Below, piece by piece: positions 1 through 64,000 of a stretch of DNA of 64,000 bases; position 1 is the first letter of the stretch, and each line of letters begins with the position of its first letter. The stretch is taken from the sequence record DRR378314_1512; one strand, 5' to 3'. Under the pieces are notes generated by a model, which ran no database searches, had not been told where the DNA came from, and saw only the letters and a program-made list of their open reading frames with translations. A program made the position numbers and the translations under genes.

Positions 1-678
1 GTCAAAGACGATCCGACCGTCGCGCATCCCTATGACGCGATCACAATAGCGACGCGCTGTATCCAGTGTGTGCAGATTGGCGATCACCATGCGTCCGTCT
101 TCTTCATGGATCGCACGCAGAGACTGCATCACCACCTGCGCGTTCATCGGGTCCAGGCTGGCGATTGGCTCATCCGCAAGAATAATCTTGGGATCCTGCA
201 TCAGTGCGCGGGCGATGGCCACACGCTGCTGTTGACCGCCTGACAGTGCTTCGGCACGTTTAGAGGCCTGTTCAGCAATACCCAGACGATCCAGAATCTC
301 GATCGCCTGATAGATGTCTGATTGCGGATATAGATTGAACATCGTCGCAAGGGTCGAGCGCTTATTCAATGTGCCGTGCAACACGTTGGAAACCACATCC
401 ATGCGTGGAACCAGATTGAATTGCTGGAAGATCATCGCGCACCGGGATTGCCAGTGTCGCTTTGCAGCCCCTTTCAGGGCTGTGATTTCTTCGCCTTCGA
501 AGATGATCGTGCCGTCACTTGCGTCGCTCAGGAGGTTGATCATACGCAAAATCGTCGATTTACCCGCGCCCGAGCGGCCAATCACCCCAATCATTGTTGG
601 CTTGTCGACCGCGATAGTTGCGGCATCGACCGCCGTTTTGTCTCCGAACCGTTTGGTCAGCGCCTTGATAGTCAGCAT
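1..678 (-). CDS. phnC: Phosphonate ABC transporter ATP-binding protein (3' end runs off the window)
   Basis: Not in the ORF track. Hand translation from ATG 678: [14 protein letters not shown]...GRSGAGKST (Walker A)...[21 protein letters not shown]...[33 protein letters not shown], typical of PhnC. Confidence 0.9.
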
Positions 679-716
679 ATCGCCCCCAGTGTTTGAGAGG
701 CGGATAGAGGGCCAAG

Positions 717-778
717 GCTACAACTTCATGACGAACATGCTTCAGATTTTTGACTTGTACGCGAAGGATTTGTAACAA
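717..778 (-). promoter_or_regulatory. Tandem PhoB-type Pho boxes upstream of phnC
   Basis: Minus strand reads TTGTTAC-aaat-CCTTCGC-gtac-AAGTCAA-aaat-CTGAAGC-atgt-TCGTCAT-gaag-TTGTAGC: six heptamers at exact 11-bp period resembling CTGTCAT-N4. Confidence 0.65.
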
Positions 779-891
779 CTGCCACTTGGCAGCACAGGCA
801 CGCCGTGAGGTAGTGCTTCAACCAAAAAATATTTGGGATGGTCCACAGGCCGTCGTAAAGCTGTTACTTTCGCGGGGAAAACGTCTATACT

Positions 892-1191
892 TTGTATATG
901 ACACTTCGATTGGGATGTATCATTTGCACCTGTTTGTTTTTCGCGGGGTACGCCAACGCACGGATGGCCGAAGTAAGCTGTGATGACAGCGACCGGATGG
1001 CGAACAGGCTGACAAATGTTCTGGATGCAGAACGACAAGGGACTGGCCTGCGTGACCCGGAAACAGTGCTGGAAGTTTGGGTCATGCGAAAAAGCCGTGA
1101 CTGGGTGATCGTGCAGAATTACGCAAATGGAACCTCTTGCATCGTTGCTATGGGTGAGCATTGGCAAAGCCGCCTACCGGACCCTGCATAA
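892..1191 (+). CDS. Small exported hypothetical protein with two Cys in the mature part (alphaproteobacterial type)
   Basis: Signal-peptide-like N-terminus; VSCDD...GLRDPETVLEVW...WVIVQNYANGTSCIVAMGEHW. Confidence 0.7.
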   Translation: MYMTLRLGCIICTCLFFAGYANARMAEVSCDDSDRMANRLTNVLDAERQGTGLRDPETVLEVWVMRKSRDWVIVQNYANGTSCIVAMGEHWQSRLPDPA

Positions 1192-1293
1192 TTGACCTTT
1201 GGCGCTAGGTTTGCCTCGAACCACGTGTGTGTTTATTCAGGGGTTGCCAACTCGCGGTACTCAGCCGAAAGTTCGTCTTGTTGTTACACTTAC

Positions 1294-1309
1294 CCAATAT
1301 CAGTATTGG
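1294..1309. promoter_or_regulatory. Putative operator upstream of the PotD-like gene
   Basis: Perfect inverted repeat CCAATA-tcag-TATTGG in AT-rich intergenic DNA. Confidence 0.35.
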
Positions 1310-1370
1310 ACATATGGAACGTAGCTGGTCTTAATACATTCAGTTACAATAATAGAAGGTGGACAGGGTC

Positions 1371-2432
1371 ATGAAGAAGACCGCAATATCATCAGTTATC
1401 ATAGCGACAGCGTTTGTCGCGCAAAGCGCACATTCCGAGACGCTTAGGCTATTGACCTGGGGTGGATATGCTCCGGATGAAGTGATTGCCAAATTCGAAG
1501 AAGAAACTGGCCACACTGTGGAAGTGACTACTTCAAATAATGAAGAGATGATTGCCAAGCTTCGCGCAACGAATGGCGGCGGCTTTGATTTGGCTCAGCC
1601 AAGTCAGGACCGGATTGCCAGCGCACAAGAAGAGTTTGGCATCTACAAGCCTATCGACATGTCGAAGGTGCAGGCCGATCTGTTCATTCCTTCAATGTTG
1701 AGCGCAACCGCGGCCAACAGCACATTTGACGGAGAGGTCTATGGCCTGCCGCATGTTTGGGGGACCAGTGGGCTTGTCGTGAACACCGCAGAAGCGGGTG
1801 ATATTAAGGATTATGCAGATCTTTGTGATGCATCCGTTTCGGGCAAGGTCTCTTACCGGCTGAAACGTCCGACCCTGATCGGGTTTGCATATTCCATGGG
1901 CCTTGATCCCTTCGCAGCCTATGGCGATACCGATGCTTACCAAGGCATTCTGGATCAGGTTGAGGCCAAGCTGACCGAGTGCAAACCCAATGTGAAAACC
2001 TATTGGGAAGGCGGCGATGAGATCAAGAACCTGCTGCGCTCGGGCGAGGTTGTGGCCTCGATGGCGTGGGATACTGGTGGATGGCAACTGAACGCCGATA
2101 ATCCCGACATTACGTTTGTTGCGCCCGAAGCCGGTGCACTAGGTTGGATTGACACCTTTGTTCTTCCGGCCCGCGGTCGGGCAGATGACGCGGCCTACGA
2201 CTGGATCAACTTCGTGATGCGCCCAGAGGTCGCTGCAATGATTACCAACACAGCTGGCAACTTTACCGCTGCTGTCGATGGGGATGCAGGTGTAAACGCA
2301 GATCTCAAAGCACGTTATCAAGGAAGCTTTGACCAACAGGCGATTGATAACATCAAATGGTACCCACCAGTGCCTGCTGGGCTGGAGACGCTGGAAGGTG
2401 CCACACTTGATCGTGTGAACGCGGCGAATTAA
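1371..2432 (+). CDS. Polyamine/amine ABC transporter substrate-binding protein (PotD/PotF family)
   Basis: Signal peptide MKKTA...; LLTWGGYAP, SNNEEMIAKL, WGTSGL, GWIDTFVLP motifs; start placed at ATG 1371. Confidence 0.9.
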   Translation: MKKTAISSVIIATAFVAQSAHSETLRLLTWGGYAPDEVIAKFEEETGHTVEVTTSNNEEMIAKLRATNGGGFDLAQPSQDRIASAQEEFGIYKPIDMSKVQADLFIPSMLSATAANSTFDGEVYGLPHVWGTSGLVVNTAEAGDIKDYADLCDASVSGKVSYRLKRPTLIGFAYSMGLDPFAAYGDTDAYQGILDQVEAKLTECKPNVKTYWEGGDEIKNLLRSGEVVASMAWDTGGWQLNADNPDITFVAPEAGALGWIDTFVLPARGRADDAAYDWINFVMRPEVAAMITNTAGNFTAAVDGDAGVNADLKARYQGSFDQQAIDNIKWYPPVPAGLETLEGATLDRVNAAN

Positions 2433-2457
2433 GCGTCTATTAAAGATTCAATCGAGG

Positions 2458-2483
2458 AGGGGCGCCTCGCGGCGCCCTTTTTT
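2458..2483 (+). terminator. Stem-loop with T-run after the SBP gene (terminator or mRNA stabiliser)
   Basis: AGGGGCGCC-tcgc-GGCGCCCTT followed by TTTT. Confidence 0.7.
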
Positions 2484-2504
2484 ATCAACTGAAGTGAATG
2501 CAAA

Positions 2505-3611
2505 ATGACAGACGCCCCCGATCTCGTCTGCCGTGATCTGGTCAAGGAATTTGATCAGTTTCGCGCAGTGGACCATGTCAGTTTCGAAGTGCCGCAGGGC
2601 TCATTCTTTTCCATTTTGGGTCCGTCAGGATGTGGCAAGACCACGTTGCTGCGAATGATCGCCGGGTTCCAGGCCCCATCGGATGGTGAGCTTTTGATCA
2701 AAGGTAAATCCATGATCGAGGTGCCGCCGAACAAGCGCCCTGTATCGATGGTGTTTCAACATCTGGCGTTGTTTCCGACGATGAATATTGGCGATAATGT
2801 CGGGTTTGGCCTGCGTCAACGCGGTGTTAACCGGACCGACATCAAGAAACGCGTAGAAGAAGTGCTTGCGCGCGTTGGCCTGCCTGGCACATCTGGCCGC
2901 CGTGTTGATCAACTCTCAGGGGGGCAGAGGCAACGCGTCGCCATTGCGCGGTGCATGATTCTTGAACCGGATCTGCTGTTGTTGGACGAGCCGCTGGGTG
3001 CGCTCGACCTTAAACTGCGTGAACATATGAAGCTTGAACTCAAAGCACTTCAGCACGAGTTTGGGACAACATTCGTCTACATCACACATGACCAATCCGA
3101 GGCTTTGGTGATGAGCGACAATGTGGCGGTCATGAATCATGGCCGGTTTGAACAGATCGGAAGCCCGCACGAAATTTATTACAAACCGGCGACAGCATTT
3201 GTTGCAGGATTCGTTGGGGACGCCAATCGATTTAGTGCAAGGGTCAAAGATAGCTCGGAAGATACGCTGATTTTGGAAACCGAAGCCGGATCGACGATGG
3301 AGGTCAAGGCAAAAATGGCTGACCTCAATGTGGGTCAACACGCACAGGTCTTTCTGCGACCCGAGGCAATTGAGCTTGCCAAATCCAAAGAACAAATCAC
3401 GGGCAATTCCAATGTCACGTCGGGAACGGTGACATCGGTGTTGTTCAACGGGGCAAACAGTATGGTTGCCCTACGCGAAACCGGGTCGGGTGCAACGCTG
3501 AATGTCGCCCTGCCGCAAACCGGCGCTTTTTCGGACCTCAGCGAAGGTGATGAGATTTTTGCAAGCTGGCACCCAACAAAGGCCCGCTGCTATCCGGGTG
3601 ATGGGGCCTGA
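2505..3611 (+). CDS. ABC transporter ATP-binding protein (PotA family)
   Basis: GPSGCGKTT, LSGGQRQRVAIAR, LLLLDEPLGALD, YITHDQSEAL; C-terminal TOBE-like domain. Confidence 0.95.
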   Translation: MTDAPDLVCRDLVKEFDQFRAVDHVSFEVPQGSFFSILGPSGCGKTTLLRMIAGFQAPSDGELLIKGKSMIEVPPNKRPVSMVFQHLALFPTMNIGDNVGFGLRQRGVNRTDIKKRVEEVLARVGLPGTSGRRVDQLSGGQRQRVAIARCMILEPDLLLLDEPLGALDLKLREHMKLELKALQHEFGTTFVYITHDQSEALVMSDNVAVMNHGRFEQIGSPHEIYYKPATAFVAGFVGDANRFSARVKDSSEDTLILETEAGSTMEVKAKMADLNVGQHAQVFLRPEAIELAKSKEQITGNSNVTSGTVTSVLFNGANSMVALRETGSGATLNVALPQTGAFSDLSEGDEIFASWHPTKARCYPGDGA

Positions 3612-3613
3612 TT

Positions 3614-4477
3614 ATGTCACGCGATGCATCCAAACTCGGGTTCTATCTATTGTTGGCACCGCTTCTTCTGTGGCTGGTGTTGTTAATTATCCTCCCACAT
3701 ATCGGGCTTTTTGTTGTTTCGGTGTCGGAAAAGGTAGGTGTGCGCGAATATGAGATCGGGTTGGGCAACTATGCGGCATTTTTTACCGAACCACTTTATT
3801 GGAGGACTTTTGCGCGCACGGCGATCATGTCGATCTTGGCGACAGGGCTAACACTGATCCTTGGCTTCCCCATCGCATATTACATCGCGAAGCTTACCAA
3901 AGGGCGGACGAAAACCACGCTATTTCTGATGTGCATGATCCCGTTCTGGGTGTCCGAATTGGTCCGCACCTACGGCTGGATGATCCTGCTGCGAGAATCC
4001 GGTGTGTTTTCAAGTTTTCTGCAATATGTCGGGCTCGCTTCCGGCCCAGTTGAGATGCTGTACAACGACGCCGCAATAATGGTTGGCCTTGTCTATACAT
4101 CGATCCTGTTTATGGTCGTGCCCTTGGTCACGACGCTCGATAGCCTGGACGACAGCCTGATCGAGGCGGGCTATGACCTTGGTGGAAGCAGCTTTTCCAT
4201 TCTCCGGGAAATCGTGATCCCACATGCAATGCCTGGGATCGTGTCAGGGTGTATTGTTGTGTTCATGCTGTCGCTTGGCAACTACCTTACACCTATCCTG
4301 TTGGGCGGTAAGGACAGCCTGTGGTTCACCGGCATGATCTATACGCAGTTTATTACCCGATTTAACTGGGAGCTAGGCTCGGCCTTTGGCTTCCTTCTTC
4401 TGGCACTGTCCTCGGTAATGGTCTTTGTCGGGCTGAAACTTTCGCGGCAATCGCTGTCCGGCACGATGGGGCGTTAA
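3614..4477 (+). CDS. ABC transporter permease (PotB family)
   Basis: Hydrophobic; PFWVSELVRTYGW; EAA loop LIEAGYDLGGS. Confidence 0.93.
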   Translation: MSRDASKLGFYLLLAPLLLWLVLLIILPHIGLFVVSVSEKVGVREYEIGLGNYAAFFTEPLYWRTFARTAIMSILATGLTLILGFPIAYYIAKLTKGRTKTTLFLMCMIPFWVSELVRTYGWMILLRESGVFSSFLQYVGLASGPVEMLYNDAAIMVGLVYTSILFMVVPLVTTLDSLDDSLIEAGYDLGGSSFSILREIVIPHAMPGIVSGCIVVFMLSLGNYLTPILLGGKDSLWFTGMIYTQFITRFNWELGSAFGFLLLALSSVMVFVGLKLSRQSLSGTMGR

Positions 4478-4478
4478 G

Positions 4479-5333
4479 ATGATACCAACCGTTCCACAGC
4501 CTGCCGTGATGACATGGTGTTACCGTGCCTATGTCATTTTGTTTTTCGTCTATCTCGCGCTGCCGCTCTCGGTGGTATGCCTTTTTGCCTTCAATAATTC
4601 GGTCTTTCCATCATTGCCCTGGGAAGGGTTCACGCTTGCGTGGTTTTTTGGCTCTGATGCACCATACATCGGCGTGTTCAATGAGCGTTCGATTTTGCGG
4701 GCAATCGGAACCTCAGCCTTTGTCGCAGTTTGGGTGGCTGGTCTGGCCGTTGTGGTGGGCACGTGCAATGCGTTTCTTTTTGTACGCCATGAGTTTCGCG
4801 GCAAAGCACTGTTATATATGCTGATGCTTCTGCCGTTGATCATACCCGGGGTGATATTGGGTATTTCGATCCTTGTGTTTTCCAGCGCGGTGGCAAACAC
4901 GCTGGAGGATGCGACCGGGATGTGGTTTGACGGTTTGCGACCTGGGTTGCCCCTTGTCATTCTGGGTCAATTTTCTTTTGTCGCAACATTCGCCACGTTG
5001 GTGATTTCCGCACGTTTGCAAAAGTTTGATCCTAGCCTTGAAGAAGCAGCCCTGAATCTTGGGGCAAGTAAGTTCGGTGCTGTCCGGCAGATCACGTTGC
5101 CATTTTTGCTTCCTGCGATCGTCGCTTCGGCTATCGTCTCGGTGCTTATGAGTTTTGAGAATTTCAACACCACTTTGATGCTTGTGGGGTCGGAATCACC
5201 GCTTACCATCACCATGTTCGACAAGCTAAAACAGGGGTCAACTCCGGTTCTGAATGCGGTTTCTCTGCTATTGATCGTCATATCGGCTGCAATTGGTTTG
5301 ATGTCGTTGCTCTTTCAGAATTCCAAACGCTAA
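4479..5333 (+). CDS. ABC transporter permease (PotC family)
   Basis: Hydrophobic; FDPSLEEAALNLGAS EAA loop. Confidence 0.93.
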   Translation: MIPTVPQPAVMTWCYRAYVILFFVYLALPLSVVCLFAFNNSVFPSLPWEGFTLAWFFGSDAPYIGVFNERSILRAIGTSAFVAVWVAGLAVVVGTCNAFLFVRHEFRGKALLYMLMLLPLIIPGVILGISILVFSSAVANTLEDATGMWFDGLRPGLPLVILGQFSFVATFATLVISARLQKFDPSLEEAALNLGASKFGAVRQITLPFLLPAIVASAIVSVLMSFENFNTTLMLVGSESPLTITMFDKLKQGSTPVLNAVSLLLIVISAAIGLMSLLFQNSKR

Positions 5334-5586
5334 AGGGTGAAAACCAGTTCAATGCGAAGTGATTACGCCTTGAGCGGAATTTGTGCCATCATGCACGGAC
5401 AAGTAAGCCCATTTAGCGCGGCAATTCAGTCTGTGGATCGGGCAATGTAGAATTAACGCTGTTCGACCGCGCATTGTGTGGGCCAGTAATAATAGCCACT
5501 TTCGCCCGAAAATAGCGGGCAGCGGCAACGAGGTTCGATTTGGCCATTTCGCAATTCCAATTTCCAAACACAATTCCGGAGCAAAG

Positions 5587-7644
5587 ATGCGGATCAGCGT
5601 AGGGGTTGCGGTGACAATGCTGGTTGCGCTGTCAATTGGCGTGTCGACCTTTGTCGTGCATTCGCTCTGGTGGACGACTGCACGCGAAAACAGCCGGATG
5701 CTTGCAGCCGAGATCAATAGCCAGATCGCGAATACCGTCCGGATCGAAGTCGGGCTGACGCTCAGATCGGCCGAGGCGGCATGGGCGGCAGTGCGAACGA
5801 TCTTTGTTCAGGACGTCATCGCGACGCGACAAGCCGACAAGCGAGAGTTTGTTTTTCTTTCGCAACTGCAGGCACAACCCAACATCTCATGGATCATGTT
5901 CGGCTGGCCGGACGGAAATTTCTTCGCGGCGCACCGTTTGGGGGATGGTGGGCTTGAGATGATCGAGATTGATAGCGAAATCCAAGATGGCATGCTGCGG
6001 ACTGACCGGTACATCTTTATCCCTGGTGATATTCAGTTTGAGGAGCGGAGTTTCTCCCCGACGAACTTTGACCCACGTGAACACGCATGGTTTGATAATT
6101 TCATAGGTCTGAGCACAGCGGACTGGATCGAGGCCCGCGATCTGCCGGGCAGCCACAGGACCGTTTATGCGTTTGCGGGCCCTGTGGATGTAAATCGCAG
6201 ACGGCAAGGTGTACTGGCGGTGGCCATCGAAACTGATCGTCTGTCGCGTTTTCTCGGCACCTTGCGACCAGGTGAATTTGGCGCCGCTTTTATTCTGGAC
6301 GCCGAGGGGAATGTGATTGCGGTTCCGGACCCAGACGCGGATGAGGTTACACCCGCGCGCATGGGCGAAGGCGAACTTTTCGAGGTTGCCAAGATGTCAG
6401 GGCAGCAACTTCTGGGGAATTCGAACGCGCGCGCAACAATGAACTCCACGACAAGGGTAGTCAGCGATGGAGTACCCTATGCGGTCGCGCTGACGCCGCT
6501 TGGGTTTTATGGGTGGCGTGTTGCCACTGTTATTCCCGAGTCTACCTTCTTGTCAGGGATCGACGAGACATTGGTGAATCTGCTCTATATTCTGGTTGGT
6601 GTTGTCATCGTAGCGACGGGGTTGGCCATTTGGCTGGTTAGAACAGTTGTTTCAAACCCCTTGGCGCGCATCGTCGAAGACCTGAGCCGGGTCGAGCGGT
6701 TTGATACCGAAAAAATCACGAGCCGACCCTCGAAACTCAGGGAACTTTCGAACCTTTCAGCGGCCACGGCGAACATGGCGGCTGGCCTGTCAGCTTTTCG
6801 CAAATATGTGCCGACTGATCTTGTCCGGATGCTGGTCGCAGAGGGGATCAACACGCAGCCAGGTGGAGAGATCAAGCGGATTTCGGTTCTGTTTTGCGAC
6901 GTAGCCGGTTTCACGGGGCTTTCAGAAAAACTTGGACCTGAAATCGTTCAGTTGATGGCGCCGTTCTTCAGTGCTGCTTCGTCAGCGATCGCGCGGCATA
7001 ATGGAACGATTGATAAGTTCATGGGTGATGCGGTCATGGCCTTCTGGGGCGCGCCGCGTGCAGATCCTAATCATGCCGAAAATGCCTGCCGGGCGGCTTT
7101 GGACCTTGTCGAGTCGGTCGCTGCGACGGGCATCAAGGATGATGAAGGACGCCCGCTGAGCATCCGCGTGGGGCTAAACACAGGCGAGGCGCTGGTCGGA
7201 AATATCGGTTCGGAAGAGCGATTGAACTACACAGCTATCGGTGATGCTGTAAACATTGCGAGCCGATTGGAAGGTGCCAACAAAGTCTATGGCTCCTCGG
7301 TTCTGATCGGTCCGGAAACCCGCCGTGCAGCTGGTGGTTCAATCATTGTTCGTGAGCTTGACACATTGGCTGTCTTTGGTCGAACTGGCGGCCTTGTCAT
7401 TTACGAACTGATTGCAATGGCCGACAAATCCCAAGGAACATATCCTTGGATTGCGGCTTATGAAGAGGGTCTGGAACACTATCGAAATCGCCGTTTCGAC
7501 GCGGCAATCCTGGCTTTTGTTGCTGCGGAAAAAGCCCGTGGCGCGGACCCGGTTTCAGCCGTTATGAAAGAACGTGCTTCGGAATATATATCCACGCCTC
7601 CACCAGCTGACTGGAAAGGTGTTGCAGTGGCGGAGTCAAAGTGA
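5587..7644 (+). CDS. Membrane class III adenylate cyclase with periplasmic Cache-like sensor and HAMP-like linker
   Basis: Two TM helices flank a periplasmic domain; SVLFCDVAGFTGLSE, IDKFMGDAVMAFW, YTAIGDAVNIASRLEG; start placed at ATG 5587 after GGAG. Confidence 0.9.
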   Translation: MRISVGVAVTMLVALSIGVSTFVVHSLWWTTARENSRMLAAEINSQIANTVRIEVGLTLRSAEAAWAAVRTIFVQDVIATRQADKREFVFLSQLQAQPNISWIMFGWPDGNFFAAHRLGDGGLEMIEIDSEIQDGMLRTDRYIFIPGDIQFEERSFSPTNFDPREHAWFDNFIGLSTADWIEARDLPGSHRTVYAFAGPVDVNRRRQGVLAVAIETDRLSRFLGTLRPGEFGAAFILDAEGNVIAVPDPDADEVTPARMGEGELFEVAKMSGQQLLGNSNARATMNSTTRVVSDGVPYAVALTPLGFYGWRVATVIPESTFLSGIDETLVNLLYILVGVVIVATGLAIWLVRTVVSNPLARIVEDLSRVERFDTEKITSRPSKLRELSNLSAATANMAAGLSAFRKYVPTDLVRMLVAEGINTQPGGEIKRISVLFCDVAGFTGLSEKLGPEIVQLMAPFFSAASSAIARHNGTIDKFMGDAVMAFWGAPRADPNHAENACRAALDLVESVAATGIKDDEGRPLSIRVGLNTGEALVGNIGSEERLNYTAIGDAVNIASRLEGANKVYGSSVLIGPETRRAAGGSIIVRELDTLAVFGRTGGLVIYELIAMADKSQGTYPWIAAYEEGLEHYRNRRFDAAILAFVAAEKARGADPVSAVMKERASEYISTPPPADWKGVAVAESK

Positions 7645-7660
7645 AGCGACCGATAGCGTG

Positions 7661-8989
7661 TTAGATATCGAGCGTGTTATCCTTTTCCCAGCGCGAGAAA
7701 TGGGAAACGAACGAGTTCCACTCCTGATGTTTCATTTTGAGGAAGGCCGATGAGAACTCGGCACCCATCATTGCTTTCAGCTCTTTGTCCTTGTCGTACT
7801 CGCGCAGCGCATCGAGCATGTTCAATGGCAGTTTGGGCGCGCCGCGCACCTTGTGGCCCTCGGCATACATGTCGATATCATACCGCTTGCCCGGGTCCGC
7901 CTTTGAGCGGATACCTGACAGACCGGCCGCAATTATCACGGCCTGCAGCAGATAGGGATTGGTTGCACCGTCCGGCAGGCGCAGCTCGAACCGGCCAGGT
8001 CCGGGGACGCGCACCATGTGTGTCCGATTGTTGCCCGTCCAGGTGACCGTGTTGGGCGCCCATGTGGCCCCTGACATTGTGCGCGGCGCGTTGATGCGCT
8101 TATAGGAGTTCACGGTGGGATTCGTGATTGCCGCCAAAGCGCTGGCATGTTTCATGATGCCGCCGAGAAAATGTTTTCCCTGCTCGGCCAAACCCAGTTC
8201 ACCTGTCGGGCCGTCACCTTCACCCGCAAACACGTTGATCTTTGCGTCCGCTCCCGGCGCATCCCAGACCGAAATATGGGCGTGGCAGCCATTGCCTGTC
8301 AGACCTTCGATCGGTTTTGGCATGAACGTGGCGCGTAGCCCGTGTTTTTCGGCCACCGACTTGGTCATGAACTTGAAAAAGGAATGCTTATCTGCCGTGC
8401 GTAGGGCGTCATCGAACTCCCAGTTCATTTCGAACTGCCCGTTCGCGTCTTCGTGGTCGTTCTGGTACGGACCCCAGCCCAATTCCAGCATGTAGTCGCA
8501 GATCTCACGCACCACATCATAACGGCGCATCACCGCCTGCTGGTCGTAGCATGGTTTCTCGGCGGTATCGAACGGATCGCTGATCTGTTCACCGTCCGGG
8601 GACAGTAGAAAGAACTCTGCCTCGATGCCCGTTTTCACGTGCAGACCTTCGTCGGCTGCCTCGCTGATCAGACGGCGCAACACATTGCGCGGTGCTTGCG
8701 CGACGTCTTCGCCTTCCATAACACAATTGCCAGCCACCCAGGCGACATCGGGTTTCCATGGCAGTTGGACCACCGATGACGGATCCGGTACTGCCAACAT
8801 GTCGGGATGCGCGGGGGTCATGTCCAGCCAGGTCGCAAACCCGGCGAAACCTGCCCCTTCTTCCTGCATATCCGCAATTGCCTGCGCGGGAACCAGCTTG
8901 GCCCGCTGCCCACCGAACAGGTCGGTGAACGAAATCATGAAATATTTGACGCCTTTTTCCTTGGCGAAAGCTGCCAGATCTATGGTCAT
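7661..8989 (-). CDS. gmaS: Gamma-glutamylmethylamide synthetase (type III glutamine synthetase family, GlnT)
   Basis: GAGFAGFATWLD, KPCYDQQAVMRRY, QNDHEDANGQFEMNW, SGATWAPN, GNNRTHMVRVP; lies downstream of mgsABC. Confidence 0.92.
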   Translation of the reverse strand: MTIDLAAFAKEKGVKYFMISFTDLFGGQRAKLVPAQAIADMQEEGAGFAGFATWLDMTPAHPDMLAVPDPSSVVQLPWKPDVAWVAGNCVMEGEDVAQAPRNVLRRLISEAADEGLHVKTGIEAEFFLLSPDGEQISDPFDTAEKPCYDQQAVMRRYDVVREICDYMLELGWGPYQNDHEDANGQFEMNWEFDDALRTADKHSFFKFMTKSVAEKHGLRATFMPKPIEGLTGNGCHAHISVWDAPGADAKINVFAGEGDGPTGELGLAEQGKHFLGGIMKHASALAAITNPTVNSYKRINAPRTMSGATWAPNTVTWTGNNRTHMVRVPGPGRFELRLPDGATNPYLLQAVIIAAGLSGIRSKADPGKRYDIDMYAEGHKVRGAPKLPLNMLDALREYDKDKELKAMMGAEFSSAFLKMKHQEWNSFVSHFSRWEKDNTLDI

Positions 8990-9067
8990 GGTCGGCTTCC
9001 CTTTCCCTGTTGGTATAAAAAATGAAAAAGGCGCGGTCCGCGTTGCGAAACCCCGCCCTTTGTTTGT

Positions 9068-10408
9068 TCAGTACCCTCCGCCTTTACCTGGATACCAGTC
9101 GGTGCCGGCTAGGGGTACTTTGGCCATCGCCGCTGCCTCCATCGTCAGCGCGCAAAGGTCTTCCGGTTCCAAGTTGTGCAAGTGGTTATGTCCGCAGGCG
9201 CGCGCGATTGTCTGTGCCTCAAGCGTCATAACCTTGAGATAATTGCGTAGTCTGCGACCTGCATCTACCGGATCAAGGCGCGCCGCTAGTTCGGGATCCT
9301 GAGTGGTGATCCCCGCCGGGTCCTGCCCTTCGTGCCAGTCATCATACGCCCCGGTTGTTGACCCGAGCTTTTGGTACTCGGCCTCCCACTTCGGGTCATT
9401 GTCACCGATCGCAATCATCGCAGCTGTGCCAATCGACACTGCATCCGCACCAAGAGCCATCGCCTTGGCGACATCGGCCCCGGTTCGGATACCGCCCGAG
9501 ATCACCAGTTGCACCTCGCGATGCACGCCCAAGTCCTGCAAGGCCTGAACGGCAGGCCGGATACAGGCGAGGGTGGGGATGCCGACATGTTCGATGAACA
9601 CATCCTGCGTGGCTGCAGTACCCCCTTGCATCCCATCCATCACAACGACATCCGCGCCTGCCTTAACGGCCAAAGCAGTGTCGTAGTAGGGCCGCGTGGC
9701 ACCGACTTTTACGTAGATCGGCACCTGCCAATTGGTGATTTCGCGCAACTCAAGTATCTTGATTTCGAGATCATCAGGCCCGGTCCAATCCGGGTGCCGG
9801 CAGGCCGAACGCTGATCTATCCCTTTCGGCAATGTCCGCATGTCGGCCACGCGATCAGATATCTTCTGCCCAAGCAACATGCCCCCGCCACCGGGTTTCG
9901 CACCTTGGCCCACGACGACTTCGATGGCGTCCGCCTTGCGCAGATCGTTGGGGTTCATACCATAGCGCGAGGGCAGATATTGGTAGACCAGCTTGCTGGA
10001 ATGGCCACGCTCCTCGGGCGTCATGCCACCATCGCCGGTGGTGGTCGAGGTCCCTGCCATCGAAGCCCCACGACCCAGTGCCTCTTTCGCAGGACCAGAC
10101 AGCGCACCAAAGCTCATGCCTGCAATCGTGATCGGAATGTCCAGATGAATGGGATTTTTGGCAAAACGTGTACCCAGAGTTACCGAAGTGTCGCAGCGTT
10201 CCCGATAGCCCTCCAACGGATACCGGCTGACTGACGCACCCAGAAACAACAGGTCGTCAAAGTGCGGTACCTTGCGTTTGGCGCCACCGCCGCGAATGTC
10301 ATAGATACCGGTCGCAGCGGCGCGACGGATCTCTGCGTTGATCGGATTAGTGAATGTTGCCGACTGAATCGGCACGGTACGGGGGATCTGATCGTCCATA
10401 TCTTTCAT
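9068..10408 (-). CDS. mgsC: N-methylglutamate synthase subunit C (FMN-binding glutamate synthase domain, GlxD)
   Basis: AGMSFGALS, TTTGDGGM, GQGAKPGGGG, RSACRHPDWTGPDDL, DGMQGGTAA. Confidence 0.92.
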   Translation of the reverse strand: MKDMDDQIPRTVPIQSATFTNPINAEIRRAAATGIYDIRGGGAKRKVPHFDDLLFLGASVSRYPLEGYRERCDTSVTLGTRFAKNPIHLDIPITIAGMSFGALSGPAKEALGRGASMAGTSTTTGDGGMTPEERGHSSKLVYQYLPSRYGMNPNDLRKADAIEVVVGQGAKPGGGGMLLGQKISDRVADMRTLPKGIDQRSACRHPDWTGPDDLEIKILELREITNWQVPIYVKVGATRPYYDTALAVKAGADVVVMDGMQGGTAATQDVFIEHVGIPTLACIRPAVQALQDLGVHREVQLVISGGIRTGADVAKAMALGADAVSIGTAAMIAIGDNDPKWEAEYQKLGSTTGAYDDWHEGQDPAGITTQDPELAARLDPVDAGRRLRNYLKVMTLEAQTIARACGHNHLHNLEPEDLCALTMEAAAMAKVPLAGTDWYPGKGGGY

Positions 10409-10419
10409 GCCCTTATTCT

Positions 10420-11103
10420 TCAGTAAGCAGCGGTATTGTCGACGTCGAAGTTATAAAGCTGGCGGGCTGAGCCATAGCGCCGGAACTCTTCGGGCTTTGC
10501 GTCACAGCCAGCACGATCCAGCAAGTCCTTCAAAACTTCGAGGTGTTCGGGCCGCATCTCCTTTTCAACGCAATCTGCACCCAGGCTATGGACCGTGCCG
10601 CGCACAAACAGGCGTGCTTCGTAAAGAGAATCTCCCAGCGCGTCACCGGCATCTCCGCATACGACCAGATTGCCCGCCTGTGCCATGAAGGCCGACATGT
10701 GTCCGATGTTGCCATGCACAACAATATCGATTCCCTTCATCGAGATACCACAACGTGAGCTGGCATTGCCCTTGATGACCAGCAATCCACCGTGACCGGT
10801 TGCACCGGCGTACTGGCTGGCATCACCATCTACGATAACCTCGCCAGACATCATGTTTTCCGCAACCCCGGGGCCAACTGATCCCTCGACCCTGATCGTC
10901 GCCTGCTGGTTCATACCGGCGCAATAGTAGCCAGTCGAACCTTTGACCGTTACTTCGATCGGTGCATCAAGACCTACAGCGATCGCATGGCTGCCTTTGG
11001 GATTTACGACTTCCCAACTTGTCTGGTTGGTTTCGGTGTTTTGGGACTGCAGCGTCGAGTTCAACCCGCGAAGACCGTTCGCTTCGAGATCATATGTCTG
11101 CAT
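10420..11103 (-). CDS. mgsB: N-methylglutamate synthase subunit B (GXGXG domain, GlxC)
   Basis: GSTGYYCAGMNQ, AENMMSG, SRCGISMKG, HMSAFMAQAG repeats. Confidence 0.92.
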   Translation of the reverse strand: MQTYDLEANGLRGLNSTLQSQNTETNQTSWEVVNPKGSHAIAVGLDAPIEVTVKGSTGYYCAGMNQQATIRVEGSVGPGVAENMMSGEVIVDGDASQYAGATGHGGLLVIKGNASSRCGISMKGIDIVVHGNIGHMSAFMAQAGNLVVCGDAGDALGDSLYEARLFVRGTVHSLGADCVEKEMRPEHLEVLKDLLDRAGCDAKPEEFRRYGSARQLYNFDVDNTAAY

Positions 11104-11104
11104 A

Positions 11105-12034
11105 TCAGGCGGCCCTTTCGTGCGTCGTGGGACTGTTGTTGTGGGACCAGAAGTAAACGGTGGCGGGTTCAGGTTCCCAGACGCGCGCCTGTTCGATCCC
11201 GGGCAGGTTCACCAAAGCACGATATTCGCTGCCGAAGGCCACGTATTGGTCAGTTTCCGCCATGACGGCGGGTTTGCAGGCGATTGGGTCACGAACCACT
11301 CCAAACCCGTCTTTGGTACCGACCACGAAGGTAAAAAAACCGTCCAGATCATCCAGGCTGGACTTAAGCGCTTCGCCCAGATCGGCACCATTCATCATCT
11401 TCCAGGTCAGGTATGCCGCGCCAACCTCGGTGTCGTTTTGGGTTTGAATGGTCACACCTTCACGGCGCAGCTTTCGACGCAGTGAATTGTGGTTGGACAA
11501 TGAGCCATTGTGAACCAGACACTGATCCGATCCGGTGTTGAAGGGATGCGCACCCATGGTTGTCACTGCGGATTCGGTCGCCATGCGTGTATGGCCAATG
11601 CCATGGGTCCCGCTCATGCTGCTTAGGTTGAAACGGGTGGCTACTTCTTTGGGCAAGCCAACTTCTTTATAGATCTCCAACGTCTCTCCTCGGCTCATGA
11701 TCCGGATCGAGGGTCGAATTTCAGACAAGACGGCACGCGCGGCATCGAACTGATCGGCGGCCAGATGGAGAACACAGTGCGTGTCATTGACAGATTGCGT
11801 CACAGAAGTTGCCAGAGCCTGCCCCAAGTCCTCGGCCAGCCCGGCAAAATCACGGTTAGGGTTGGCTGATTGCACGGTCAGTTTAGCAGCTTCGGAAGTG
11901 CCATCCCCGTAAATAGCGATTCCCGCGCTGTCGGGGCCACGGTCTGTCATAGTGATCAGCATATCCGTCAACATAGTGCCCAGCTTAGGCGCAAGGGACT
12001 GGTCTTTGAGGAATAATCCAACAATTCCGCACAT
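11105..12034 (-). CDS. mgsA: N-methylglutamate synthase subunit A (Ntn class II amidotransferase, GlxB)
   Basis: Starts MCGIVGLF (ATG 12034); DRGPDSAG, GHTRMATES, HNGSLSNH. Confidence 0.92.
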   Translation of the reverse strand: MCGIVGLFLKDQSLAPKLGTMLTDMLITMTDRGPDSAGIAIYGDGTSEAAKLTVQSANPNRDFAGLAEDLGQALATSVTQSVNDTHCVLHLAADQFDAARAVLSEIRPSIRIMSRGETLEIYKEVGLPKEVATRFNLSSMSGTHGIGHTRMATESAVTTMGAHPFNTGSDQCLVHNGSLSNHNSLRRKLRREGVTIQTQNDTEVGAAYLTWKMMNGADLGEALKSSLDDLDGFFTFVVGTKDGFGVVRDPIACKPAVMAETDQYVAFGSEYRALVNLPGIEQARVWEPEPATVYFWSHNNSPTTHERAA

Positions 12035-12096
12035 GGCTGGCGATCTCCTTGGGTGATTGTTCTGATTCGACGGTACCAATAAAGTGAAAGCGCATC

Positions 12097-12131
12097 AATA
12101 ATCACAGGAAAATATATTTCCTGGAAGGCAA
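12097..12131 (-). promoter_or_regulatory. Tandem operator next to a candidate sigma70 promoter of mgsABC-gmaS
   Basis: CAGGAAA-atata-TTTCCTG perfect inverted repeat (12105-12123); minus strand TTGC-N7-GAAA, then TTGATG-N17-TACCGT. Confidence 0.5.
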
Positions 12132-12277
12132 TTCTTTATGCAGACTGACGCAGGCGCGCTTATTGACCCGTTTGGCTAGCGACGGGGTAGCGTGCAGGCG
12201 GACGGAAAACCGTTGGTTCTTCTGCTATCGTGTAGGGGTGACAAACCTGCCCAACATGGCAGGTCAGCTGCAGTTTT

Positions 12278-13285
12278 TCAGGTTTCGAGCGCCTGCAAGA
12301 TGGTCACCGCGATGATCTGGCTCACGTCCTCGGCACTGCAGCCGCGTGAAAGGTCGTTGGCCGGCTTGGCGAGGCCCTGAAGTACCGGACCAATCGCCAG
12401 ATAACCGCCCAGTCGTTGGGTCATTTTGTAGCCGATATTTCCTGCGTCGAGATTTGGGAATATCTTGACGTTCGCTTGTCCTGCAACTGCCGATCCGGGC
12501 GATTTTCGCTCGCCAATCGAGGGAACAAAGGCGGCGTCGAATTGCAGTTCACCATCTACATTCAAGTTGGGGTGTCTCTCGCGGAGTATATTTGTCGCGT
12601 TTATCACCTTGTCGACTGACGGGTGCCGGGCGCTGCCTTTGGTCGAAAAGCTTAGCATTGCGATCTTTGGTTCTTCCCGCAGCAACGCGTGGGCCGAAGC
12701 TGCGGATGCGGCGGCAATGTTTGCCAATTCTTCCGAATTCGGGTCGATAACCAGGCCGCAATCGGAATACAGCATCGCGCGCGCACCTGGTTGCGCGATT
12801 TCGGGCGGGTACATCAAAAAGAACGATGACACCATTCCCGCGCCAGGCTTCATACCGATAACCTGAATCGCAGTTCTGACAACATCGCCGGTCGTGTGGA
12901 CAGCGCCACCCACCGTGCCGGTCGCGTGCCCAAGTCGGACCAGCATCGCCGCGTAGACCAGCGGCGTTTCGGCTGCCTGCCGGGCCTTTGCTTCGTCAAT
13001 ACCCTTGTGCTTGCGCAGGGTGTGGTATTCGGCAGCAAAAGTTTCGGTCAGCGATGATTGTGCCGGATCATGGATCGAGATGCCATTGCCCGCTGACGCG
13101 CCCTCGGCCTGCAAGGCGGCTTCGACGTCGGGTTCTGGGCCGACAAGAATGATATTAGCAACTCCGGCATGATGCGCCGCAAGCGCACCGGCCACAACCC
13201 GAGGATCAGCCCCTTCGCTGAGCGCGACAACAGGACGGGTGGTTGGCGCATTCGCCTTAAGCAATTCGATCGGAGTTAAGGTCAT
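12278..13285 (-). CDS. pta: Phosphate acetyltransferase (short form)
   Basis: SEGADPRV, DCGLVIDP, AMLSFSTKGS, DGELQFDAA, FPNLDAGNIGYK, NDLSRGCS. Confidence 0.93.
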   Translation of the reverse strand: MTLTPIELLKANAPTTRPVVALSEGADPRVVAGALAAHHAGVANIILVGPEPDVEAALQAEGASAGNGISIHDPAQSSLTETFAAEYHTLRKHKGIDEAKARQAAETPLVYAAMLVRLGHATGTVGGAVHTTGDVVRTAIQVIGMKPGAGMVSSFFLMYPPEIAQPGARAMLYSDCGLVIDPNSEELANIAAASAASAHALLREEPKIAMLSFSTKGSARHPSVDKVINATNILRERHPNLNVDGELQFDAAFVPSIGERKSPGSAVAGQANVKIFPNLDAGNIGYKMTQRLGGYLAIGPVLQGLAKPANDLSRGCSAEDVSQIIAVTILQALET

Positions 13286-13475
13286 TCGCCCCGTCCTTCT
13301 TTATATGCAACGGCATGATGCCCGGTCGCCGCGAGTGGCATCTGCCCCCTCAAACTACACTAGCTGCATTGCGACTGTTGGTGTCATAAACTTTTGCGGT
13401 CTTCAATGCGTCAAACGGCGAGACGCTGTTGGTCTACGACCATTCGCTGTTCCATCATCGGGCATAGGCGGGGGA

Positions 13476-14543
13476 TCAGGACGTGTTTTGATCCCAGTGC
13501 AAAACGCAGTCTTCGCGGAACGCAAAGCGCAAGAGATGTTGCTCGATTACTTGTTTCCAATGGTCCAGATCACCGCGTGGACCCGTAGTCGCAACAATCG
13601 CAAGATGATCTTCGGCTGCAGACATTTCGAGTGTTTTGCCATCGGCAAATCTGATCCGACCATGTGTATCGCTAAATTCTGCATCGGCTTTGTGTGACCA
13701 ATGTTTGCAAAGTTGCTGCAGGTATCTACCGCCATTGGTCGAGGCCATCTGACCTGTCGCTGTCTGGTCAGGCAGAAGGCTCAGCGCTTGTTTGGCGCTG
13801 GCACGCATGGCCGTTGCGAACCGGGTTACATCAATATCGGTGGCGATAAAGGTTGCGCCCAGATCAAGGCATTCGCGTTGCATTTCAGGGTCTGTGGTCA
13901 GGATTCCAGCCGCTTTGCCTGAGGCGACGATGCGCTTTATGGCTTCAAGCACTGCGGTTTTGACCTCTGGGTGGTCTGCCTGGCCGATATGGCCCATATC
14001 GGCAGCCAGATCAGCTGGCCCAATGAAAACCCCATCAAGATCGGTCTCTAGAATGCCGTCGAGCTCGGCCATCCCCGCCCGGTTTTCCACCTGCGCGATC
14101 AGACATATTTGATCATCGGCAGTGGTCAGATAATCGGGAATCGCCGCGAAACGCGAGGCGCGCGCCAGCGATGAACCGACACCGCGCGCACCATTTGGCG
14201 GATACCGAACTGCCCGCACCAGTTCGGCGGCTTGATTTTTGCTTTCAACCATCGGTATCAGCAGGCTCTGAATACCGGCGTCCAGATATTGCTTGATCAT
14301 CCAGGTTTCGCCTATCGGAAGACGGGCGAGGGGAATGCTGTCGGACGCCTCGATCACACGAACTTGTTCCAGGATCGAGCGCAAATCGTTCGGAGCGTGT
14401 TCGCCATCAACCAACAACCAGTCGAACCCGGCGGTTGCCGAGATTTCGGCGGCATACGCGTCAGCCAGACCGATCCAGCAGCCGATTTGCGGGCGTTTTT
14501 CGTTCAGGGCGATCTTAAAGCGGTTCGTAGGGGCAGGCATCAT
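13476..14543 (-). CDS. hpaI: HpcH/HpaI aldolase fused to a C-terminal DUF2218-like domain
   Basis: GFDWLLVDGEHAPND, YPPNGARGVG, GVFIGPADL; extra C-terminal RYLQQLCKHWSHK...HLLRFAFRE. Confidence 0.88.
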   Translation of the reverse strand: MMPAPTNRFKIALNEKRPQIGCWIGLADAYAAEISATAGFDWLLVDGEHAPNDLRSILEQVRVIEASDSIPLARLPIGETWMIKQYLDAGIQSLLIPMVESKNQAAELVRAVRYPPNGARGVGSSLARASRFAAIPDYLTTADDQICLIAQVENRAGMAELDGILETDLDGVFIGPADLAADMGHIGQADHPEVKTAVLEAIKRIVASGKAAGILTTDPEMQRECLDLGATFIATDIDVTRFATAMRASAKQALSLLPDQTATGQMASTNGGRYLQQLCKHWSHKADAEFSDTHGRIRFADGKTLEMSAAEDHLAIVATTGPRGDLDHWKQVIEQHLLRFAFREDCVLHWDQNTS

Positions 14544-14552
14544 GAACCCTTT

Positions 14553-15353
14553 CTAGGCAAAGCAAATATCAACGGACCCAAACGTTCCGAAATCAGCGTG
14601 GATTTCAGCTCCGGAAGGGCATTCGACCGGTCGGATGAAACTGCCGGACAGGATGATCTGGCCGGGTTCGATACTCTGACCATATGTGGCCATGCGACGG
14701 GCCAGCCAAACCACACTTTCAATCGGGTCGTTCAGCACGCCCGCGCCCAGCCCGGTCTCTTCTATTTCACCGTTGCGGAAGGTCAGCGCCCCGATCCAGC
14801 GCAGATCGATGGCATCAATCTTATGGCGGGCGGTTCCCAGTACAACACCGGCATTGGCCGCATTGTCGCTGATGGTATCGAACACGGTTCGGGTCTTCCC
14901 TGTCGTGGGGTCCACGCGCAGTATCCGGGTGTCGAGTATTTCGATGGCAGGGGCGACATAATCGGTGGCCGCAATCACATCTTCACGGGTAACCGCATCC
15001 CCGCCCAACGATGATTTGGTGACAAAAGCGATCTCAGCCTCGATGCGGGGCTGAATGAACCGTCCTGCGGGTACGGTTGCGCCGCTGTCAAACATCATGT
15101 CGTCGAACAGGATTCCGCTGTCAGGGATGTCGATGTTAAGCGCATATTGCATCGCTTTCGAAGTCAGGCCGATCTTCCACCCGATCACTTTGCGACCCTC
15201 AGCCAATTTGGCGCGATAGATGGCGTTCTGCACCTCATAAGCGTCATCCATCCCCATGTTCGGGTGGCGTAATGTCAAAAGGCCGATCTGTTTGCCGGTG
15301 CGTTCGGCACTTAGCAAATCAGCAGCGGCTATTGCATGCTCTGCCGGTGTCAT
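14553..15353 (-). CDS. hpaH: 2-oxo-hept-4-ene-1,7-dioate hydratase
   Basis: GWKIGLTSKAMQ, RFIQPRIEAE, FDTISDNAANAG, EETGLGAGVLNDP, LSGSFIRP. Confidence 0.92.
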   Translation of the reverse strand: MTPAEHAIAAADLLSAERTGKQIGLLTLRHPNMGMDDAYEVQNAIYRAKLAEGRKVIGWKIGLTSKAMQYALNIDIPDSGILFDDMMFDSGATVPAGRFIQPRIEAEIAFVTKSSLGGDAVTREDVIAATDYVAPAIEILDTRILRVDPTTGKTRTVFDTISDNAANAGVVLGTARHKIDAIDLRWIGALTFRNGEIEETGLGAGVLNDPIESVVWLARRMATYGQSIEPGQIILSGSFIRPVECPSGAEIHADFGTFGSVDICFA

Positions 15354-16204
15354 ACGACCTCGTCCTCAATGCCGTTGCGCAGGGTGCCAATCCCGTCGAC
15401 TTCGACCTCGACCACATCACCGGGTTTGAGGTAATTGGGCGGATCGAACCGTGCGCCCGCGCCGGTGGGCGTGCCTGTGACGATGATATCTCCGGGCTGC
15501 AGTGTCATGAAGGTCGAGATATATTCGATCTCGCGTCGGATCGGAAACATCATCCGGTTCAGGGTATCGTCCTGACGTACCTCGCCATTCACGCGGGTAA
15601 CGATACGGGCGTCATCCAGTTGAGAGGCGTCGGCAAATGGAACCAGCCACGGGCCGATCGCGCCGGAATTGTCCCAATTCTTGCCTTGCGTGACATTGAA
15701 CTTTGCATGCCGAACCCAATCGCGGATGGTGCCTTCGTTGCACAATGTCAGCGCGGCAATGTGGTCATAGGCCTGTTCCTGTGGGATGCGGCGCCCTTTT
15801 TTGCCAATGACAATTGCGACTTCGCCTTCGTAATCCAGTGTGTGGTTTTCAGGAGGGCGAATAAGGTTTCGTTCGTGCCCCGTAAATCCACTGGCGAACC
15901 GTGGAAACAGCGACATGTATTTCGGCTGTGCGCTACCGTCCTTGTATTCGGCGTTCCGGTCAGGGAAGTTCACCCCAACGCACAGGATGCGCCGCGCATT
16001 GGGCATGACCATTTCATAGGTGAACTCGGTATGTGTAACCTGCCGGCCTTGAGCGGCTGCTGCTAGCTGGTCCAGTGCGCCTGCAGCCACGACATCGTAA
16101 AGAGAGGGCCATTGGGGGAACTCGGGCGACAGGGCAATCATCCCGTCATCGGTTGCAACACCGTAGAATGTATTCTCATTGGCGGTGTAGGTCGCAAAGC
16201 GCAT
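15350..16204 (-). CDS. Fumarylacetoacetate hydrolase family protein (HpaG-like isomerase/decarboxylase)
   Basis: CVGVNF, LDYEGEVAIVIG, CNEGTIRDW, QGKNWD, GDIIVTGTP; inside the hpa operon. Confidence 0.85.
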   Translation of the reverse strand: MRFATYTANENTFYGVATDDGMIALSPEFPQWPSLYDVVAAGALDQLAAAAQGRQVTHTEFTYEMVMPNARRILCVGVNFPDRNAEYKDGSAQPKYMSLFPRFASGFTGHERNLIRPPENHTLDYEGEVAIVIGKKGRRIPQEQAYDHIAALTLCNEGTIRDWVRHAKFNVTQGKNWDNSGAIGPWLVPFADASQLDDARIVTRVNGEVRQDDTLNRMMFPIRREIEYISTFMTLQPGDIIVTGTPTGAGARFDPPNYLKPGDVVEVEVDGIGTLRNGIEDEVV

Positions 16205-16293
16205 TGGATTCAGTCCTCATCAACCGGGCCGGGCCCCGCTGCATTACATTTATTTATGGCCAGACGCGCGTTCTGTTTCAGCAGATCACTTGG

Positions 16294-17145
16294 TTAGACA
16301 GGGAAAATGACATTGGTTTGGCCTGTGCCCGAGCTTGGGAAATACTCGGTCACGACCTCGCATTTCTCGTCATAGGCATCCCATCCCAACGCGCCATACA
16401 GCATCGCCGTATCGTGCATCGAACCCTCGCCACAGCAGTATTCGGCATAGTCGCCCAGCATTTTCAGGAAAGTGGCGTGATCGCCGTTCTTCCACATTTC
16501 AAGAACATGCAGGTCCATCTGGTGGTTGAATTCTGAACTGATTGTGAAGGTGCCATTGTTGGCGGCGTAATCCTTGTTGGCCCAGATCTTGTGCGACAGG
16601 GAACCAGATGCAACCAGCAGCACTTTTTCATCACTGGCTTCAACCGCCTCGCGGATGGCTTCGCCTATGATCCGGCTTTCGTCATGTCCGTGAACCGTTG
16701 CCCATGCAGCGACCGAAACGACCTTCATGTCATGCTCGCGACTCATGAACCGCATCGGAACCAGCGTGCCATATTCCAACTCAAGGCTGTCGAGGTGGTG
16801 CGCAAGCGTATAGGCGCCTTTGTCCGAAGCTATCTTGGCAATAGCATCCCCCATTTCGGGGTTCCCCCGATAGGAATATGGCAGGTTCTGAATGAACTGA
16901 GGGAACTCGTTCGAGGTGAACATCCCTTCGAACTTTTCGTTTGCATTGATGTGGAAACCGGCGTTGATCACCCAATGGGTGTCGCAGATTATCACCGTGG
17001 TCACACTCAGCTCCTTGGCGCGTCGCGCGATTTCGCGATGGCCGTCAATTGCTGGTTGGCGCTTGCCCTTGATCGGCCCTTCCTGCTCGGACATGAGCAG
17101 AGTGGGCACGTGGGTCATCTTTGCCGCTAGAACAATTTCTCCCAT
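16294..17145 (-). CDS. hpaD: 3,4-dihydroxyphenylacetate 2,3-dioxygenase (LigB-type)
   Basis: LAAKMTHVP, DTHW, SNEFPQFI, LEYGTLVPMR, SGSLSH, GEGSMHDT, SSGTGQ. Confidence 0.92.
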   Translation of the reverse strand: MGEIVLAAKMTHVPTLLMSEQEGPIKGKRQPAIDGHREIARRAKELSVTTVIICDTHWVINAGFHINANEKFEGMFTSNEFPQFIQNLPYSYRGNPEMGDAIAKIASDKGAYTLAHHLDSLELEYGTLVPMRFMSREHDMKVVSVAAWATVHGHDESRIIGEAIREAVEASDEKVLLVASGSLSHKIWANKDYAANNGTFTISSEFNHQMDLHVLEMWKNGDHATFLKMLGDYAEYCCGEGSMHDTAMLYGALGWDAYDEKCEVVTEYFPSSGTGQTNVIFPV

Positions 17146-17187
17146 GGTCTCCTCCTGAATTTCCAGTCTTTCGAGCGGGCTGGCCTA

Positions 17188-18699
17188 TTATAGCTTACCC
17201 AGTTGCATGATTTTATGTTGTCCGGTGGCAAAGCCGATGTGCTTTTGCTCCATATAGAACTCAAAGCTCCAATCACCGCCGTCGCGCCCGATGCCCGAGG
17301 CCTTTACTCCACCAAACGGGGCGGGCAGGTGCCGGACGTTCTCCGAGTTTACCCAGATCATTCCAGCTTCAAGCTTGTCAGTAAAGCGCAGCGCGCGCGC
17401 CAGATCGTTGGTCCAGACATAGCCGGTCAGGCCGTAGTCAGTGTCGTTTGCCATGGCCAGCGCGTCTTCTTCGGTCGAAAAGGGGATCGAAGTCAGCACC
17501 GGACCAAAGATTTCCTCGCGTGCGATCCGCATCTGGTTGGTGGCATTGGTGAACAGGGTCGGGCGGACGAAATAGCCTTCGTCGCCGACCTTTACGCCGC
17601 CCGCAGCGACTGTCGCACCGTCTTCTTTTGCAATGTCGAAGTAGCTGGTGACTTTGTCATAGTGTTCTTCGGTTACAATCGGTCCGATCTCGGTTGCTGG
17701 GTCCAGTGGATGGCCAACCTTGATATTGCTTACACGCTCGATCAGGCGGGCCTCGAATTCTTCCTTGATGGTGTCCTGCACCAACAGGCGGGATGATGAC
17801 GTGCAGCGTTCACCATTGATCGAATAGATCATGAAGATCACCGCATCCAGTGCGCGATCCAGATCGGCGTCATCAAACACGACAACCGGGTTTTTGCCGC
17901 CCAGTTCAAGGTGCATCCGCTTGAGTGTATCTGCCCCTTGCTTGGTGATGATGCTTCCGGTGCGGCTTTCTCCAACAAAGGCGATTGCCTTGATCGCAGG
18001 ATGTTCGGTCAGGCGCTTGCCGGCATCATGACCAAAGCCGTTCACGGTGTTCAAAACCCCTGGCGGTAGCCCGGCCTCTTCCGCGATCTCCACCAACAGA
18101 CGGGCGGTCAGGGGGCTGTCCTCGGCCGGTTTGTGAACCACCGTACAGCCCGCCGCCAGCGCGGGTGCGATTTTCCAGGTGCTGAGCATGAACGGTGTGT
18201 TCCAAGGGGTGATCACACCCACCGGGCCAATGGGTACACGGGTGGTGACATTCATCAACGTCGGCGATTTCAATTGCTGCCCGTCTCGCGCCTGCACCAC
18301 CTGATCGGCAAAGTAGCGAAAGTTCTCAGCCCCGCGCAAAGCTGCCTTGGACATGAAGCGCCAAGTCTGACCCGTGTCCCAGCATTCGCACAGGGCAATC
18401 TCTTCGGCGCGGGCTTCGATCGCATCTGCAATGTTGATCAGAATTTTCTTGCGTTCCGTCGCGGGCAAGTCGCGCCAGGCTGGAAAGGCATCCCGTGCGG
18501 CCTGTGCCGCTGCATCCACATCGGTCTCGGTGCTGCGGGCTACGTCGCAGATAGTGGATTTGTCAACGGGTGTTGTCGATTGAAACACGCCACCGGACCC
18601 GTCGCGATCTTTGCCGTTGATCCGGTTCTTGATCCCTGTGTCCTGGAACCGGGCCAAATATCCGGTCAGTTTTTCGATGTTTGTGTCCAGTGCGCTCAT
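17188..18699 (-). CDS. hpaE: 5-carboxymethyl-2-hydroxymuconate semialdehyde dehydrogenase
   Basis: PWNTPFMLSTWK, FVGESRTG, LELGGKNP, SINGERCTSSSR, NSENVRHLP. Confidence 0.93.
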   Translation of the reverse strand: MSALDTNIEKLTGYLARFQDTGIKNRINGKDRDGSGGVFQSTTPVDKSTICDVARSTETDVDAAAQAARDAFPAWRDLPATERKKILINIADAIEARAEEIALCECWDTGQTWRFMSKAALRGAENFRYFADQVVQARDGQQLKSPTLMNVTTRVPIGPVGVITPWNTPFMLSTWKIAPALAAGCTVVHKPAEDSPLTARLLVEIAEEAGLPPGVLNTVNGFGHDAGKRLTEHPAIKAIAFVGESRTGSIITKQGADTLKRMHLELGGKNPVVVFDDADLDRALDAVIFMIYSINGERCTSSSRLLVQDTIKEEFEARLIERVSNIKVGHPLDPATEIGPIVTEEHYDKVTSYFDIAKEDGATVAAGGVKVGDEGYFVRPTLFTNATNQMRIAREEIFGPVLTSIPFSTEEDALAMANDTDYGLTGYVWTNDLARALRFTDKLEAGMIWVNSENVRHLPAPFGGVKASGIGRDGGDWSFEFYMEQKHIGFATGQHKIMQLGKL

Positions 18700-18702
18700 G
18701 CG

Positions 18703-19101
18703 TCAGGTCTCCTGCGGGGGCACACCCAAGTGATCCCGGATGGTGCCAGTTTTAGGCGAAAGTTCGGGGTCGATGTCGCGCATTTCAAGCGACAATGCGA
18801 TTGAGTGGCGCGTCATGGCCGGGGCCAGATATGCGCCGACCGCCTCAAAAATGCGCTGGGTAGCGTCCTGTTTTATGTCGGCGGAACGGCCCGCGCGGAT
18901 ACGGACCGAGATGTCGATAAATCCATGCACCGGGTTTCCGTCGGCGATGGCATAGTGATCAACCCGCACCGCGCGCACGCGAATGCCCGGCATCGGGAAC
19001 GTGTCAATGCCGGCTGCTGTTGCGCGGATGCATTCGCACAAGCCGCCCATGTCCACGATATCTTCGAGGTTCCCCGAGTATTCGACGTGAAAATGCGGCA
19101 T
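18703..19101 (-). CDS. hpaF: 5-carboxymethyl-2-hydroxymuconate isomerase
   Basis: N-terminal MPHFHVEYSGNL (catalytic Pro1); FPMPGIRVRA. Confidence 0.9.
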   Translation of the reverse strand: MPHFHVEYSGNLEDIVDMGGLCECIRATAAGIDTFPMPGIRVRAVRVDHYAIADGNPVHGFIDISVRIRAGRSADIKQDATQRIFEAVGAYLAPAMTRHSIALSLEMRDIDPELSPKTGTIRDHLGVPPQET

Positions 19102-19117
19102 GGTTCCTCACTGCTTT

Positions 19118-19182
19118 ATTAATAAACATGTTAAGTAAAATATTGCCAGAGGTCAAGCGCATTCCTTAACATATTAATCAGT
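19118..19182. promoter_or_regulatory. Two HpaR(MarR)-type operator palindromes upstream of the hpa operon
   Basis: ATAAACATGTTAAG (19122-19135) and CTTAACATATTAAT (19165-19178) resemble the TTAA-N4-TTAA core of the E. coli HpaR operator as I recall it. Confidence 0.55.
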
Positions 19183-19251
19183 GAGAAGGAGGAGTTGGCG
19201 TCAAAGGCCTATTGGTCATGCCCGCGCGAAGGCGTCCGGCAATGCGGGGTC

Positions 19252-19965
19252 CTAAGGATACGCAGGTGGAATCAGCCCGGCCTGAAACCAGTTTATGAAG
19301 GTCACGATGGAAAATACCGGCAGGCCTGTCGCCATCTGAATATCCAGCGCGTAGGGGCACATGTTTGTGCATTCCAACACAATGGCCCCAAGGTCCGGGT
19401 TGCCGGACTGCAACGAAAGTGCCGCTTCGACATTGTCGACGCGGGCTTTGTCTACATCCAGTGTCAGCCTATTTCCAAGGATCGCCGAGGTGAATTCGCT
19501 GCCGTCTTCGGTTGTGCCAATTGGTGTACCGTCGGGGACGTGGGCGCTTGTCAGGTGGTCTTTGGTCAGTGTTGAAGCGGATATGGTCAGCACTCCGGCG
19601 TGTTTCCCCGCGGGCAAAATCCGATTGACCATCGCGACCTGCATCAGAGAGGAGGTTGCGACCGGGACGGATACGGCTTCGGCTAATTCGTCCTGAAACA
19701 GCGAGAGGAAGCCACAATTGGTTGTGATCCCATCCACCCCGTCTTTGACGAGGTCTCGGGCCGCATCGATAAACGCGCCCAGCATCCCCTCGGCCCGGTG
19801 CCGGACCACAAGATCGGGTGAGGCGTCCCGCACGACACGGTAGAGCACCGGGAATGTCCAAGTTTGTGCGTTGCCCATATCGCCGGGTATTCGCGGAAAC
19901 TGGGCGTCAAGCATCAAAATGCCAACAGACGCACCGTAGATGGATTTTCCACCCTGAGCGATCAT
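19252..19965 (-). CDS. Aspartate/glutamate racemase superfamily protein (Alma-like subgroup)
   Basis: GILMLD..FPRIPGD, ITTNCGFL, VATSSL, VLECTNM; both catalytic Cys present. Confidence 0.85.
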   Translation of the reverse strand: MIAQGGKSIYGASVGILMLDAQFPRIPGDMGNAQTWTFPVLYRVVRDASPDLVVRHRAEGMLGAFIDAARDLVKDGVDGITTNCGFLSLFQDELAEAVSVPVATSSLMQVAMVNRILPAGKHAGVLTISASTLTKDHLTSAHVPDGTPIGTTEDGSEFTSAILGNRLTLDVDKARVDNVEAALSLQSGNPDLGAIVLECTNMCPYALDIQMATGLPVFSIVTFINWFQAGLIPPAYP

Positions 19966-20666
19966 GGCTGCGCCTCCTGAATAATGCGGGTCGAGATTTT
20001 ATCGGACCCTTCCATGTAAATACTGGATATTCCATGGCGCACGGCGTCCTGCACCTGATCCATACGCTTGTTGATGTGAGCACCTAGTATATGTGCGGCC
20101 TCATCCGGATCGCGGTCCATCAAGGCCTGCATGACACGTTTATGTTCGTCTTTTGAGCGCTGAACCCGGTCAAGGCTCATGGAGATCCAGCGGATATAAC
20201 GAATGCGTTCGTTGATCCGCGTCAGGGTCTGTAGCAGCTCCATATTGCCCGATAGCTTGGCGATGCCTAGATGGAACGCCTCGTCCCGGGTCACGGCCTC
20301 TTGGACGGTGAGCCCAGTAATATCTATGCCTGTCGCATAAAGCTCATCGTTAAGCCCCTGCAGTTGAGCTGCCGAGGCCTTGGTACAGGCGGTACGTGCG
20401 GCAGCGGTTTCGATGATTTGGCGCAGTTCGAACAGATCGAACACGCTTTGGGCATCCAGTGGACGGCAGAAAAAACCTTGCCCCGGGCGGAAATCGAACA
20501 ACCGCTCGGCCACCAGCCTGTTCAGTGCCTCACGCAAGGGGGTGCGGCTGACCCCCAGATCTTTGGACAGAGCTACCTCATTTAATCGATCACCGGGGCG
20601 CAGGCGAAATGAAACTGCCATCGCCTTTACCTGATCATAGATATCATCAACGCGTGGACCCGCCAT
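19962..20666 (-). CDS. GntR (FadR/FCD) family transcriptional regulator
   Basis: LRPGDRLNEVALSKDLGVSRTPLREAL; DEAFH...EH FCD motifs; start uncertain (20666 or 20702). Confidence 0.92.
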   Translation of the reverse strand: MAGPRVDDIYDQVKAMAVSFRLRPGDRLNEVALSKDLGVSRTPLREALNRLVAERLFDFRPGQGFFCRPLDAQSVFDLFELRQIIETAAARTACTKASAAQLQGLNDELYATGIDITGLTVQEAVTRDEAFHLGIAKLSGNMELLQTLTRINERIRYIRWISMSLDRVQRSKDEHKRVMQALMDRDPDEAAHILGAHINKRMDQVQDAVRHGISSIYMEGSDKISTRIIQEAQP

Positions 20667-20728
20667 AATACCGTCCTTTGCACTTTGGTCTACAGGTGCC
20701 ACAGGTCATTCTTGAAATCAATATACAA

Positions 20729-20742
20729 AACTGTATACAGTT
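20729..20742. promoter_or_regulatory. GntR/FadR-type operator
   Basis: Perfect 14-bp palindrome AACTGTATACAGTT between the divergent GntR and ThDP genes. Confidence 0.65.
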
Positions 20743-20776
20743 CTGTGTGCAGATGGAATCAAAGGAGTCACCGACC

Positions 20777-22471
20777 ATGACTGGAACGAATTACCTGACC
20801 GGAGCTGAGGCAATGGTTCGTATGCTTGAGGCACATGGTGTGAAACACATGTTTGGTCTGTGCGGCGATACAACCTTGCCATTCTATGACGCGCTGGCGC
20901 GGATGGATCACGGCATTCAACACACCCTGACGCGGGATGAGCGGCACGCGGCCTATATGGCAGATGGCTATGCCCGGGTGACGGGCAAACCCGGCGTGTG
21001 CGAAGGCCCATCCGGAGGTGGGGCAACTTACATTCTGCCGGGTGTGGTCGAGGCCAACGAAAGCTCGGTCCCCATTCTGGCAATCACCTCCGATGTGGCG
21101 ACGACCAGCCGTGGAAAGTACCCTTTGACGGAACTTGACCAGCCTGCGCTGTTCAAGCCATTGGCCAAATGGAACGCGTCTTTGGACGATGCGAGGCGGC
21201 TGCCTGCCATGGTGCGTGAAGCGTTCCGGGCGATGACAACCGGAACACCCGGAGCGACTCATCTGGCACTGCCATTTGACACCCAAAAAGCGCAGGTCGA
21301 CGAGTCAGAGATTTGGGCGGATGCCCGGCATCGCAGCTATCCGGCGGAACGCGCGGGGCCTGATCTGGATGCGATCGAGGCAGCGGCGGACGTTCTTGAA
21401 AATGCTAAATCCGCGGTGGCCATCTGTGGGGGAGGGCCGGTTCTGTCCGGGGCAAGCGACGCGCTGAGCCGAGTTGCAAACCTGCTGGATATGCCAATTG
21501 CCACAACGGTTTCAGGGCAAGGGTCCATTGCCGAGACGGACCCTCTTGCCCTTGGTGTCGTGGGATCGAACGGCGGTGTGCCTGCAACCCGGTCAGTGGT
21601 GGACGAGGCCGATGTGGTCTTGTTCATCGGGTGTCGTGCTGGATCAGTTACCACAGAACGCTGGAGAAGCCCCGCGCGCAATGCCACCATCATTCATATC
21701 GATAGCGACCCGATGGTGATCGGCGCCAACTATCCGACAGAAGTAGCGATATGTGCTGACGCCCGTCTTGCGCTTGAAGCTTTGGCAAGAGCGCTGGAAG
21801 CACGGCATGATCTGCCACAGCTAGGCGGTGCCACCAAAGCCACCGCTGCCTGGGCGGCAAAAATGGCTGCCTTCAGCCCACTTGCCGCCAGCCGCAATAC
21901 AACAATCCGCCCCGAAGCGGTGATGGCTGCGTTGATGGACATTCTGGATGATGATGCAATTGTCGTTGCTGATCCTGGAACACCATGTCCCTATTTCAGC
22001 GCGCATTACCGCTGGCGAAAATCAGGGCGGCACTTCATCACGAACCGGGCGCATGGTGCGCTGGGGTATTCTCTGGGTGCTGCCATGGGCGCGCATGTCG
22101 GGCGGCCTTCGGTGAAAACCCTGTCCGTGATGGGCGATGGTTCTTTTGGATTTACCTGCGGTGAGTTCGAAACCATGGTGCGGCACAACATGCCGATTAC
22201 CTCGATTGTGTTCTCGAACGCGACTTTTGGATGGATCAAAGCGGGGCAGAACGCAGGGTTTGGTCAGCGATTTTACAATGTCGATTTCAACCGCACCAAC
22301 CATGCTGCCGTTGCCGAGGCATTTGGTGTGAAATCCTGGACAGTGAAAGATCCCGAAGAGTTGCCCAAAGTCTTGAAACAAGCCGTCGAGCATGATGGGC
22401 CAACCTTGGTCGACATCCATTCACAACCACTTCACGAGGCTGCTGCCCCGGTTTCGGAATGGGTCGCGTAG
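20777..22471 (+). CDS. Thiamine-diphosphate-dependent enzyme (acetolactate synthase-like, substrate unknown)
   Basis: TRDERHAAYMADGYAR, ThDP motif GDGSF-X-N; start at ATG 20777 after AAGGAG. Confidence 0.88.
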   Translation: MTGTNYLTGAEAMVRMLEAHGVKHMFGLCGDTTLPFYDALARMDHGIQHTLTRDERHAAYMADGYARVTGKPGVCEGPSGGGATYILPGVVEANESSVPILAITSDVATTSRGKYPLTELDQPALFKPLAKWNASLDDARRLPAMVREAFRAMTTGTPGATHLALPFDTQKAQVDESEIWADARHRSYPAERAGPDLDAIEAAADVLENAKSAVAICGGGPVLSGASDALSRVANLLDMPIATTVSGQGSIAETDPLALGVVGSNGGVPATRSVVDEADVVLFIGCRAGSVTTERWRSPARNATIIHIDSDPMVIGANYPTEVAICADARLALEALARALEARHDLPQLGGATKATAAWAAKMAAFSPLAASRNTTIRPEAVMAALMDILDDDAIVVADPGTPCPYFSAHYRWRKSGRHFITNRAHGALGYSLGAAMGAHVGRPSVKTLSVMGDGSFGFTCGEFETMVRHNMPITSIVFSNATFGWIKAGQNAGFGQRFYNVDFNRTNHAAVAEAFGVKSWTVKDPEELPKVLKQAVEHDGPTLVDIHSQPLHEAAAPVSEWVA

Positions 22472-23352
22472 GTGGCAATCGAAGTTGTGAGCTGGGCTAG
22501 AAAATCCTGACCGATCGTTGAAAGGGGGCGTCCTTTGGCGGTGATGATAGCCATATCCAACATCACCGCAGGTCGGAAGGGCCGGGTCTGATATCCGCTT
22601 TCACCATCAAAAGTGACGGTGAAGGGGTCGATCATTGCGACCCCCATACCTTGTTTGACGAAACTCAGCAGGTTTTCTGACAGATGGGTGTGAATCTGTG
22701 TCCGCCAAGTGCGTTCCGCCGATTGAAAAATGTCCCGCGTCCGTCGGTGGGTTTGGTGTTCAGGGCCCATCACAATGAACGGTTCGTTTTCCAGAATTTC
22801 GGGCGTTAGCACATCATAGGCAGCCAAATGGCTGTTTTCCGGAAAGGTGGCCAGCGTTTCGAACTGAAAGACCTGATAGCTTAACGTGTCATGCAGAATG
22901 GGCATCTCGACAATACCAATTTCAAACAGGCCCGAGATCACCCACTCTTGAATCTTGGATGAATATTGCGATTGAAAGCTGACCGAGAGGTTCGGGCGAC
23001 TTTTAGCAAAGCGCGCAATTTCACGCGGCATAAAGCCGAAGGACAACAAATGAGGCGCAGCAACCTGCAATTGACCGGGATGCTTGTTCTGCAGGTCAGT
23101 CACAGCCTGCGCCACATGATCAAGCCCGCGAACGACCGTGTCGACCTCGCGATAAAGAAGCTCGGCTTCGGGGGTGGGAAGCAGGCGGCCTTTGTTGCGC
23201 TCAAACAGGGGTAGCCGTGCCTCGCGTTCAAGCTGTGCCAGCAGATTGCTGATACCCGGTTGCGATATTCCAAGGACCGAGGCCGCACCTGTCACGGTTC
23301 CGGTCTCCATTATGGCATGAAAGGCTTGTAGCTGACGAAAACGCAGGGACAT
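22432..23352 (-). CDS. LysR family transcriptional regulator
   Basis: MSLRFRQLQAFHAIMETGTVTGAASVLGISQPGIS; 40-bp convergent overlap with the ThDP gene. Confidence 0.92.
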   Translation of the reverse strand: MSLRFRQLQAFHAIMETGTVTGAASVLGISQPGISNLLAQLEREARLPLFERNKGRLLPTPEAELLYREVDTVVRGLDHVAQAVTDLQNKHPGQLQVAAPHLLSFGFMPREIARFAKSRPNLSVSFQSQYSSKIQEWVISGLFEIGIVEMPILHDTLSYQVFQFETLATFPENSHLAAYDVLTPEILENEPFIVMGPEHQTHRRTRDIFQSAERTWRTQIHTHLSENLLSFVKQGMGVAMIDPFTVTFDGESGYQTRPFRPAVMLDMAIITAKGRPLSTIGQDFLAQLTTSIATYATHSETGAAAS

Positions 23353-23361
23353 CTTTAATGC

Positions 23362-23376
23362 ATCACTTTTTCTGAT
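23362..23376. promoter_or_regulatory. LysR T-N11-A box
   Basis: ATCA-N7-TGAT in the divergent LysR/enolase intergenic region. Confidence 0.45.
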
Positions 23377-23448
23377 GATCTCGCGATAAAATAATATTTG
23401 AAATGATAATCTGGTCAAGGCAGGCTTCTGTCACTGGCAGGGGGTTCA

Positions 23449-24582
23449 ATGGGCGATCTGACGCAGAAAATTATTGGGTACGATCTTTGGCACCTTGAAT
23501 TGCCGGTCACGTCCCGTCGGGATCACGGCATCGGGTCGGTCGAAGGTGTCTGCGAAGTGGTTGTTCTGCGACTGCGGTCCGAAGACGGCAGAGAGGGGTT
23601 TGGCGAAGCCTCGCCTTGGTCCGTTTTCACCGGTACACCCGAAGCCACCTATGCTGCCCTCGATCGCTATTTGCGGCCCCTTGTCGTTGGGGCCAAAGTC
23701 GGTGAGCGTTCCGCAATCATGGCGCGGGCGGCCCATGCAGTGGCACACTGCACCGAGGCCAAAGCGGCATTGGAAACGGCATTGTTGGATCTTGCCGGCA
23801 GGATCGGCGGAGTTCCTGTCTGGTCCCTTCTGGGCGGACGGTGCCGGGAGGCCATTCCGCTCAGCTGTTCGATTGCGAACCCGGATTTTACGCAAGACAT
23901 CGAATTGCTGGCGCGATTGCAGGCGGATGGTGTTGGGATCGTAAAGCTCAAGACCGGGTTCAAGGACCACGCTTTCGACATCATGCGGCTGGAGTATCTT
24001 GCACAGAATCACCCGGATTTCTCAGTCCGTGTGGACTATAACCAAGGGCTCAGCATCGAGGACGCACCGGCGCGGGTTCGTGACGTCGCACAGTTCACCC
24101 CGGATTTCATCGAACAACCCGTACGCGCTCATCATTTTGGTATGATGCGCAACCTGAGGCAAATGATCGATGTGCCGCTGCTGGCTGACGAAAGTGTCTT
24201 TGGCCCTGAAGATATGGAGCGGGCGGCACGTGAAGGTATTTGTGACGGGGTTTCCGTGAAAATCATGAAGTCGGGCGGCCCGACACGCGGGCAGACTGTT
24301 GCCCGTATCGCTGCCGCGCATGGTCTGACAGCCTATGGCGGGGATATGTTCGAAGCCGGATTAGCACATCTGGCGGGCGCACACATGATCGCTGCAACAC
24401 CTGAAATCACATTAGGCTGTGAGTTTTATCAAGCTTCCTACTTCCTGAAAGAAGATATTTTGGAAGAGCCTTTCCAGATAAGCGATGGCCAGGTCGTGGT
24501 GCCTGAAGGGCCCGGTCTGGGCAGCAGGCCCGATCTGTCCAAGCTGGAGCATTATGCAATAACCAAGGCGGTGGCGGCGTGA
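23449..24582 (+). CDS. Enolase superfamily, MLE subgroup protein (probable racemase/epimerase)
   Basis: [43 protein letters not shown]. Confidence 0.9.
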
Positions 24583-25829
24583 GCGGCAAAAAGACCATAG
24601 TCATCATTGGCGCGGGGATCGTTGGCGTTTCTGCTGCGGTTTGGCTGCAACGTGACGGTCACGATGTAACCCTGATCGATAAGGCGGGGCCGGGTGAAGG
24701 CACCTCGCACGGCAACGGGGGCGTATTGGCATCCTGTTCGATTGTTCCAGTGACAGTGCCGGGGCTGCTGAGAAAAGCGCCCGGAATGCTTCTCAGCCCG
24801 TCGCAGCCTTTGTTTCTGAAATGGGGGTACCTTCCAAAGTTGATCCCGTGGATGACGCGCTATTTGAGCCATGCAAATACTGCAGATGTCGGGCGCATAG
24901 CTTCGGCTTTGACACCTGTCATTGGCGACAGTCTGAACGATCACAAAGCACTGGCCGATGGCACAGGGGCCGAAAAATGGATCGTGCCATCCGACTACTT
25001 GTTTCTGTACAAAGATAGGGCTCACTACGAAGACGATGCGTTTGGATGGGGCGTCCGGCGCAGGAACGGGTTCACATGGGACGAGTTGGAAGGCCCCGCC
25101 TTTCACGCCTATGATCCCGTTTATAGTGAAGATATCGGCTTTGCGGCGAAACTCTCGGATCATGGCCATATCACGGATCCAGGTCGTTATGTCAAAGATC
25201 TGGCGGCACATGTGGAAGCAAACGGAGGCACCATTCTGCGTGCCGCTGTCGATGATGTGGTTCAAGAGAATGGTAAAGCAACCGGCGTTCGTGCAGGTGG
25301 CGAAACAATTGCATGTGACACCGTGATCGTAACTGCGGGCGTCTGGTCTGGACCTCTGGCCAAGCGTTTGGGCGTTTCTGTTCCCCTTGAAAGCGAACGC
25401 GGCTATCATCTTGAACTTGTAGAGCCTTCTGCCACGCCACGCAGTCCTGTCATGGTGGTTTCGGGCAAATTTGTCGCGACACCGATGGACGGGCGCATTC
25501 GGCTGGCGGGCATCGTGGAATTTGGTGGGCTTGATGCGCCGCCGTCTCGCGCGCCATTTGAACTGATGCGCAAGAACGCCCGGATGGCCTTCCCGGGTTT
25601 GACTTGGAAGGAGGAAGTGGAATGGATGGGGCACCGCCCTGCACCGACTGACTCGATCCCGATCATTGGTGAGGCTCCGGGTATCAACGGTGCATATATG
25701 GGCTTTGGCCATCACCATATCGGCCTGACAGGCGGGCCAAAAACGGGGAGACTTCTTGCGCAAATGATTGCGGGCAGAACCCCGAACACGGACATGAGCG
25801 TCTACGCACCCTCACGGTTCGCAACATAA
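24579..25829 (+). CDS. FAD-dependent D-amino acid dehydrogenase (DadA family)
   Basis: [37 protein letters not shown]. Confidence 0.88.
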
Positions 25830-25880
25830 AAACGGTTGCAGAGAAATATCGGCAACTCGACATTCAACAGGGAGAAGATA

Positions 25881-26858
25881 ATGAAGAAATTGACAAGCCT
25901 TCTGGCGGCAACCGCGCTGACAGCTGCCGCAGCCGCACCGGCGATGGCCGAGAAATGGGACATGCCGATGGCCTATTCGGCATCAAATTTCCACTCGGCC
26001 ACGGGCGCCGAATTCGCCAAATGCGTGACCACCGGTACAGGTGGTGAGATTGAAATCGTCACGCATCCCTCGGGCTCTCTGTTCAAGGGGGGCGATATCA
26101 AGCGCGCGATCCAAACCGGGCAGGCCCCGATTGGTGAGCGTTTGTTATCCGGTCATCAGAACGAAAACGCGCTGTTCGGGTTTGACTCGATTCCGTTTCT
26201 GGCAACGTCATTTGATGATAGCGCCAAGCTTTGGGATGCGGCCAAACCTTCGATCGAAAAGCTGTTGGCTGAACAGAACCTGACCCTGCTTTATGCAGTG
26301 CCATGGCCGCCTCAGGGCCTTTACTTCAAGGACGAGGTGAACTCGGTCGCTGAAATGGAAGGCATCAAGTTCCGGTCCTACAACAACGCCACGTCGCGGT
26401 TGGCCGAACTTACGGGGATGCTCCCGGTCACAATCGAGGCAGCCGAAATCAGCCAAGCTTTTGCAACCGGTGTGGCGGATTCCATGGTGTCCTCCGGCTC
26501 AACCGGCTATGACCGCAAGGTTTGGGAAAGCCTGAATTACTTCTATGAAGTAGATGCATGGCTGCCGCGCAACTACGTAATGGTGAATTCGGATGTCTGG
26601 GCTGGTGTTTCGGATGCCAGCAAGAACGTCATCAAGGGTTGTGCAGAACTGGCCGAATATGCCGGAAACTGGCGTGCCAAGGAATATACCGGCTTCACGC
26701 TGCAGGGTCTGCGCGATGGCGGTATGACTGTTGGTCCAGCGTCCGAGCAGATGACGAATGAGCTGAAAGAGATCGGCGTCACCATGACCAATGAATGGCT
26801 TGAAGCCGCTGGTGACGAAGGCAAAGCCATCGTCGATGCGTTCAACTCTTCTCAGTAA
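25881..26858 (+). CDS. TRAP transporter substrate-binding protein (DctP family)
   Basis: Signal peptide; WPPQGLY, GIKFRSYN (conserved Arg); start at ATG 25881. Confidence 0.92.
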   Translation: MKKLTSLLAATALTAAAAAPAMAEKWDMPMAYSASNFHSATGAEFAKCVTTGTGGEIEIVTHPSGSLFKGGDIKRAIQTGQAPIGERLLSGHQNENALFGFDSIPFLATSFDDSAKLWDAAKPSIEKLLAEQNLTLLYAVPWPPQGLYFKDEVNSVAEMEGIKFRSYNNATSRLAELTGMLPVTIEAAEISQAFATGVADSMVSSGSTGYDRKVWESLNYFYEVDAWLPRNYVMVNSDVWAGVSDASKNVIKGCAELAEYAGNWRAKEYTGFTLQGLRDGGMTVGPASEQMTNELKEIGVTMTNEWLEAAGDEGKAIVDAFNSSQ

Positions 26859-26868
26859 CGACTGAGTA

Positions 26869-26899
26869 ATGGGCGGCGGGCACCTCTGCCGCCCATTTT
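26869..26899 (+). terminator. Stem-loop after dctP
   Basis: ATGGGCGGC-10 nt-GCCGCCCAT followed by TTT. Confidence 0.6.
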
Positions 26900-26929
26900 G
26901 CACTCGATCAAAACTCAAGCGGGGACGGT

Positions 26930-27463
26930 ATGGCGGCACTACGTGGGCTTCGGTCTGTACTGGATTTCATCTATCAGGCAGCGGGCGTTCTGGCCGCACT
27001 TAGCCTGATTGCCATTTTATTGCTCATCGTGGTCCAAATGCTGGCCCGCTGGACCGGAGAGGTTTTTCCGGGTGCGCCGGATTACGCCGGCTATGCGATG
27101 GCCGCTGCGTCCTTTCTGGCGTTTGCGAATGCCCTGAACCGGGGCAGCCACATCCGGGTTTCCATTCTTTTGAATTCGGTTCCTGATGGCTTTCGCCGAA
27201 TTCTTGAAATCTGGTGTTTTGCCATTGGTTCTGCCGTCATGTGGTATTTCTGCTGGTATGCATATCGCTTCGTGTTCTGGAGCTGGAAGTTCAACGACAT
27301 AAGTCAGGGGCAGGACAAAACCGCCCTTTGGATACCGCAATCAACCATGCTGATTGGCGCGATAATCCTTGCAATCGCGCTGACGGATCATCTGTTCCAC
27401 GTCCTATTCAAAGGTGACCATCGTATCACCCGCGATCTGGCCGATCAGAGCCACGGAGAATAA
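26930..27463 (+). CDS. TRAP transporter small permease (DctQ)
   Basis: Four TM segments; GSHIRVSIL. Confidence 0.9.
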   Translation: MAALRGLRSVLDFIYQAAGVLAALSLIAILLLIVVQMLARWTGEVFPGAPDYAGYAMAAASFLAFANALNRGSHIRVSILLNSVPDGFRRILEIWCFAIGSAVMWYFCWYAYRFVFWSWKFNDISQGQDKTALWIPQSTMLIGAIILAIALTDHLFHVLFKGDHRITRDLADQSHGE

Positions 27464-27467
27464 GAGC

Positions 27468-28781
27468 ATGGAAAACATATCCGTCATCATCCTCTTTCTC
27501 TTCGTCCTATTCACGCTTTTGGGCTCTGGCGTTTGGGTCGGGTTGGCTTTGATGGGCGTCGCCTGGGTCGGGATGGAGCTGTTTACCACGCGCCCCGTGG
27601 GTGATGTGATGATCACGACCATCTGGTCATCGTCCTCTTCCTGGACTCTGACCGCCCTGCCGATGTTCATTTGGATGGGTGAGATCCTGTATCGAACGCG
27701 ATTATCAGAGGACATGTTCAAAGGCTTGTCGCCATGGATGGCACCGCTGCCCGGAGGGTTGGTTCATACGAATATTGTGGGCTGTACAGTGTTTGCTGCG
27801 GTCTCAGGGTCCTCTGCGGCAACCCTGACCACGGTTGGAAAGATGTCGATCCCGGAACTGCGCAAGCGCAACTACCCTGAACGTATGATCATCGGCACGC
27901 TGACAGGGGCGGCCACGCTGGGTCTGATGATCCCGCCGTCGCTGACGTTGATCGTCTATGGCGTGACGATCAATGAATCGATCACCAAACTGTTCTTTGC
28001 CGGTATTCTACCTGGCCTCGTGCTGGCGGCGATGTTCATGGGGTATGTCGCGATCTATTCCAAGATTGGCAAAGACTGGAACCCAAACGATGAGGGTAAG
28101 CTGACATTCTCTGAGAAGGTCAGAAACTCTCGGTTCCTATTGCCCGTTATTCTGCTGATCACGGTAGTGATCGGATCCATGTATCTGGGCTATGCCACAG
28201 CGACCGAGGCCGCCGCTTTCGGCGTGATCGGGAGCCTGTTACTGGCCGCAGGACAGGGTTCATTGAATTGGAAGACATTCACCGAAAGCCTGATGGGCGC
28301 GACCCGTACCAGCGCAATGATCGCGCTGATCTTGGCAGGTGCCGCGTTCCTGTCTTTGTCGATGGGCTTCACCGGTTTGCCACGCGGGCTTGCTGACCTG
28401 ATTGCGGGGTGGGAGCTGACGCGGTTCGAACTGCTGATGGTCCTTTTGGTTTTCTATGTCATTCTGGGTTGCTTCCTTGATGGGATTTCCTCGGTCGTGC
28501 TGACCATGGCTGTTGTCGAACCGATGATCCGCGACGCAGGGATCGATCTGATCTGGTTCGGTATCTTCATCGTGGTCGTCGTCGAGATGGCGCAGATCAC
28601 CCCGCCCATCGGTTTCAACCTGTTCGTGATGCAGGGGATGACCAACCATGAGATGAGCTATATTGCGCGCGCCGCAATTCCGATGTTCCTGATCATGGTG
28701 CTGATGGTGTTCGTGCTGATCTGGTTCCCGGAACTGGCTACGTGGTTGCCTGAGAACCTGCGTCAGAGCCCCGGTGGGTAG
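27468..28781 (+). CDS. TRAP transporter large permease (DctM)
   Basis: ALPMFIWMG, VSGSSAAT, LMIPPS, ATATEAAA, ITPPIGFNLFV. Confidence 0.93.
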   Translation: MENISVIILFLFVLFTLLGSGVWVGLALMGVAWVGMELFTTRPVGDVMITTIWSSSSSWTLTALPMFIWMGEILYRTRLSEDMFKGLSPWMAPLPGGLVHTNIVGCTVFAAVSGSSAATLTTVGKMSIPELRKRNYPERMIIGTLTGAATLGLMIPPSLTLIVYGVTINESITKLFFAGILPGLVLAAMFMGYVAIYSKIGKDWNPNDEGKLTFSEKVRNSRFLLPVILLITVVIGSMYLGYATATEAAAFGVIGSLLLAAGQGSLNWKTFTESLMGATRTSAMIALILAGAAFLSLSMGFTGLPRGLADLIAGWELTRFELLMVLLVFYVILGCFLDGISSVVLTMAVVEPMIRDAGIDLIWFGIFIVVVVEMAQITPPIGFNLFVMQGMTNHEMSYIARAAIPMFLIMVLMVFVLIWFPELATWLPENLRQSPGG

Positions 28782-28787
28782 CGGGCA

Positions 28788-29720
28788 TTGAACCCTTTCC
28801 ACCTTGCAGCACGACACGGCCCTTACGTATTGATTTTGGGGTTGGTGGCTGGCCTCTTGCTGCCGGGACTGGCCGAACCAATGCGACCGTTTTTGCCGCC
28901 CTTGGTCATGATCTTGTTGTTTTTGACGCTGCTTCGAATGAAGCCGGGTGCCATCGTGGGCTCGCTAACCGATCTGCGACAGGTCGCAGGCACGATTTTG
29001 GCCTTCCAACTGGCTATGCCCTTGCTTGTGGCTGCGGTGGGATTTGCCGCTGGCTGGAGCAACGCTCCGGTTTTTCTATCGCTTTTGATCGTGGCCGCTG
29101 CGCCTTCGATTTCCGGCAGCCCGAATATGTGCCTAATGATGGGGTATCCTGCGGAATATGCGATGCGTCTGGTCGTGGTTGGAACTGCTGTTTTGCCTTT
29201 TACCGCCCTGCCAATCTTCTGGTTGATGCCAGAATTGGGTGACATCCAGGCTGTCCTGATGACCTCGCTTCGCCTATTTCTTACGATCGTAATCGCAATT
29301 CTTGCAGCGGTCGCATTGCGCCGAACCGTGCTTCGCGAACCATCACAGTCGACGCTTATAAATCTGGAAGGTGCAGCGACAATCACGCTTGCGGTTTTTG
29401 TGGTTGGATTAATGCCATCTGTGAGTGCAACCGCTCTTCAAGAGCCCGCAGTCGCGCTGTTCTGGATCGTATTTGCCTGCCTGATCAATTTTGGCGCTCA
29501 GGTTGTTTCTTTTCATCTGACGCGAAGCAGGCTGCCCACTGCCGAGGCAATTGCAGTTTCTTTGATTGCTGGAAACCGAAACACCGCAATATTCTTTGTG
29601 GCGTTGCCGCCTGAAGTGACCGCACCCATTATGGTGTTTATCGGCGCCTATCAGATTCCGATGTACCTAACGCCTTTGATCATGCGCCGGCTTTATCTGC
29701 AGAAAAGTTCAATCGGATGA
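28788..29720 (+). CDS. Membrane protein, bile acid:Na+ symporter-like
   Basis: About 10 TM helices; AAAPSISGSP and AGNRN motifs; TTG start. Confidence 0.65.
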   Translation: MNPFHLAARHGPYVLILGLVAGLLLPGLAEPMRPFLPPLVMILLFLTLLRMKPGAIVGSLTDLRQVAGTILAFQLAMPLLVAAVGFAAGWSNAPVFLSLLIVAAAPSISGSPNMCLMMGYPAEYAMRLVVVGTAVLPFTALPIFWLMPELGDIQAVLMTSLRLFLTIVIAILAAVALRRTVLREPSQSTLINLEGAATITLAVFVVGLMPSVSATALQEPAVALFWIVFACLINFGAQVVSFHLTRSRLPTAEAIAVSLIAGNRNTAIFFVALPPEVTAPIMVFIGAYQIPMYLTPLIMRRLYLQKSSIG

Positions 29721-29775
29721 CTTGATGCCTGCGCTTTAAGAACCCTTGCTTTCTAACCAAGCGATGTTCGTTGTC

Positions 29776-30702
29776 TCAGCCGGTTTCGTCGACCGCTTCA
29801 CTAAGCCACTTGAACACAAGCTTTGCGCGATCGGATGAGGTGTTGTGTAATTTCACGTAGAAATCCAACTGCGATGATGTGGTCTGCGGCAATAGCCTGA
29901 CCAGTTTCCCCGATTTGATCAGGTCCGAGGTCAGACCCTCCCAGCCCAGAACCGCGCCCATATCGTCCTGGGCGGCCTGAAGGGCAATCGTGTAGTTGTT
30001 GACACGATGTGCCGAATTCAGCGGGCCGTCATATCCCAGCTTGCGGGTCCACGCGCGCCAGTCAGTCCAGCCGGTGTCTGGAGCATCAAGATGGATAAGG
30101 GGCACGCGCGCGAAATCCTCAACGCGTTCGATGGGATTGTGTTCCGCGAACCGGGGGCTGCACAATGCCATGATGTTGTCGTGAAACAGCGTCTTGAAGA
30201 TGCCCGTTTCACGACTGGAATCGCCATAGTGAATGCTCAGATCGCATCTCGAAGTATCGATGCCGAGGTCAGTTACTACCTGCGTCACGGAAACATGTCC
30301 GTGACGCTTCCAGAACTGGGCAAGACGCGGCGTGAGCCAGAGTGAACTGACAGCCGTGGTCGAGCGGATTGTAACGCCTTTTCTGTCATACTGGCGGCGC
30401 AACTGCCCAAGGGCTTCACTGATGCCTTCAAGACCACGTTGCAACGCGACAAGCAGATAAGCGCCGCTTTCGGTCAGTTCCACGCCGCGATGATGGCGCA
30501 GAAACAGCGCGCATTGCAGCTCATTCTCAAGCGCTTTGACCTGATGGCTGATCGCGGCGGGCGTGACGTTAAGTTCTTCGGCGGCCGTCTTGAAGCTCAC
30601 ATGCCGCGCGGCAGCTTCGAAGCTGATCAGCGAACTTAACGGCGGAAGGTCATATGGACGGTTGAGCAAGATGGTTTGACCTGTGATGGTATGATGAGTC
30701 AA
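29776..30702 (-). CDS. LysR family regulator (GcvA-like)
   Basis: LPPLSSLISFEAAARHVSFKTAAEELNVTPAAISHQVKALE. Confidence 0.93.
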   Translation of the reverse strand: MTHHTITGQTILLNRPYDLPPLSSLISFEAAARHVSFKTAAEELNVTPAAISHQVKALENELQCALFLRHHRGVELTESGAYLLVALQRGLEGISEALGQLRRQYDRKGVTIRSTTAVSSLWLTPRLAQFWKRHGHVSVTQVVTDLGIDTSRCDLSIHYGDSSRETGIFKTLFHDNIMALCSPRFAEHNPIERVEDFARVPLIHLDAPDTGWTDWRAWTRKLGYDGPLNSAHRVNNYTIALQAAQDDMGAVLGWEGLTSDLIKSGKLVRLLPQTTSSQLDFYVKLHNTSSDRAKLVFKWLSEAVDETG

Positions 30703-30731
30703 TGATATACGAGCTACTCGTCGCAGGTTGG

Positions 30732-30746
30732 CTTAGCTCACCTTAT
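30732..30746. promoter_or_regulatory. GcvA-type LysR box
   Basis: CTTAG-N5-CTTAT in the divergent intergenic region. Confidence 0.4.
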
Positions 30747-30944
30747 GCAACATGAATCTTTTTGCAATTGCTTCCCAACAGTTCAAGATGAAAATTTCAG
30801 ACAATCGTTTGAGACGCGATCCATGTGTGATCAAGCAGCAAACCCAAGCCCTTGGGGGCGGGTACCGAGCAAATTACACATGTTGGTCTTCCGTCGCCCA
30901 CTGCGATCACCGGTTGGTTGAGCACAATTTGAAGGAGCTTCAGA

Positions 30945-33398
30945 ATGCAGTCACATGCGAAAGTCGTGGTTGTTGGGGGAGGCTGCGTCGGGGCATCAAT
31001 CCTCTACGGGTTGACCGAGCATGGATGTTCCGATGCGGTCATGCTTGAGCGGACTACGCTGACCTCGGGCTCGACCTGGCATGCGGCGGGGCTGTTGGTG
31101 ACCTTTGTACGCTCTCACAACGTGTCGAAGATGACGATGGAAACCATCCGCATCTATAGTGAAGTGGAAAGGAAGGTGGGCAGCTCTGTCGGGCTGCGAA
31201 AGGTTGGCCAGTTGAGGGTGGCCAACACCGAAAAGCGCTGGGATGAATTCCAATCCTATATTTCGATCGCAGAGGCCGCAGGCGTACCCTGTAAGTTGCT
31301 GACACCGGAAGAGATTGCCGAAGTCCACCCGTTGTTGAACCAGAGCCCGGACATTCGCGGCGGTATCCTGCACACTGAAGACGGTTACGTGAACCCGGCA
31401 GATATCACCATGGCCTTGGCCAAGCTAGCGCGCGACGCGGGGGCCAAGGTGTACCAGAACACTGAAGCTCAGGCTTATGAAAAGCTTGATAATGGCCACT
31501 GGAAAGTAACAACCAATCAGGGTGAGATCACGTGTGAGCACCTGATCTTTGCCACCGGTAATTATGCCCGCGAAAACGCACGCCGCGTGGGGTTGGATCT
31601 GCCCTGTATTCCAATCGTTCACCAATACTGGACGACCGAGACAGTGCCGCTGCTAAAAGAGCGACGGGCGCAAGGTCTGCCAGAATTCCCGATCCTGCGA
31701 GATGAGGATTACGGGGCGTATCTGCGCGAAGATGTGGGGGGCATCCAGTTCGGGCCCTATGAATTTACCAAAGACCTCAAACTGTTTGCTGAAGATCGCG
31801 TGCCACCGGAATTTGGCGCGGATCTGCTGCCCGAGGATTTCGATGCAGTGGAAACCCAATGGGAGCGTGCCATCGAACGGGTGCCCACTTTGGGTGAGGT
31901 CGGCATCAAGGCCAATACCCGCGGTCCATTCCAAATGACACCGGACGAGCTGCCTCTGGCCGGTCCCGCACCCGGGCATGAGAACCTGTGGCTAGCCGAA
32001 GGCATGCCCGGCGGTATTCTGTGGGGCGGTACCGTTGGCAACCGTTTGGCCAAGTGGATCGTCAACGGCAATCCCGGCATGGACATGTCGGAACTCGACC
32101 CGCGCCGGTTCTCGGATTACGCCTCCAAACGCTGGACCATGGACAAAGTGCGCGAAACCTGGGGCACCCACATGGACGCACATGTGCCGGGTGAGGATTT
32201 TCCGGATGCGCGACCAATGAAAACTGTGGGCTCATACGACCTGCTGACTGCACAAGGCGCGGTCTGGACCAGCTTCAATGGCTACGAATTCCCGCGCTGG
32301 TTTGCCAATTCACCAGAAGAGGCGATCCCCGAACACGGCTTTCGCCGCACCAATCATATGGAACTGGTGCAGGAAGAAGTGCGCCGTACCCGCGAAGAGG
32401 CGGGTTTCATCGAGATGTCGCCGATGACCAAGTTCACTGTGCGTGGACCGGGGGCTGCACAGTGGTTGGACAGCATCATGGCCAACAAACTGCCGAAAGT
32501 GGGCCGCATGACCCTGTCGCTGATGCTGAACGACAATGGGGGCATGGATGCGGAATACACTATCGTGCGCTACGACGAGGATGACTTCTATCTGATCTCA
32601 ACCCCAAACTGGCGTGCCTACAATTGGGACCAGCTGCTGCGCGTGCTACCGCGTGACGGGTCAGTTGTGATCGAGGATATCTCAGAGCAATTGGGCGTGA
32701 TCGCGTTGGCCGGACCAAAGGCCCGTGAAATCCTGCAACCGCTGACCGACAACGACCTTTCGAATGCAGCCTTTCCGTGGCTTTCGGCGCAAATTGGTGA
32801 GGTGGGCTATGCCAAAGGCGTGCATCTGCTGCGTGTCTCTTACACCGGTGAGTTAGGGTGGGAGTTGCACCACTCGGTCGGGTATAATCGCCATCTTGTC
32901 GACTTGCTGTTGAAGGTCGGTGTCAAACCGTTCGGCCTTGAGGCGCTGGAGTCGATGCGCCTCGAAAAATCCTATCGCGCCATCAATCGCGAGATTTGCA
33001 AAGACTTGACCCCTTATGAGGCTGATCTCGATCGCTTCGTTGCCATGACCGAAAAGATTGGTGGGCAGGTGGCCGAGCGTGAGTTCGTCGGCAAAGCAGC
33101 ACTTTTGAAGCAGAAGGAAGAGGGCAACTATAACCGTTTGGTAACGCTGAAACTGCCCTTCAGCGACACCTCGGTGATGTTCGACGAGGGCGTGTATGCC
33201 GATGGTAGGTTGATCGGGCGCGTCACCTCGGGTGGATTTTCCTATTACTGTAACCACGACATCGCGATGGCGTTGGTGCCGCAAGAAATGACGGCTCCGG
33301 GCACCAAGATGCAGGTTTTGATCCACAATGAATTGCGCGATGCCCAAGTGATTGATGTCTGCGCCGTTGACCCCACCAGCGCCCGTGCGCGCACCTGA
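30945..33398 (+). CDS. FAD/THF-dependent oxidoreductase, dimethylglycine dehydrogenase-like (DAO + GcvT domains)
   Basis: VGGGCVG, TSGSTWHAAG (covalent-FAD His motif), RVSYTGELGWE, SMRLEKSY, GRVTSGG. Confidence 0.92.
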   Translation: MQSHAKVVVVGGGCVGASILYGLTEHGCSDAVMLERTTLTSGSTWHAAGLLVTFVRSHNVSKMTMETIRIYSEVERKVGSSVGLRKVGQLRVANTEKRWDEFQSYISIAEAAGVPCKLLTPEEIAEVHPLLNQSPDIRGGILHTEDGYVNPADITMALAKLARDAGAKVYQNTEAQAYEKLDNGHWKVTTNQGEITCEHLIFATGNYARENARRVGLDLPCIPIVHQYWTTETVPLLKERRAQGLPEFPILRDEDYGAYLREDVGGIQFGPYEFTKDLKLFAEDRVPPEFGADLLPEDFDAVETQWERAIERVPTLGEVGIKANTRGPFQMTPDELPLAGPAPGHENLWLAEGMPGGILWGGTVGNRLAKWIVNGNPGMDMSELDPRRFSDYASKRWTMDKVRETWGTHMDAHVPGEDFPDARPMKTVGSYDLLTAQGAVWTSFNGYEFPRWFANSPEEAIPEHGFRRTNHMELVQEEVRRTREEAGFIEMSPMTKFTVRGPGAAQWLDSIMANKLPKVGRMTLSLMLNDNGGMDAEYTIVRYDEDDFYLISTPNWRAYNWDQLLRVLPRDGSVVIEDISEQLGVIALAGPKAREILQPLTDNDLSNAAFPWLSAQIGEVGYAKGVHLLRVSYTGELGWELHHSVGYNRHLVDLLLKVGVKPFGLEALESMRLEKSYRAINREICKDLTPYEADLDRFVAMTEKIGGQVAEREFVGKAALLKQKEEGNYNRLVTLKLPFSDTSVMFDEGVYADGRLIGRVTSGGFSYYCNHDIAMALVPQEMTAPGTKMQVLIHNELRDAQVIDVCAVDPTSARART

Positions 33399-33413
33399 TC
33401 GGGAGGAATTGAG

Positions 33414-34934
33414 ATGGCAGAAGCAAAAGCACGCTCAGGCCGAAGCGGTGGACGCGCGGCACGGATTCAAGCCCGTACCAACCCGGCCCCGGTCTACCTG
33501 ACGACGTTAAATCGCAAGATCGGCCCGATTGATTTGCTCGGCCCGGAGGGTGTCGAAAAGATCCACAACGCGGCAATGACGATCCTGGAAACCACAGGGA
33601 TCGAGTTTCGCGATCCGCTCGCTCTGGCTGACTGGAAGAAGTATGGCGCGGATGTGCAGGGCGAACGGGTCCGCATCGGACGCGAGATGCTGATGGACCT
33701 GATCTCGGCCGTACCTTCGGAATGGGGCTATGCGGCGCGCAATCCGGATCGCTCACTGAGGGTAGGGCACCAGCATTCGGTATTCGCCAACGCCTATGGC
33801 GCGCCTTTTGTTTATGGACTGGATGGGGTGCGCCGCCCGTCGGTGTTGGAGGATGCGCAAAACTTCTTCAAGCTCAGCCAGATGAGCCAGTCGATGATGG
33901 TGCCCGGTATCCTACCCGTAGAACCGCAGGATGTTCCGGTTCCGCTGCGCCATCTGGAACTTGTCCACGCCGCGCTGACGCTGACTGACAAGCCTATCAA
34001 GGGCTCTGTCCTGTCAGAGCAAGCGGCGTTGGATTCAGTTGAGATGGCCCGCATCGTGTTCGGCGCGGACTTCGTTGACGAAAATGTCGTGATGGCCGCC
34101 TTGTTGAACTGCAACACTCCGCTGGTCTGGGATGAGACCATGCTGCAAAGCTTGCGTGTCTATGCCGCTGCCAACCAGCCCTGTCTGCTGTCGCCCTTTG
34201 TGCTGGCAGGGGCCAGCACGCCCGCCAGCCCGCAGGGAGGTGTCGCGTTGCTGATCGCAGAATCGCTGGCGGGTATGGCCTATAGCCAGATTATCCGGCG
34301 CGGCGCACCGATGGTGTTGGGTGTGGCGATCATGGGCGTTTCGATGAAGACAGGTGCACCGATGATGGGCTCTCCGGAACCTGGTCTGATGAACTTGCTG
34401 GTGGGCCAAATGGCGCGGTTCTACGGGGTGCCCTGGCGGACCTGTACCATGTGGACCGGATCAAAGTCGCCGGACATGCAGGCCGCGTTCGATACCGCAA
34501 ACACCATGTGGCCGGTGCTGTTGGGTGGTGCGCACTATATTGTCCATGCGGCGGGCTTTCTTGAAGGTGCACTTGGGGTCAGCTACTCGAAATGGGTGCA
34601 GGACACTTTGCAGTTGGAGAACTTCCACCGTTTCTTCAGCGGTTTGCAGGATGAGGACCTGGGTTCGCTTCTAAGCGATATTGATCAGATTGGCCCCGGC
34701 GGGCATTTCTTGGGCACGGATCATACGCGCGAGAACCCGATGCATATGAACCACTTGCAAAACAATGACAGTTTTGAGCAGTGGGAAGCAGAAGGCTCAA
34801 AAACCGCAGAAACCGTTGGCACGGAAGAGGCGCAGCGTATGCTCAGCACCTATGTGCAGCCACCAATGCCGGACGATAAGCGCGGCGCATTGGATGAATT
34901 TGTCGCCAGAAAACGGGTGGAATACAGCGCCTGA
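33414..34934 (+). CDS. Trimethylamine methyltransferase (MttB) superfamily, non-pyrrolysine
   Basis: RSGRSGGRAAR N-terminus; VEPQDVP, NCNTPLVWD, GSPEP, SKSPDMQA, HAAGFLEG, GPGGHFLG; no in-frame amber codon. Confidence 0.9.
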   Translation: MAEAKARSGRSGGRAARIQARTNPAPVYLTTLNRKIGPIDLLGPEGVEKIHNAAMTILETTGIEFRDPLALADWKKYGADVQGERVRIGREMLMDLISAVPSEWGYAARNPDRSLRVGHQHSVFANAYGAPFVYGLDGVRRPSVLEDAQNFFKLSQMSQSMMVPGILPVEPQDVPVPLRHLELVHAALTLTDKPIKGSVLSEQAALDSVEMARIVFGADFVDENVVMAALLNCNTPLVWDETMLQSLRVYAAANQPCLLSPFVLAGASTPASPQGGVALLIAESLAGMAYSQIIRRGAPMVLGVAIMGVSMKTGAPMMGSPEPGLMNLLVGQMARFYGVPWRTCTMWTGSKSPDMQAAFDTANTMWPVLLGGAHYIVHAAGFLEGALGVSYSKWVQDTLQLENFHRFFSGLQDEDLGSLLSDIDQIGPGGHFLGTDHTRENPMHMNHLQNNDSFEQWEAEGSKTAETVGTEEAQRMLSTYVQPPMPDDKRGALDEFVARKRVEYSA

Positions 34935-34994
34935 AAAATCCAGAATGCGGGCGCTGACCTGCCCGTTTTCGAAACCCAAGAACCGGATTAACCA

Positions 34995-36008
34995 ATGACT
35001 GATAACTCTACGACGATGCTTTCACTCAACGAGGTCAGAGAGTTGGCCAAATCCGTCTTTGTGGCCGGGGGCATGGATGAACATGGCAGTGCGGTTCTGG
35101 CCGATCTCGTAAGGATGACAGAACGCGACGGGCCGCGTAGCCACGGATTAAGAATGCTGCCCGTTTACGCGCAAAGCTTTTCTTCAGGTTATGCCAACCC
35201 TACCGCCAATCCCAGCGTTGAACGGATCGCTACGGGTGTTTTGCGCGGGGATGGGGACAATGGCTATTACCAGATCGTGGCTGCCAAGGCGCGCGGCGAG
35301 CTTATTGCGATGGCGCACGAAAATGGGATCGCCGCGTTCGCCTGTTCCAATTGCCACCACTTGGGGGCGTTGCGGTTTGACACCAGTCCATTGGCCGAGG
35401 CTGGATTGGTGGCACTGGGTGTTGTGAATTCACTTGCCATGGTGGTGCCGCAAGGGGGGGTACGGCCCGTTTTCGGCACTAATCCGATGTCTTTTGCGTG
35501 CCCACGACTGGGGGGTGAGCCGGTTGTCTGGGACCAGGCCTCGTCAATGGTTGCGCTGATGGATATCAAGATGGCTGCCGCTGAAGGGCATGATCTGCCG
35601 CGTCCCGCCGGCCTCGACCCAGACAACCAGCCTACACATGATCCCAACGCCATTCTGGAAACCCGCAGTCTGCTGCCATTTGGCGAACACAAGGGGGCTG
35701 CGATCGCATTTCTGATCGAAATTCTTGGGGCCGCTCTGGCTGGCGGAACATTGTCCGTCGATAACGCCAATCGTGAGGCGCATGGCGCATTGAACATCAA
35801 GGGCGGTAACACGCTGATCGCGATTGATCCCGCGCGGTTCGGCAACGCAGCGTTCGAAGATTACGTTCAGCGTATCTGCGCCGAGATTGAAGGCAATGGG
35901 CAGGCGCGTGTTCCAGGGGATGGCAGATTGAAGAACCGCGCCGCCGCAGAGGCAAATGGCGTACGCGTCACTGCCGAGTTGATGGCGCAACTGCGCGAAC
36001 TGCAATAA
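34995..36008 (+). CDS. Ldh_2 family NAD(P)H oxidoreductase (DpkA/ProC2-like cyclic imine reductase candidate)
   Basis: RSHGL, HHLGAL, FGTNPMSFACP, FGEHKG, ARVPG. Confidence 0.85.
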   Translation: MTDNSTTMLSLNEVRELAKSVFVAGGMDEHGSAVLADLVRMTERDGPRSHGLRMLPVYAQSFSSGYANPTANPSVERIATGVLRGDGDNGYYQIVAAKARGELIAMAHENGIAAFACSNCHHLGALRFDTSPLAEAGLVALGVVNSLAMVVPQGGVRPVFGTNPMSFACPRLGGEPVVWDQASSMVALMDIKMAAAEGHDLPRPAGLDPDNQPTHDPNAILETRSLLPFGEHKGAAIAFLIEILGAALAGGTLSVDNANREAHGALNIKGGNTLIAIDPARFGNAAFEDYVQRICAEIEGNGQARVPGDGRLKNRAAAEANGVRVTAELMAQLRELQ

Positions 36009-36019
36009 AGGTACCAAGT

Positions 36020-37258
36020 ATGTCTCGGGTGGTTGTGATCGGTGGCGGTATCGTTGGGGTTTCCTGCGCACTGACGCTGCAGTCCAATGGGCACGACGTT
36101 ACTGTCGTGGAGCCGGGGCCTGTGGGTGAGGGCGCAAGCTGGGCTTCGTGCGGGTGTATCGCAGTGGGCGAGATTGTGCCTCTGTCGCAACCCGGGATGC
36201 TGATGAAGGTGCCGGGCTGGTTGCTGGATGCCGAGGCTCCGCTTTCTCTGCGCCCGGCCTCGGCCCTAAAGTTGCTGCCTTGGTTTGCGCGGTTTACGGC
36301 CAATGCAAGTCCTTCAAGAATGCGGGCGATAGCCGCCGATTTAGCACGGCTCACATTTGTCGCCACCGCAGATTTCAAGGCGCAGCTTGTTGATATTGGC
36401 CACCCGGACCTGTTGGTCGAGCGGCCGGTCATTAAGCTGTTCGACGACGATAATGACCTCGCCACAATGCGCGCAGCCTTTGATCTGGCGCGTGAATTGG
36501 GTTGCACAATTGACGAAATATCTGGTCATGAAGCGCATCAGATCGACGCCGCGATTGCACCCGATTTCAAACATGCCGCCCTGCTACGAGACTGGAGTTT
36601 CGTGACCGAACCAAAGTTGTTGGTCGAAACTCTGATGCGGAGCTTTGCCAACCGGGGCGGGATCGTTGTCACAGGAGCGGCCGTCGAATTTGCACGAGAT
36701 GATCGAACTGTCCAAAGCGTGCGACTTCAGAACGGACACACACTTGGCGCCGACGAATTTGTCATCGCTGCGGGAACGCAATCTCGGGTTTTGGCTAAGA
36801 AGCTAGGCGTTTCCCTGCAGATGGAAGGGGTAATCGGATATTCGACCGTTCTGTATGACAGTGGGATCAATCTGCGCCACACGGTGTTTTATGCAAAGGG
36901 CGGGTTTGGTATCACACCTTATCAGGATGCATTGGCCGTGGCCGGAACCGCGGAATTTGCAGACCTGAAGGCAGCGCCCAACTGGAACCGCGCTGATATA
37001 TTGGTCAAACGTGCACATCGCGTGTTGCCGGGCCTGAATATCGAGAAAACTGAACGCAGGATGGGCCGCCGTCCTTTCACACCGGACACGCGCCCGATCA
37101 TTGGTCGCAGCAGACGCTTGGCCAATGTTACTTTTGCCACGGGTCACGGTCAGCTTGGCCTGACATTGGGGGCCACTACAGCGCGGATTGTTGCAGATGT
37201 GATCGTGCGCAAGGCCCCGGACATCGATATTCAGGCCTTCAGCCCTGATCGGTTTTAG
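36020..37258 (+). CDS. FAD-dependent D-amino acid dehydrogenase (DadA family)
   Basis: IGGGIVG, GASWASCG, MGRRPFTPD, GHGQLGLTLG. Confidence 0.88.
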   Translation: MSRVVVIGGGIVGVSCALTLQSNGHDVTVVEPGPVGEGASWASCGCIAVGEIVPLSQPGMLMKVPGWLLDAEAPLSLRPASALKLLPWFARFTANASPSRMRAIAADLARLTFVATADFKAQLVDIGHPDLLVERPVIKLFDDDNDLATMRAAFDLARELGCTIDEISGHEAHQIDAAIAPDFKHAALLRDWSFVTEPKLLVETLMRSFANRGGIVVTGAAVEFARDDRTVQSVRLQNGHTLGADEFVIAAGTQSRVLAKKLGVSLQMEGVIGYSTVLYDSGINLRHTVFYAKGGFGITPYQDALAVAGTAEFADLKAAPNWNRADILVKRAHRVLPGLNIEKTERRMGRRPFTPDTRPIIGRSRRLANVTFATGHGQLGLTLGATTARIVADVIVRKAPDIDIQAFSPDRF

Positions 37259-38627
37259 GCTTTGACCAAAGTCCTCCCAACTCCTTTTTGGCGACATGTG
37301 ACGCCACCAAAAGCCCGATCATCCAGCCCGTGATCACCGCGCAAGCGGTTCCAAACCAGACACCGATTTCGCTGAAGCCAAGCAACCCAATGAAAATCCA
37401 GACAAAGAAAGCTACGCCAAATCCCTGACGGTAAAGGCTAATCCACACCGTCCAGATTGGTCGTTTCAGGGCTTGCAGCAGCGAATTGATCGAAAACAGC
37501 ATCATGTAGAATGGGAGTACCAGGCTGTCGACGCGCAGGTAGCTGAGCCCGACGCGGATAACCTCGGGATCGTCGGTAAACAGGCCCAGCAGAGGGCGGC
37601 CAAATATCCACAGGATCGGGGCTGCGATGGCGGTCATGATGAACCCGATTTTCCAGCAATAAAACAGGGCTTCGCGCACCCTTGCATAATCACGCGCTCC
37701 GAAATTCTGGGAGGCGATGGGCAGCAGGGCACCGGTAACACCCAACACAGGCAGCAACAGAATCTGTTCCAACCGAATGGCAACGCCGAAGCCAGCGATT
37801 GCGTGCTCTCCAAAGATTTTCAGGGCGAACTGCATGACGAAACCTGACAGGAGCATCACGATAAACGATGTGGCCGTGGGCAGAACCTGAACCGAGATTT
37901 CCCTAAACCTCAGCAGGCGTGGGATGAAGTTTCGAGCCCGCATGCGCCTCATTCTGCGGCGTCTAAGGACCTGACGGATCATGAATATCATCACGCCCGT
38001 CTGGCTGATCACCGTCGACAGGGCGAGACCGTCGAACCCGATGCCGGGGATCAAGCCCGGGATGCCATAAATCAGCAGTGGGTTCAGGCCGATATTGGCG
38101 AAAAACGCAACGATAAGTGCGCGCTGCATTGAAACCGCATCCCCATGCGCCTGAAGAATGCCATTGCACCCAAAGGCGAGCAGGAAACCGGGCAAGGCCA
38201 GCAACAGCCAGTGGAAGTAGCGAAGGCCCGCATCGCGATACGCGCCAGGTTCCGACACCAGATTTATCAGTGCCGGGCCATACCAGAGCCCGGCCAGCGC
38301 CAGAACACCTGCTGCGATGACGCCGTAGACCATCCCTTGTGCCGCAAACCGCCGCGCCGCGCGATTATCGCCAGCTCCCAATGCGTTACCAACCAACGCG
38401 CTCATCGCGGCGCCAAGTCCAACCCCGACCGAGATGGCAATGAAAAAGGCTTGAAAACCTAACGCCAATCCAGCCTGAGCACTGGTTGAGAGAAGGCCGG
38501 CGAAGAACATATCGACGACGTTGTAGAGCGTGTTGAACAGCATTCCGATCGCCGCAGGGATGGCCAAGGTTCGAAAATGGGTTGAGATCGGCCCGCGTGT
38601 CAGATCAACTTCGATGGGGTCGGCCAT
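37239..38627 (-). CDS. MATE family efflux transporter
   Basis: DLTRGPI, LYNVVDMFF, QNFGARDY; about 12 TM. Confidence 0.92.
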   Translation of the reverse strand: MADPIEVDLTRGPISTHFRTLAIPAAIGMLFNTLYNVVDMFFAGLLSTSAQAGLALGFQAFFIAISVGVGLGAAMSALVGNALGAGDNRAARRFAAQGMVYGVIAAGVLALAGLWYGPALINLVSEPGAYRDAGLRYFHWLLLALPGFLLAFGCNGILQAHGDAVSMQRALIVAFFANIGLNPLLIYGIPGLIPGIGFDGLALSTVISQTGVMIFMIRQVLRRRRMRRMRARNFIPRLLRFREISVQVLPTATSFIVMLLSGFVMQFALKIFGEHAIAGFGVAIRLEQILLLPVLGVTGALLPIASQNFGARDYARVREALFYCWKIGFIMTAIAAPILWIFGRPLLGLFTDDPEVIRVGLSYLRVDSLVLPFYMMLFSINSLLQALKRPIWTVWISLYRQGFGVAFFVWIFIGLLGFSEIGVWFGTACAVITGWMIGLLVASHVAKKELGGLWSKPKTDQG

Positions 38628-38639
38628 GTCAGTAAGCCA

Positions 38640-39242
38640 CTAGGGTCGCTCGGCCTGAACGGTCAGGAAGACGAACTCGGGTGTCAAAACTTCTTCGAAG
38701 CCGTGGTTCAGTTCTGCGTCAACGCTGATACTGTCCCCTGCTGAAAGTGTGAATTGGGCCTCGCCGTAACGATACCTGGCCTGCCCCTCGAGAACCTGAA
38801 CAAAGACGACACCATGGCCGACATATGTAGGCGGCCGCCACTCGTCCCGCAGGAGCTTTACGCGACGGGCCTGAAAGCGCAGATCTTTGCGGGAATGCAG
38901 CGCAAGGTTGACGTATTCGTGCGAATGACCACCCGCCAATCGGGTGGACTTCAGCCCTTGCCCATGGCGCACCAGCGTATAGTCGGTATGATCTGTCCGC
39001 GCCTCGCGAAACAATGAGACAATCGGCACTTCAAGCGCCTCAGCAAGTGCTGCCAGCGTGTCGATAGACGGGGAGACCAGCCCATTTTCGATGCGGCTGA
39101 CCATGGCCGCCGAAATACCTGACTGCTCGGCTAATCGACGGGCGGATTGCGCCCGACTCTGGCGCAACTCCCTCAGCGAGGAGCCTATGGCCCGATCAAT
39201 CTGTCTTCCCGGCGTGTCATCTTGCATTATACATTCCGTCAT
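38640..39242 (-). CDS. XRE-family HTH plus cupin transcriptional regulator
   Basis: SGISAAMVSRIENGLVSPS; cupin VLEG...LSAGDSI..DAELNHG. Confidence 0.9.
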   Translation of the reverse strand: MTECIMQDDTPGRQIDRAIGSSLRELRQSRAQSARRLAEQSGISAAMVSRIENGLVSPSIDTLAALAEALEVPIVSLFREARTDHTDYTLVRHGQGLKSTRLAGGHSHEYVNLALHSRKDLRFQARRVKLLRDEWRPPTYVGHGVVFVQVLEGQARYRYGEAQFTLSAGDSISVDAELNHGFEEVLTPEFVFLTVQAERP

Positions 39243-39817
39243 TCTTCGGCATAGTAGCCCACGACGTCTCCTTCTGTTGTGACACCCAGCCCGTTCAGCA
39301 ATCGGTTGGCATAGTTGAAATACCCCACGATCTGATTGATTTCGAGGATCTCACCGTCCTTCCAGCCTGCCTCTTTCAGGGCGGCTACATCGGATTCGAC
39401 TACTGTCCCCGGCGACCGCGTCAGCTTTTCCGCGTAGTCCAGTGCGGCCAGCTCTGCGCCTTCAAATGCATCTTTCGGGCTATGGGCCTTTAACGCAGCC
39501 TCAACAGCGTCTGCGCGTGCTTCATTACCAATCAGATGCCGGGCGTTTGCCCAGTGGTTGGCATAAGAATAGGGGCAGTCGTTCAGCGTGGATACATATG
39601 AGCTGATGACCTCCTGAAACCACATGGGCACAGTATTTGCGTCGTCGTGCAGGCAGGCCCGATACAAAATAACGTGACCTTTCATGGTGTTGGGGCGCAG
39701 CGAATGTACACGCATCACGTTGTCCACGGTGCCGTGAGGCGTGCGTGCGAGATCCAGGGTAGCCTTCAAATGCGCGTCAGCATCTTCGTCAGGTATCATC
39801 CGAATCCAAGCAGACAT
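39239..39817 (-). CDS. AhpD/carboxymuconolactone decarboxylase family protein (CxxS variant)
   Basis: EVISSYVSTLNDCPYSYANH; GYFNYANRLLNGLG. Confidence 0.85.
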   Translation of the reverse strand: MSAWIRMIPDEDADAHLKATLDLARTPHGTVDNVMRVHSLRPNTMKGHVILYRACLHDDANTVPMWFQEVISSYVSTLNDCPYSYANHWANARHLIGNEARADAVEAALKAHSPKDAFEGAELAALDYAEKLTRSPGTVVESDVAALKEAGWKDGEILEINQIVGYFNYANRLLNGLGVTTEGDVVGYYAEE

Positions 39818-39862
39818 TCACGCTTCCTTCCATAGCTTTCTGTTCAATCTTCTGGGCCGCCA

Positions 39863-39930
39863 TTACGCAGCCAGTGAGTTTTTTATTGACGAATATTGCA
39901 CATTAAGCAACCATATTGATTAGCGCGCAA
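39863..39930. promoter_or_regulatory. Tandem operators and -35 box in the XRE/ABC divergent promoter
   Basis: TTAC-N7-GTGA, TTGACG, then TTGC-N7-GCAA and TTGA-N7-GCAA at 20-bp period. Confidence 0.5.
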
Positions 39931-40023
39931 CAGATTTGAGGATTCTGAAGCTTTGCCAGATTGCTCCACTCACAACTTCAAGGGTCAGTTTGCGCGCTTG
40001 ACCCGAAAATCGACAGGTTCGGC

Positions 40024-40770
40024 ATGACACAGCCCACCCCCATGATTGAAGTCACCAATCTGGATAAGTTCTATGGCGCTTTCCAAGCACTCAAGAACAT
40101 CGACCTAACTGTTCAACAGGGAGAGAAGGTGGTGATTTGCGGTCCGTCAGGATCGGGAAAATCCACGCTGATTCGGTGTTTCAACGGGTTGGAATGGCAT
40201 AACTCGGGCCGCCTCGTGATCGACGGGATCGAAGTTTATGACGGCGCAAAGGAAATCCGAGAACTGCGGCAGGAGGTTGGGATGGTTTTCCAGCAGTTCA
40301 ATCTGTTTCCGCATTTGACCGTGCTCGAAAATCTGATGATCGGACCGATGAAAGTTCGCAAGATCTCCAAGACACAGGCGGAAGAAACCGCGCGCAATTA
40401 TCTTGATCGTGTTCATATCCCCGAACAGGCTGAGAAGTACCCCGCGCAACTGTCGGGAGGACAACAACAACGCGTCGCCATCGCCCGGTCCTTGTGCATG
40501 GAAACCCGGATCATGCTGTTTGATGAGCCGACATCCGCACTTGATCCCGAGATGATCAATGAGGTGCTGGATGTGATGGTTGAGCTGGCCGAGACTGGCA
40601 TGACCATGGTCGTAGTCACACATGAGATGGGATTTGCCCGCAAGGTGGCCGATACCATGGTCTTCATGGAGGCCGGGCAGATTGTTGAAATTTCTCCCCC
40701 CGAACAGTTCTTTACCAACCCATCCAGCGAACGCTGCCGCCTGTTCCTGAACCAGATACTGGAACACTGA
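40024..40770 (+). CDS. Polar amino acid ABC transporter ATP-binding protein
   Basis: [50 protein letters not shown]. Confidence 0.95.
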   Translation: MTQPTPMIEVTNLDKFYGAFQALKNIDLTVQQGEKVVICGPSGSGKSTLIRCFNGLEWHNSGRLVIDGIEVYDGAKEIRELRQEVGMVFQQFNLFPHLTVLENLMIGPMKVRKISKTQAEETARNYLDRVHIPEQAEKYPAQLSGGQQQRVAIARSLCMETRIMLFDEPTSALDPEMINEVLDVMVELAETGMTMVVVTHEMGFARKVADTMVFMEAGQIVEISPPEQFFTNPSSERCRLFLNQILEH

Positions 40771-40771
40771 C

Positions 40772-41614
40772 ATGACCGATCTGGGCATAACTCGGGGAAA
40801 GGGACAGCCGTTGCCGAAACCGCCTTTTTACAAGCGGTTTTTTGACTCAACATTGGTTTCGATCGCGATTTACGCGGTTGTTATCGGACTGATTGCCTAT
40901 GGGTCGTATGCTGGCGCGCAGGGCATGGGATATAACTGGCAGTGGTACCGGGTTCCGCAATTCCTTTACCGCAATACCGAGATCGGGTTCGAATGGGGCG
41001 AAATTCCCATCGGGCTGGTCGCCACGATCAAGTTATCCGTCACTTCGTTCCTGCTGGCCACTGCCATCGGGTTGCTGGTCGCATTGTTGCGGCTGTCGGG
41101 ATTGGTGATTGGGTCCGCTGTCGCCGTTGCATTCCTTGAACTGATCCGAAACATCCCCCTGCTGGTTCTGCTCTATCTGTTCTATTATGTGCTGGGCCCG
41201 ATCTTCAGTTTTGATAGATATTCCGCCAGTATTCTGACGCTGGCGATTTTTCACTCGGCCCTGATATCCGAGATTCTGCGGGCTGGAATCAATGCGATTC
41301 CGACCGGTCAATGGGAGGCGGCCAAATCCATCGGGATGACCCCCTATCAGACCTACAAGTATATTATCCTACCTCAATCTGTTCGTTTTATGCTGCCACC
41401 CATGACAGGTGAGGTGGTTCACCTGATCAAGTCTTCGGCAATCGTCAGCGTCATTGCTGTGGCTGAGCTTACCACCTTTGGGCGCAACATCATTTCGGAC
41501 ACCTACATGAGTTTTGAAATCTGGTTCACCATCGCATTGGTCTATCTGGTGGTGACCCTGATCCTGTCGATCGGCGTAAGTCATCTGGAGAAGAAATATG
41601 CTGTCGACCAATAA
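40772..41614 (+). CDS. Polar amino acid ABC transporter permease
   Basis: ELIRNIPLLV, SEILRAGI, GQWEAA, LIKSS. Confidence 0.93.
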   Translation: MTDLGITRGKGQPLPKPPFYKRFFDSTLVSIAIYAVVIGLIAYGSYAGAQGMGYNWQWYRVPQFLYRNTEIGFEWGEIPIGLVATIKLSVTSFLLATAIGLLVALLRLSGLVIGSAVAVAFLELIRNIPLLVLLYLFYYVLGPIFSFDRYSASILTLAIFHSALISEILRAGINAIPTGQWEAAKSIGMTPYQTYKYIILPQSVRFMLPPMTGEVVHLIKSSAIVSVIAVAELTTFGRNIISDTYMSFEIWFTIALVYLVVTLILSIGVSHLEKKYAVDQ

Positions 41615-41650
41615 CCACAAGAAATTAACCGGACAACAAGGAGAACCAAG

Positions 41651-42484
41651 ATGAAGCTATCTCGCAGAATGCTCGGGGCAGCCCTGGGCGCGGTCGTGGC
41701 AACAGGCATGGCGACCTCAGGCTGGGCCCAAAGCGCGACCCAGGATCTGTCCCGCGAAAGTGTGATTGAAACGATCAAACAGGATGGAGTGATCCGGATT
41801 GGTCTGTCGCTGTTCGTGCCATGGTCGATGCGCGACAAGAACGGTGATCTGATCGGCTTCGAACTGGATGTCGGGCGCAAGCTGGCCGAAGACATGGGCG
41901 TCGAGGTCGAATTTGTTCCGACCGCTTGGGATGGGATCATCCCGGCGCTTGTATCCGGTAATTTCGATGTGATCATCTCGGGGATGTCGGTGACCGCGCA
42001 GCGAAACCTGACAATCAACTTCACTGATCCTTATGCCTTCTCGGGCCTAGCTATTCTGGCCAACAAAGAGCTGACAGCGGATATGTCGCGCGAGGATCTG
42101 AACTCATCAGATGTTACCTTTGCGGCGCGTCGGGGTGCGACACCGGCAACCGTGATTGCCAAGGCGTTCCCCGAAGCCAACCTGTTACTGTTTGATGAGG
42201 ACGGCGCGTCAACCCAGGAAGTTCTGAATGGCAACGCCCACGCCACCATGGCGTCGCAACCAACCCCGAACCGTGAGGCCGGACGCAATCCTGAAACGCT
42301 GATAGTGCTTGAAGGAGAGCTGTTCGATCCACGTGGTGAGGCGTTTGGAATGCGCAAAGGTGATCCGGACGCGATGAACTTTTTCAACAACTGGATTGCA
42401 CAGAACTGGCGCTCTGGTTGGCTGAAAGAGCGCCATGATTACTGGTTTGCAACCGAAGAGTGGGCAGACCAGGTCGCCCAATAA
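41651..42484 (+). CDS. Polar amino acid ABC transporter substrate-binding protein (family 3)
   Basis: Signal peptide; GFELDV, WDGIIPAL, DVIISGMSVTAQR. Confidence 0.93.
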   Translation: MKLSRRMLGAALGAVVATGMATSGWAQSATQDLSRESVIETIKQDGVIRIGLSLFVPWSMRDKNGDLIGFELDVGRKLAEDMGVEVEFVPTAWDGIIPALVSGNFDVIISGMSVTAQRNLTINFTDPYAFSGLAILANKELTADMSREDLNSSDVTFAARRGATPATVIAKAFPEANLLLFDEDGASTQEVLNGNAHATMASQPTPNREAGRNPETLIVLEGELFDPRGEAFGMRKGDPDAMNFFNNWIAQNWRSGWLKERHDYWFATEEWADQVAQ

Positions 42485-42492
42485 TCAAACCA

Positions 42493-42519
42493 ACCGGGGG
42501 CGGGCCCACTGCCCCCGGT
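42493..42519 (+). terminator. Stem-loop after the SBP gene
   Basis: ACCGGGGGC...GCCCCCGGT inverted repeat, no T-run (likely stabiliser). Confidence 0.45.
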
Positions 42520-42523
42520 CCTG

Positions 42524-43420
42524 ATGCGGAGCGCCTCGGTGCAGGAATTTCTCAAAAAACTCAGATGGCCTGATTATCTGATCGTCGCGGTTTTGATTAC
42601 CTTCTTCGGGTATATCTGGCTGTCGATCGAAGGTACGCTGAACTACAAGTGGCGTTGGGAACTGATCCCAGGCTATATCGTTGGCTGGCATTCCGGGCGC
42701 GAAGAGTATTTTGCCAACTTGTTGCTGCAAGGCTTGGCTGCAACGGTTCGTATCAGCATTTATTCCGGTATTTTGGCATTAATTCTCGGCACAATTCTGG
42801 GTGTTGCGCGCTGCTCGGCCAACCTGACGATCCGGATGCTGGCGCGTACATATCTGGAGTTTCTGCGCAATGTGCCTCCGGTTGTCGTCGTCTTCATTTT
42901 CTTCTTTTTCCTATCCCAACAACTGATCGACGCATTGAACCTTGAACGCTGGGCACGCGGCATTGCACGGCAGGAAGATAACCAGATCTGGACCTTCTTC
43001 TTTGGTGAAATGCGGCGCTTTCCTTCGTTGGTTTCAGGTGTCATCGTTTTGGCCCTGTTTGAAAGTGCCTTTGTAGGTGAAATTGTTCGCGCAGGAATTC
43101 AGTCCATCCCCAAGGGTCAGCGCGAGGCTGCGCGCTCGATCGGGATGAGTCGCCTTCAGGAAATGCGCTATGTGGTGCTACCGCAGGCGATGAAAAAGGT
43201 CGTGCCACCGTTGGCAAACCAGTTCATCTCATTGATCAAGGACAGCTCGATCCTGTCGCTGATCTCGGTGCAGGAGCTGACCTACAAAACCGTCGAACTG
43301 GTCGCCTCGTCCCGAATGATATTTGAGGCTTGGATCACAACTGCGGCATTCTACTTTATTGTCTGCTTCGGTCTCAGCCGCATCTTCGCGCGCCTTGAGA
43401 AACGATCCGACAAGCGTTAG
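42524..43420 (+). CDS. Polar amino acid ABC transporter permease
   Basis: EFLRNVPP, GEIVRAGI, GQREAA, LIKDSS. Confidence 0.93.
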   Translation: MRSASVQEFLKKLRWPDYLIVAVLITFFGYIWLSIEGTLNYKWRWELIPGYIVGWHSGREEYFANLLLQGLAATVRISIYSGILALILGTILGVARCSANLTIRMLARTYLEFLRNVPPVVVVFIFFFFLSQQLIDALNLERWARGIARQEDNQIWTFFFGEMRRFPSLVSGVIVLALFESAFVGEIVRAGIQSIPKGQREAARSIGMSRLQEMRYVVLPQAMKKVVPPLANQFISLIKDSSILSLISVQELTYKTVELVASSRMIFEAWITTAAFYFIVCFGLSRIFARLEKRSDKR

Positions 43421-43427
43421 GTTCAGG

Positions 43428-43748
43428 TCACATTCGGACCTGAACCATTCCGTCCTGAACCCGCGTTTCAAATACCCGCATTGCCCGGGTCGCCGGGGCT
43501 GAAACCGGCTTGCCGTCGCGGACATCGAACGCACCCTGATGCAACGGGCATTCGATCACGTGACCGTCGAAGTAGCCATCGCACAGATCAGCCCCACCAT
43601 GGTTGCACAATGCCAACGAGGCGTAGACACCACTGGGCGTATCGTACACGGCTATCAATCGCGGCCCGATTGCGACCCGCGTGACCCAGTTTTCTTCCAG
43701 CTTTGATACTTCAATCACATCGCGCCACGGTTTTTCGGCTTTCATCAC
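43428..43748 (-). CDS. Rieske-type ferredoxin (MocE-like)
   Basis: CNH...ECPLHQGAFDVRDG. Confidence 0.9.
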   Translation of the reverse strand: MMKAEKPWRDVIEVSKLEENWVTRVAIGPRLIAVYDTPSGVYASLALCNHGGADLCDGYFDGHVIECPLHQGAFDVRDGKPVSAPATRAMRVFETRVQDGMVQVRM

Positions 43749-44693
43749 TCAAGCCCTCGTATTGCGCTGCATGATTTGACGCAGAATGTCGCGATGCGCG
43801 GCAAGGTATCCGCCCTTTTCAACGAATATGTGGTCCTTCAGCTTCTCGTGCAGACGGGGCAAAGCGTGGAACGGAACCGAGGCGACATAGTGATGCTCGG
43901 CATGATAGTTCATGTTCCAGCACAAAAAGGACATCGGCTTTGAAACCAGATTGGTGCGCGTGTTCTCCGACATCTGTGCCACTGTGGGCCGTCCGACATG
44001 TTCTGTCATGCGAACAAAGCGCATCACCGGTTCACCCAGAAAAAGGGGTATGATCCAGTACCAGACCAACCCCCACCACCCGGTGATGGCCATGGCTAAA
44101 ATGATCGCGGCGTAAATGGCCAGCATGCGGCGCGCGTCCCAATAGGCCGATTGATGCTCTTCTTTAGGAATGAAGCGCAGCTCAGCTTCACTTAGGTTTC
44201 CAAAGGCATGCCGAAACAGCTCGGTAAACTTTCCACGCCAATAGGGTAGTGCAGACAGATAGAGAAGATATTCGCCAAGCGTTTTGGGCAAAGGGATCAG
44301 TTCGGGGTCTTCGCCGGTCAGTTGGGTGTAGGTGTGATGATCACAATGTTCGTAGCGAAAGAACCGGTGCGGCAGTATGATGATCAACCCGCAAATTTGT
44401 CCGACCAGATCGTTCAGCCAGCGGGTGCGAAACACCGTATAGTGGACGCACTCATGTTGTAGCGAGAAATGGTGTACTAGGACGACGCCTTGCAGAAACA
44501 TCGCGGGCCAAATCAGCCAGCTGTTCCAGGCAAGCGTGATCAGTGTTGTTGTGCAAGCTAGCACCAACACCCAAATCGCGAGGTGGCGCAACCCGGGCCC
44601 GTTCGAGCGTTGCATGAATCCTTTGAGGTCTTCGCGCGTCAGTTTTCCTTCGGCCAGAGCTTGAGTCAGCGGCGTGACGATAGCTTGTGACAT
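43749..44693 (-). CDS. Membrane di-iron oxygenase, fatty-acid-desaturase superfamily (MocD-like)
   Basis: His boxes QHECVH, EHCDHH, NYHAEHH; DPEL; RMTEH; start at ATG 44693. Confidence 0.88.
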   Translation of the reverse strand: MSQAIVTPLTQALAEGKLTREDLKGFMQRSNGPGLRHLAIWVLVLACTTTLITLAWNSWLIWPAMFLQGVVLVHHFSLQHECVHYTVFRTRWLNDLVGQICGLIIILPHRFFRYEHCDHHTYTQLTGEDPELIPLPKTLGEYLLYLSALPYWRGKFTELFRHAFGNLSEAELRFIPKEEHQSAYWDARRMLAIYAAIILAMAITGWWGLVWYWIIPLFLGEPVMRFVRMTEHVGRPTVAQMSENTRTNLVSKPMSFLCWNMNYHAEHHYVASVPFHALPRLHEKLKDHIFVEKGGYLAAHRDILRQIMQRNTRA

Positions 44694-44849
44694 GTGAGTT
44701 CCATGATTTTTGCCGGAGCGGGGGCATTGCCCTCTGCGCATGGTCCGGCACCGGAGACGGGAGTGCTCCGCACCATAGGGCCGACTCTAACAGGCCCTAT
44801 TAACAATAGATTATTTCGACAGACGATGATTCGATCAAGCGGTGATTGA

Positions 44850-45941
44850 TCAGCTTGCAGCTCTTAATCCGATGTCAGGGTCCGGGTATTCGAAAAGGCC
44901 GGCGGCGCAGGGGAATCTATTCAGAATAGATCGCCCATTGGGCAGTCGATCCGCATGAAAAACACCATTGTTCCAGTAGGTCACCCCGTCGACCTCGATT
45001 GTCGGATCGATGACGTTCCAGCTGATTTCACCGGGCGCATAAGCGCCGCAGGTGTGAAAGTGCAAAATGCGTGGATTGCCGAAAGCAGACCCGCCCCAGC
45101 GTTCATAGTTGTCACGCATATCCCAGGGATAGCCGCAACCCGGATGGATGCCTGCATGCCAGGAGTGTACGAAATTGCGATCAATACCCAACTGACGGGC
45201 GACCCGGTCATAATGTGCCTCGGCCTTCGCGGCGTTTGCAGGATCTCCATCGAAGCGAAGCAACCGCCCGTTTTCCATTATGGCAAACACAGGGCGGTCA
45301 AATTCAATCGTGTAGTCGTCGTAGTATTTCGAACCTGTTCCAGTCAAAAAGCTGACAGCCACCCGACCGGAAAAACTGTATGCTGGAACTGGTGTGAAGA
45401 CGGACATTGGAAATCGCAGGATTGAGGTGTCACCTGACGGTTGCAGGTCCATCATCGGTCGGCCGCGCACATCGGTTCCCAACGGGCAGGTAAGGCGTAC
45501 TTCATCCGATGCATCCAGCAGCGCGTTGATATCGGCCTTAAGCTCCATGAACGCGTCGTGATGCCCATTGGAAAAACCCGAGCCCAGCATATCTTTGGAT
45601 AAGGCAAAACTGACGATGATCTTCTTGCCTTGGGGCATGTCTGAAAACCGCAACTGATCCCCTAGCCTGGCGAGGAATAGAATTATGTCAGCTTCTTCGA
45701 AGCGTGCAAGAAGTTCAGGTGCCAAATGCGGATTGTCAGGGTTGAAACCTACATCGACCGTATCGACAACCAATCCAAGTTTATGGGCGGCGCGGCTGAC
45801 GACGTCTACGCTGTCGGCATCGAAATATCCAAACTCTGGTGGTTCATAGGCAATCAGCAGCTTGTCACCCGCAGTTGCGCAGGCGCAGTTGATCAATAGA
45901 TTTTGAGCGCCCCGCTCTGGCGTCATATCAGACATCGACAC
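44850..45941 (-). CDS. Hypothetical protein, probable peptidase M29/NicX-like metalloenzyme fold
   Basis: N-terminal AQNLLINCA..AGDKLLI; C-terminal HSWHAGIHP, GNPRILHFHTCG, DPTIEVDG..WNNG parallel the M29-fold layout. Confidence 0.55.
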   Translation of the reverse strand: MSMSDMTPERGAQNLLINCACATAGDKLLIAYEPPEFGYFDADSVDVVSRAAHKLGLVVDTVDVGFNPDNPHLAPELLARFEEADIILFLARLGDQLRFSDMPQGKKIIVSFALSKDMLGSGFSNGHHDAFMELKADINALLDASDEVRLTCPLGTDVRGRPMMDLQPSGDTSILRFPMSVFTPVPAYSFSGRVAVSFLTGTGSKYYDDYTIEFDRPVFAIMENGRLLRFDGDPANAAKAEAHYDRVARQLGIDRNFVHSWHAGIHPGCGYPWDMRDNYERWGGSAFGNPRILHFHTCGAYAPGEISWNVIDPTIEVDGVTYWNNGVFHADRLPNGRSILNRFPCAAGLFEYPDPDIGLRAAS

Positions 45942-46015
45942 TTCCTGATTGCTTAGTGCTTCAAATGTAAGGCCGAGCGCTGCAACTAATCTATTTGAAA
46001 GTGATAATGGCTCAC

Positions 46016-46030
46016 ATTAGAGTGACTAAT
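46016..46030. promoter_or_regulatory. LysR box (GcvA-type)
   Basis: Perfect ATTAG-N5-CTAAT directly before the LysR ATG. Confidence 0.6.
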
Positions 46031-46960
46031 ATGATCCTGAACCTGCCCTATTCCGCATTGCGCGCCTTTGAGGCCGTCGTACGCCATTCCGGCTTTTCCC
46101 CCGCTGCTGATGAGTTGGGGGTCAGTCAAAGTGCGGTCAGTCAGCATGTAAGGGCGCTGGAAGAGTGGTTGGGCAGGGACCTGTTGGTGCGCGGTGCGCG
46201 GCAGTCGCGACCAACCCGAGAAGGCGAGCAGTTGGCGTTGGCAATTGCAGAGGGTCTGGGCCGTATATCGGATGTGTGTGCTCAACTACGCGACCGAACG
46301 CGTTCGGATCGGACGATTGTGATCTCATGCCTGCCGGGGTTCGCCTTTAACTGGTTGTTTCCACGGCTATTGCACTTTGATATAGCGCATCCTGATCTTT
46401 CCATCTCGATTGCCACGGATACTGGTTATTCTCCCTTTTCCGGCGCAGATTCTGATATCGGCATCCGCTATGGGCTAGGAGAATATCCGGGATTGGAAGT
46501 CGATTTGCTGATGCGAGAAAGGCTGTTTCCCGTTTGCGCCCCCGCACTTGCACCCAAGTTGACCAGCATTGCGGAGTTGACGCAGCATACATTGCTTGTT
46601 GATGAAAACCTCCACCATGGTGCATCCAGCCCCACATGGGAATTCTGGGCGCGGGAGACGGGCTTAACCATGCCCTCGCCATTGCGCACGCGTCGTTTGG
46701 GGCAATCGAATATGGTGATACAGGCAGCTGTTGAGGGGTTGGGTGTCGCATTGGGGCGCGAGCCGTTGGTGATTGACGCCTTGTGTGATGGGCGACTGGT
46801 TCGCCCGTTTGCAGAGCTGACCTCTTCGCCTCTGTCCTACTGGCTTGTCCGACGCCCTGAAACCAAGGATAGTCAAAAGGTTAGCGAGTTTTTGAACTGG
46901 ATAAAGGCAGAAGCCGCATCGCAACCTGACTTGCCGCCACTTGGGCTATATTCAAATTAG
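46031..46960 (+). CDS. LysR family regulator (GcvA-like)
   Basis: LPYSALRAFEAVVRHSGFSPAADELGVSQSAVSQHVRALE. Confidence 0.93.
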   Translation: MILNLPYSALRAFEAVVRHSGFSPAADELGVSQSAVSQHVRALEEWLGRDLLVRGARQSRPTREGEQLALAIAEGLGRISDVCAQLRDRTRSDRTIVISCLPGFAFNWLFPRLLHFDIAHPDLSISIATDTGYSPFSGADSDIGIRYGLGEYPGLEVDLLMRERLFPVCAPALAPKLTSIAELTQHTLLVDENLHHGASSPTWEFWARETGLTMPSPLRTRRLGQSNMVIQAAVEGLGVALGREPLVIDALCDGRLVRPFAELTSSPLSYWLVRRPETKDSQKVSEFLNWIKAEAASQPDLPPLGLYSN

Positions 46961-46970
46961 CCCTCCTTAT
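46956..46970. promoter_or_regulatory. Second copy of the LysR box upstream of the Rieske oxygenase
   Basis: ATTAG-N5-CTTAT overlapping the LysR stop codon. Confidence 0.45.
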
Positions 46971-47055
46971 ATTTAATATTACAATTCCGGCATGGCGTAT
47001 TGGACATGCGCTGCCATAATGCCCCCAGCCACCTGATTGATAAGGAGAGCAACCC

Positions 47056-48105
47056 ATGTACCTCAGGAATTGTTGGTATGTCGCCGCATGGAGCAAAGAT
47101 ATTGGCCGTGAGTTGCGCGCCGAAACTTTTCTGGGTGAAAATGTCGTACTTTACCGTCAGCAAGATGGCACACCCGTTGCGTTGGAAGATGCCTGCCCAC
47201 ACCGCAAACTGCCGTTGTCCAAAGGGAACCTGATCGGGGACACTGTCGAGTGTGGGTATCACGGATTGACCTTTGATTGCTCAGGGCAATGCACGGACAG
47301 CCCAACACAGCGTGGAATGACGCCACGCCGTGCGGTCGTGAAGTCCTATCCTGTCGTTGATCGATATCGCTTTCTTTGGATTTGGATGGGTGATCCCGCA
47401 CTGGCCGATCCAGATCTGATTTTCCCGATCGAGAACTTTGATAACTCCAGTTGGGGCATGACTGACGGCGGGGTGATGGATATTGAGTGTCACTATCTTT
47501 GGGTTTGCGACAACTTGCTCGACCCCAGCCACGTGGCCTGGGTTCACGTATCTTCGTTTGCGGGGGCAGGGACCGATGAAGAGCCACTGAATGTTGAAAA
47601 GACGGACCGTGGCGTCGTCGTTTCACGCTGGATCGAGAACAAGCCACCATCGCCCTATTATGCCAAGCTCGTCTCGTTCGAAGGCGATTGTGATCGCTTG
47701 CAGCACTACGAGATGTGCTTGCCCGCAATTGGGCTGAACAAATCCATCTATACGCCAGTTGGCACCGGTGGTTATGACAAAGATCCGGTCGATGAGACCT
47801 TCATCAATATTTCATACAATTTCATGACCCCGATCAACGAGGATCAGACCAGGTATTTCTGGTTCCAACATCGCAACTCTTACCCCGGCAACGCGGAGGT
47901 GTCGAAGTTCATGAATGACGGTGCCCGGATGGCATTTCTTGAGGACAAAGAAGTGTTGGAAGAAGTGCACAAGGGCATGAAACATGCTCAGACACCGCAT
48001 ATCGATCTGGGTCTGGATGCAGGGGCCAAAATATATAGGCGCGTGTTGGATCGGGCGATCGAGGCCGAGGCCACGGTGCCGGAAGACGCTGTGCGGCAAG
48101 CTTGA
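47056..48105 (+). CDS. Rieske non-heme iron oxygenase, VanA/demethylase-like alpha subunit
   Basis: CPH-X-CGYHG Rieske motif; DNLLDPSHVAWVH; FLED. Confidence 0.9.
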   Translation: MYLRNCWYVAAWSKDIGRELRAETFLGENVVLYRQQDGTPVALEDACPHRKLPLSKGNLIGDTVECGYHGLTFDCSGQCTDSPTQRGMTPRRAVVKSYPVVDRYRFLWIWMGDPALADPDLIFPIENFDNSSWGMTDGGVMDIECHYLWVCDNLLDPSHVAWVHVSSFAGAGTDEEPLNVEKTDRGVVVSRWIENKPPSPYYAKLVSFEGDCDRLQHYEMCLPAIGLNKSIYTPVGTGGYDKDPVDETFINISYNFMTPINEDQTRYFWFQHRNSYPGNAEVSKFMNDGARMAFLEDKEVLEEVHKGMKHAQTPHIDLGLDAGAKIYRRVLDRAIEAEATVPEDAVRQA

Positions 48106-48113
48106 ACTTCGAA

Positions 48114-48136
48114 GGGGGCCGGGTGACCCGGCCCCG
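48114..48136. terminator. Hairpin between the convergent Rieske and PhyH genes
   Basis: GGGGCCGGG-tga-CCCGGCCCC. Confidence 0.6.
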
Positions 48137-48140
48137 TCTC

Positions 48141-48929
48141 TTAGGCAGTTTCGTAGATGACCGGAAACCGGCCCCCGGCAAATGGTGCGCCGGGTTTCAG
48201 GCTATCATCGTGCAGCCATTCGGTAACCGAATCCCGCGGCTCGTAGGTCGCGCCATTCACAGCAAAGCGTATGGCATATCCGCGCCGACGGCGTGTTGAG
48301 GTTCGGTTCCCCATCGCCGAATGCACGGTCATCCCATCAAAGGCAAGCGCGTCTCCCGGCTTCATGTCTTCAAAGTGAAAGATGTCATATTGGGCGCGGT
48401 CGGCTTCGAAATCCGGCATGTCTATGTAATTTGGGTTGTCCTGTTCCAGATAGTGCAGGAACCCGCCCTTCTGATCGGTTTTGAAGGGCCGGTATTTTGC
48501 GCCCCATGCATGTGATCCGCGTACGAATTCCAGCGCCCCATTATCGGGATCCACTGGATCGAGCGCGATCCACATGGTCATAATAGGGCCGGACACAGGC
48601 CAATATGGTTGATCTGTGTGCCACCCGGTTTGGGTCTGCGTTCCCGGCTCTTTCACGAAAATCTGATCGTAGATCAACGACGTCCACGGGCTGCCTGCAA
48701 CTTCGGCCACTCGTTGCCCGATATCCGATGTCAGGCAGTAATCCTGAAATGTACCGGGATTTTCACGCATGTTCTTATACGCAAAATATCGGTCACCCTT
48801 CGCGACTTCGGCGTCAACCGCGTCTCGTAACTTGGTCAACCATTCGTCGGACACGATGTTCTTCAACAACACGACCCCGTCGCGCGCATATGCCTTCTGA
48901 ATGTCCGTTAATTCTTTTGGTTGGGTCAT
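48141..48929 (-). CDS. PhyH-family Fe(II)/2-oxoglutarate dioxygenase
   Basis: FVKEPG, WHTDQPYWP (HxD), WIALD, GSHAW, HSAMGN...RR. Confidence 0.9.
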   Translation of the reverse strand: MTQPKELTDIQKAYARDGVVLLKNIVSDEWLTKLRDAVDAEVAKGDRYFAYKNMRENPGTFQDYCLTSDIGQRVAEVAGSPWTSLIYDQIFVKEPGTQTQTGWHTDQPYWPVSGPIMTMWIALDPVDPDNGALEFVRGSHAWGAKYRPFKTDQKGGFLHYLEQDNPNYIDMPDFEADRAQYDIFHFEDMKPGDALAFDGMTVHSAMGNRTSTRRRRGYAIRFAVNGATYEPRDSVTEWLHDDSLKPGAPFAGGRFPVIYETA

Positions 48930-49215
48930 TATATCCATCCACTTTGTGTCCACGCCGTTTCCGGGTGGGATTGTTAACTGGCGCATAGCGCCGTGATCGG
49001 TGTGGAGTCAGGAGGATGGAGAGCTGCGGCAGTTGATAATGAAGCAAGGCCACCGGGACCGGGCCGACCATTTGCCAGCCATGTTCCGATGAAACTGTTC
49101 AATACGCAGCCGCATACTCTCTTATAAATCAATTTGGATGATCCTCCAAGAGCGTTGCGCATTAGTAAAGAAATTAATTGACGATACATTTCTTTTGATG
49201 AATGCTATGGCTACT

Positions 49216-50466
49216 ATGCAAAAATATTCTGTGTTCTCGCTCGCCCGGAATGCGTTTTCCGGGCACCGCAATTGGCCTCGGGCCTGGCGCTCTCTGCCAT
49301 TGAAGGATCAGTACGACGTTGTTGTGATCGGGGCAGGGGGGCATGGCCTAGCCACTGCCTATTATCTGGCCAAAGAGTTCGGCATCAAAGATGTGGCCGT
49401 GCTGGAGCGTGGTTGGCTGGGTGGAGGCAACATCGCACGCAACACGGTGACCATCCGTTCGAATTATATGCGTGACGAGTCGATCCCGTTCTACGTCAAA
49501 TCCGTCGCCATGTATGAGGGGCTCACGCATGAGCTGAACTTCAACATGATGCATTCGAAACGCACCATGGTGGATGTTGTACAGACCTGGCCCAAACTGC
49601 GCGAATTGCGGCGTCGGCAGCTGGCGATGGATATTTATGGTTCGACTTATGAACAGATTTCGTTGAACGAGCTGCGCCAAAGAATCCCGGCATTGACCGG
49701 AGGAGGACCCGATGCACGTTTGCCCGTGATCTGCGGTATGGTGCATACGGATGCGGGCGTGAACCGGCATGACGCGGTGGCTTGGGGATATGCGCGTGCA
49801 GCCGATGCGCTTGGGGTCGAGATCCATCAGCAAACTGCGGTGCAATCTCTGATCCGTGGGACCGATGGCAATATCAGCGGTATTGAAACAAATCGCGGCA
49901 CCGTGCGCGCCAAGAAAGTCGTTGTCGCAGTCTCCGGCCATACCACAACATTGACCGAAACGGCTGGGCTGAAGCTTCCTCTGCGCACGATGAACCTGAC
50001 GGCATTTGTGTCCGAACCGGTTCAGCCGTTGGTGGACGTCATTGTGAACTGCCCCGACAGTGGGTTCTATTTCAGCCAATCCGACAAAGGCGAGATGGTG
50101 ATCGGTGGTGCGCCGGATATGGGTCAGAGTTTTCGCCGCGATATCAAGCAGAACGTGTTCGAAGACACGGTGACGGCGATGCTGTCACTGTTCCCGTCTT
50201 TCAAAAAACTGAAACTGATGCGGCAATGGGGCGGACATCTGGATATCGCCCATGATGCCTCACCCATCATGGATCAGACCGAAATACCGGGGCTGTTCGT
50301 CACCGCCGGCTGGTGGGGGGGATACAAGGCTATTCCTGCTGGCGGGCTGACGCTTGCTCATCTGGTGGCCAAAGAGGAGCCGCATCCCTTGATGTCCTCG
50401 TTCACGCTCAATCGGTTCCGCCATCTGGATTTTGTGATGGAAGCCGGGACAACGACAGCGAGATAG
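49216..50466 (+). CDS. soxB: Heterotetrameric sarcosine oxidase-family beta subunit (divergent)
   Basis: YDVVVIGAGGHGLATAYYLAK, GGGNIARNT, RHDAVAWGYAR, AFVSEP, RQWGG. Confidence 0.88.
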   Translation: MQKYSVFSLARNAFSGHRNWPRAWRSLPLKDQYDVVVIGAGGHGLATAYYLAKEFGIKDVAVLERGWLGGGNIARNTVTIRSNYMRDESIPFYVKSVAMYEGLTHELNFNMMHSKRTMVDVVQTWPKLRELRRRQLAMDIYGSTYEQISLNELRQRIPALTGGGPDARLPVICGMVHTDAGVNRHDAVAWGYARAADALGVEIHQQTAVQSLIRGTDGNISGIETNRGTVRAKKVVVAVSGHTTTLTETAGLKLPLRTMNLTAFVSEPVQPLVDVIVNCPDSGFYFSQSDKGEMVIGGAPDMGQSFRRDIKQNVFEDTVTAMLSLFPSFKKLKLMRQWGGHLDIAHDASPIMDQTEIPGLFVTAGWWGGYKAIPAGGLTLAHLVAKEEPHPLMSSFTLNRFRHLDFVMEAGTTTAR

Positions 50467-50480
50467 GAAAGGCCAGGATC

Positions 50481-50738
50481 ATGATGCTAATACCCTGCCC
50501 ATTCTGCGGCGAACGTAGTGAAAGTGAATTTATCTATGGCGGCCCGGTTGGTGCTGATCGCCCCGATCCGAATACCGTTAGCGATGCGGAATGGGTTGAA
50601 TACCTGACCGTGGCGCCAAACCCATTAGGACCGGTCCATGAGCGTTGGTGGCATGCGCGGGGTTGCGGTGAGTGGCTTGCAATCTGGCGCGATACCCGAA
50701 CCCACGACATAGTGGAGGCACCAGATGACTCAAAGTAA
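50481..50738 (+). CDS. soxD: Sarcosine oxidase-family delta subunit
   Basis: IPCPFCGER..EF, ERWWHARGC, RDTRTH. Confidence 0.9.
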   Translation: MMLIPCPFCGERSESEFIYGGPVGADRPDPNTVSDAEWVEYLTVAPNPLGPVHERWWHARGCGEWLAIWRDTRTHDIVEAPDDSK

Positions 50739-53592
50739 CCGCCACGCATTGGGTGGACGCATCGATCGAGGTCAGCCCCTGCGTTTTGCGTTTAACGGCA
50801 AGTCTTACGAAGGGTTTGAAGGCGATACATTAGCCTCGGCTCTGGTGGCAAATGGTGTTCGTGTTACGGCACGCAGTTTCAAATATCACCGCCCACGTGG
50901 CATTGTCGGCCATGGCCCGGAAGAACCGGCAACGCTGGTGGAACTTGAAGGCGAGGACGCTTCGGGGAACCGTCCGGCAACCACCATTCCTCTGCGTGAG
51001 GGGTTGAGGGCGCGTTCGGTCAATTGTTGGCCATCGCCCGAGTTTGATTTGGGCGGGGTCAATCAACTGCTTGGCCGCTTTATTCCTGCTGGTTTTTATT
51101 ACAAGACATTCAAATGGCCCAATTGGCACCTGTTCGAGCCCTCAATCCGCAAAGCTGCCGGTCTGGCCGCGGCACCGAATAATCCACCGTCCTCGGGGCA
51201 TTTCGAAGCCCGTCATGCGCATACCGACGTGCTGATCGCAGGCGCAGGTCCGGCCGGGCTGCAGGCGGCGCTTGAGGCGGGCAGGGCGGGTAAACGCGTC
51301 TTCCTTGCTGATGAAGGTACTGAGGCAGGCGGCAGCCTGTTGAACCGAAACCTGACCATCAACGGGCAACCAGCAATGGGCTGGGTGGACGACGCGGTTC
51401 AAGAGCTGCGCGAGATGACCAACGTCACCCATCTGCAGAACGCCACGGTCTGGGCCTATCGTGAGCACAATCTGCTGATTGTAAATGAACGTAATCCTGA
51501 ACAAGACCGCATCATTGAGCGTTCGTGGCGCGTACGGGCAGGCGAAGTTATCATCGCCACGGGTGCTACAGAACGTGCCATGGTCTTCAGCAATAATGAT
51601 CGGCCAGGGGTCATGTTAGCGTCGTCGGTCCAAGCCTATGTAAACCGATGGGGTGTTACTCCGGGTAAACGGTTGGTGTTATTCACTAATAACAATAGCG
51701 TATACGCAGTAGCGTCTGATTTGGTAGCGACCGGGATAAGGGTTGAGGCCATTCTCGACAGTCGTGCGACTGTGCCTCAGGCCACTCTGGATATGGTGCC
51801 CGGATTGTCGGTGCACGCTTCAACCGTTGTCGGAGACGTGCGGGGGCGCAAGGGGGTCAAAGCTGCAAAGGCTGTATCCGCAACGGGTGTAGAAAGCTGG
51901 ATTGAATGTGATGTTCTGGCGCATTCAGGGGGGTGGAATCCGACCGTACATTTGTGGTCACAATCTCGCAGTTCGCTGCAGTTTGACGAAAGGCTTGCGG
52001 CTTTTCTTCCTGATCAAGCGGCGCAGAATTGCACAGCTATTGGTGCCGCAGCCGGACATCTGGCGCTGGATCGGATCATCGAGGGGGGCGAGGATCTTGC
52101 ATATGAGATCGAGCCGCTCTGGCGTGTCGACCTGCCAGACCAGCGTGGAAAGGCGTTTTTGGATATTCAGAATGACGTATCCGTCAGCGATGTGCATCTG
52201 GCCCTGCGCGAGGGCTATGACAATGTCGAACATGTGAAACGCTACACCACGGGCGGCATGGGCATCGATCAGGGTAAGACCGGGAATATCAACATCATCG
52301 GCACTGTCGCGATGCAAAAAGGCGTACCGCTGCAAGAGGTTGGCACGACCACGTTCCGGTCCCCATACACGCCTGTTTCATTCGGCGCGATTGGTGGATT
52401 ACGAGAGGGCTCGGTTCTGTTCCCGTACCGTCATACCCCTGTAACCCAGTGGAATGAGGATAACGGGGCAGTCATGTACGAAGCCGGTGCGCGTTGGCGG
52501 CGGCCCGGCTATTTCCCCGAACAAGGCGAAGGCCTTCAGGAGGCGGTGAACCGCGAATGCCGAGCGGTTCGGGAAGGGGTTGGCGTCTATGATGGCTCTC
52601 CGCTTGGCACATTCGAGTTGAAGGGGCGGGATGTCCCGCAATTCCTCGATTTTATCTACTCGAACGTGATGTCTTCGCTGACGCCCGGCAATGGGCGCTA
52701 TGGGCTGATGTTGTCGGATGATGGGCTGATCCTCGATGACGGTGTGGTGTTCCGGCTGGATGATCATCGATGGCTTGTTTCAACGTCTACCGGCCACGCT
52801 GATGCAATGAACCAGCATATGGAAAAGCTGCTTCAGACCGAATTCCCCGATTGGCAGGTCATGATCACCACTGTGACAAGCCAATGGAACAACGCCACGA
52901 TCTGCGGCCCGCGCGCGCGGGACGTGATGCAAGCCCTTGGAACGGATATCGACCTGTCGCCCGAGGCGTTTCCGTTCATGTCTTTCAGGGATGGGACAGT
53001 CGCGGGTTTCCCCGCGCGCGTTGTCCGGGTCAGTTTTACAGGTGAGCTGTCGTTCGAGGTCAATGTAGCCCCGCGCCACATGGCGGCGTTGTGGGACAAG
53101 GTACTAGAGGCAGGTGAACCCTTTGGAATCCTACCCGTGGGTTCGGAATCCAGCCATGTGTTGCGGGTCGAAAAGGGTTTTCTGTCGCTGGGGCACGAAG
53201 TTGACGGTACAGCGGACGCCTATGACCTTGGGATGGGTTGGGTCATGTCGAAGAAAAAGACGGACTATTTGGGCAAACGCTCGATCCTACTGCGCCGCGA
53301 GGGTGCATCAACCCGCAGGGAACTTGTTGGAATTCTGCCGGATGATCCCAACAAACAAGTGCCCGAGGGCGCGCCGCTGACACCCGGAGGCCGAAAGGAA
53401 GCTACCGAGGGGCTTGTAACAGCGTGTGTCTGGAGTGTGGTAAACGACCGTTGGGTCGGGTTGGCATTGCTGCAGGGCGGGCATGGTCGGCATGGGGAAA
53501 CCGCCCATGTCCGGCTGAAAGATGAGGTGATCCCAGTCAAGATCACCAAACCAGTATTCCATGATCCCGATGGCAATCTGTTAAGGTCCTGA
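50725..53592 (+). CDS. soxA: Sarcosine oxidase-family alpha subunit
   Basis: GDTLASAL, RSFKYHRPRG, AGFYYKTF, KRYTTGGMG.DQGK, RVSFTGELSFE. Confidence 0.92.
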   Translation: MTQSNRHALGGRIDRGQPLRFAFNGKSYEGFEGDTLASALVANGVRVTARSFKYHRPRGIVGHGPEEPATLVELEGEDASGNRPATTIPLREGLRARSVNCWPSPEFDLGGVNQLLGRFIPAGFYYKTFKWPNWHLFEPSIRKAAGLAAAPNNPPSSGHFEARHAHTDVLIAGAGPAGLQAALEAGRAGKRVFLADEGTEAGGSLLNRNLTINGQPAMGWVDDAVQELREMTNVTHLQNATVWAYREHNLLIVNERNPEQDRIIERSWRVRAGEVIIATGATERAMVFSNNDRPGVMLASSVQAYVNRWGVTPGKRLVLFTNNNSVYAVASDLVATGIRVEAILDSRATVPQATLDMVPGLSVHASTVVGDVRGRKGVKAAKAVSATGVESWIECDVLAHSGGWNPTVHLWSQSRSSLQFDERLAAFLPDQAAQNCTAIGAAAGHLALDRIIEGGEDLAYEIEPLWRVDLPDQRGKAFLDIQNDVSVSDVHLALREGYDNVEHVKRYTTGGMGIDQGKTGNINIIGTVAMQKGVPLQEVGTTTFRSPYTPVSFGAIGGLREGSVLFPYRHTPVTQWNEDNGAVMYEAGARWRRPGYFPEQGEGLQEAVNRECRAVREGVGVYDGSPLGTFELKGRDVPQFLDFIYSNVMSSLTPGNGRYGLMLSDDGLILDDGVVFRLDDHRWLVSTSTGHADAMNQHMEKLLQTEFPDWQVMITTVTSQWNNATICGPRARDVMQALGTDIDLSPEAFPFMSFRDGTVAGFPARVVRVSFTGELSFEVNVAPRHMAALWDKVLEAGEPFGILPVGSESSHVLRVEKGFLSLGHEVDGTADAYDLGMGWVMSKKKTDYLGKRSILLRREGASTRRELVGILPDDPNKQVPEGAPLTPGGRKEATEGLVTACVWSVVNDRWVGLALLQGGHGRHGETAHVRLKDEVIPVKITKPVFHDPDGNLLRS

Positions 53593-53593
53593 G

Positions 53594-54091
53594 ATGAGTT
53601 ATGACGTGGAAATTGTGCGCCAAGGTCTTAATGCGCTGTTTGATCTGAAGGGGAAACCCGCTGCCATACAAAGCTGGGCAGGCGATGTCTTGCCAACGTG
53701 GCCTGAACGACCAAATTCCCGGTCTGGCCAGGATGCGGTGGAGCTGTACCATATCGGGCGAAACCATTGGATCGCCCGCGCTGCATTGGATCAGGAAGTC
53801 AAACTGGGAGAGCATCTCAGACCAACCGATTGTCCAGCAGATATCAGTATCGTGCAGGTCTCGGACACGCTGACTTTCTTTCGTGTGACCGGCCCACATG
53901 CCGACGAAGTAATGTCCATTGCATGCCCATTGGATTTTCATGAAACTGAGTTCAGCGAAGATGCTGTTACCTATTCCGAGCTGTTTAGCCTGAAGGCGCT
54001 GGTTATGCGGTGCAAAGGTGGCTTTGAGTTCGCCGTAGAACAGAGTTTTGGCGATATGGTCGAGGACTACCTGTCCCGAGCCACCGCCTGA
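53594..54091 (+). CDS. soxG: Sarcosine oxidase-family gamma subunit
   Basis: Position after soxA; VQVSD..FRVTGP, CPLDFH, SFGD. Confidence 0.8.
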   Translation: MSYDVEIVRQGLNALFDLKGKPAAIQSWAGDVLPTWPERPNSRSGQDAVELYHIGRNHWIARAALDQEVKLGEHLRPTDCPADISIVQVSDTLTFFRVTGPHADEVMSIACPLDFHETEFSEDAVTYSELFSLKALVMRCKGGFEFAVEQSFGDMVEDYLSRATA

Positions 54092-54106
54092 AGGGAGAGA
54101 GAGCGA

Positions 54107-54520
54107 ATGGCCCGCACCCATATTCACAAGTACCAGACCCGGTATCACGCGCAGGCGACCTATTCCAAGGCGATCCGCGCGCGGGGTGATTTTGTCTTTA
54201 TGCAAGGGCAGGTTGGAACCTTGCTGGATGGGACACTCATCGGTGAAGGCGACCCCGGCGCGCAAGCGGATCAGGCCTGCCGCAACATTCAGCGCTGGAT
54301 GGAAGAGGCCGGCGGCAGCCTTGCCGATGTTTGCAAGTTGACGGTTTATGTCACCGATATCTCTTACCGGCCTGCCGTTTACGAGGCGATCAATCGTTGG
54401 TTCGAGGGCGTGCATCACTGTTCGACCGGAGTGGTCGTGCAGGGGTTGGCCGACCCGACTTTGCTGGTTGAAATTGATGCAATGGCCGTCATCGACGACG
54501 ATCCAAACGAAAGCGCCTGA
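54107..54520 (+). CDS. RidA/YjgF/UK114 family protein lacking the catalytic Arg
   Basis: FMQGQVG, VYVTD, HCSTGVVV..LA..LLVEIDA. Confidence 0.85.
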   Translation: MARTHIHKYQTRYHAQATYSKAIRARGDFVFMQGQVGTLLDGTLIGEGDPGAQADQACRNIQRWMEEAGGSLADVCKLTVYVTDISYRPAVYEAINRWFEGVHHCSTGVVVQGLADPTLLVEIDAMAVIDDDPNESA

Positions 54521-54602
54521 TATTCGGCGTCAGATGAGTTGTGCTGAATTTTGCGGTATGACAGGGTCCCGATGCGCCGCCTGGACTTGTCAGTGAACTG
54601 AA

Positions 54603-55535
54603 ATGTTTTCGACCCTGACCTCGATATTGCCGATCTTTCTGATCATTGCGTTGGGCCTGGCCCTTCGCAAAGGTGGAATTCCCAGCACCGATTTCTGGAA
54701 CCTGAATGACAAGCTGGTCTACTGGGTTCTGATGCCGTGCCTGCTGTTCACGAAAATTTCGCTATCGCCTTTGGATAAATCCGCGCTTGGCCTTTATTCA
54801 GTGACCATATTGGGTGGATTTCTGGCGGCGCTGGTTTTTGCCGTCATCACCGCGCGACTGCTGGGATATTCGGCACCACAGGCGACGTCGATCCTTCAGG
54901 GAAGTGCGCGGCACAACTCGTTCATTGGTCTTGCGCTTGCAGCCAATCTCTTTGGTCCTGCAGGGTTTGACATCGCGATTTTGGCGACTGCGATACTGGT
55001 GCCGATCACCAATATAGTTATGGTGGTCATGATGGTCGGGGCGCTGAAACAGGATACCGCAACCCGCCTGCCGGTCGCCATCCTGCGCGAGCTTGGGCGC
55101 AACCCTTATGTCATTTCGATCCTGTTGGCTGTTGGGGCAAATCAGGTGATCGGTGATCGCATTCCTGTTGTCCATGACGTAGCAGACATTCTGGGGGCGG
55201 GTGCCTTGCCGATTACTTTACTGGCGGTTGGTGCAAACCTGCGTGTTCGGGCCATGGCGGCGAGCTTGATGCCCTTGGTACTGGCCTTTGTTGGTAAGAT
55301 GATGGTGTTTCCGCTGGCAGCATTGAGTATTGGGATACTAGTCGGGCTTCCGCAGGATGTGCTGATGATCGCGGTGGTTTATTCGGTGGTTCCAACTGGG
55401 GCTTCTTCTTATACCTTGTCCAAGCAATTGGGCGGGGACGCGCCGTTGATGGCCGCCATAGTGACACTTCAGACCCTTATTGCAGCCGTCAGCATCCCAA
55501 TTTCACTGGCGATATTATTGCCTTTGATTGGTTAA
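54603..55535 (+). CDS. AEC (auxin efflux carrier) family transporter
   Basis: KLVYWVLMPCLLF, RHNSFIG, PTGASSYTLSKQLGGDA. Confidence 0.88.
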   Translation: MFSTLTSILPIFLIIALGLALRKGGIPSTDFWNLNDKLVYWVLMPCLLFTKISLSPLDKSALGLYSVTILGGFLAALVFAVITARLLGYSAPQATSILQGSARHNSFIGLALAANLFGPAGFDIAILATAILVPITNIVMVVMMVGALKQDTATRLPVAILRELGRNPYVISILLAVGANQVIGDRIPVVHDVADILGAGALPITLLAVGANLRVRAMAASLMPLVLAFVGKMMVFPLAALSIGILVGLPQDVLMIAVVYSVVPTGASSYTLSKQLGGDAPLMAAIVTLQTLIAAVSIPISLAILLPLIG

Positions 55536-55551
55536 GGCCACGCAGACCCAT

Positions 55552-56841
55552 TCAGTCCGGTGGGTTGAGGATACTGCCCACCCATTGTGCGATATCAAGC
55601 AACCGGGCATCGCTGCCGCGCGGTGCGATAAGCTGTACACCCAGCGGCAACCCGTCTGCATTGGTGCCAAAAGGGACCGCCACGGATGGTATCTGCAACA
55701 GGTTCCACATGCGTGAGAACAACGGATCGCCGGTTGCTTCCAACCCTACCGGGGCCGAACCTGGAGCAGACGGAACAAGAAGGGCGTCGGTATCCCTAAA
55801 AAGCTGTTCCAATATCATTACAGCGCGGTCTCGGACGGTTTTTGCGTGTTGGTAATTCGCCTCGCTGACCTCGAGCCCGGTTTCTATCAGAGCGTGGAAT
55901 TGGGGGCTGATCGCCGGAATCCCCTTTTCGAACTCATCGCGGCGCAGTCGGGCGGCTTCATAAGCCATCACTGTGTTATGCGCCGCTGTCAAGTCGGCAA
56001 AAATCTCAGGGTGTGCAATCTCACCCGCCTCGGCCCCTGTTCCTGCGATGGCAGACAAGGCGCGGGCGCAGGTGTCACGCATTTCGATCGAACCATCCAT
56101 CCAATGCGGACCGCGCATCAGGCTGATGCGAGGCAGATTGTCCTCGAACTGTGCAGCTTGTGGAGGGTTTGTGCCGCGCAACACCGCATCGGCCAGCGCC
56201 AAGTCCTTTGGATCGCGGGCGAGAACGCCGAGTGTATCAAGGCTTGGCGACAATCCCATCACCCCTGCAAGTGGATAGCCATGGATCGTGGGGCGAAATC
56301 CATAGACCCCGCAATAAGCCGCAGGTCTGATCAGTGATGCAGCTGTCTGCGACCCAAAGGCCAACGGGGCCATAAAATCAGCTACGGCGGCGGCAGAGCC
56401 CGATGAAGACCCGCCCGGCGTATGCGCCAGATTGTGCGGGTTTGCCGTTTTGCCGGGCCGGAAATAGGCAAACTCGGTCGTGACTGTTTTGCCGATGGGA
56501 ATAGCGCCCGCATCCAGAAACATCTGAACGCAGGCCGCGTTTCTGACTGGCCGGCGGTCGGAATACAGGTCACTGCCCCAACCCGTCGGCATGTCGTCTG
56601 TATCGATGATATCCTTGATCACGAAGGGTACACCATGCAACGGCCCGTTTGCATGCTGCAGGTCGGCGGCTATCGCACGATCCATCGCGCGATCCGCATC
56701 GAGATACTGAAACGCCCCGATGTCGGGTTCACGCAGTGCGATACGATCCAGATGCGCCTGCATAACCTCTGAGGGTTTGACCTCTCTCATCTTGATCAGT
56801 TGGGCAAGGTCGCGCGCGCTGCGGCGGTTCAGGTCGGTCAT
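55552..56841 (-). CDS. Amidase signature family protein
   Basis: GPLHGVPFVIKD, TPGGSSSGSAAAV, GSQTAASLIRPAAYCG. Confidence 0.92.
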   Translation of the reverse strand: MTDLNRRSARDLAQLIKMREVKPSEVMQAHLDRIALREPDIGAFQYLDADRAMDRAIAADLQHANGPLHGVPFVIKDIIDTDDMPTGWGSDLYSDRRPVRNAACVQMFLDAGAIPIGKTVTTEFAYFRPGKTANPHNLAHTPGGSSSGSAAAVADFMAPLAFGSQTAASLIRPAAYCGVYGFRPTIHGYPLAGVMGLSPSLDTLGVLARDPKDLALADAVLRGTNPPQAAQFEDNLPRISLMRGPHWMDGSIEMRDTCARALSAIAGTGAEAGEIAHPEIFADLTAAHNTVMAYEAARLRRDEFEKGIPAISPQFHALIETGLEVSEANYQHAKTVRDRAVMILEQLFRDTDALLVPSAPGSAPVGLEATGDPLFSRMWNLLQIPSVAVPFGTNADGLPLGVQLIAPRGSDARLLDIAQWVGSILNPPD

Positions 56842-58031
56842 GCACCCAGTGCTTTCACCGCAGCGCTGAACGGATCAACCGGCATATCGTAAACGCCGCC
56901 TCCCAACCGTCCGGCCTGACCCATCCGATCAAGGATACCCAATCCAATTGCCGGACCTGATCCTTGCGCCACTGCACCGCGCGCGGTCGAACCAAGCCGA
57001 ATATCCAACGCGCGGAAATAGGGATGAGCACCGGCTGAAAGGCCAGTCATGCGGGCCTCGGAATTGCCGGGCAGATAGGCACCAAGTGTCTTTTTCTGTT
57101 CCGGGCTAAGCTCGATAGCCATGGCGCCCAGACCAAAAGCCTCGACCACGGCGCTGTCCCCGATTGCGCCAAGGGCGCGATCTTGGGGCAAGTCTGTATC
57201 GAAACGCCCCTTGGGCGGTGTTGCCGGAACTGTAAACCATTGTCCGGGCAGGCCCGAGATCTGGATACCAACCTCTTGCCCATTTCCACCCGCCGCAGTG
57301 ACAAAACTGGAGCCTTCGACCCCTTCAGCAAGTTTCATCATCAACTTTGTCGCTGCCATCCAGAGATTGAGGAACAACGAAGGTGAGCTTTCCATGAATT
57401 CCAGCGCTTCTTCGTCGCGAATACCGCCGATTGTGCGGTCCTTCAGCTCAGCAACCAACGCTTTGCCTGCGATTGGGGTGCGCCCGTGACAATCATCACC
57501 GCCCATCAGGCCCTCGACGGCCAGCGGAACCAGAGCGATCCCTTCTGCCATACCATTCTGCAAAACATCCAGAAAGCGTGTGTTCAGCCAGCGAATGTGT
57601 TCAAGCACAGCCTCTGACCGTAGACCCAACCGCAAGGACGGGCGTGCGCCGCCATTGATTGGTGCAAAAACCCGCGTCTGACCGCGCCAAGCATCATAAA
57701 CTGTGTGCAGTGGCATCGAGGCTGAAACCACGGCCGCCAACGGCGTGACAACATCGTGATCCTGTGCCGGACGCATCTTAATTTCACCTGCCATGATCAT
57801 GGCTTCGGCTTGATCAAAATCCCGGGCCAGTCCTTCCCAGACCGCCGAAACACACGCCGAGTTCAGGATAGGGGCAGTAATTTGAGCGGGGCTGGAAAAC
57901 GCCGGACCGGCGTGCAGCAGCACATTGTCAGCCAGCCCAACCGCGTCGGCTGCGGAATTGAAACGGTTCCAGACCGGTTGTGTGACCATCGCGCGGTCGA
58001 ATGCCAACTGATCGGCAGGGTGCAGGGTCAT
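56838..58031 (-). CDS. DUF1116 (YlbE/AllG/YahG-like) protein
   Basis: LLHAGP, WEGLA, GDDCHGR, FLNLWMAA, AAGGNG, IGDSAVVE. Confidence 0.8.
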   Translation of the reverse strand: MTLHPADQLAFDRAMVTQPVWNRFNSAADAVGLADNVLLHAGPAFSSPAQITAPILNSACVSAVWEGLARDFDQAEAMIMAGEIKMRPAQDHDVVTPLAAVVSASMPLHTVYDAWRGQTRVFAPINGGARPSLRLGLRSEAVLEHIRWLNTRFLDVLQNGMAEGIALVPLAVEGLMGGDDCHGRTPIAGKALVAELKDRTIGGIRDEEALEFMESSPSLFLNLWMAATKLMMKLAEGVEGSSFVTAAGGNGQEVGIQISGLPGQWFTVPATPPKGRFDTDLPQDRALGAIGDSAVVEAFGLGAMAIELSPEQKKTLGAYLPGNSEARMTGLSAGAHPYFRALDIRLGSTARGAVAQGSGPAIGLGILDRMGQAGRLGGGVYDMPVDPFSAAVKALGA

Positions 58032-58654
58032 GATCCCTCCGGCGGGATGATCCAGGTTTCTGAGAAGTAGAGAAACGCAGTTGTAGTCTCATACCCGGCC
58101 TGCACTCGCGTGCCCAGCTTGCCCGGCAGTGCGCGGCCATTGACGATGATCTGGGCCGAATGGGCAGGGACCAGCAGCGAGAACATGTTTTGTTCGCCTG
58201 ACGCGACCTCATGCGGGGATAACTCCAACGCGCGGGGTGGTTCAAAACCTTCCCAAACCAATTCAACCGTCAGAGTGCCGCCTGAAATCGTTTCGGTGTA
58301 GCGGTGGCTCATGGGGTCGCCCGAGCTGCGTACGGCCTGAGCTCCGATTTCCGGCAGAGTGGCAAAAGACGGTGCATTGGCGAATGCGGCCAGTTTGCTG
58401 ATAAAATTCATTTTCAGGAACGAGGTTAGGTCAGGATTGTCGCTGAGAATGACGTTTGGTGCCTCGGGTGGTCCATCAACCTGATCAGGTGATCCCAATA
58501 ACAGCAACACCTGCCCTTGACCGACTGGCGACCAAGCAACGCGAAAGAAAAGCGCCATGGCGCTGAAATTGTCGTTCTCATCCTTAAGAAGGATACCAGG
58601 GTTTTCACCGGTCCAGTCGACAACACCTGGGGTGATTGGTTCGTTCAGGGGCAT
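58028..58654 (-). CDS. Hypothetical protein (paralog B)
   Basis: VDWTGENPGILLK, FFRVAWSPVGQG, TAFLYFSETW; translationally coupled to neighbours. Confidence 0.8.
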   Translation of the reverse strand: MPLNEPITPGVVDWTGENPGILLKDENDNFSAMALFFRVAWSPVGQGQVLLLLGSPDQVDGPPEAPNVILSDNPDLTSFLKMNFISKLAAFANAPSFATLPEIGAQAVRSSGDPMSHRYTETISGGTLTVELVWEGFEPPRALELSPHEVASGEQNMFSLLVPAHSAQIIVNGRALPGKLGTRVQAGYETTTAFLYFSETWIIPPEGS

Positions 58655-59286
58655 CAGTCGTCCTCCGCTGGAGTGACCCAGGTTTCCGAGAAGGCCAGAA
58701 AGGCCGTGCTCATCGTGCGGCCAAAGAACTGGCGATCTGCCACCTGACCGGGCAGGGCGGTGCCGTTGATCCTGATCTGCGCCTGCTTGGCTTCAAGAAA
58801 TACGGAATACATCTCGTGCTCTTTGGTGGCCGAATTTTCGCGGGTCACTTCAACCGGCAGCGGCGGCCCCATATCCTGCCAGATCATTTCCAGTGTCACG
58901 CCCGAACCACGCAGGGTTTCCGAATAGCGTGTCTTGAGGTCGCCGGGCCGCTTTTCAACGCTGTCACAATCCAGCCACGTCATGGCTTGCAGTCCGGGTT
59001 TGCCGACGAAGGTCGGCATCTTGGTGACCCAGCCGTCGACGATCCAGCGCATCATGCGCTGGTTGTCGGTCATGATCAGGTTGGGGACATTCGGCCAGCC
59101 GCTGGCTTCATCTGGGGCGCCAAGTACGATGGCGGCATGGCCACGCCCATATGGCGACAAAACCACGCGAAAAAACAAAGCCAACGTATCGTAATGCGTC
59201 TGATCGGGCTGTTGTTTGAGGTATATGCCTGGGTTCTCGCCCGACCAATCAACTCGGCCCGGGTTGTGGGGAATGCGCGTGTTCAT
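58654..59286 (-). CDS. Hypothetical protein (paralog A)
   Basis: VDWSGENPGIYLK, FFRVVLSPYGRG, TAFLAFSETW; ATGA overlap with the Rieske stop. Confidence 0.8.
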   Translation of the reverse strand: MNTRIPHNPGRVDWSGENPGIYLKQQPDQTHYDTLALFFRVVLSPYGRGHAAIVLGAPDEASGWPNVPNLIMTDNQRMMRWIVDGWVTKMPTFVGKPGLQAMTWLDCDSVEKRPGDLKTRYSETLRGSGVTLEMIWQDMGPPLPVEVTRENSATKEHEMYSVFLEAKQAQIRINGTALPGQVADRQFFGRTMSTAFLAFSETWVTPAEDD

Positions 59287-60665
59287 GACCAACCTGCCTC
59301 ATATTCCTTCAATGCGACTTCGATAAAGGCGCGACGCTCAGACCCCTGCAAATGGTCGCCGGACTTCAGGATATCTGCGACCTTGAACGAGACTTCTTTT
59401 TGCAAGGCGCCATCATCGCGCCCCTCCTGCAACGGGATTTTCAGCACGGTATCACCCGCATATGTCGGGATAACGCCACTGAAGTTGTCAGTCGGCTGCT
59501 CGGGCGGTGTTCCGTCCTGAAGTGCGCGAATTGCGTTGCGCAGCATCCGGCGCGCCTTGGCCACTCCCCGGTCAGTAAAGGACAGGTTCTCGCGGGCATG
59601 GATGTTGATCGGTCCCTGACTGACCCAGGCATCATAATCGCCCGGATCGCGCTGCCGCATTTCATAGGGGCGATCGGGCCCCTGGCCGTAAAAGTCTGTT
59701 GTGCCAAAGCCAACCTCATCGCGATTGGTCATGCCGCGTGGGTCATCGTTGAACCGCTCTTCCCGAAAGTGACGCCACGCGATGACCATGGTGTTGGTGT
59801 CATCAATCGGAGTAATCCACCGTGTCAGGCCGCCCCGCCCAAAATACCGAGAGCGATCGGGGATCGGAAAATGACCACCATTCTGAGTGAACGAGGGCAG
59901 CATGTGATCATGCACCCGCACCCAGATGAAATCACCATCCCGGCGCACGTTTGTGTAAAAATCGCCGGTCTGACTGTCATGGAACTCAATCATAGGCATA
60001 TGTGCGAATGCTTCGTGGAATTGCACCCGCGCCGCCTTGGTATGCAAATAGACCACGTGAAACGGGTCCCATGCGTTTTCCATCACCTGCAACCAGTTAC
60101 AGGGCGACTTGATGAGGTAAGGCACCAGTTCATCACCTTCGTCGTCGAATGTATCCATGACTGGGAAAGGGGGCGTTTTATCCGCAGGCCCCATATAAGC
60201 AAAAGCCAGCCCCTTATATTCGACGATCGGGTAGGCACCCAGACATGCTTTTTTCTTGACCTGGGAAGCCGGGGGCTCGCATGGCGTTTCCAAAACGGTC
60301 CCATCGAGACCATATTTCCAGCCGTGGTAGGAACAGCGGATCCCGCCCTCTTCCACGATGCCAAATTCCAAGCTCATGTTTCGGTGGCAGCAATGCAGAT
60401 GGGTACATCCCAGATTGCCGTCTTTCTTTTCGCGAAACAGGATCAGATCTTCGCCCAGAATGCGGATGCGATAAGGAAGATCGCCGATCTGGTCAGTCAT
60501 CGCAACGGGCATCCAGAACCGGCGCAGATATTCGCCGCAGGGTGTGCCTGGGCCAACCTCGGTCAGTTCCGGGTCGTAGCTTTCTGACCAGACACCTTGT
60601 TGATCATGACCGCGAAAGTTTCCTGCGGGGATTTCGAATGGGCTGTTCTCAGGTGGCTTAGTCAT
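59283..60665 (-). CDS. Rieske non-heme iron oxygenase, phthalate 4,5-dioxygenase/LigX-like alpha subunit
   Basis: LTEVGPGTPCGEYLRRFW, CCH-X-CSYHGW, ENAWDPFHVVYLH, DYDAWVSQG, ENLSFTDRGV. Confidence 0.9.
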   Translation of the reverse strand: MTKPPENSPFEIPAGNFRGHDQQGVWSESYDPELTEVGPGTPCGEYLRRFWMPVAMTDQIGDLPYRIRILGEDLILFREKKDGNLGCTHLHCCHRNMSLEFGIVEEGGIRCSYHGWKYGLDGTVLETPCEPPASQVKKKACLGAYPIVEYKGLAFAYMGPADKTPPFPVMDTFDDEGDELVPYLIKSPCNWLQVMENAWDPFHVVYLHTKAARVQFHEAFAHMPMIEFHDSQTGDFYTNVRRDGDFIWVRVHDHMLPSFTQNGGHFPIPDRSRYFGRGGLTRWITPIDDTNTMVIAWRHFREERFNDDPRGMTNRDEVGFGTTDFYGQGPDRPYEMRQRDPGDYDAWVSQGPINIHARENLSFTDRGVAKARRMLRNAIRALQDGTPPEQPTDNFSGVIPTYAGDTVLKIPLQEGRDDGALQKEVSFKVADILKSGDHLQGSERRAFIEVALKEYEAGWS

Positions 60666-60794
60666 TTGGGCCTTCCGGTGATGCATGCCATATGTGCCTG
60701 GCTTCGGCTTTCAGATGCGGCTCAGGGCTTCGTGCAATTTTGGGCGAAGCGAACCCGAAAAAGTGTTTTTGCCTGGGCAATCGGGCTGCGCAAT

Positions 60795-60840
60795 ATTTAT
60801 CATATTTAATTATTGATAGTATATGTCACATGTCAAATAG
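60795..60840 (-). promoter_or_regulatory. Candidate sigma70 promoter and operator for the Rieske operon
   Basis: Minus strand TTGACA-N16-AATAAT overlapping a TGACATGTGACA direct repeat in AT-rich DNA. Confidence 0.45.
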
Positions 60841-60937
60841 TTATTTATTGAAGCGCCATCCAGAGACCAGAACCCGTATCCATTTCGTTTCAATCGGTGG
60901 CCTTGTGGTTGCGTGTGCACCACAGAGCCCGGGACAT

Positions 60938-62398
60938 TCAGGGGAACGGATCGGGTACTGGGCTAGAGCCGGTCCAGACAGACTTAACCTGAAGGAAATC
61001 ACTGATCGCGTCGGGCCCCAACTCTCGCCCGTATCCCGATAGTTTGATGCCACCAATCGGACTGCCGGGATCTACGCTGCGGTAGTGATTGATATATACT
61101 GTCCCGGAACATAGTGCGTCAGATACGCGGGCGGCCTTGGCGGTATCTGTGGTCCAAATTCCTGCAGCCAGCCCATAGTCGCTGTCATTGGCCAGCGCGA
61201 TGGCTTCGTCCTCTGACTCGAATGTTGCGACACAAAGTACAGGGCCAAATACTTCTTCGCGCCAAATCTCCATATCCTGAGAAACCTGATCGAATATCGT
61301 CGCGCCGACATAGTACCCGGTAAGTCCTTTCACTGTTTCAGTGCCGTCCAACAAACACCTGGCCCCATCAAGCTTTGCCTGTTCGATCATTGCCGTGACC
61401 TTGCGCAAATGTGGTTCGTTGGCAAGCGGCGCAATCTGTGTGGACGGATCCAAGGGGTCTCCGGGCTTCAGGGGGCGGGCCCGTTCCAGCAACCGCGATA
61501 TCAACTTATCCTTGATGGATGCCTGGACAATCAATCTTGATCCGGCGACGCAGGTCTGCCCATTGGACAGAAAAATTCCCGACAGGACACCATTAACCGC
61601 GACATCCAAATCACAGTCGTCGAATACGACCTGGGGCGACTTACCGCCGAGTTCGAGCGTGGTAGGGACCACATTGTCCGAGGCCGCATTTGCCACTTTG
61701 CGCCCCCCCATATCCGACCCCGTGAAGGTCACCTTGCGCGTCAGAGGATGCCTCACCAGCGCTTCCCCGACCTCATGGCCAAACCCGGTTAAGACGTTTA
61801 GCACGCCGGGCGGAAGGCCCGCCTCATGTGCCAGTCGCGCGAATTCCAGAGTTGAGGCCGAAGCCATCTCTGATGGTTTCACCACAACCGTATTCCCAGC
61901 GGCCAGCGCCGGGGCCAGTTTCCAGGCCAGAATCATCAAAGGTGAATTCCACGGCGTAATCGCGACGACCACACCGTAGGGCATCCAATGCCCAACACTG
62001 GTGACGCCGGGAATGGAATTGTTCTGGGGAACGGGGGCCAGTTTCCGCGCCTCGGCAGCAAAATGACGATACCAGCTGTGTAACCCCGAGAACTGACCGC
62101 GTACTTCAGTGATGCGCTTGCCGTTATCCATAATTTCTGGCTCGACCAGCTCTTCCCAACGCTGTTCCAGCACATCGGCGAGAGCGTCGAGTTTGTCGGC
62201 GCGCCCCTCTGCACTCAGCGCGGCCCATTGGCCCTGTCTGAACGCACGGTCCGCGTCCCGGATTGCGGCATCAGCATCAGCGGCGTTACATCTGGCGATA
62301 AGGCTCCATTCCCGACCCGAAGCCGGGTTGACGCTGGGAATTGTCTCGCCTGTCCATTGTTGAAATTCACCTGAAACAAACGGTGTGTATGCTCGCAT
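60938..62398 (-). CDS. Aldehyde dehydrogenase
   Basis: PWNSP, KPSE, FTGS, LELGGKSP, GQTCVAGSR, EEVFGPV. Confidence 0.93.
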   Translation of the reverse strand: MRAYTPFVSGEFQQWTGETIPSVNPASGREWSLIARCNAADADAAIRDADRAFRQGQWAALSAEGRADKLDALADVLEQRWEELVEPEIMDNGKRITEVRGQFSGLHSWYRHFAAEARKLAPVPQNNSIPGVTSVGHWMPYGVVVAITPWNSPLMILAWKLAPALAAGNTVVVKPSEMASASTLEFARLAHEAGLPPGVLNVLTGFGHEVGEALVRHPLTRKVTFTGSDMGGRKVANAASDNVVPTTLELGGKSPQVVFDDCDLDVAVNGVLSGIFLSNGQTCVAGSRLIVQASIKDKLISRLLERARPLKPGDPLDPSTQIAPLANEPHLRKVTAMIEQAKLDGARCLLDGTETVKGLTGYYVGATIFDQVSQDMEIWREEVFGPVLCVATFESEDEAIALANDSDYGLAAGIWTTDTAKAARVSDALCSGTVYINHYRSVDPGSPIGGIKLSGYGRELGPDAISDFLQVKSVWTGSSPVPDPFP

Positions 62399-63421
62399 TC
62401 AAGACCCTTCCTTAACACTCTGCGCTACAAGAGCCAGCAAATCACCCCGACGCACCAACCCACGATTTCCATGTGCCAACACAAAGCCGTTGTTGGAAAA
62501 GTTCAGCTCCACAGCCGGCCGACCCGGAGTATCCGGGAAACGGAGATGACCAGCGACTTCACCGGCCTGTACGCCTTGCCCGGCTGAGACCTGCCGATCG
62601 AAAATGCCGCCCTCAGGAGCGTATAACGAGTCAAACGGCGACAAGACTTCGACGCAGCGCGCTGGTCTTGAGGCAGGGTAGCGGTTTTCTACAAGCCCAA
62701 GATGCGCCAAGCATCGCATCAAGCCTGTTTCTGTGGCATCCACAATTTCGGGCGTGATATTACCGCCTCCACCCAATTCGGCAGCGATCATCGGCACGCC
62801 AGCACGTTCTGCGGCAGCGTTGACTGAACGATTGTCGTTGTGCTTTCCCAACATCCAGATCAGGGGCAGCCCGAAGATGTTGGCCAGATCAAGGTTCGTC
62901 TGGGCCAAGTCCGGATCTGCGCAGCGCGTGGCAAGAGCGCAAGGGGCAAAGACCGATGCCTTCCCACCGGAATGCAAATCGATCACCGCGTCGCAGCGAG
63001 GAAGCAGCACGGTTTCAACATAATGTGCCAGCATGGCGGTTGGTCCGCCATCAGGATCACCAGGGAAAGCGCGGTTCAGGTTTTGTCCGTCCAGCGGCGA
63101 AACACGTGAAGATTCCGCAACTGCGGGTGCATTCAGGGCGGGGATCAGGATGATCTGCCCGTTAAGTTCGGCCGGGTCCAGGTGTTCAGCTAGGCGCAGT
63201 ATTGCGGCTGGGCCCTCGAACTCATCCCCATGCGTGCCACCAAGCATCAAGACAGTCGGACCAGCACCGCCACGCAAGCTGACGATCGGAACAGGGTGAT
63301 AGCCAAGAGGGACGGAGTTGTCTGACCATTTCAACATTAGATCCCCGACCTGCTTGCCGGGCAAATCCAGATCTATGGTCGCGCTCAGTCTGCTGGGCTG
63401 GTTTGATGGAGTCAGGCTCAT
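62399..63421 (-). CDS. Succinylglutamate desuccinylase/aspartoacylase family Zn deacylase (DoeB-like)
   Basis: GGTHGDEFEG, NLNRAFPG, DLHSGG, ELGGGG; biotinyl-like C-terminus. Confidence 0.88.
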   Translation of the reverse strand: MSLTPSNQPSRLSATIDLDLPGKQVGDLMLKWSDNSVPLGYHPVPIVSLRGGAGPTVLMLGGTHGDEFEGPAAILRLAEHLDPAELNGQIILIPALNAPAVAESSRVSPLDGQNLNRAFPGDPDGGPTAMLAHYVETVLLPRCDAVIDLHSGGKASVFAPCALATRCADPDLAQTNLDLANIFGLPLIWMLGKHNDNRSVNAAAERAGVPMIAAELGGGGNITPEIVDATETGLMRCLAHLGLVENRYPASRPARCVEVLSPFDSLYAPEGGIFDRQVSAGQGVQAGEVAGHLRFPDTPGRPAVELNFSNNGFVLAHGNRGLVRRGDLLALVAQSVKEGS

Positions 63422-63547
63422 GACTTGTCCTTCGCTCGGTGTATTACTTCTATATCATAATAATTATGCAAGTGAATTGGCATACAACAAAAAATATGTG
63501 ATATAATAGATGAGCGCGTAACAATTAAGCCGTATCAGGATAAATTC

Positions 63548-64000
63548 ATGGTCATAGCCAGGGCAAAATCGGGAATAGATAAAATTCGGCCGCACATGGT
63601 GGGCGCACCGATTGAGGACGGATCACCTGCGTCCATCCTTCTGAATTCGAATGAAAGCGTTTACGGGCCCAGCCCAAATGCGCGTGCGGCGGCGCGCGCT
63701 GCCATGAGCGAAATCGAACGCTATCTCGAAAATCCCGACCGGCTTTTGACGCCAGCGATCGGGGCGCATTTTGGTTTGGACGAATCCCGAATTACAACTG
63801 GGCAAGGCTCGGATGATTTGTTGGCACGTCTGGCCAGGGCCTATCTGGGACCTGGTACTGAGTTAATCCGAAGCGCCAACGGATATCTGAAAGTTCCCAA
63901 CTACGTCTATGCGAATGATGCTGATGTGATTTCGGTCCCGGATGAGGGTTTCAAGCCATCGGTTGACCAAATGATTGCGGCCCTTAGCGAACGAACGCGC
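63548..64000 (+). CDS. PLP-dependent aminotransferase, HisC-like (truncated by window end)
   Basis: Not in the ORF track. Hand translation MVIARAKSGIDKIRPH...LLNSNESVYGPSP...RY...GQGSDDLL...AYLGPG is open to the end of the window. Confidence 0.8.
   Translation, partial: MVIARAKSGIDKIRPHMVGAPIEDGSPASILLNSNESVYGPSPNARAAARAAMSEIERYLENPDRLLTPAIGAHFGLDESRITTGQGSDDLLARLARAYLGPGTELIRSANGYLKVPNYVYANDADVISVPDEGFKPSVDQMIAALSERTR

Follow-up and report, generated by a model that had tools for sequence, protein, structure and literature searches.

The window, a 64,000-nt stretch of DNA that belongs to a marine Ruegeria, contains four plus-strand genes facing a divergent GcvA-like LysR gene. All five genes lie where the original prediction had placed them, and domain scores and scores against proteins of solved structure agree with the identities it gave. 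The gaps within the four-gene set are 15, 60 and 11 nt, with no above-chance terminator signal in the latter two, and the 3' end of its last gene runs 20 nt into a convergent MATE gene. The same gene order was found again in 66 related loci from many roseobacter genera, so that the arrangement is well beyond chance.

The regulator (29776-30702, minus strand) matches Pfam HTH_1 (68.7 bits) and LysR_substrate (73.7 bits); its best NCBIfam match is GcvA, at 217.3 bits under a cut-off of 288. The true start is probably the ATG at 30654, giving a shorter frame, as the HTH of the long frame starts only at residue 24 and the annotation of the R. conchae ortholog is 882 nt long. Orthologs (at least 50% identity) occur in 48 of the 58 loci with enough upstream DNA. 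Between the regulator and the plus-strand genes we mark a candidate LysR operator/promoter (30733..30770, plus strand), a function suggested by motif conservation in relatives. It comprises a degenerate TTAG-N-TTAT box (ATTAG-N6-CTAAT in relatives) lying 13 nt 5' of TTTTTGCAATTG (30759-30770). The motif TTTT[TC]NNAATTG has a single copy in the window and is present in 43 of 59 upstream regions (window counted), 75-212 nt before the start of the first plus-strand gene, within flanks that are otherwise divergent among relatives.

Protein families and active-site residues

The first plus-strand gene (30945-33398) encodes an 817-aa DMGDH-like flavoprotein whose C-terminal part is a folate (GcvT) domain. 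All four domains of the DMGDH-type architecture were found (DAO, 204.4; FAO_M, 49.5; GCV_T, 225.1; GCV_T_C, 55.7 bits), and among solved structures it scores 512 bits to rat DMGDH, 501 to human DMGDH and 238.6 to Arthrobacter DMG oxidase. The nearest genome (G001) carries six DMGDH-like paralogs, namely the operon type and five others 33-42% identical to it, so family membership does not imply a substrate; we propose an N-methylproline demethylase that loads the methyl onto THF.

The second gene (33414-34934, plus strand) encodes a 506-aa non-pyrrolysine member of the MttB superfamily, of the subfamily that we call clade A. Its PF06253 match (MTTB, 554.7 bits) spans profile positions 1-498 of 500, a full-length domain, and the 506-codon frame is uninterrupted, with no in-frame stop (amber/pyrrolysine codon). 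Scores to PDB entries were 407.8 bits for 4yyc, 304.9 for MtgB and 88.6 for the pyrrolysine-type MttB 7xcl. In MtgB, R312 and H348 bind the acid group and are kept in members using acidic betaines, while Y97 and F356 are the cation-pi aromatics (PMC13080624). Three of these positions (Y128, R342 and H378, for MtgB Y97, R312 and H348) are invariant in 63 of 63 clade A orthologs, and the fourth is A386 (Ala in 61 of the 63), with F382 close by; this replacement led us to reject assignment as a glycine betaine-specific MtgB. Clade A is rare: an ortholog occurs in only 3 of 301 genus representatives, whereas 279 of the 301 have a paralog with 40-48% identity, which argues against glycine betaine as the likely substrate. 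Within G001, the clade A protein is 40% identical to the widespread paralog and 25% to a third. We propose a betaine:corrinoid methyltransferase, whose specificity the residues by themselves leave unfixed.

The third gene (34995-36008, plus strand; 337 aa) gives an Ldh_2 match of 284.9 bits. Against solved structures the protein scores 243.8 bits to DpkA (1wtj/2cwf/2cwh) and at most 126.9 to all other Ldh_2 proteins, including ureidoglycolate (99.6), sulfolactate (93.3) and ‘malate’ (88-96) dehydrogenases, a closeness read from bit scores (also above YiaK) rather than from a tree. At sequence level it thus sides with DpkA, as the original prediction supposed, and not with the sulfolactate, ureidoglycolate or malate enzymes. 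The two align without gaps over residues 3-336, at some 40-45% identity as judged by eye rather than calculated. The histidine of the SHG motif (H50) and the HH pair (H121-H122) match those of DpkA; the family-invariant histidines near the nicotinamide are the equivalents of AllD His44 and His116 (PMC3527362). Of the DpkA Arg314/Arg315 pair, which binds the NADPH 2'-phosphate (PMC3527362), only one arginine is kept (G310/R311 here); K313 and R315 lie close by. A DpkA model is absent from NCBIfam, where every Ldh_2 match fell under cut-off. We propose, from these alignments, an NADPH-dependent pyrroline-2-carboxylate (Pyr2C) reductase. PMC3958920 describes DpkA/LhpD enzymes as strictly NADPH-dependent in reducing Pyr2C and Pip2C, with the equilibrium towards reduction, and as forming two-enzyme inversions with FAD dehydrogenases.

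The last gene (36020-37258, plus strand) encodes a 412-aa DadA-like FAD dehydrogenase (DAO, 176.3 bits). Its scores place it in the DAO family and go no further: it falls under every NCBIfam cut-off, among them those of PRK00711 (D-amino acid dehydrogenase, 190.5 vs. 383) and PRK12409 (131.8 vs. 494), and the solved structures nearest to it, glycine oxidases, score no more than 83 bits. We propose that it acts as a D-proline dehydrogenase.

Gene neighborhoods in relatives

Among the 66 related loci, the DMGDH-like gene lies directly 5' of the MttB gene in all 59 where this could be tested. Downstream conservation is looser: DpkA and DadA occur together in 38 of 61 loci, DpkA without DadA in 11 and DadA without DpkA in three (thus 49 of 61 with a DpkA-type and 41 of 61 with a DadA-like gene), and in nine, with neither, the module is incomplete. 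Identity among loci runs at 58-98% for DpkA/DadA vs. 66-99% for the DMGDH-like/MttB core.

The main clue to substrate comes from HpbD, the proline betaine racemase/hydroxyproline betaine epimerase, which acts on both betaines (PMC3950512). HpbD orthologs near the module score 570.4 bits to P. denitrificans HpbD (4e8g) and 565.1 to 2pmq, with the next family at 219.9. In 12 of the 66 loci (Ruegeria, Pelagimonas, Aliiroseovarius, Cohaesibacter, Pseudorhodobacter and several MAGs) one lies no more than 10 kb from the module, and in eight of these it follows the module immediately, in the same orientation; a BCCT betaine transporter lies within 10 kb in six of the 66. Eleven of the 12 HpbD-linked loci have no second MttB near the module; the exception is L067, where HpbD is part of a clade B cluster (below). 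The window has no HpbD, nor does G001 have an ortholog (best match 27% identical), and this key context clue therefore comes from relatives only.

The Rieske demethylase familiar from HpbD pathways was not detected: no Rieske domain occurred among 138 scanned flanking ORFs (77 + 61) of related loci, and no HpbB1-like tblastn match in any of the 66 loci. The linkage of HpbD and BCCT, the closeness to DpkA and this absence together support the interpretation first offered for the operon, an oxygen-independent route for cyclic betaines. Elsewhere in the window, a VanA-type Rieske gene at 47056 is closest to DdmC, with no Stc2-type structure among its 22 matches.

HpbD's more frequent MttB partner is, nonetheless, another group, clade B. 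In 80 metagenome HpbD loci, a clade B MttB adjoins HpbD in 30 and an HpbB1-like Rieske gene in five, with both in none, and clade A is absent from all 80; clade B MttB substitutes for the Rieske enzyme next to HpbD. The clade B clusters (metagenome L124, L127, L130, L168 and L179; also L065/L067) encode an MttB 40-46% identical to the operon protein, with Thr at the Tyr128 position, together with DHDPS-like, aldehyde dehydrogenase, two SDR and 443-aa DAO genes, and carry no ortholog of the DMGDH-like, DpkA or DadA genes. The DHDPS-like and aldehyde dehydrogenase genes of clade B fit a hydroxyproline branch, and the DpkA of clade A fits a proline branch.

No corrinoid, pterin-methyltransferase or activase gene was found in the window. 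Away from the operon, G001 encodes a 232-aa B12-binding_2 + B12-binding protein (MtgC-type, its gene beside a DUF1638 gene), a 353-aa pterin-binding protein (MtgD-type) and a RACo_C_ter activase (RamA-type), and an MtgC-like protein occurs in 29 of 31 family genomes. In R. pomeroyi betaine demethylation genetically requires MtgC and MtgD, and extra PF06253 paralogs of that species have been proposed to act on other methylated compounds (PMC12478193); further paralogs are stated to exist, uncharacterised (PMC12478193; bioRxiv 10.64898/2025.12.19.695462).

A proposed route for proline betaine and its alternatives

We lean, if only slightly, towards reading the operon as LysR-controlled, oxygenase-free catabolism of proline betaine (stachydrine), perhaps with close cyclic relatives, in which cobalamin-linked and then folate-linked demethylation would be followed by conversion of D-proline through Pyr2C to L-proline. 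The MttB protein would take one N-methyl group from the betaine and load it onto the Co(I) of a corrinoid protein whose gene lies elsewhere, presumably the MtgC-type protein that split methionine synthase also uses. From there an MtgD-type pterin-binding methyltransferase would hand the methyl on to tetrahydrofolate, with the cobalt held in its reduced state by a RamA-type activase. The remaining N-methyl, that of N-methylproline, would be oxidised by the DMGDH-like flavoprotein and trapped by its GcvT domain as methylene-THF; with capture on folate, neither methyl would leave as formaldehyde. The proline product, probably the D-form by analogy with the hydroxyproline betaine route via HpbD, would be oxidised to Pyr2C by the DadA-like dehydrogenase, and the DpkA-type reductase would use NADPH to convert Pyr2C to L-proline, which would then enter central metabolism. 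Were L-proline betaine the substrate of the methyltransferase, DadA and DpkA would be needless.

The alternative that survives best, though we think it unlikely, keeps this mechanism and makes another ring betaine the main substrate, whether 4-hydroxyproline betaine (betonicine/turicine), pipecolate betaine (homostachydrine) or some other, the DadA-like enzyme oxidising the D-imino acid and the DpkA-type enzyme reducing Pyr4H2C or Pip2C. Such latitude is consistent with an MttB specificity that sequence alone does not settle, with the use of proline betaine and hydroxyproline betaine alike by HpbD (PMC3950512) and with the reduction of Pip2C and Pyr4SH2C besides Pyr2C by DpkA/LhpD enzymes (PMC3958920). 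For hydroxyproline betaine, however, reduction of Pyr4H2C to hydroxy-L-proline would be an unproductive exit, and the exit genes proper (DHDPS-like deaminase and aldehyde dehydrogenase) go with clade B, occurring at one or two of the 66 clade A loci (L065 and L076, both without HpbD); for pipecolate betaine, the module showed neither a pipecolate oxidase nor a lysine-branch gene.

We regard as improbable an acyclic betaine or N-methyl amino acid (glycine betaine or an alanine type), from which the MttB and DMGDH-like proteins would take two methyls, leaving the DadA-like enzyme and/or the DpkA-type enzyme, as an N-methyl-L-amino acid dehydrogenase, to split the monomethyl amino acid into 2-oxo acid and methylamine. 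The HpbD linkage is specific to proline-type betaines, but the BCCT transporter carries glycine betaine also, the regulator is GcvA-like, the DadA-like protein has glycine oxidases as its nearest solved relatives, and the window has, at 7661-12079, genes that resemble those of a methylamine (N-methylglutamate) pathway. An N-methyl amino acid dehydrogenase/imine reductase activity is indeed described for DpkA (PMC6110843; PMC6775277), but the equilibrium of such enzymes is on the reduction side (PMC3958920); moreover, MtgBCD glycine betaine demethylation is reported to be widespread (PMC12478193) whereas clade A is rare, and G001 has other MttB paralogs. Slightly less probable again is a chance neighborhood of two unrelated pairs with no shared substrate flow, DMGDH-like/MttB for some quaternary amine and DpkA/DadA for separate D-proline/D-lysine salvage, as the nine loci with the core only and the lower conservation of DpkA/DadA might suggest, but against it stand the joint presence of DpkA and DadA in many genera, always immediately after the core and in its orientation, and their short gaps here, in which no terminator signal exceeds chance.

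Relation to known demethylation systems

Three described systems resemble the operon. The glycine betaine demethylase/split methionine synthase MtgBCD(E) of Ruegeria pomeroyi and Phaeobacter inhibens (PMC12478193; bioRxiv 10.64898/2025.12.19.695462) likewise pairs an aerobic roseobacter with a PF06253 enzyme lacking an adjacent corrinoid gene, but the operon MttB belongs to another clade, always accompanied by its own DMGDH-like gene and usually by DpkA and DadA, and its module is linked in relatives to HpbD, not to glycine betaine genes. MtpB of Eubacterium limosum, as named in PMC12478193 and PMC13080624, belongs to the same superfamily and converts proline betaine to N-methylproline with a corrinoid protein as methyl acceptor, the reaction that we propose here, a likeness by description rather than by sequence; it works in an anaerobic acetogen that has a corrinoid system dedicated to it, whereas our host is an aerobe for which further demethylation of N-methylproline and ring inversion are proposed. 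The pairing of Pseudomonas DpkA/LhpD with an FAD D-amino acid dehydrogenase (PMC3527362; PMC3958920) resembles the operon in gapless alignment, conserved histidines and an adjoining DAO-family dehydrogenase, and differs in the replaced NADPH-phosphate arginine and in the setting of the gene, which lies within a demethylation operon and not in a lysine/hydroxyproline cluster.

Another comparison is with the Hpb/Stc pathway, known in Paracoccus denitrificans, Rhodobacter sphaeroides, Pelagibaca bermudensis and Sinorhizobium meliloti (PMC3950512), which shares the proposed substrates, the logic of two-step N-demethylation and the HpbD that stands beside the module in relatives. There the first demethylase is the Rieske oxygenase HpbB1C1 and the second the ‘2,4-dienoyl-CoA reductase’-type (OYE-type) flavoprotein HpbA (PMC3950512, Table S2), and formaldehyde detoxification genes are induced (PMC3950512). 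A domain search found neither demethylase in the operon module, so the contrast drawn in the original prediction extends to both; the MttB and DMGDH-like/GcvT fusion proteins would replace them, with folate expected to receive both methyls. In P. denitrificans it is the L-form that is demethylated, and D-proline cannot be used (PMC3950512), whereas the operon carries a D-to-L inversion pair. The clade B clusters likewise have an MttB-family gene instead of the Rieske demethylase next to HpbD, yet with other companion genes.

It is possible, although we would put it at somewhat less than even, that two MttB clades replaced the Rieske demethylases of HpbD pathways in marine Alphaproteobacteria, both using the split methionine synthase corrinoid protein: clade A for formaldehyde-free conversion of proline betaine to L-proline via D-intermediates, and clade B for hydroxyproline betaine. 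If the reading of the operon holds, proline betaine turnover at sea would be tied to B12 supply; if that of both clades is true, turnover in the sea of these algal and plant osmolytes would depend on vitamin B12 and would be possible without O2 as a substrate.

Gene layout, distribution and reductase of the module

The original prediction had a LysR gene facing four co-oriented genes at 29776-37258, and all five were found there. The LysR-family regulator, on the (-) strand and probably starting at the ATG at 30654, has GcvA as its closest named relative (217.3 bits, below the cut-off of 288), and is separated by 242 nt from the first of four (+) strand genes that are spaced by 15, 60 and 11 nt. 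These encode an 817-aa DMGDH-like fusion with DAO, FAO_M, GCV_T and GCV_T_C domains; a 506-aa MttB-superfamily protein (PF06253, 554.7 bits), whose frame contains no internal stop and is thus that of a non-pyrrolysine member; a 337-aa Ldh_2 protein (284.9 bits); and a 412-aa DAO-family, DadA-like protein, whose closest named family is D-amino acid dehydrogenase (190.5 bits, below the cut-off of 383). At its 3' end the DadA-like gene shares 20 nt with a MATE gene that runs convergently. Scans yielded 3 promoter-like sites (4.1 ± 2.0 expected) and 11 terminator-like sites (9.3 ± 2.9 expected). Upstream of the DMGDH-like gene, 43 of 59 orthologous regions carry a TTTTTGCAATTG-type element 75-212 nt before the start codon, preceded in most of them, at a fixed distance, by the LysR-type interrupted palindrome ATTAG-N6-CTAAT; the window copy of this candidate regulatory element lies at 30733-30770, and the motif would fit control by the divergent LysR gene.

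A pattern scan limited to a single genome for each species recovered 66 loci that encode a module-type MttB (66-99% identity), mainly from Ruegeria, Leisingera, Aliiroseovarius, Roseovarius, Shimia, Thalassobius, Halocynthiibacter and Pelagimonas, together with single records from Cohaesibacter, Pikeienuella, Pseudorhodobacter, Hyphomicrobiales and Sphingomonadaceae, and MAGs. The DMGDH-like gene lies immediately 5' of MttB in every locus with at least 2600 nt upstream (59 of 59), and a LysR of at least 50% identity is found in 48 of the 58 with enough upstream DNA. On the 3' side, where 61 loci extend for at least 2600 nt, 38 have both DpkA and DadA, 11 have DpkA without DadA, three have DadA without DpkA, and nine have neither; identity is higher for the DMGDH-like/MttB core (66-99%) than for DpkA and DadA (58-98%). 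When the family was sampled at one genome per genus, true MttB orthologs (72-99%) occurred in 3 of 301 genomes and an MttB paralog of 40-48% identity in 279 of them; the module MttB clade is narrow and specialised. The window belongs to a Ruegeria; an uncultured Ruegeria contig has the same MttB at 99% identity. The genome nearest to the window (G001), which has 55% of sampled words in common with it, encodes six DMGDH-like paralogs, the others being 33-42% identical to the module copy. Two complete Ruegeria genomes carry the entire module, together with its neighbours, on large non-mobilizable plasmids, of 787 kb in R. conchae M340 (locus L185) and 512 kb in Ruegeria sp. SCSIO 43209. Public records name the products generically ('trimethylamine methyltransferase family protein', 'Ldh family oxidoreductase', 'FAD-dependent oxidoreductase'), and the MttB record of the plasmid copies bears a 'methanogenesis' GO term.

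The prediction further depended on the Ldh_2 protein not grouping with sulfolactate, ureidoglycolate or malate dehydrogenases, and at the sequence level it held here too: among solved structures the best match was Pseudomonas syringae DpkA (1wtj/2cwf/2cwh), at 243.8 bits and gapless over residues 3-336, against 126.9 for the runner-up, 99.6 for ureidoglycolate dehydrogenases, 93.3 for sulfolactate dehydrogenase and 88-96 for 'malate dehydrogenases'. The two family-invariant histidines are present (H50; H121-H122), as is one of the two DpkA arginines that bind the NADPH 2'-phosphate (G310/R311). PMC3958920 describes DpkA/LhpD enzymes as reducing Pyr2C and Pip2C (pyrroline- and piperideine-2-carboxylate) strictly with NADPH, and as pairing with FAD dehydrogenases for D-imino acid inversion. 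A second Ldh_2 gene of G001 is 35% identical to the module copy. The DMGDH-like protein scored 512 bits against rat dimethylglycine dehydrogenase and 238.6 against Arthrobacter dimethylglycine oxidase; judged by sequence, the module flavoproteins appear closer to dehydrogenases than to oxidases.

MttB residues and proposed shared corrinoid proteins

Among solved structures the window MttB scored highest against 4yyc (407.8 bits), an uncharacterised protein of S. meliloti, then against MtgB (304.9) and pyrrolysine MttB (88.6). Glycine betaine is bound in MtgB by Y97, R312, H348 and F356 (PMC13080624). Three of these four are retained, as Y128, R342 and H378, and are invariant in all 63 orthologs; the F356 position is Ala in 61 of the 63, with a Phe four residues earlier, likewise in 61. 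The retained Arg and His would fit an acidic quaternary amine as substrate. The altered aromatic pair may hint at a substrate other than glycine betaine, an argument that is weak because a paralog (L001) likewise lacks F356.

No corrinoid protein gene occurs in the window. In R. pomeroyi, glycine betaine demethylation requires the corrinoid protein MtgC and the pterin-binding methyltransferase MtgD, which are encoded apart from the MttB genes and also serve a split methionine synthase; induction extends to RamA- and DUF1638-type proteins, and other methylated compounds are proposed as the substrates of the multiple PF06253 paralogs (PMC12478193). For P. inhibens, the preprint 10.64898/2025.12.19.695462 gives a proven role for mtgB1 only, of four paralogs. 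G001 encodes a 232-aa protein with B12-binding_2 and B12-binding domains, followed directly by a DUF1638 gene, as well as a 353-aa pterin-binding protein with an adjacent RACo_C_ter activase, and an MtgC-like protein is present in 29 of 31 sampled genomes of the family (77-100% identity). We infer that the window MttB draws on this shared MtgC/MtgD system. Complex prediction for MttB with the MtgC-like protein of G001 scored 0.09 and 0.04, where the threshold is 0.32, and speaks neither for nor against the pairing.

HpbD linkage, a second MttB clade and neighbouring loci

Algae, plants and invertebrates commonly use proline betaine and hydroxyproline betaine as osmolytes; the sole aerobic route worked out for these betaines, to our knowledge, employs Rieske oxygenases and releases formaldehyde. 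HpbD genome neighbourhoods were reportedly described by Zhao et al. in 2013 (Nature). In the known pathway the first demethylation is due to the Rieske enzyme HpbB1C1 and the second to HpbA, a flavoprotein annotated as '2,4-dienoyl-CoA reductase'-type, while HpbD acts as proline betaine racemase/4-hydroxyproline betaine 2-epimerase and formaldehyde detoxification genes are induced (PMC3950512). The module differs in having unrelated families in place of both demethylases, in agreement with the proposal of a route unlike the Rieske-dependent hpb/stc one: tblastn found no HpbB1-like protein in any of the 66 loci, and no Rieske domain was detected in the 138 flank ORFs scanned (77 of 264 from 16 loci, and 61 of 81 from 8 loci, with L017 left out).

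The clue to the substrate comes from several loci that have genes for a BCCT transporter and an enolase-superfamily protein after the module. This enolase scored 570.4 bits against P. denitrificans HpbD (4e8g, 4izg, 4j1o) and 565.1 against P. bermudensis HpbD (2pmq), all four entries being so named in PMC3950512, and 219.9 against the next family. HpbD orthologs (71-85% identity to the copy in related locus L062) lie within 10 kb of MttB in 12 of the 66 loci, and BCCT genes do so in six. In eight loci HpbD follows downstream, directly after DadA, DpkA or BCCT and on their strand, and in three Ruegeria loci it is on the LysR side; the L067 copy is part of an adjacent cluster that has a different MttB. 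It is absent from the window and from G001. The idea that HpbD and DadA/DpkA are alternative stereoinversion routes found no support, since DadA and DpkA are present together in seven of the 12 loci with HpbD. Genes for a zinc alcohol dehydrogenase, a second enolase-superfamily protein and an SDR often come after HpbD (L016:2275-5638, L020:16473-20544, L108:6854-10938 and others); the second enolase is 34% identical to HpbD, its L016 copy scoring best against uncharacterised 2ps2 (494.7 bits; 251 to 4mgg).

Scanning metagenome contigs with HpbD gave 262 stretches encoding a relative, of which the best 80 were analysed. An MttB lies beside HpbD in 30 of these 80 (23 of 40 among loci of at least 8 kb) and an HpbB1-like Rieske gene in five; none of the 80 has both. 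These MttBs form a separate clade B, with 702-719 bits to PF06253 and 75-83% mutual identity, and are 40-46% identical to the window protein (clade A) and 39-42% to the widespread paralog of G001. The clade B gene order is GntR, DHDPS-like, aldehyde dehydrogenase, MttB, in some a zinc alcohol dehydrogenase, HpbD, two SDRs and a 443-aa DAO, as in metagenome loci L124:4112-13914, L127, L130, L168 and L179, and in L065:11249-18229. Locus L166 is a Rieske version, in which a Rieske oxygenase stands in place of MttB and the genes for DAO, DHDPS and aldehyde dehydrogenase are the same. In the hydroxyproline literature the exit of the hydroxyproline branch is a DHDPS-like deaminase plus an aldehyde dehydrogenase, so that clade B clusters, from their gene content, look like a cobalamin-type version for hydroxyproline betaine; clade A, with a Pyr2C reductase instead of the DHDPS exit, looks like the proline betaine version. 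PMC3958920 cites these exit enzymes in part. Counting against such a substrate split, clade A MttB occurs in none of the best 80 metagenome HpbD loci.

At L056:5872-13507, a 682-aa Oxidored_FMN + Pyr_redox_2 protein, whose domains would fit the '2,4-dienoyl-CoA reductase' type as which HpbA is annotated, adjoins another DMGDH-like gene and the gene of a divergent MttB paralog (316 bits), which shares 24% identity with the window MttB and lacks the acid-binding Arg and His.

Elsewhere in the window, a separate unit at 22432-29720 comprises a LysR gene (-), an enolase, a DadA-like DAO (33% identical to the module DadA-like protein), a TRAP transporter (DctPQM) and a frame of 310 aa matching no family. 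Its enolase, which scored 658.3 bits against an uncharacterised R. pomeroyi structure (3i6e), was ruled out as HpbD (74.3 bits to 4e8g). We left this operon outside the module because it travels with it only in close Ruegeria, and in pieces (DAO, LysR, TPP enzyme, DctP) in three other loci (L053, L054, L019). A polar amino acid ABC transporter at 39961-43420 resembles ectoine transporters, with scores under the cut-off for EhuA (275.9 bits), EhuD (137.3) and EhuC (123.7); it adjoins the module in L011, L013, L025 and L073 only, and is a possible uptake system. At 45995-53592 lie a LysR gene, a VanA/DdmC-type Rieske oxygenase, a PhyH dioxygenase, and SoxB-like (486.1 bits) and SoxA-like (1140.5 bits) proteins, predicted as another N- or O-demethylation cluster. 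Its Rieske gene (47056-48105) is closest to dicamba demethylase DdmC (3gb4, 146.7 bits), with no Stc2-type structure among its 22 matches; a further Rieske gene lies at 59283-60686. Four (-) strand genes at 7661-12079, with Gln-synt_C, Glu_synthase, GXGXG and GATase domains, resemble the gamma-glutamylmethylamide/N-methylglutamate route for methylamine.

Proposed pathway and its consequences

We lean, at somewhat better than even confidence, towards proline betaine breakdown as the role of the module. Proline betaine would be taken up, in some relatives by BCCT; MttB would move one methyl group to MtgC-Co(I), from which MtgD would pass it to THF; and the DMGDH-like enzyme would take off the second as methylene-THF. 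The DadA-like enzyme would then convert D-proline to Pyr2C, and the DpkA-like enzyme Pyr2C to L-proline, no step requiring O2 as substrate. Were the substrate L-proline betaine, these last two enzymes would be superfluous, and the weak points of the pathway are that HpbD is missing from both G001 and the window, and that DpkA and DadA are together lacking from 9 of 61 loci.

Another cyclic betaine could be handled by the same mechanism, the reduction of Pip2C by DpkA/LhpD being on record beside that of Pyr2C and the linked racemase being one for proline and hydroxyproline betaines; we hold this to be rather unlikely. An acyclic betaine or N-methyl amino acid as the substrate seems distinctly improbable. 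Least credible by a small step is that the four genes are two unrelated pairs, a reading compatible with the loci that keep the core alone and set against the 38 that have both DpkA and DadA.

MttB-family betaine methyltransferases, MtgBCD in aerobes, the HpbD pathway and DpkA inversion are already known. The literature searched, which included few subscription journals, contains no MttB-family protein of aerobic Proteobacteria tied to proline betaine, hydroxyproline betaine or HpbD, and no description of this gene combination, of the replacement of both Hpb demethylases or of two MttB clades linked to HpbD. A proven function for the module genes would correct many annotations. If the proposed pathway is true, it constitutes a second, B12-dependent route in which both methyl groups are saved as folate-bound C1 units, supplies a role for an 'extra' MttB paralog of the kind left open by recent roseobacter work, and means that osmolyte cycling is tied to cobalamin supply for more than glycine betaine.
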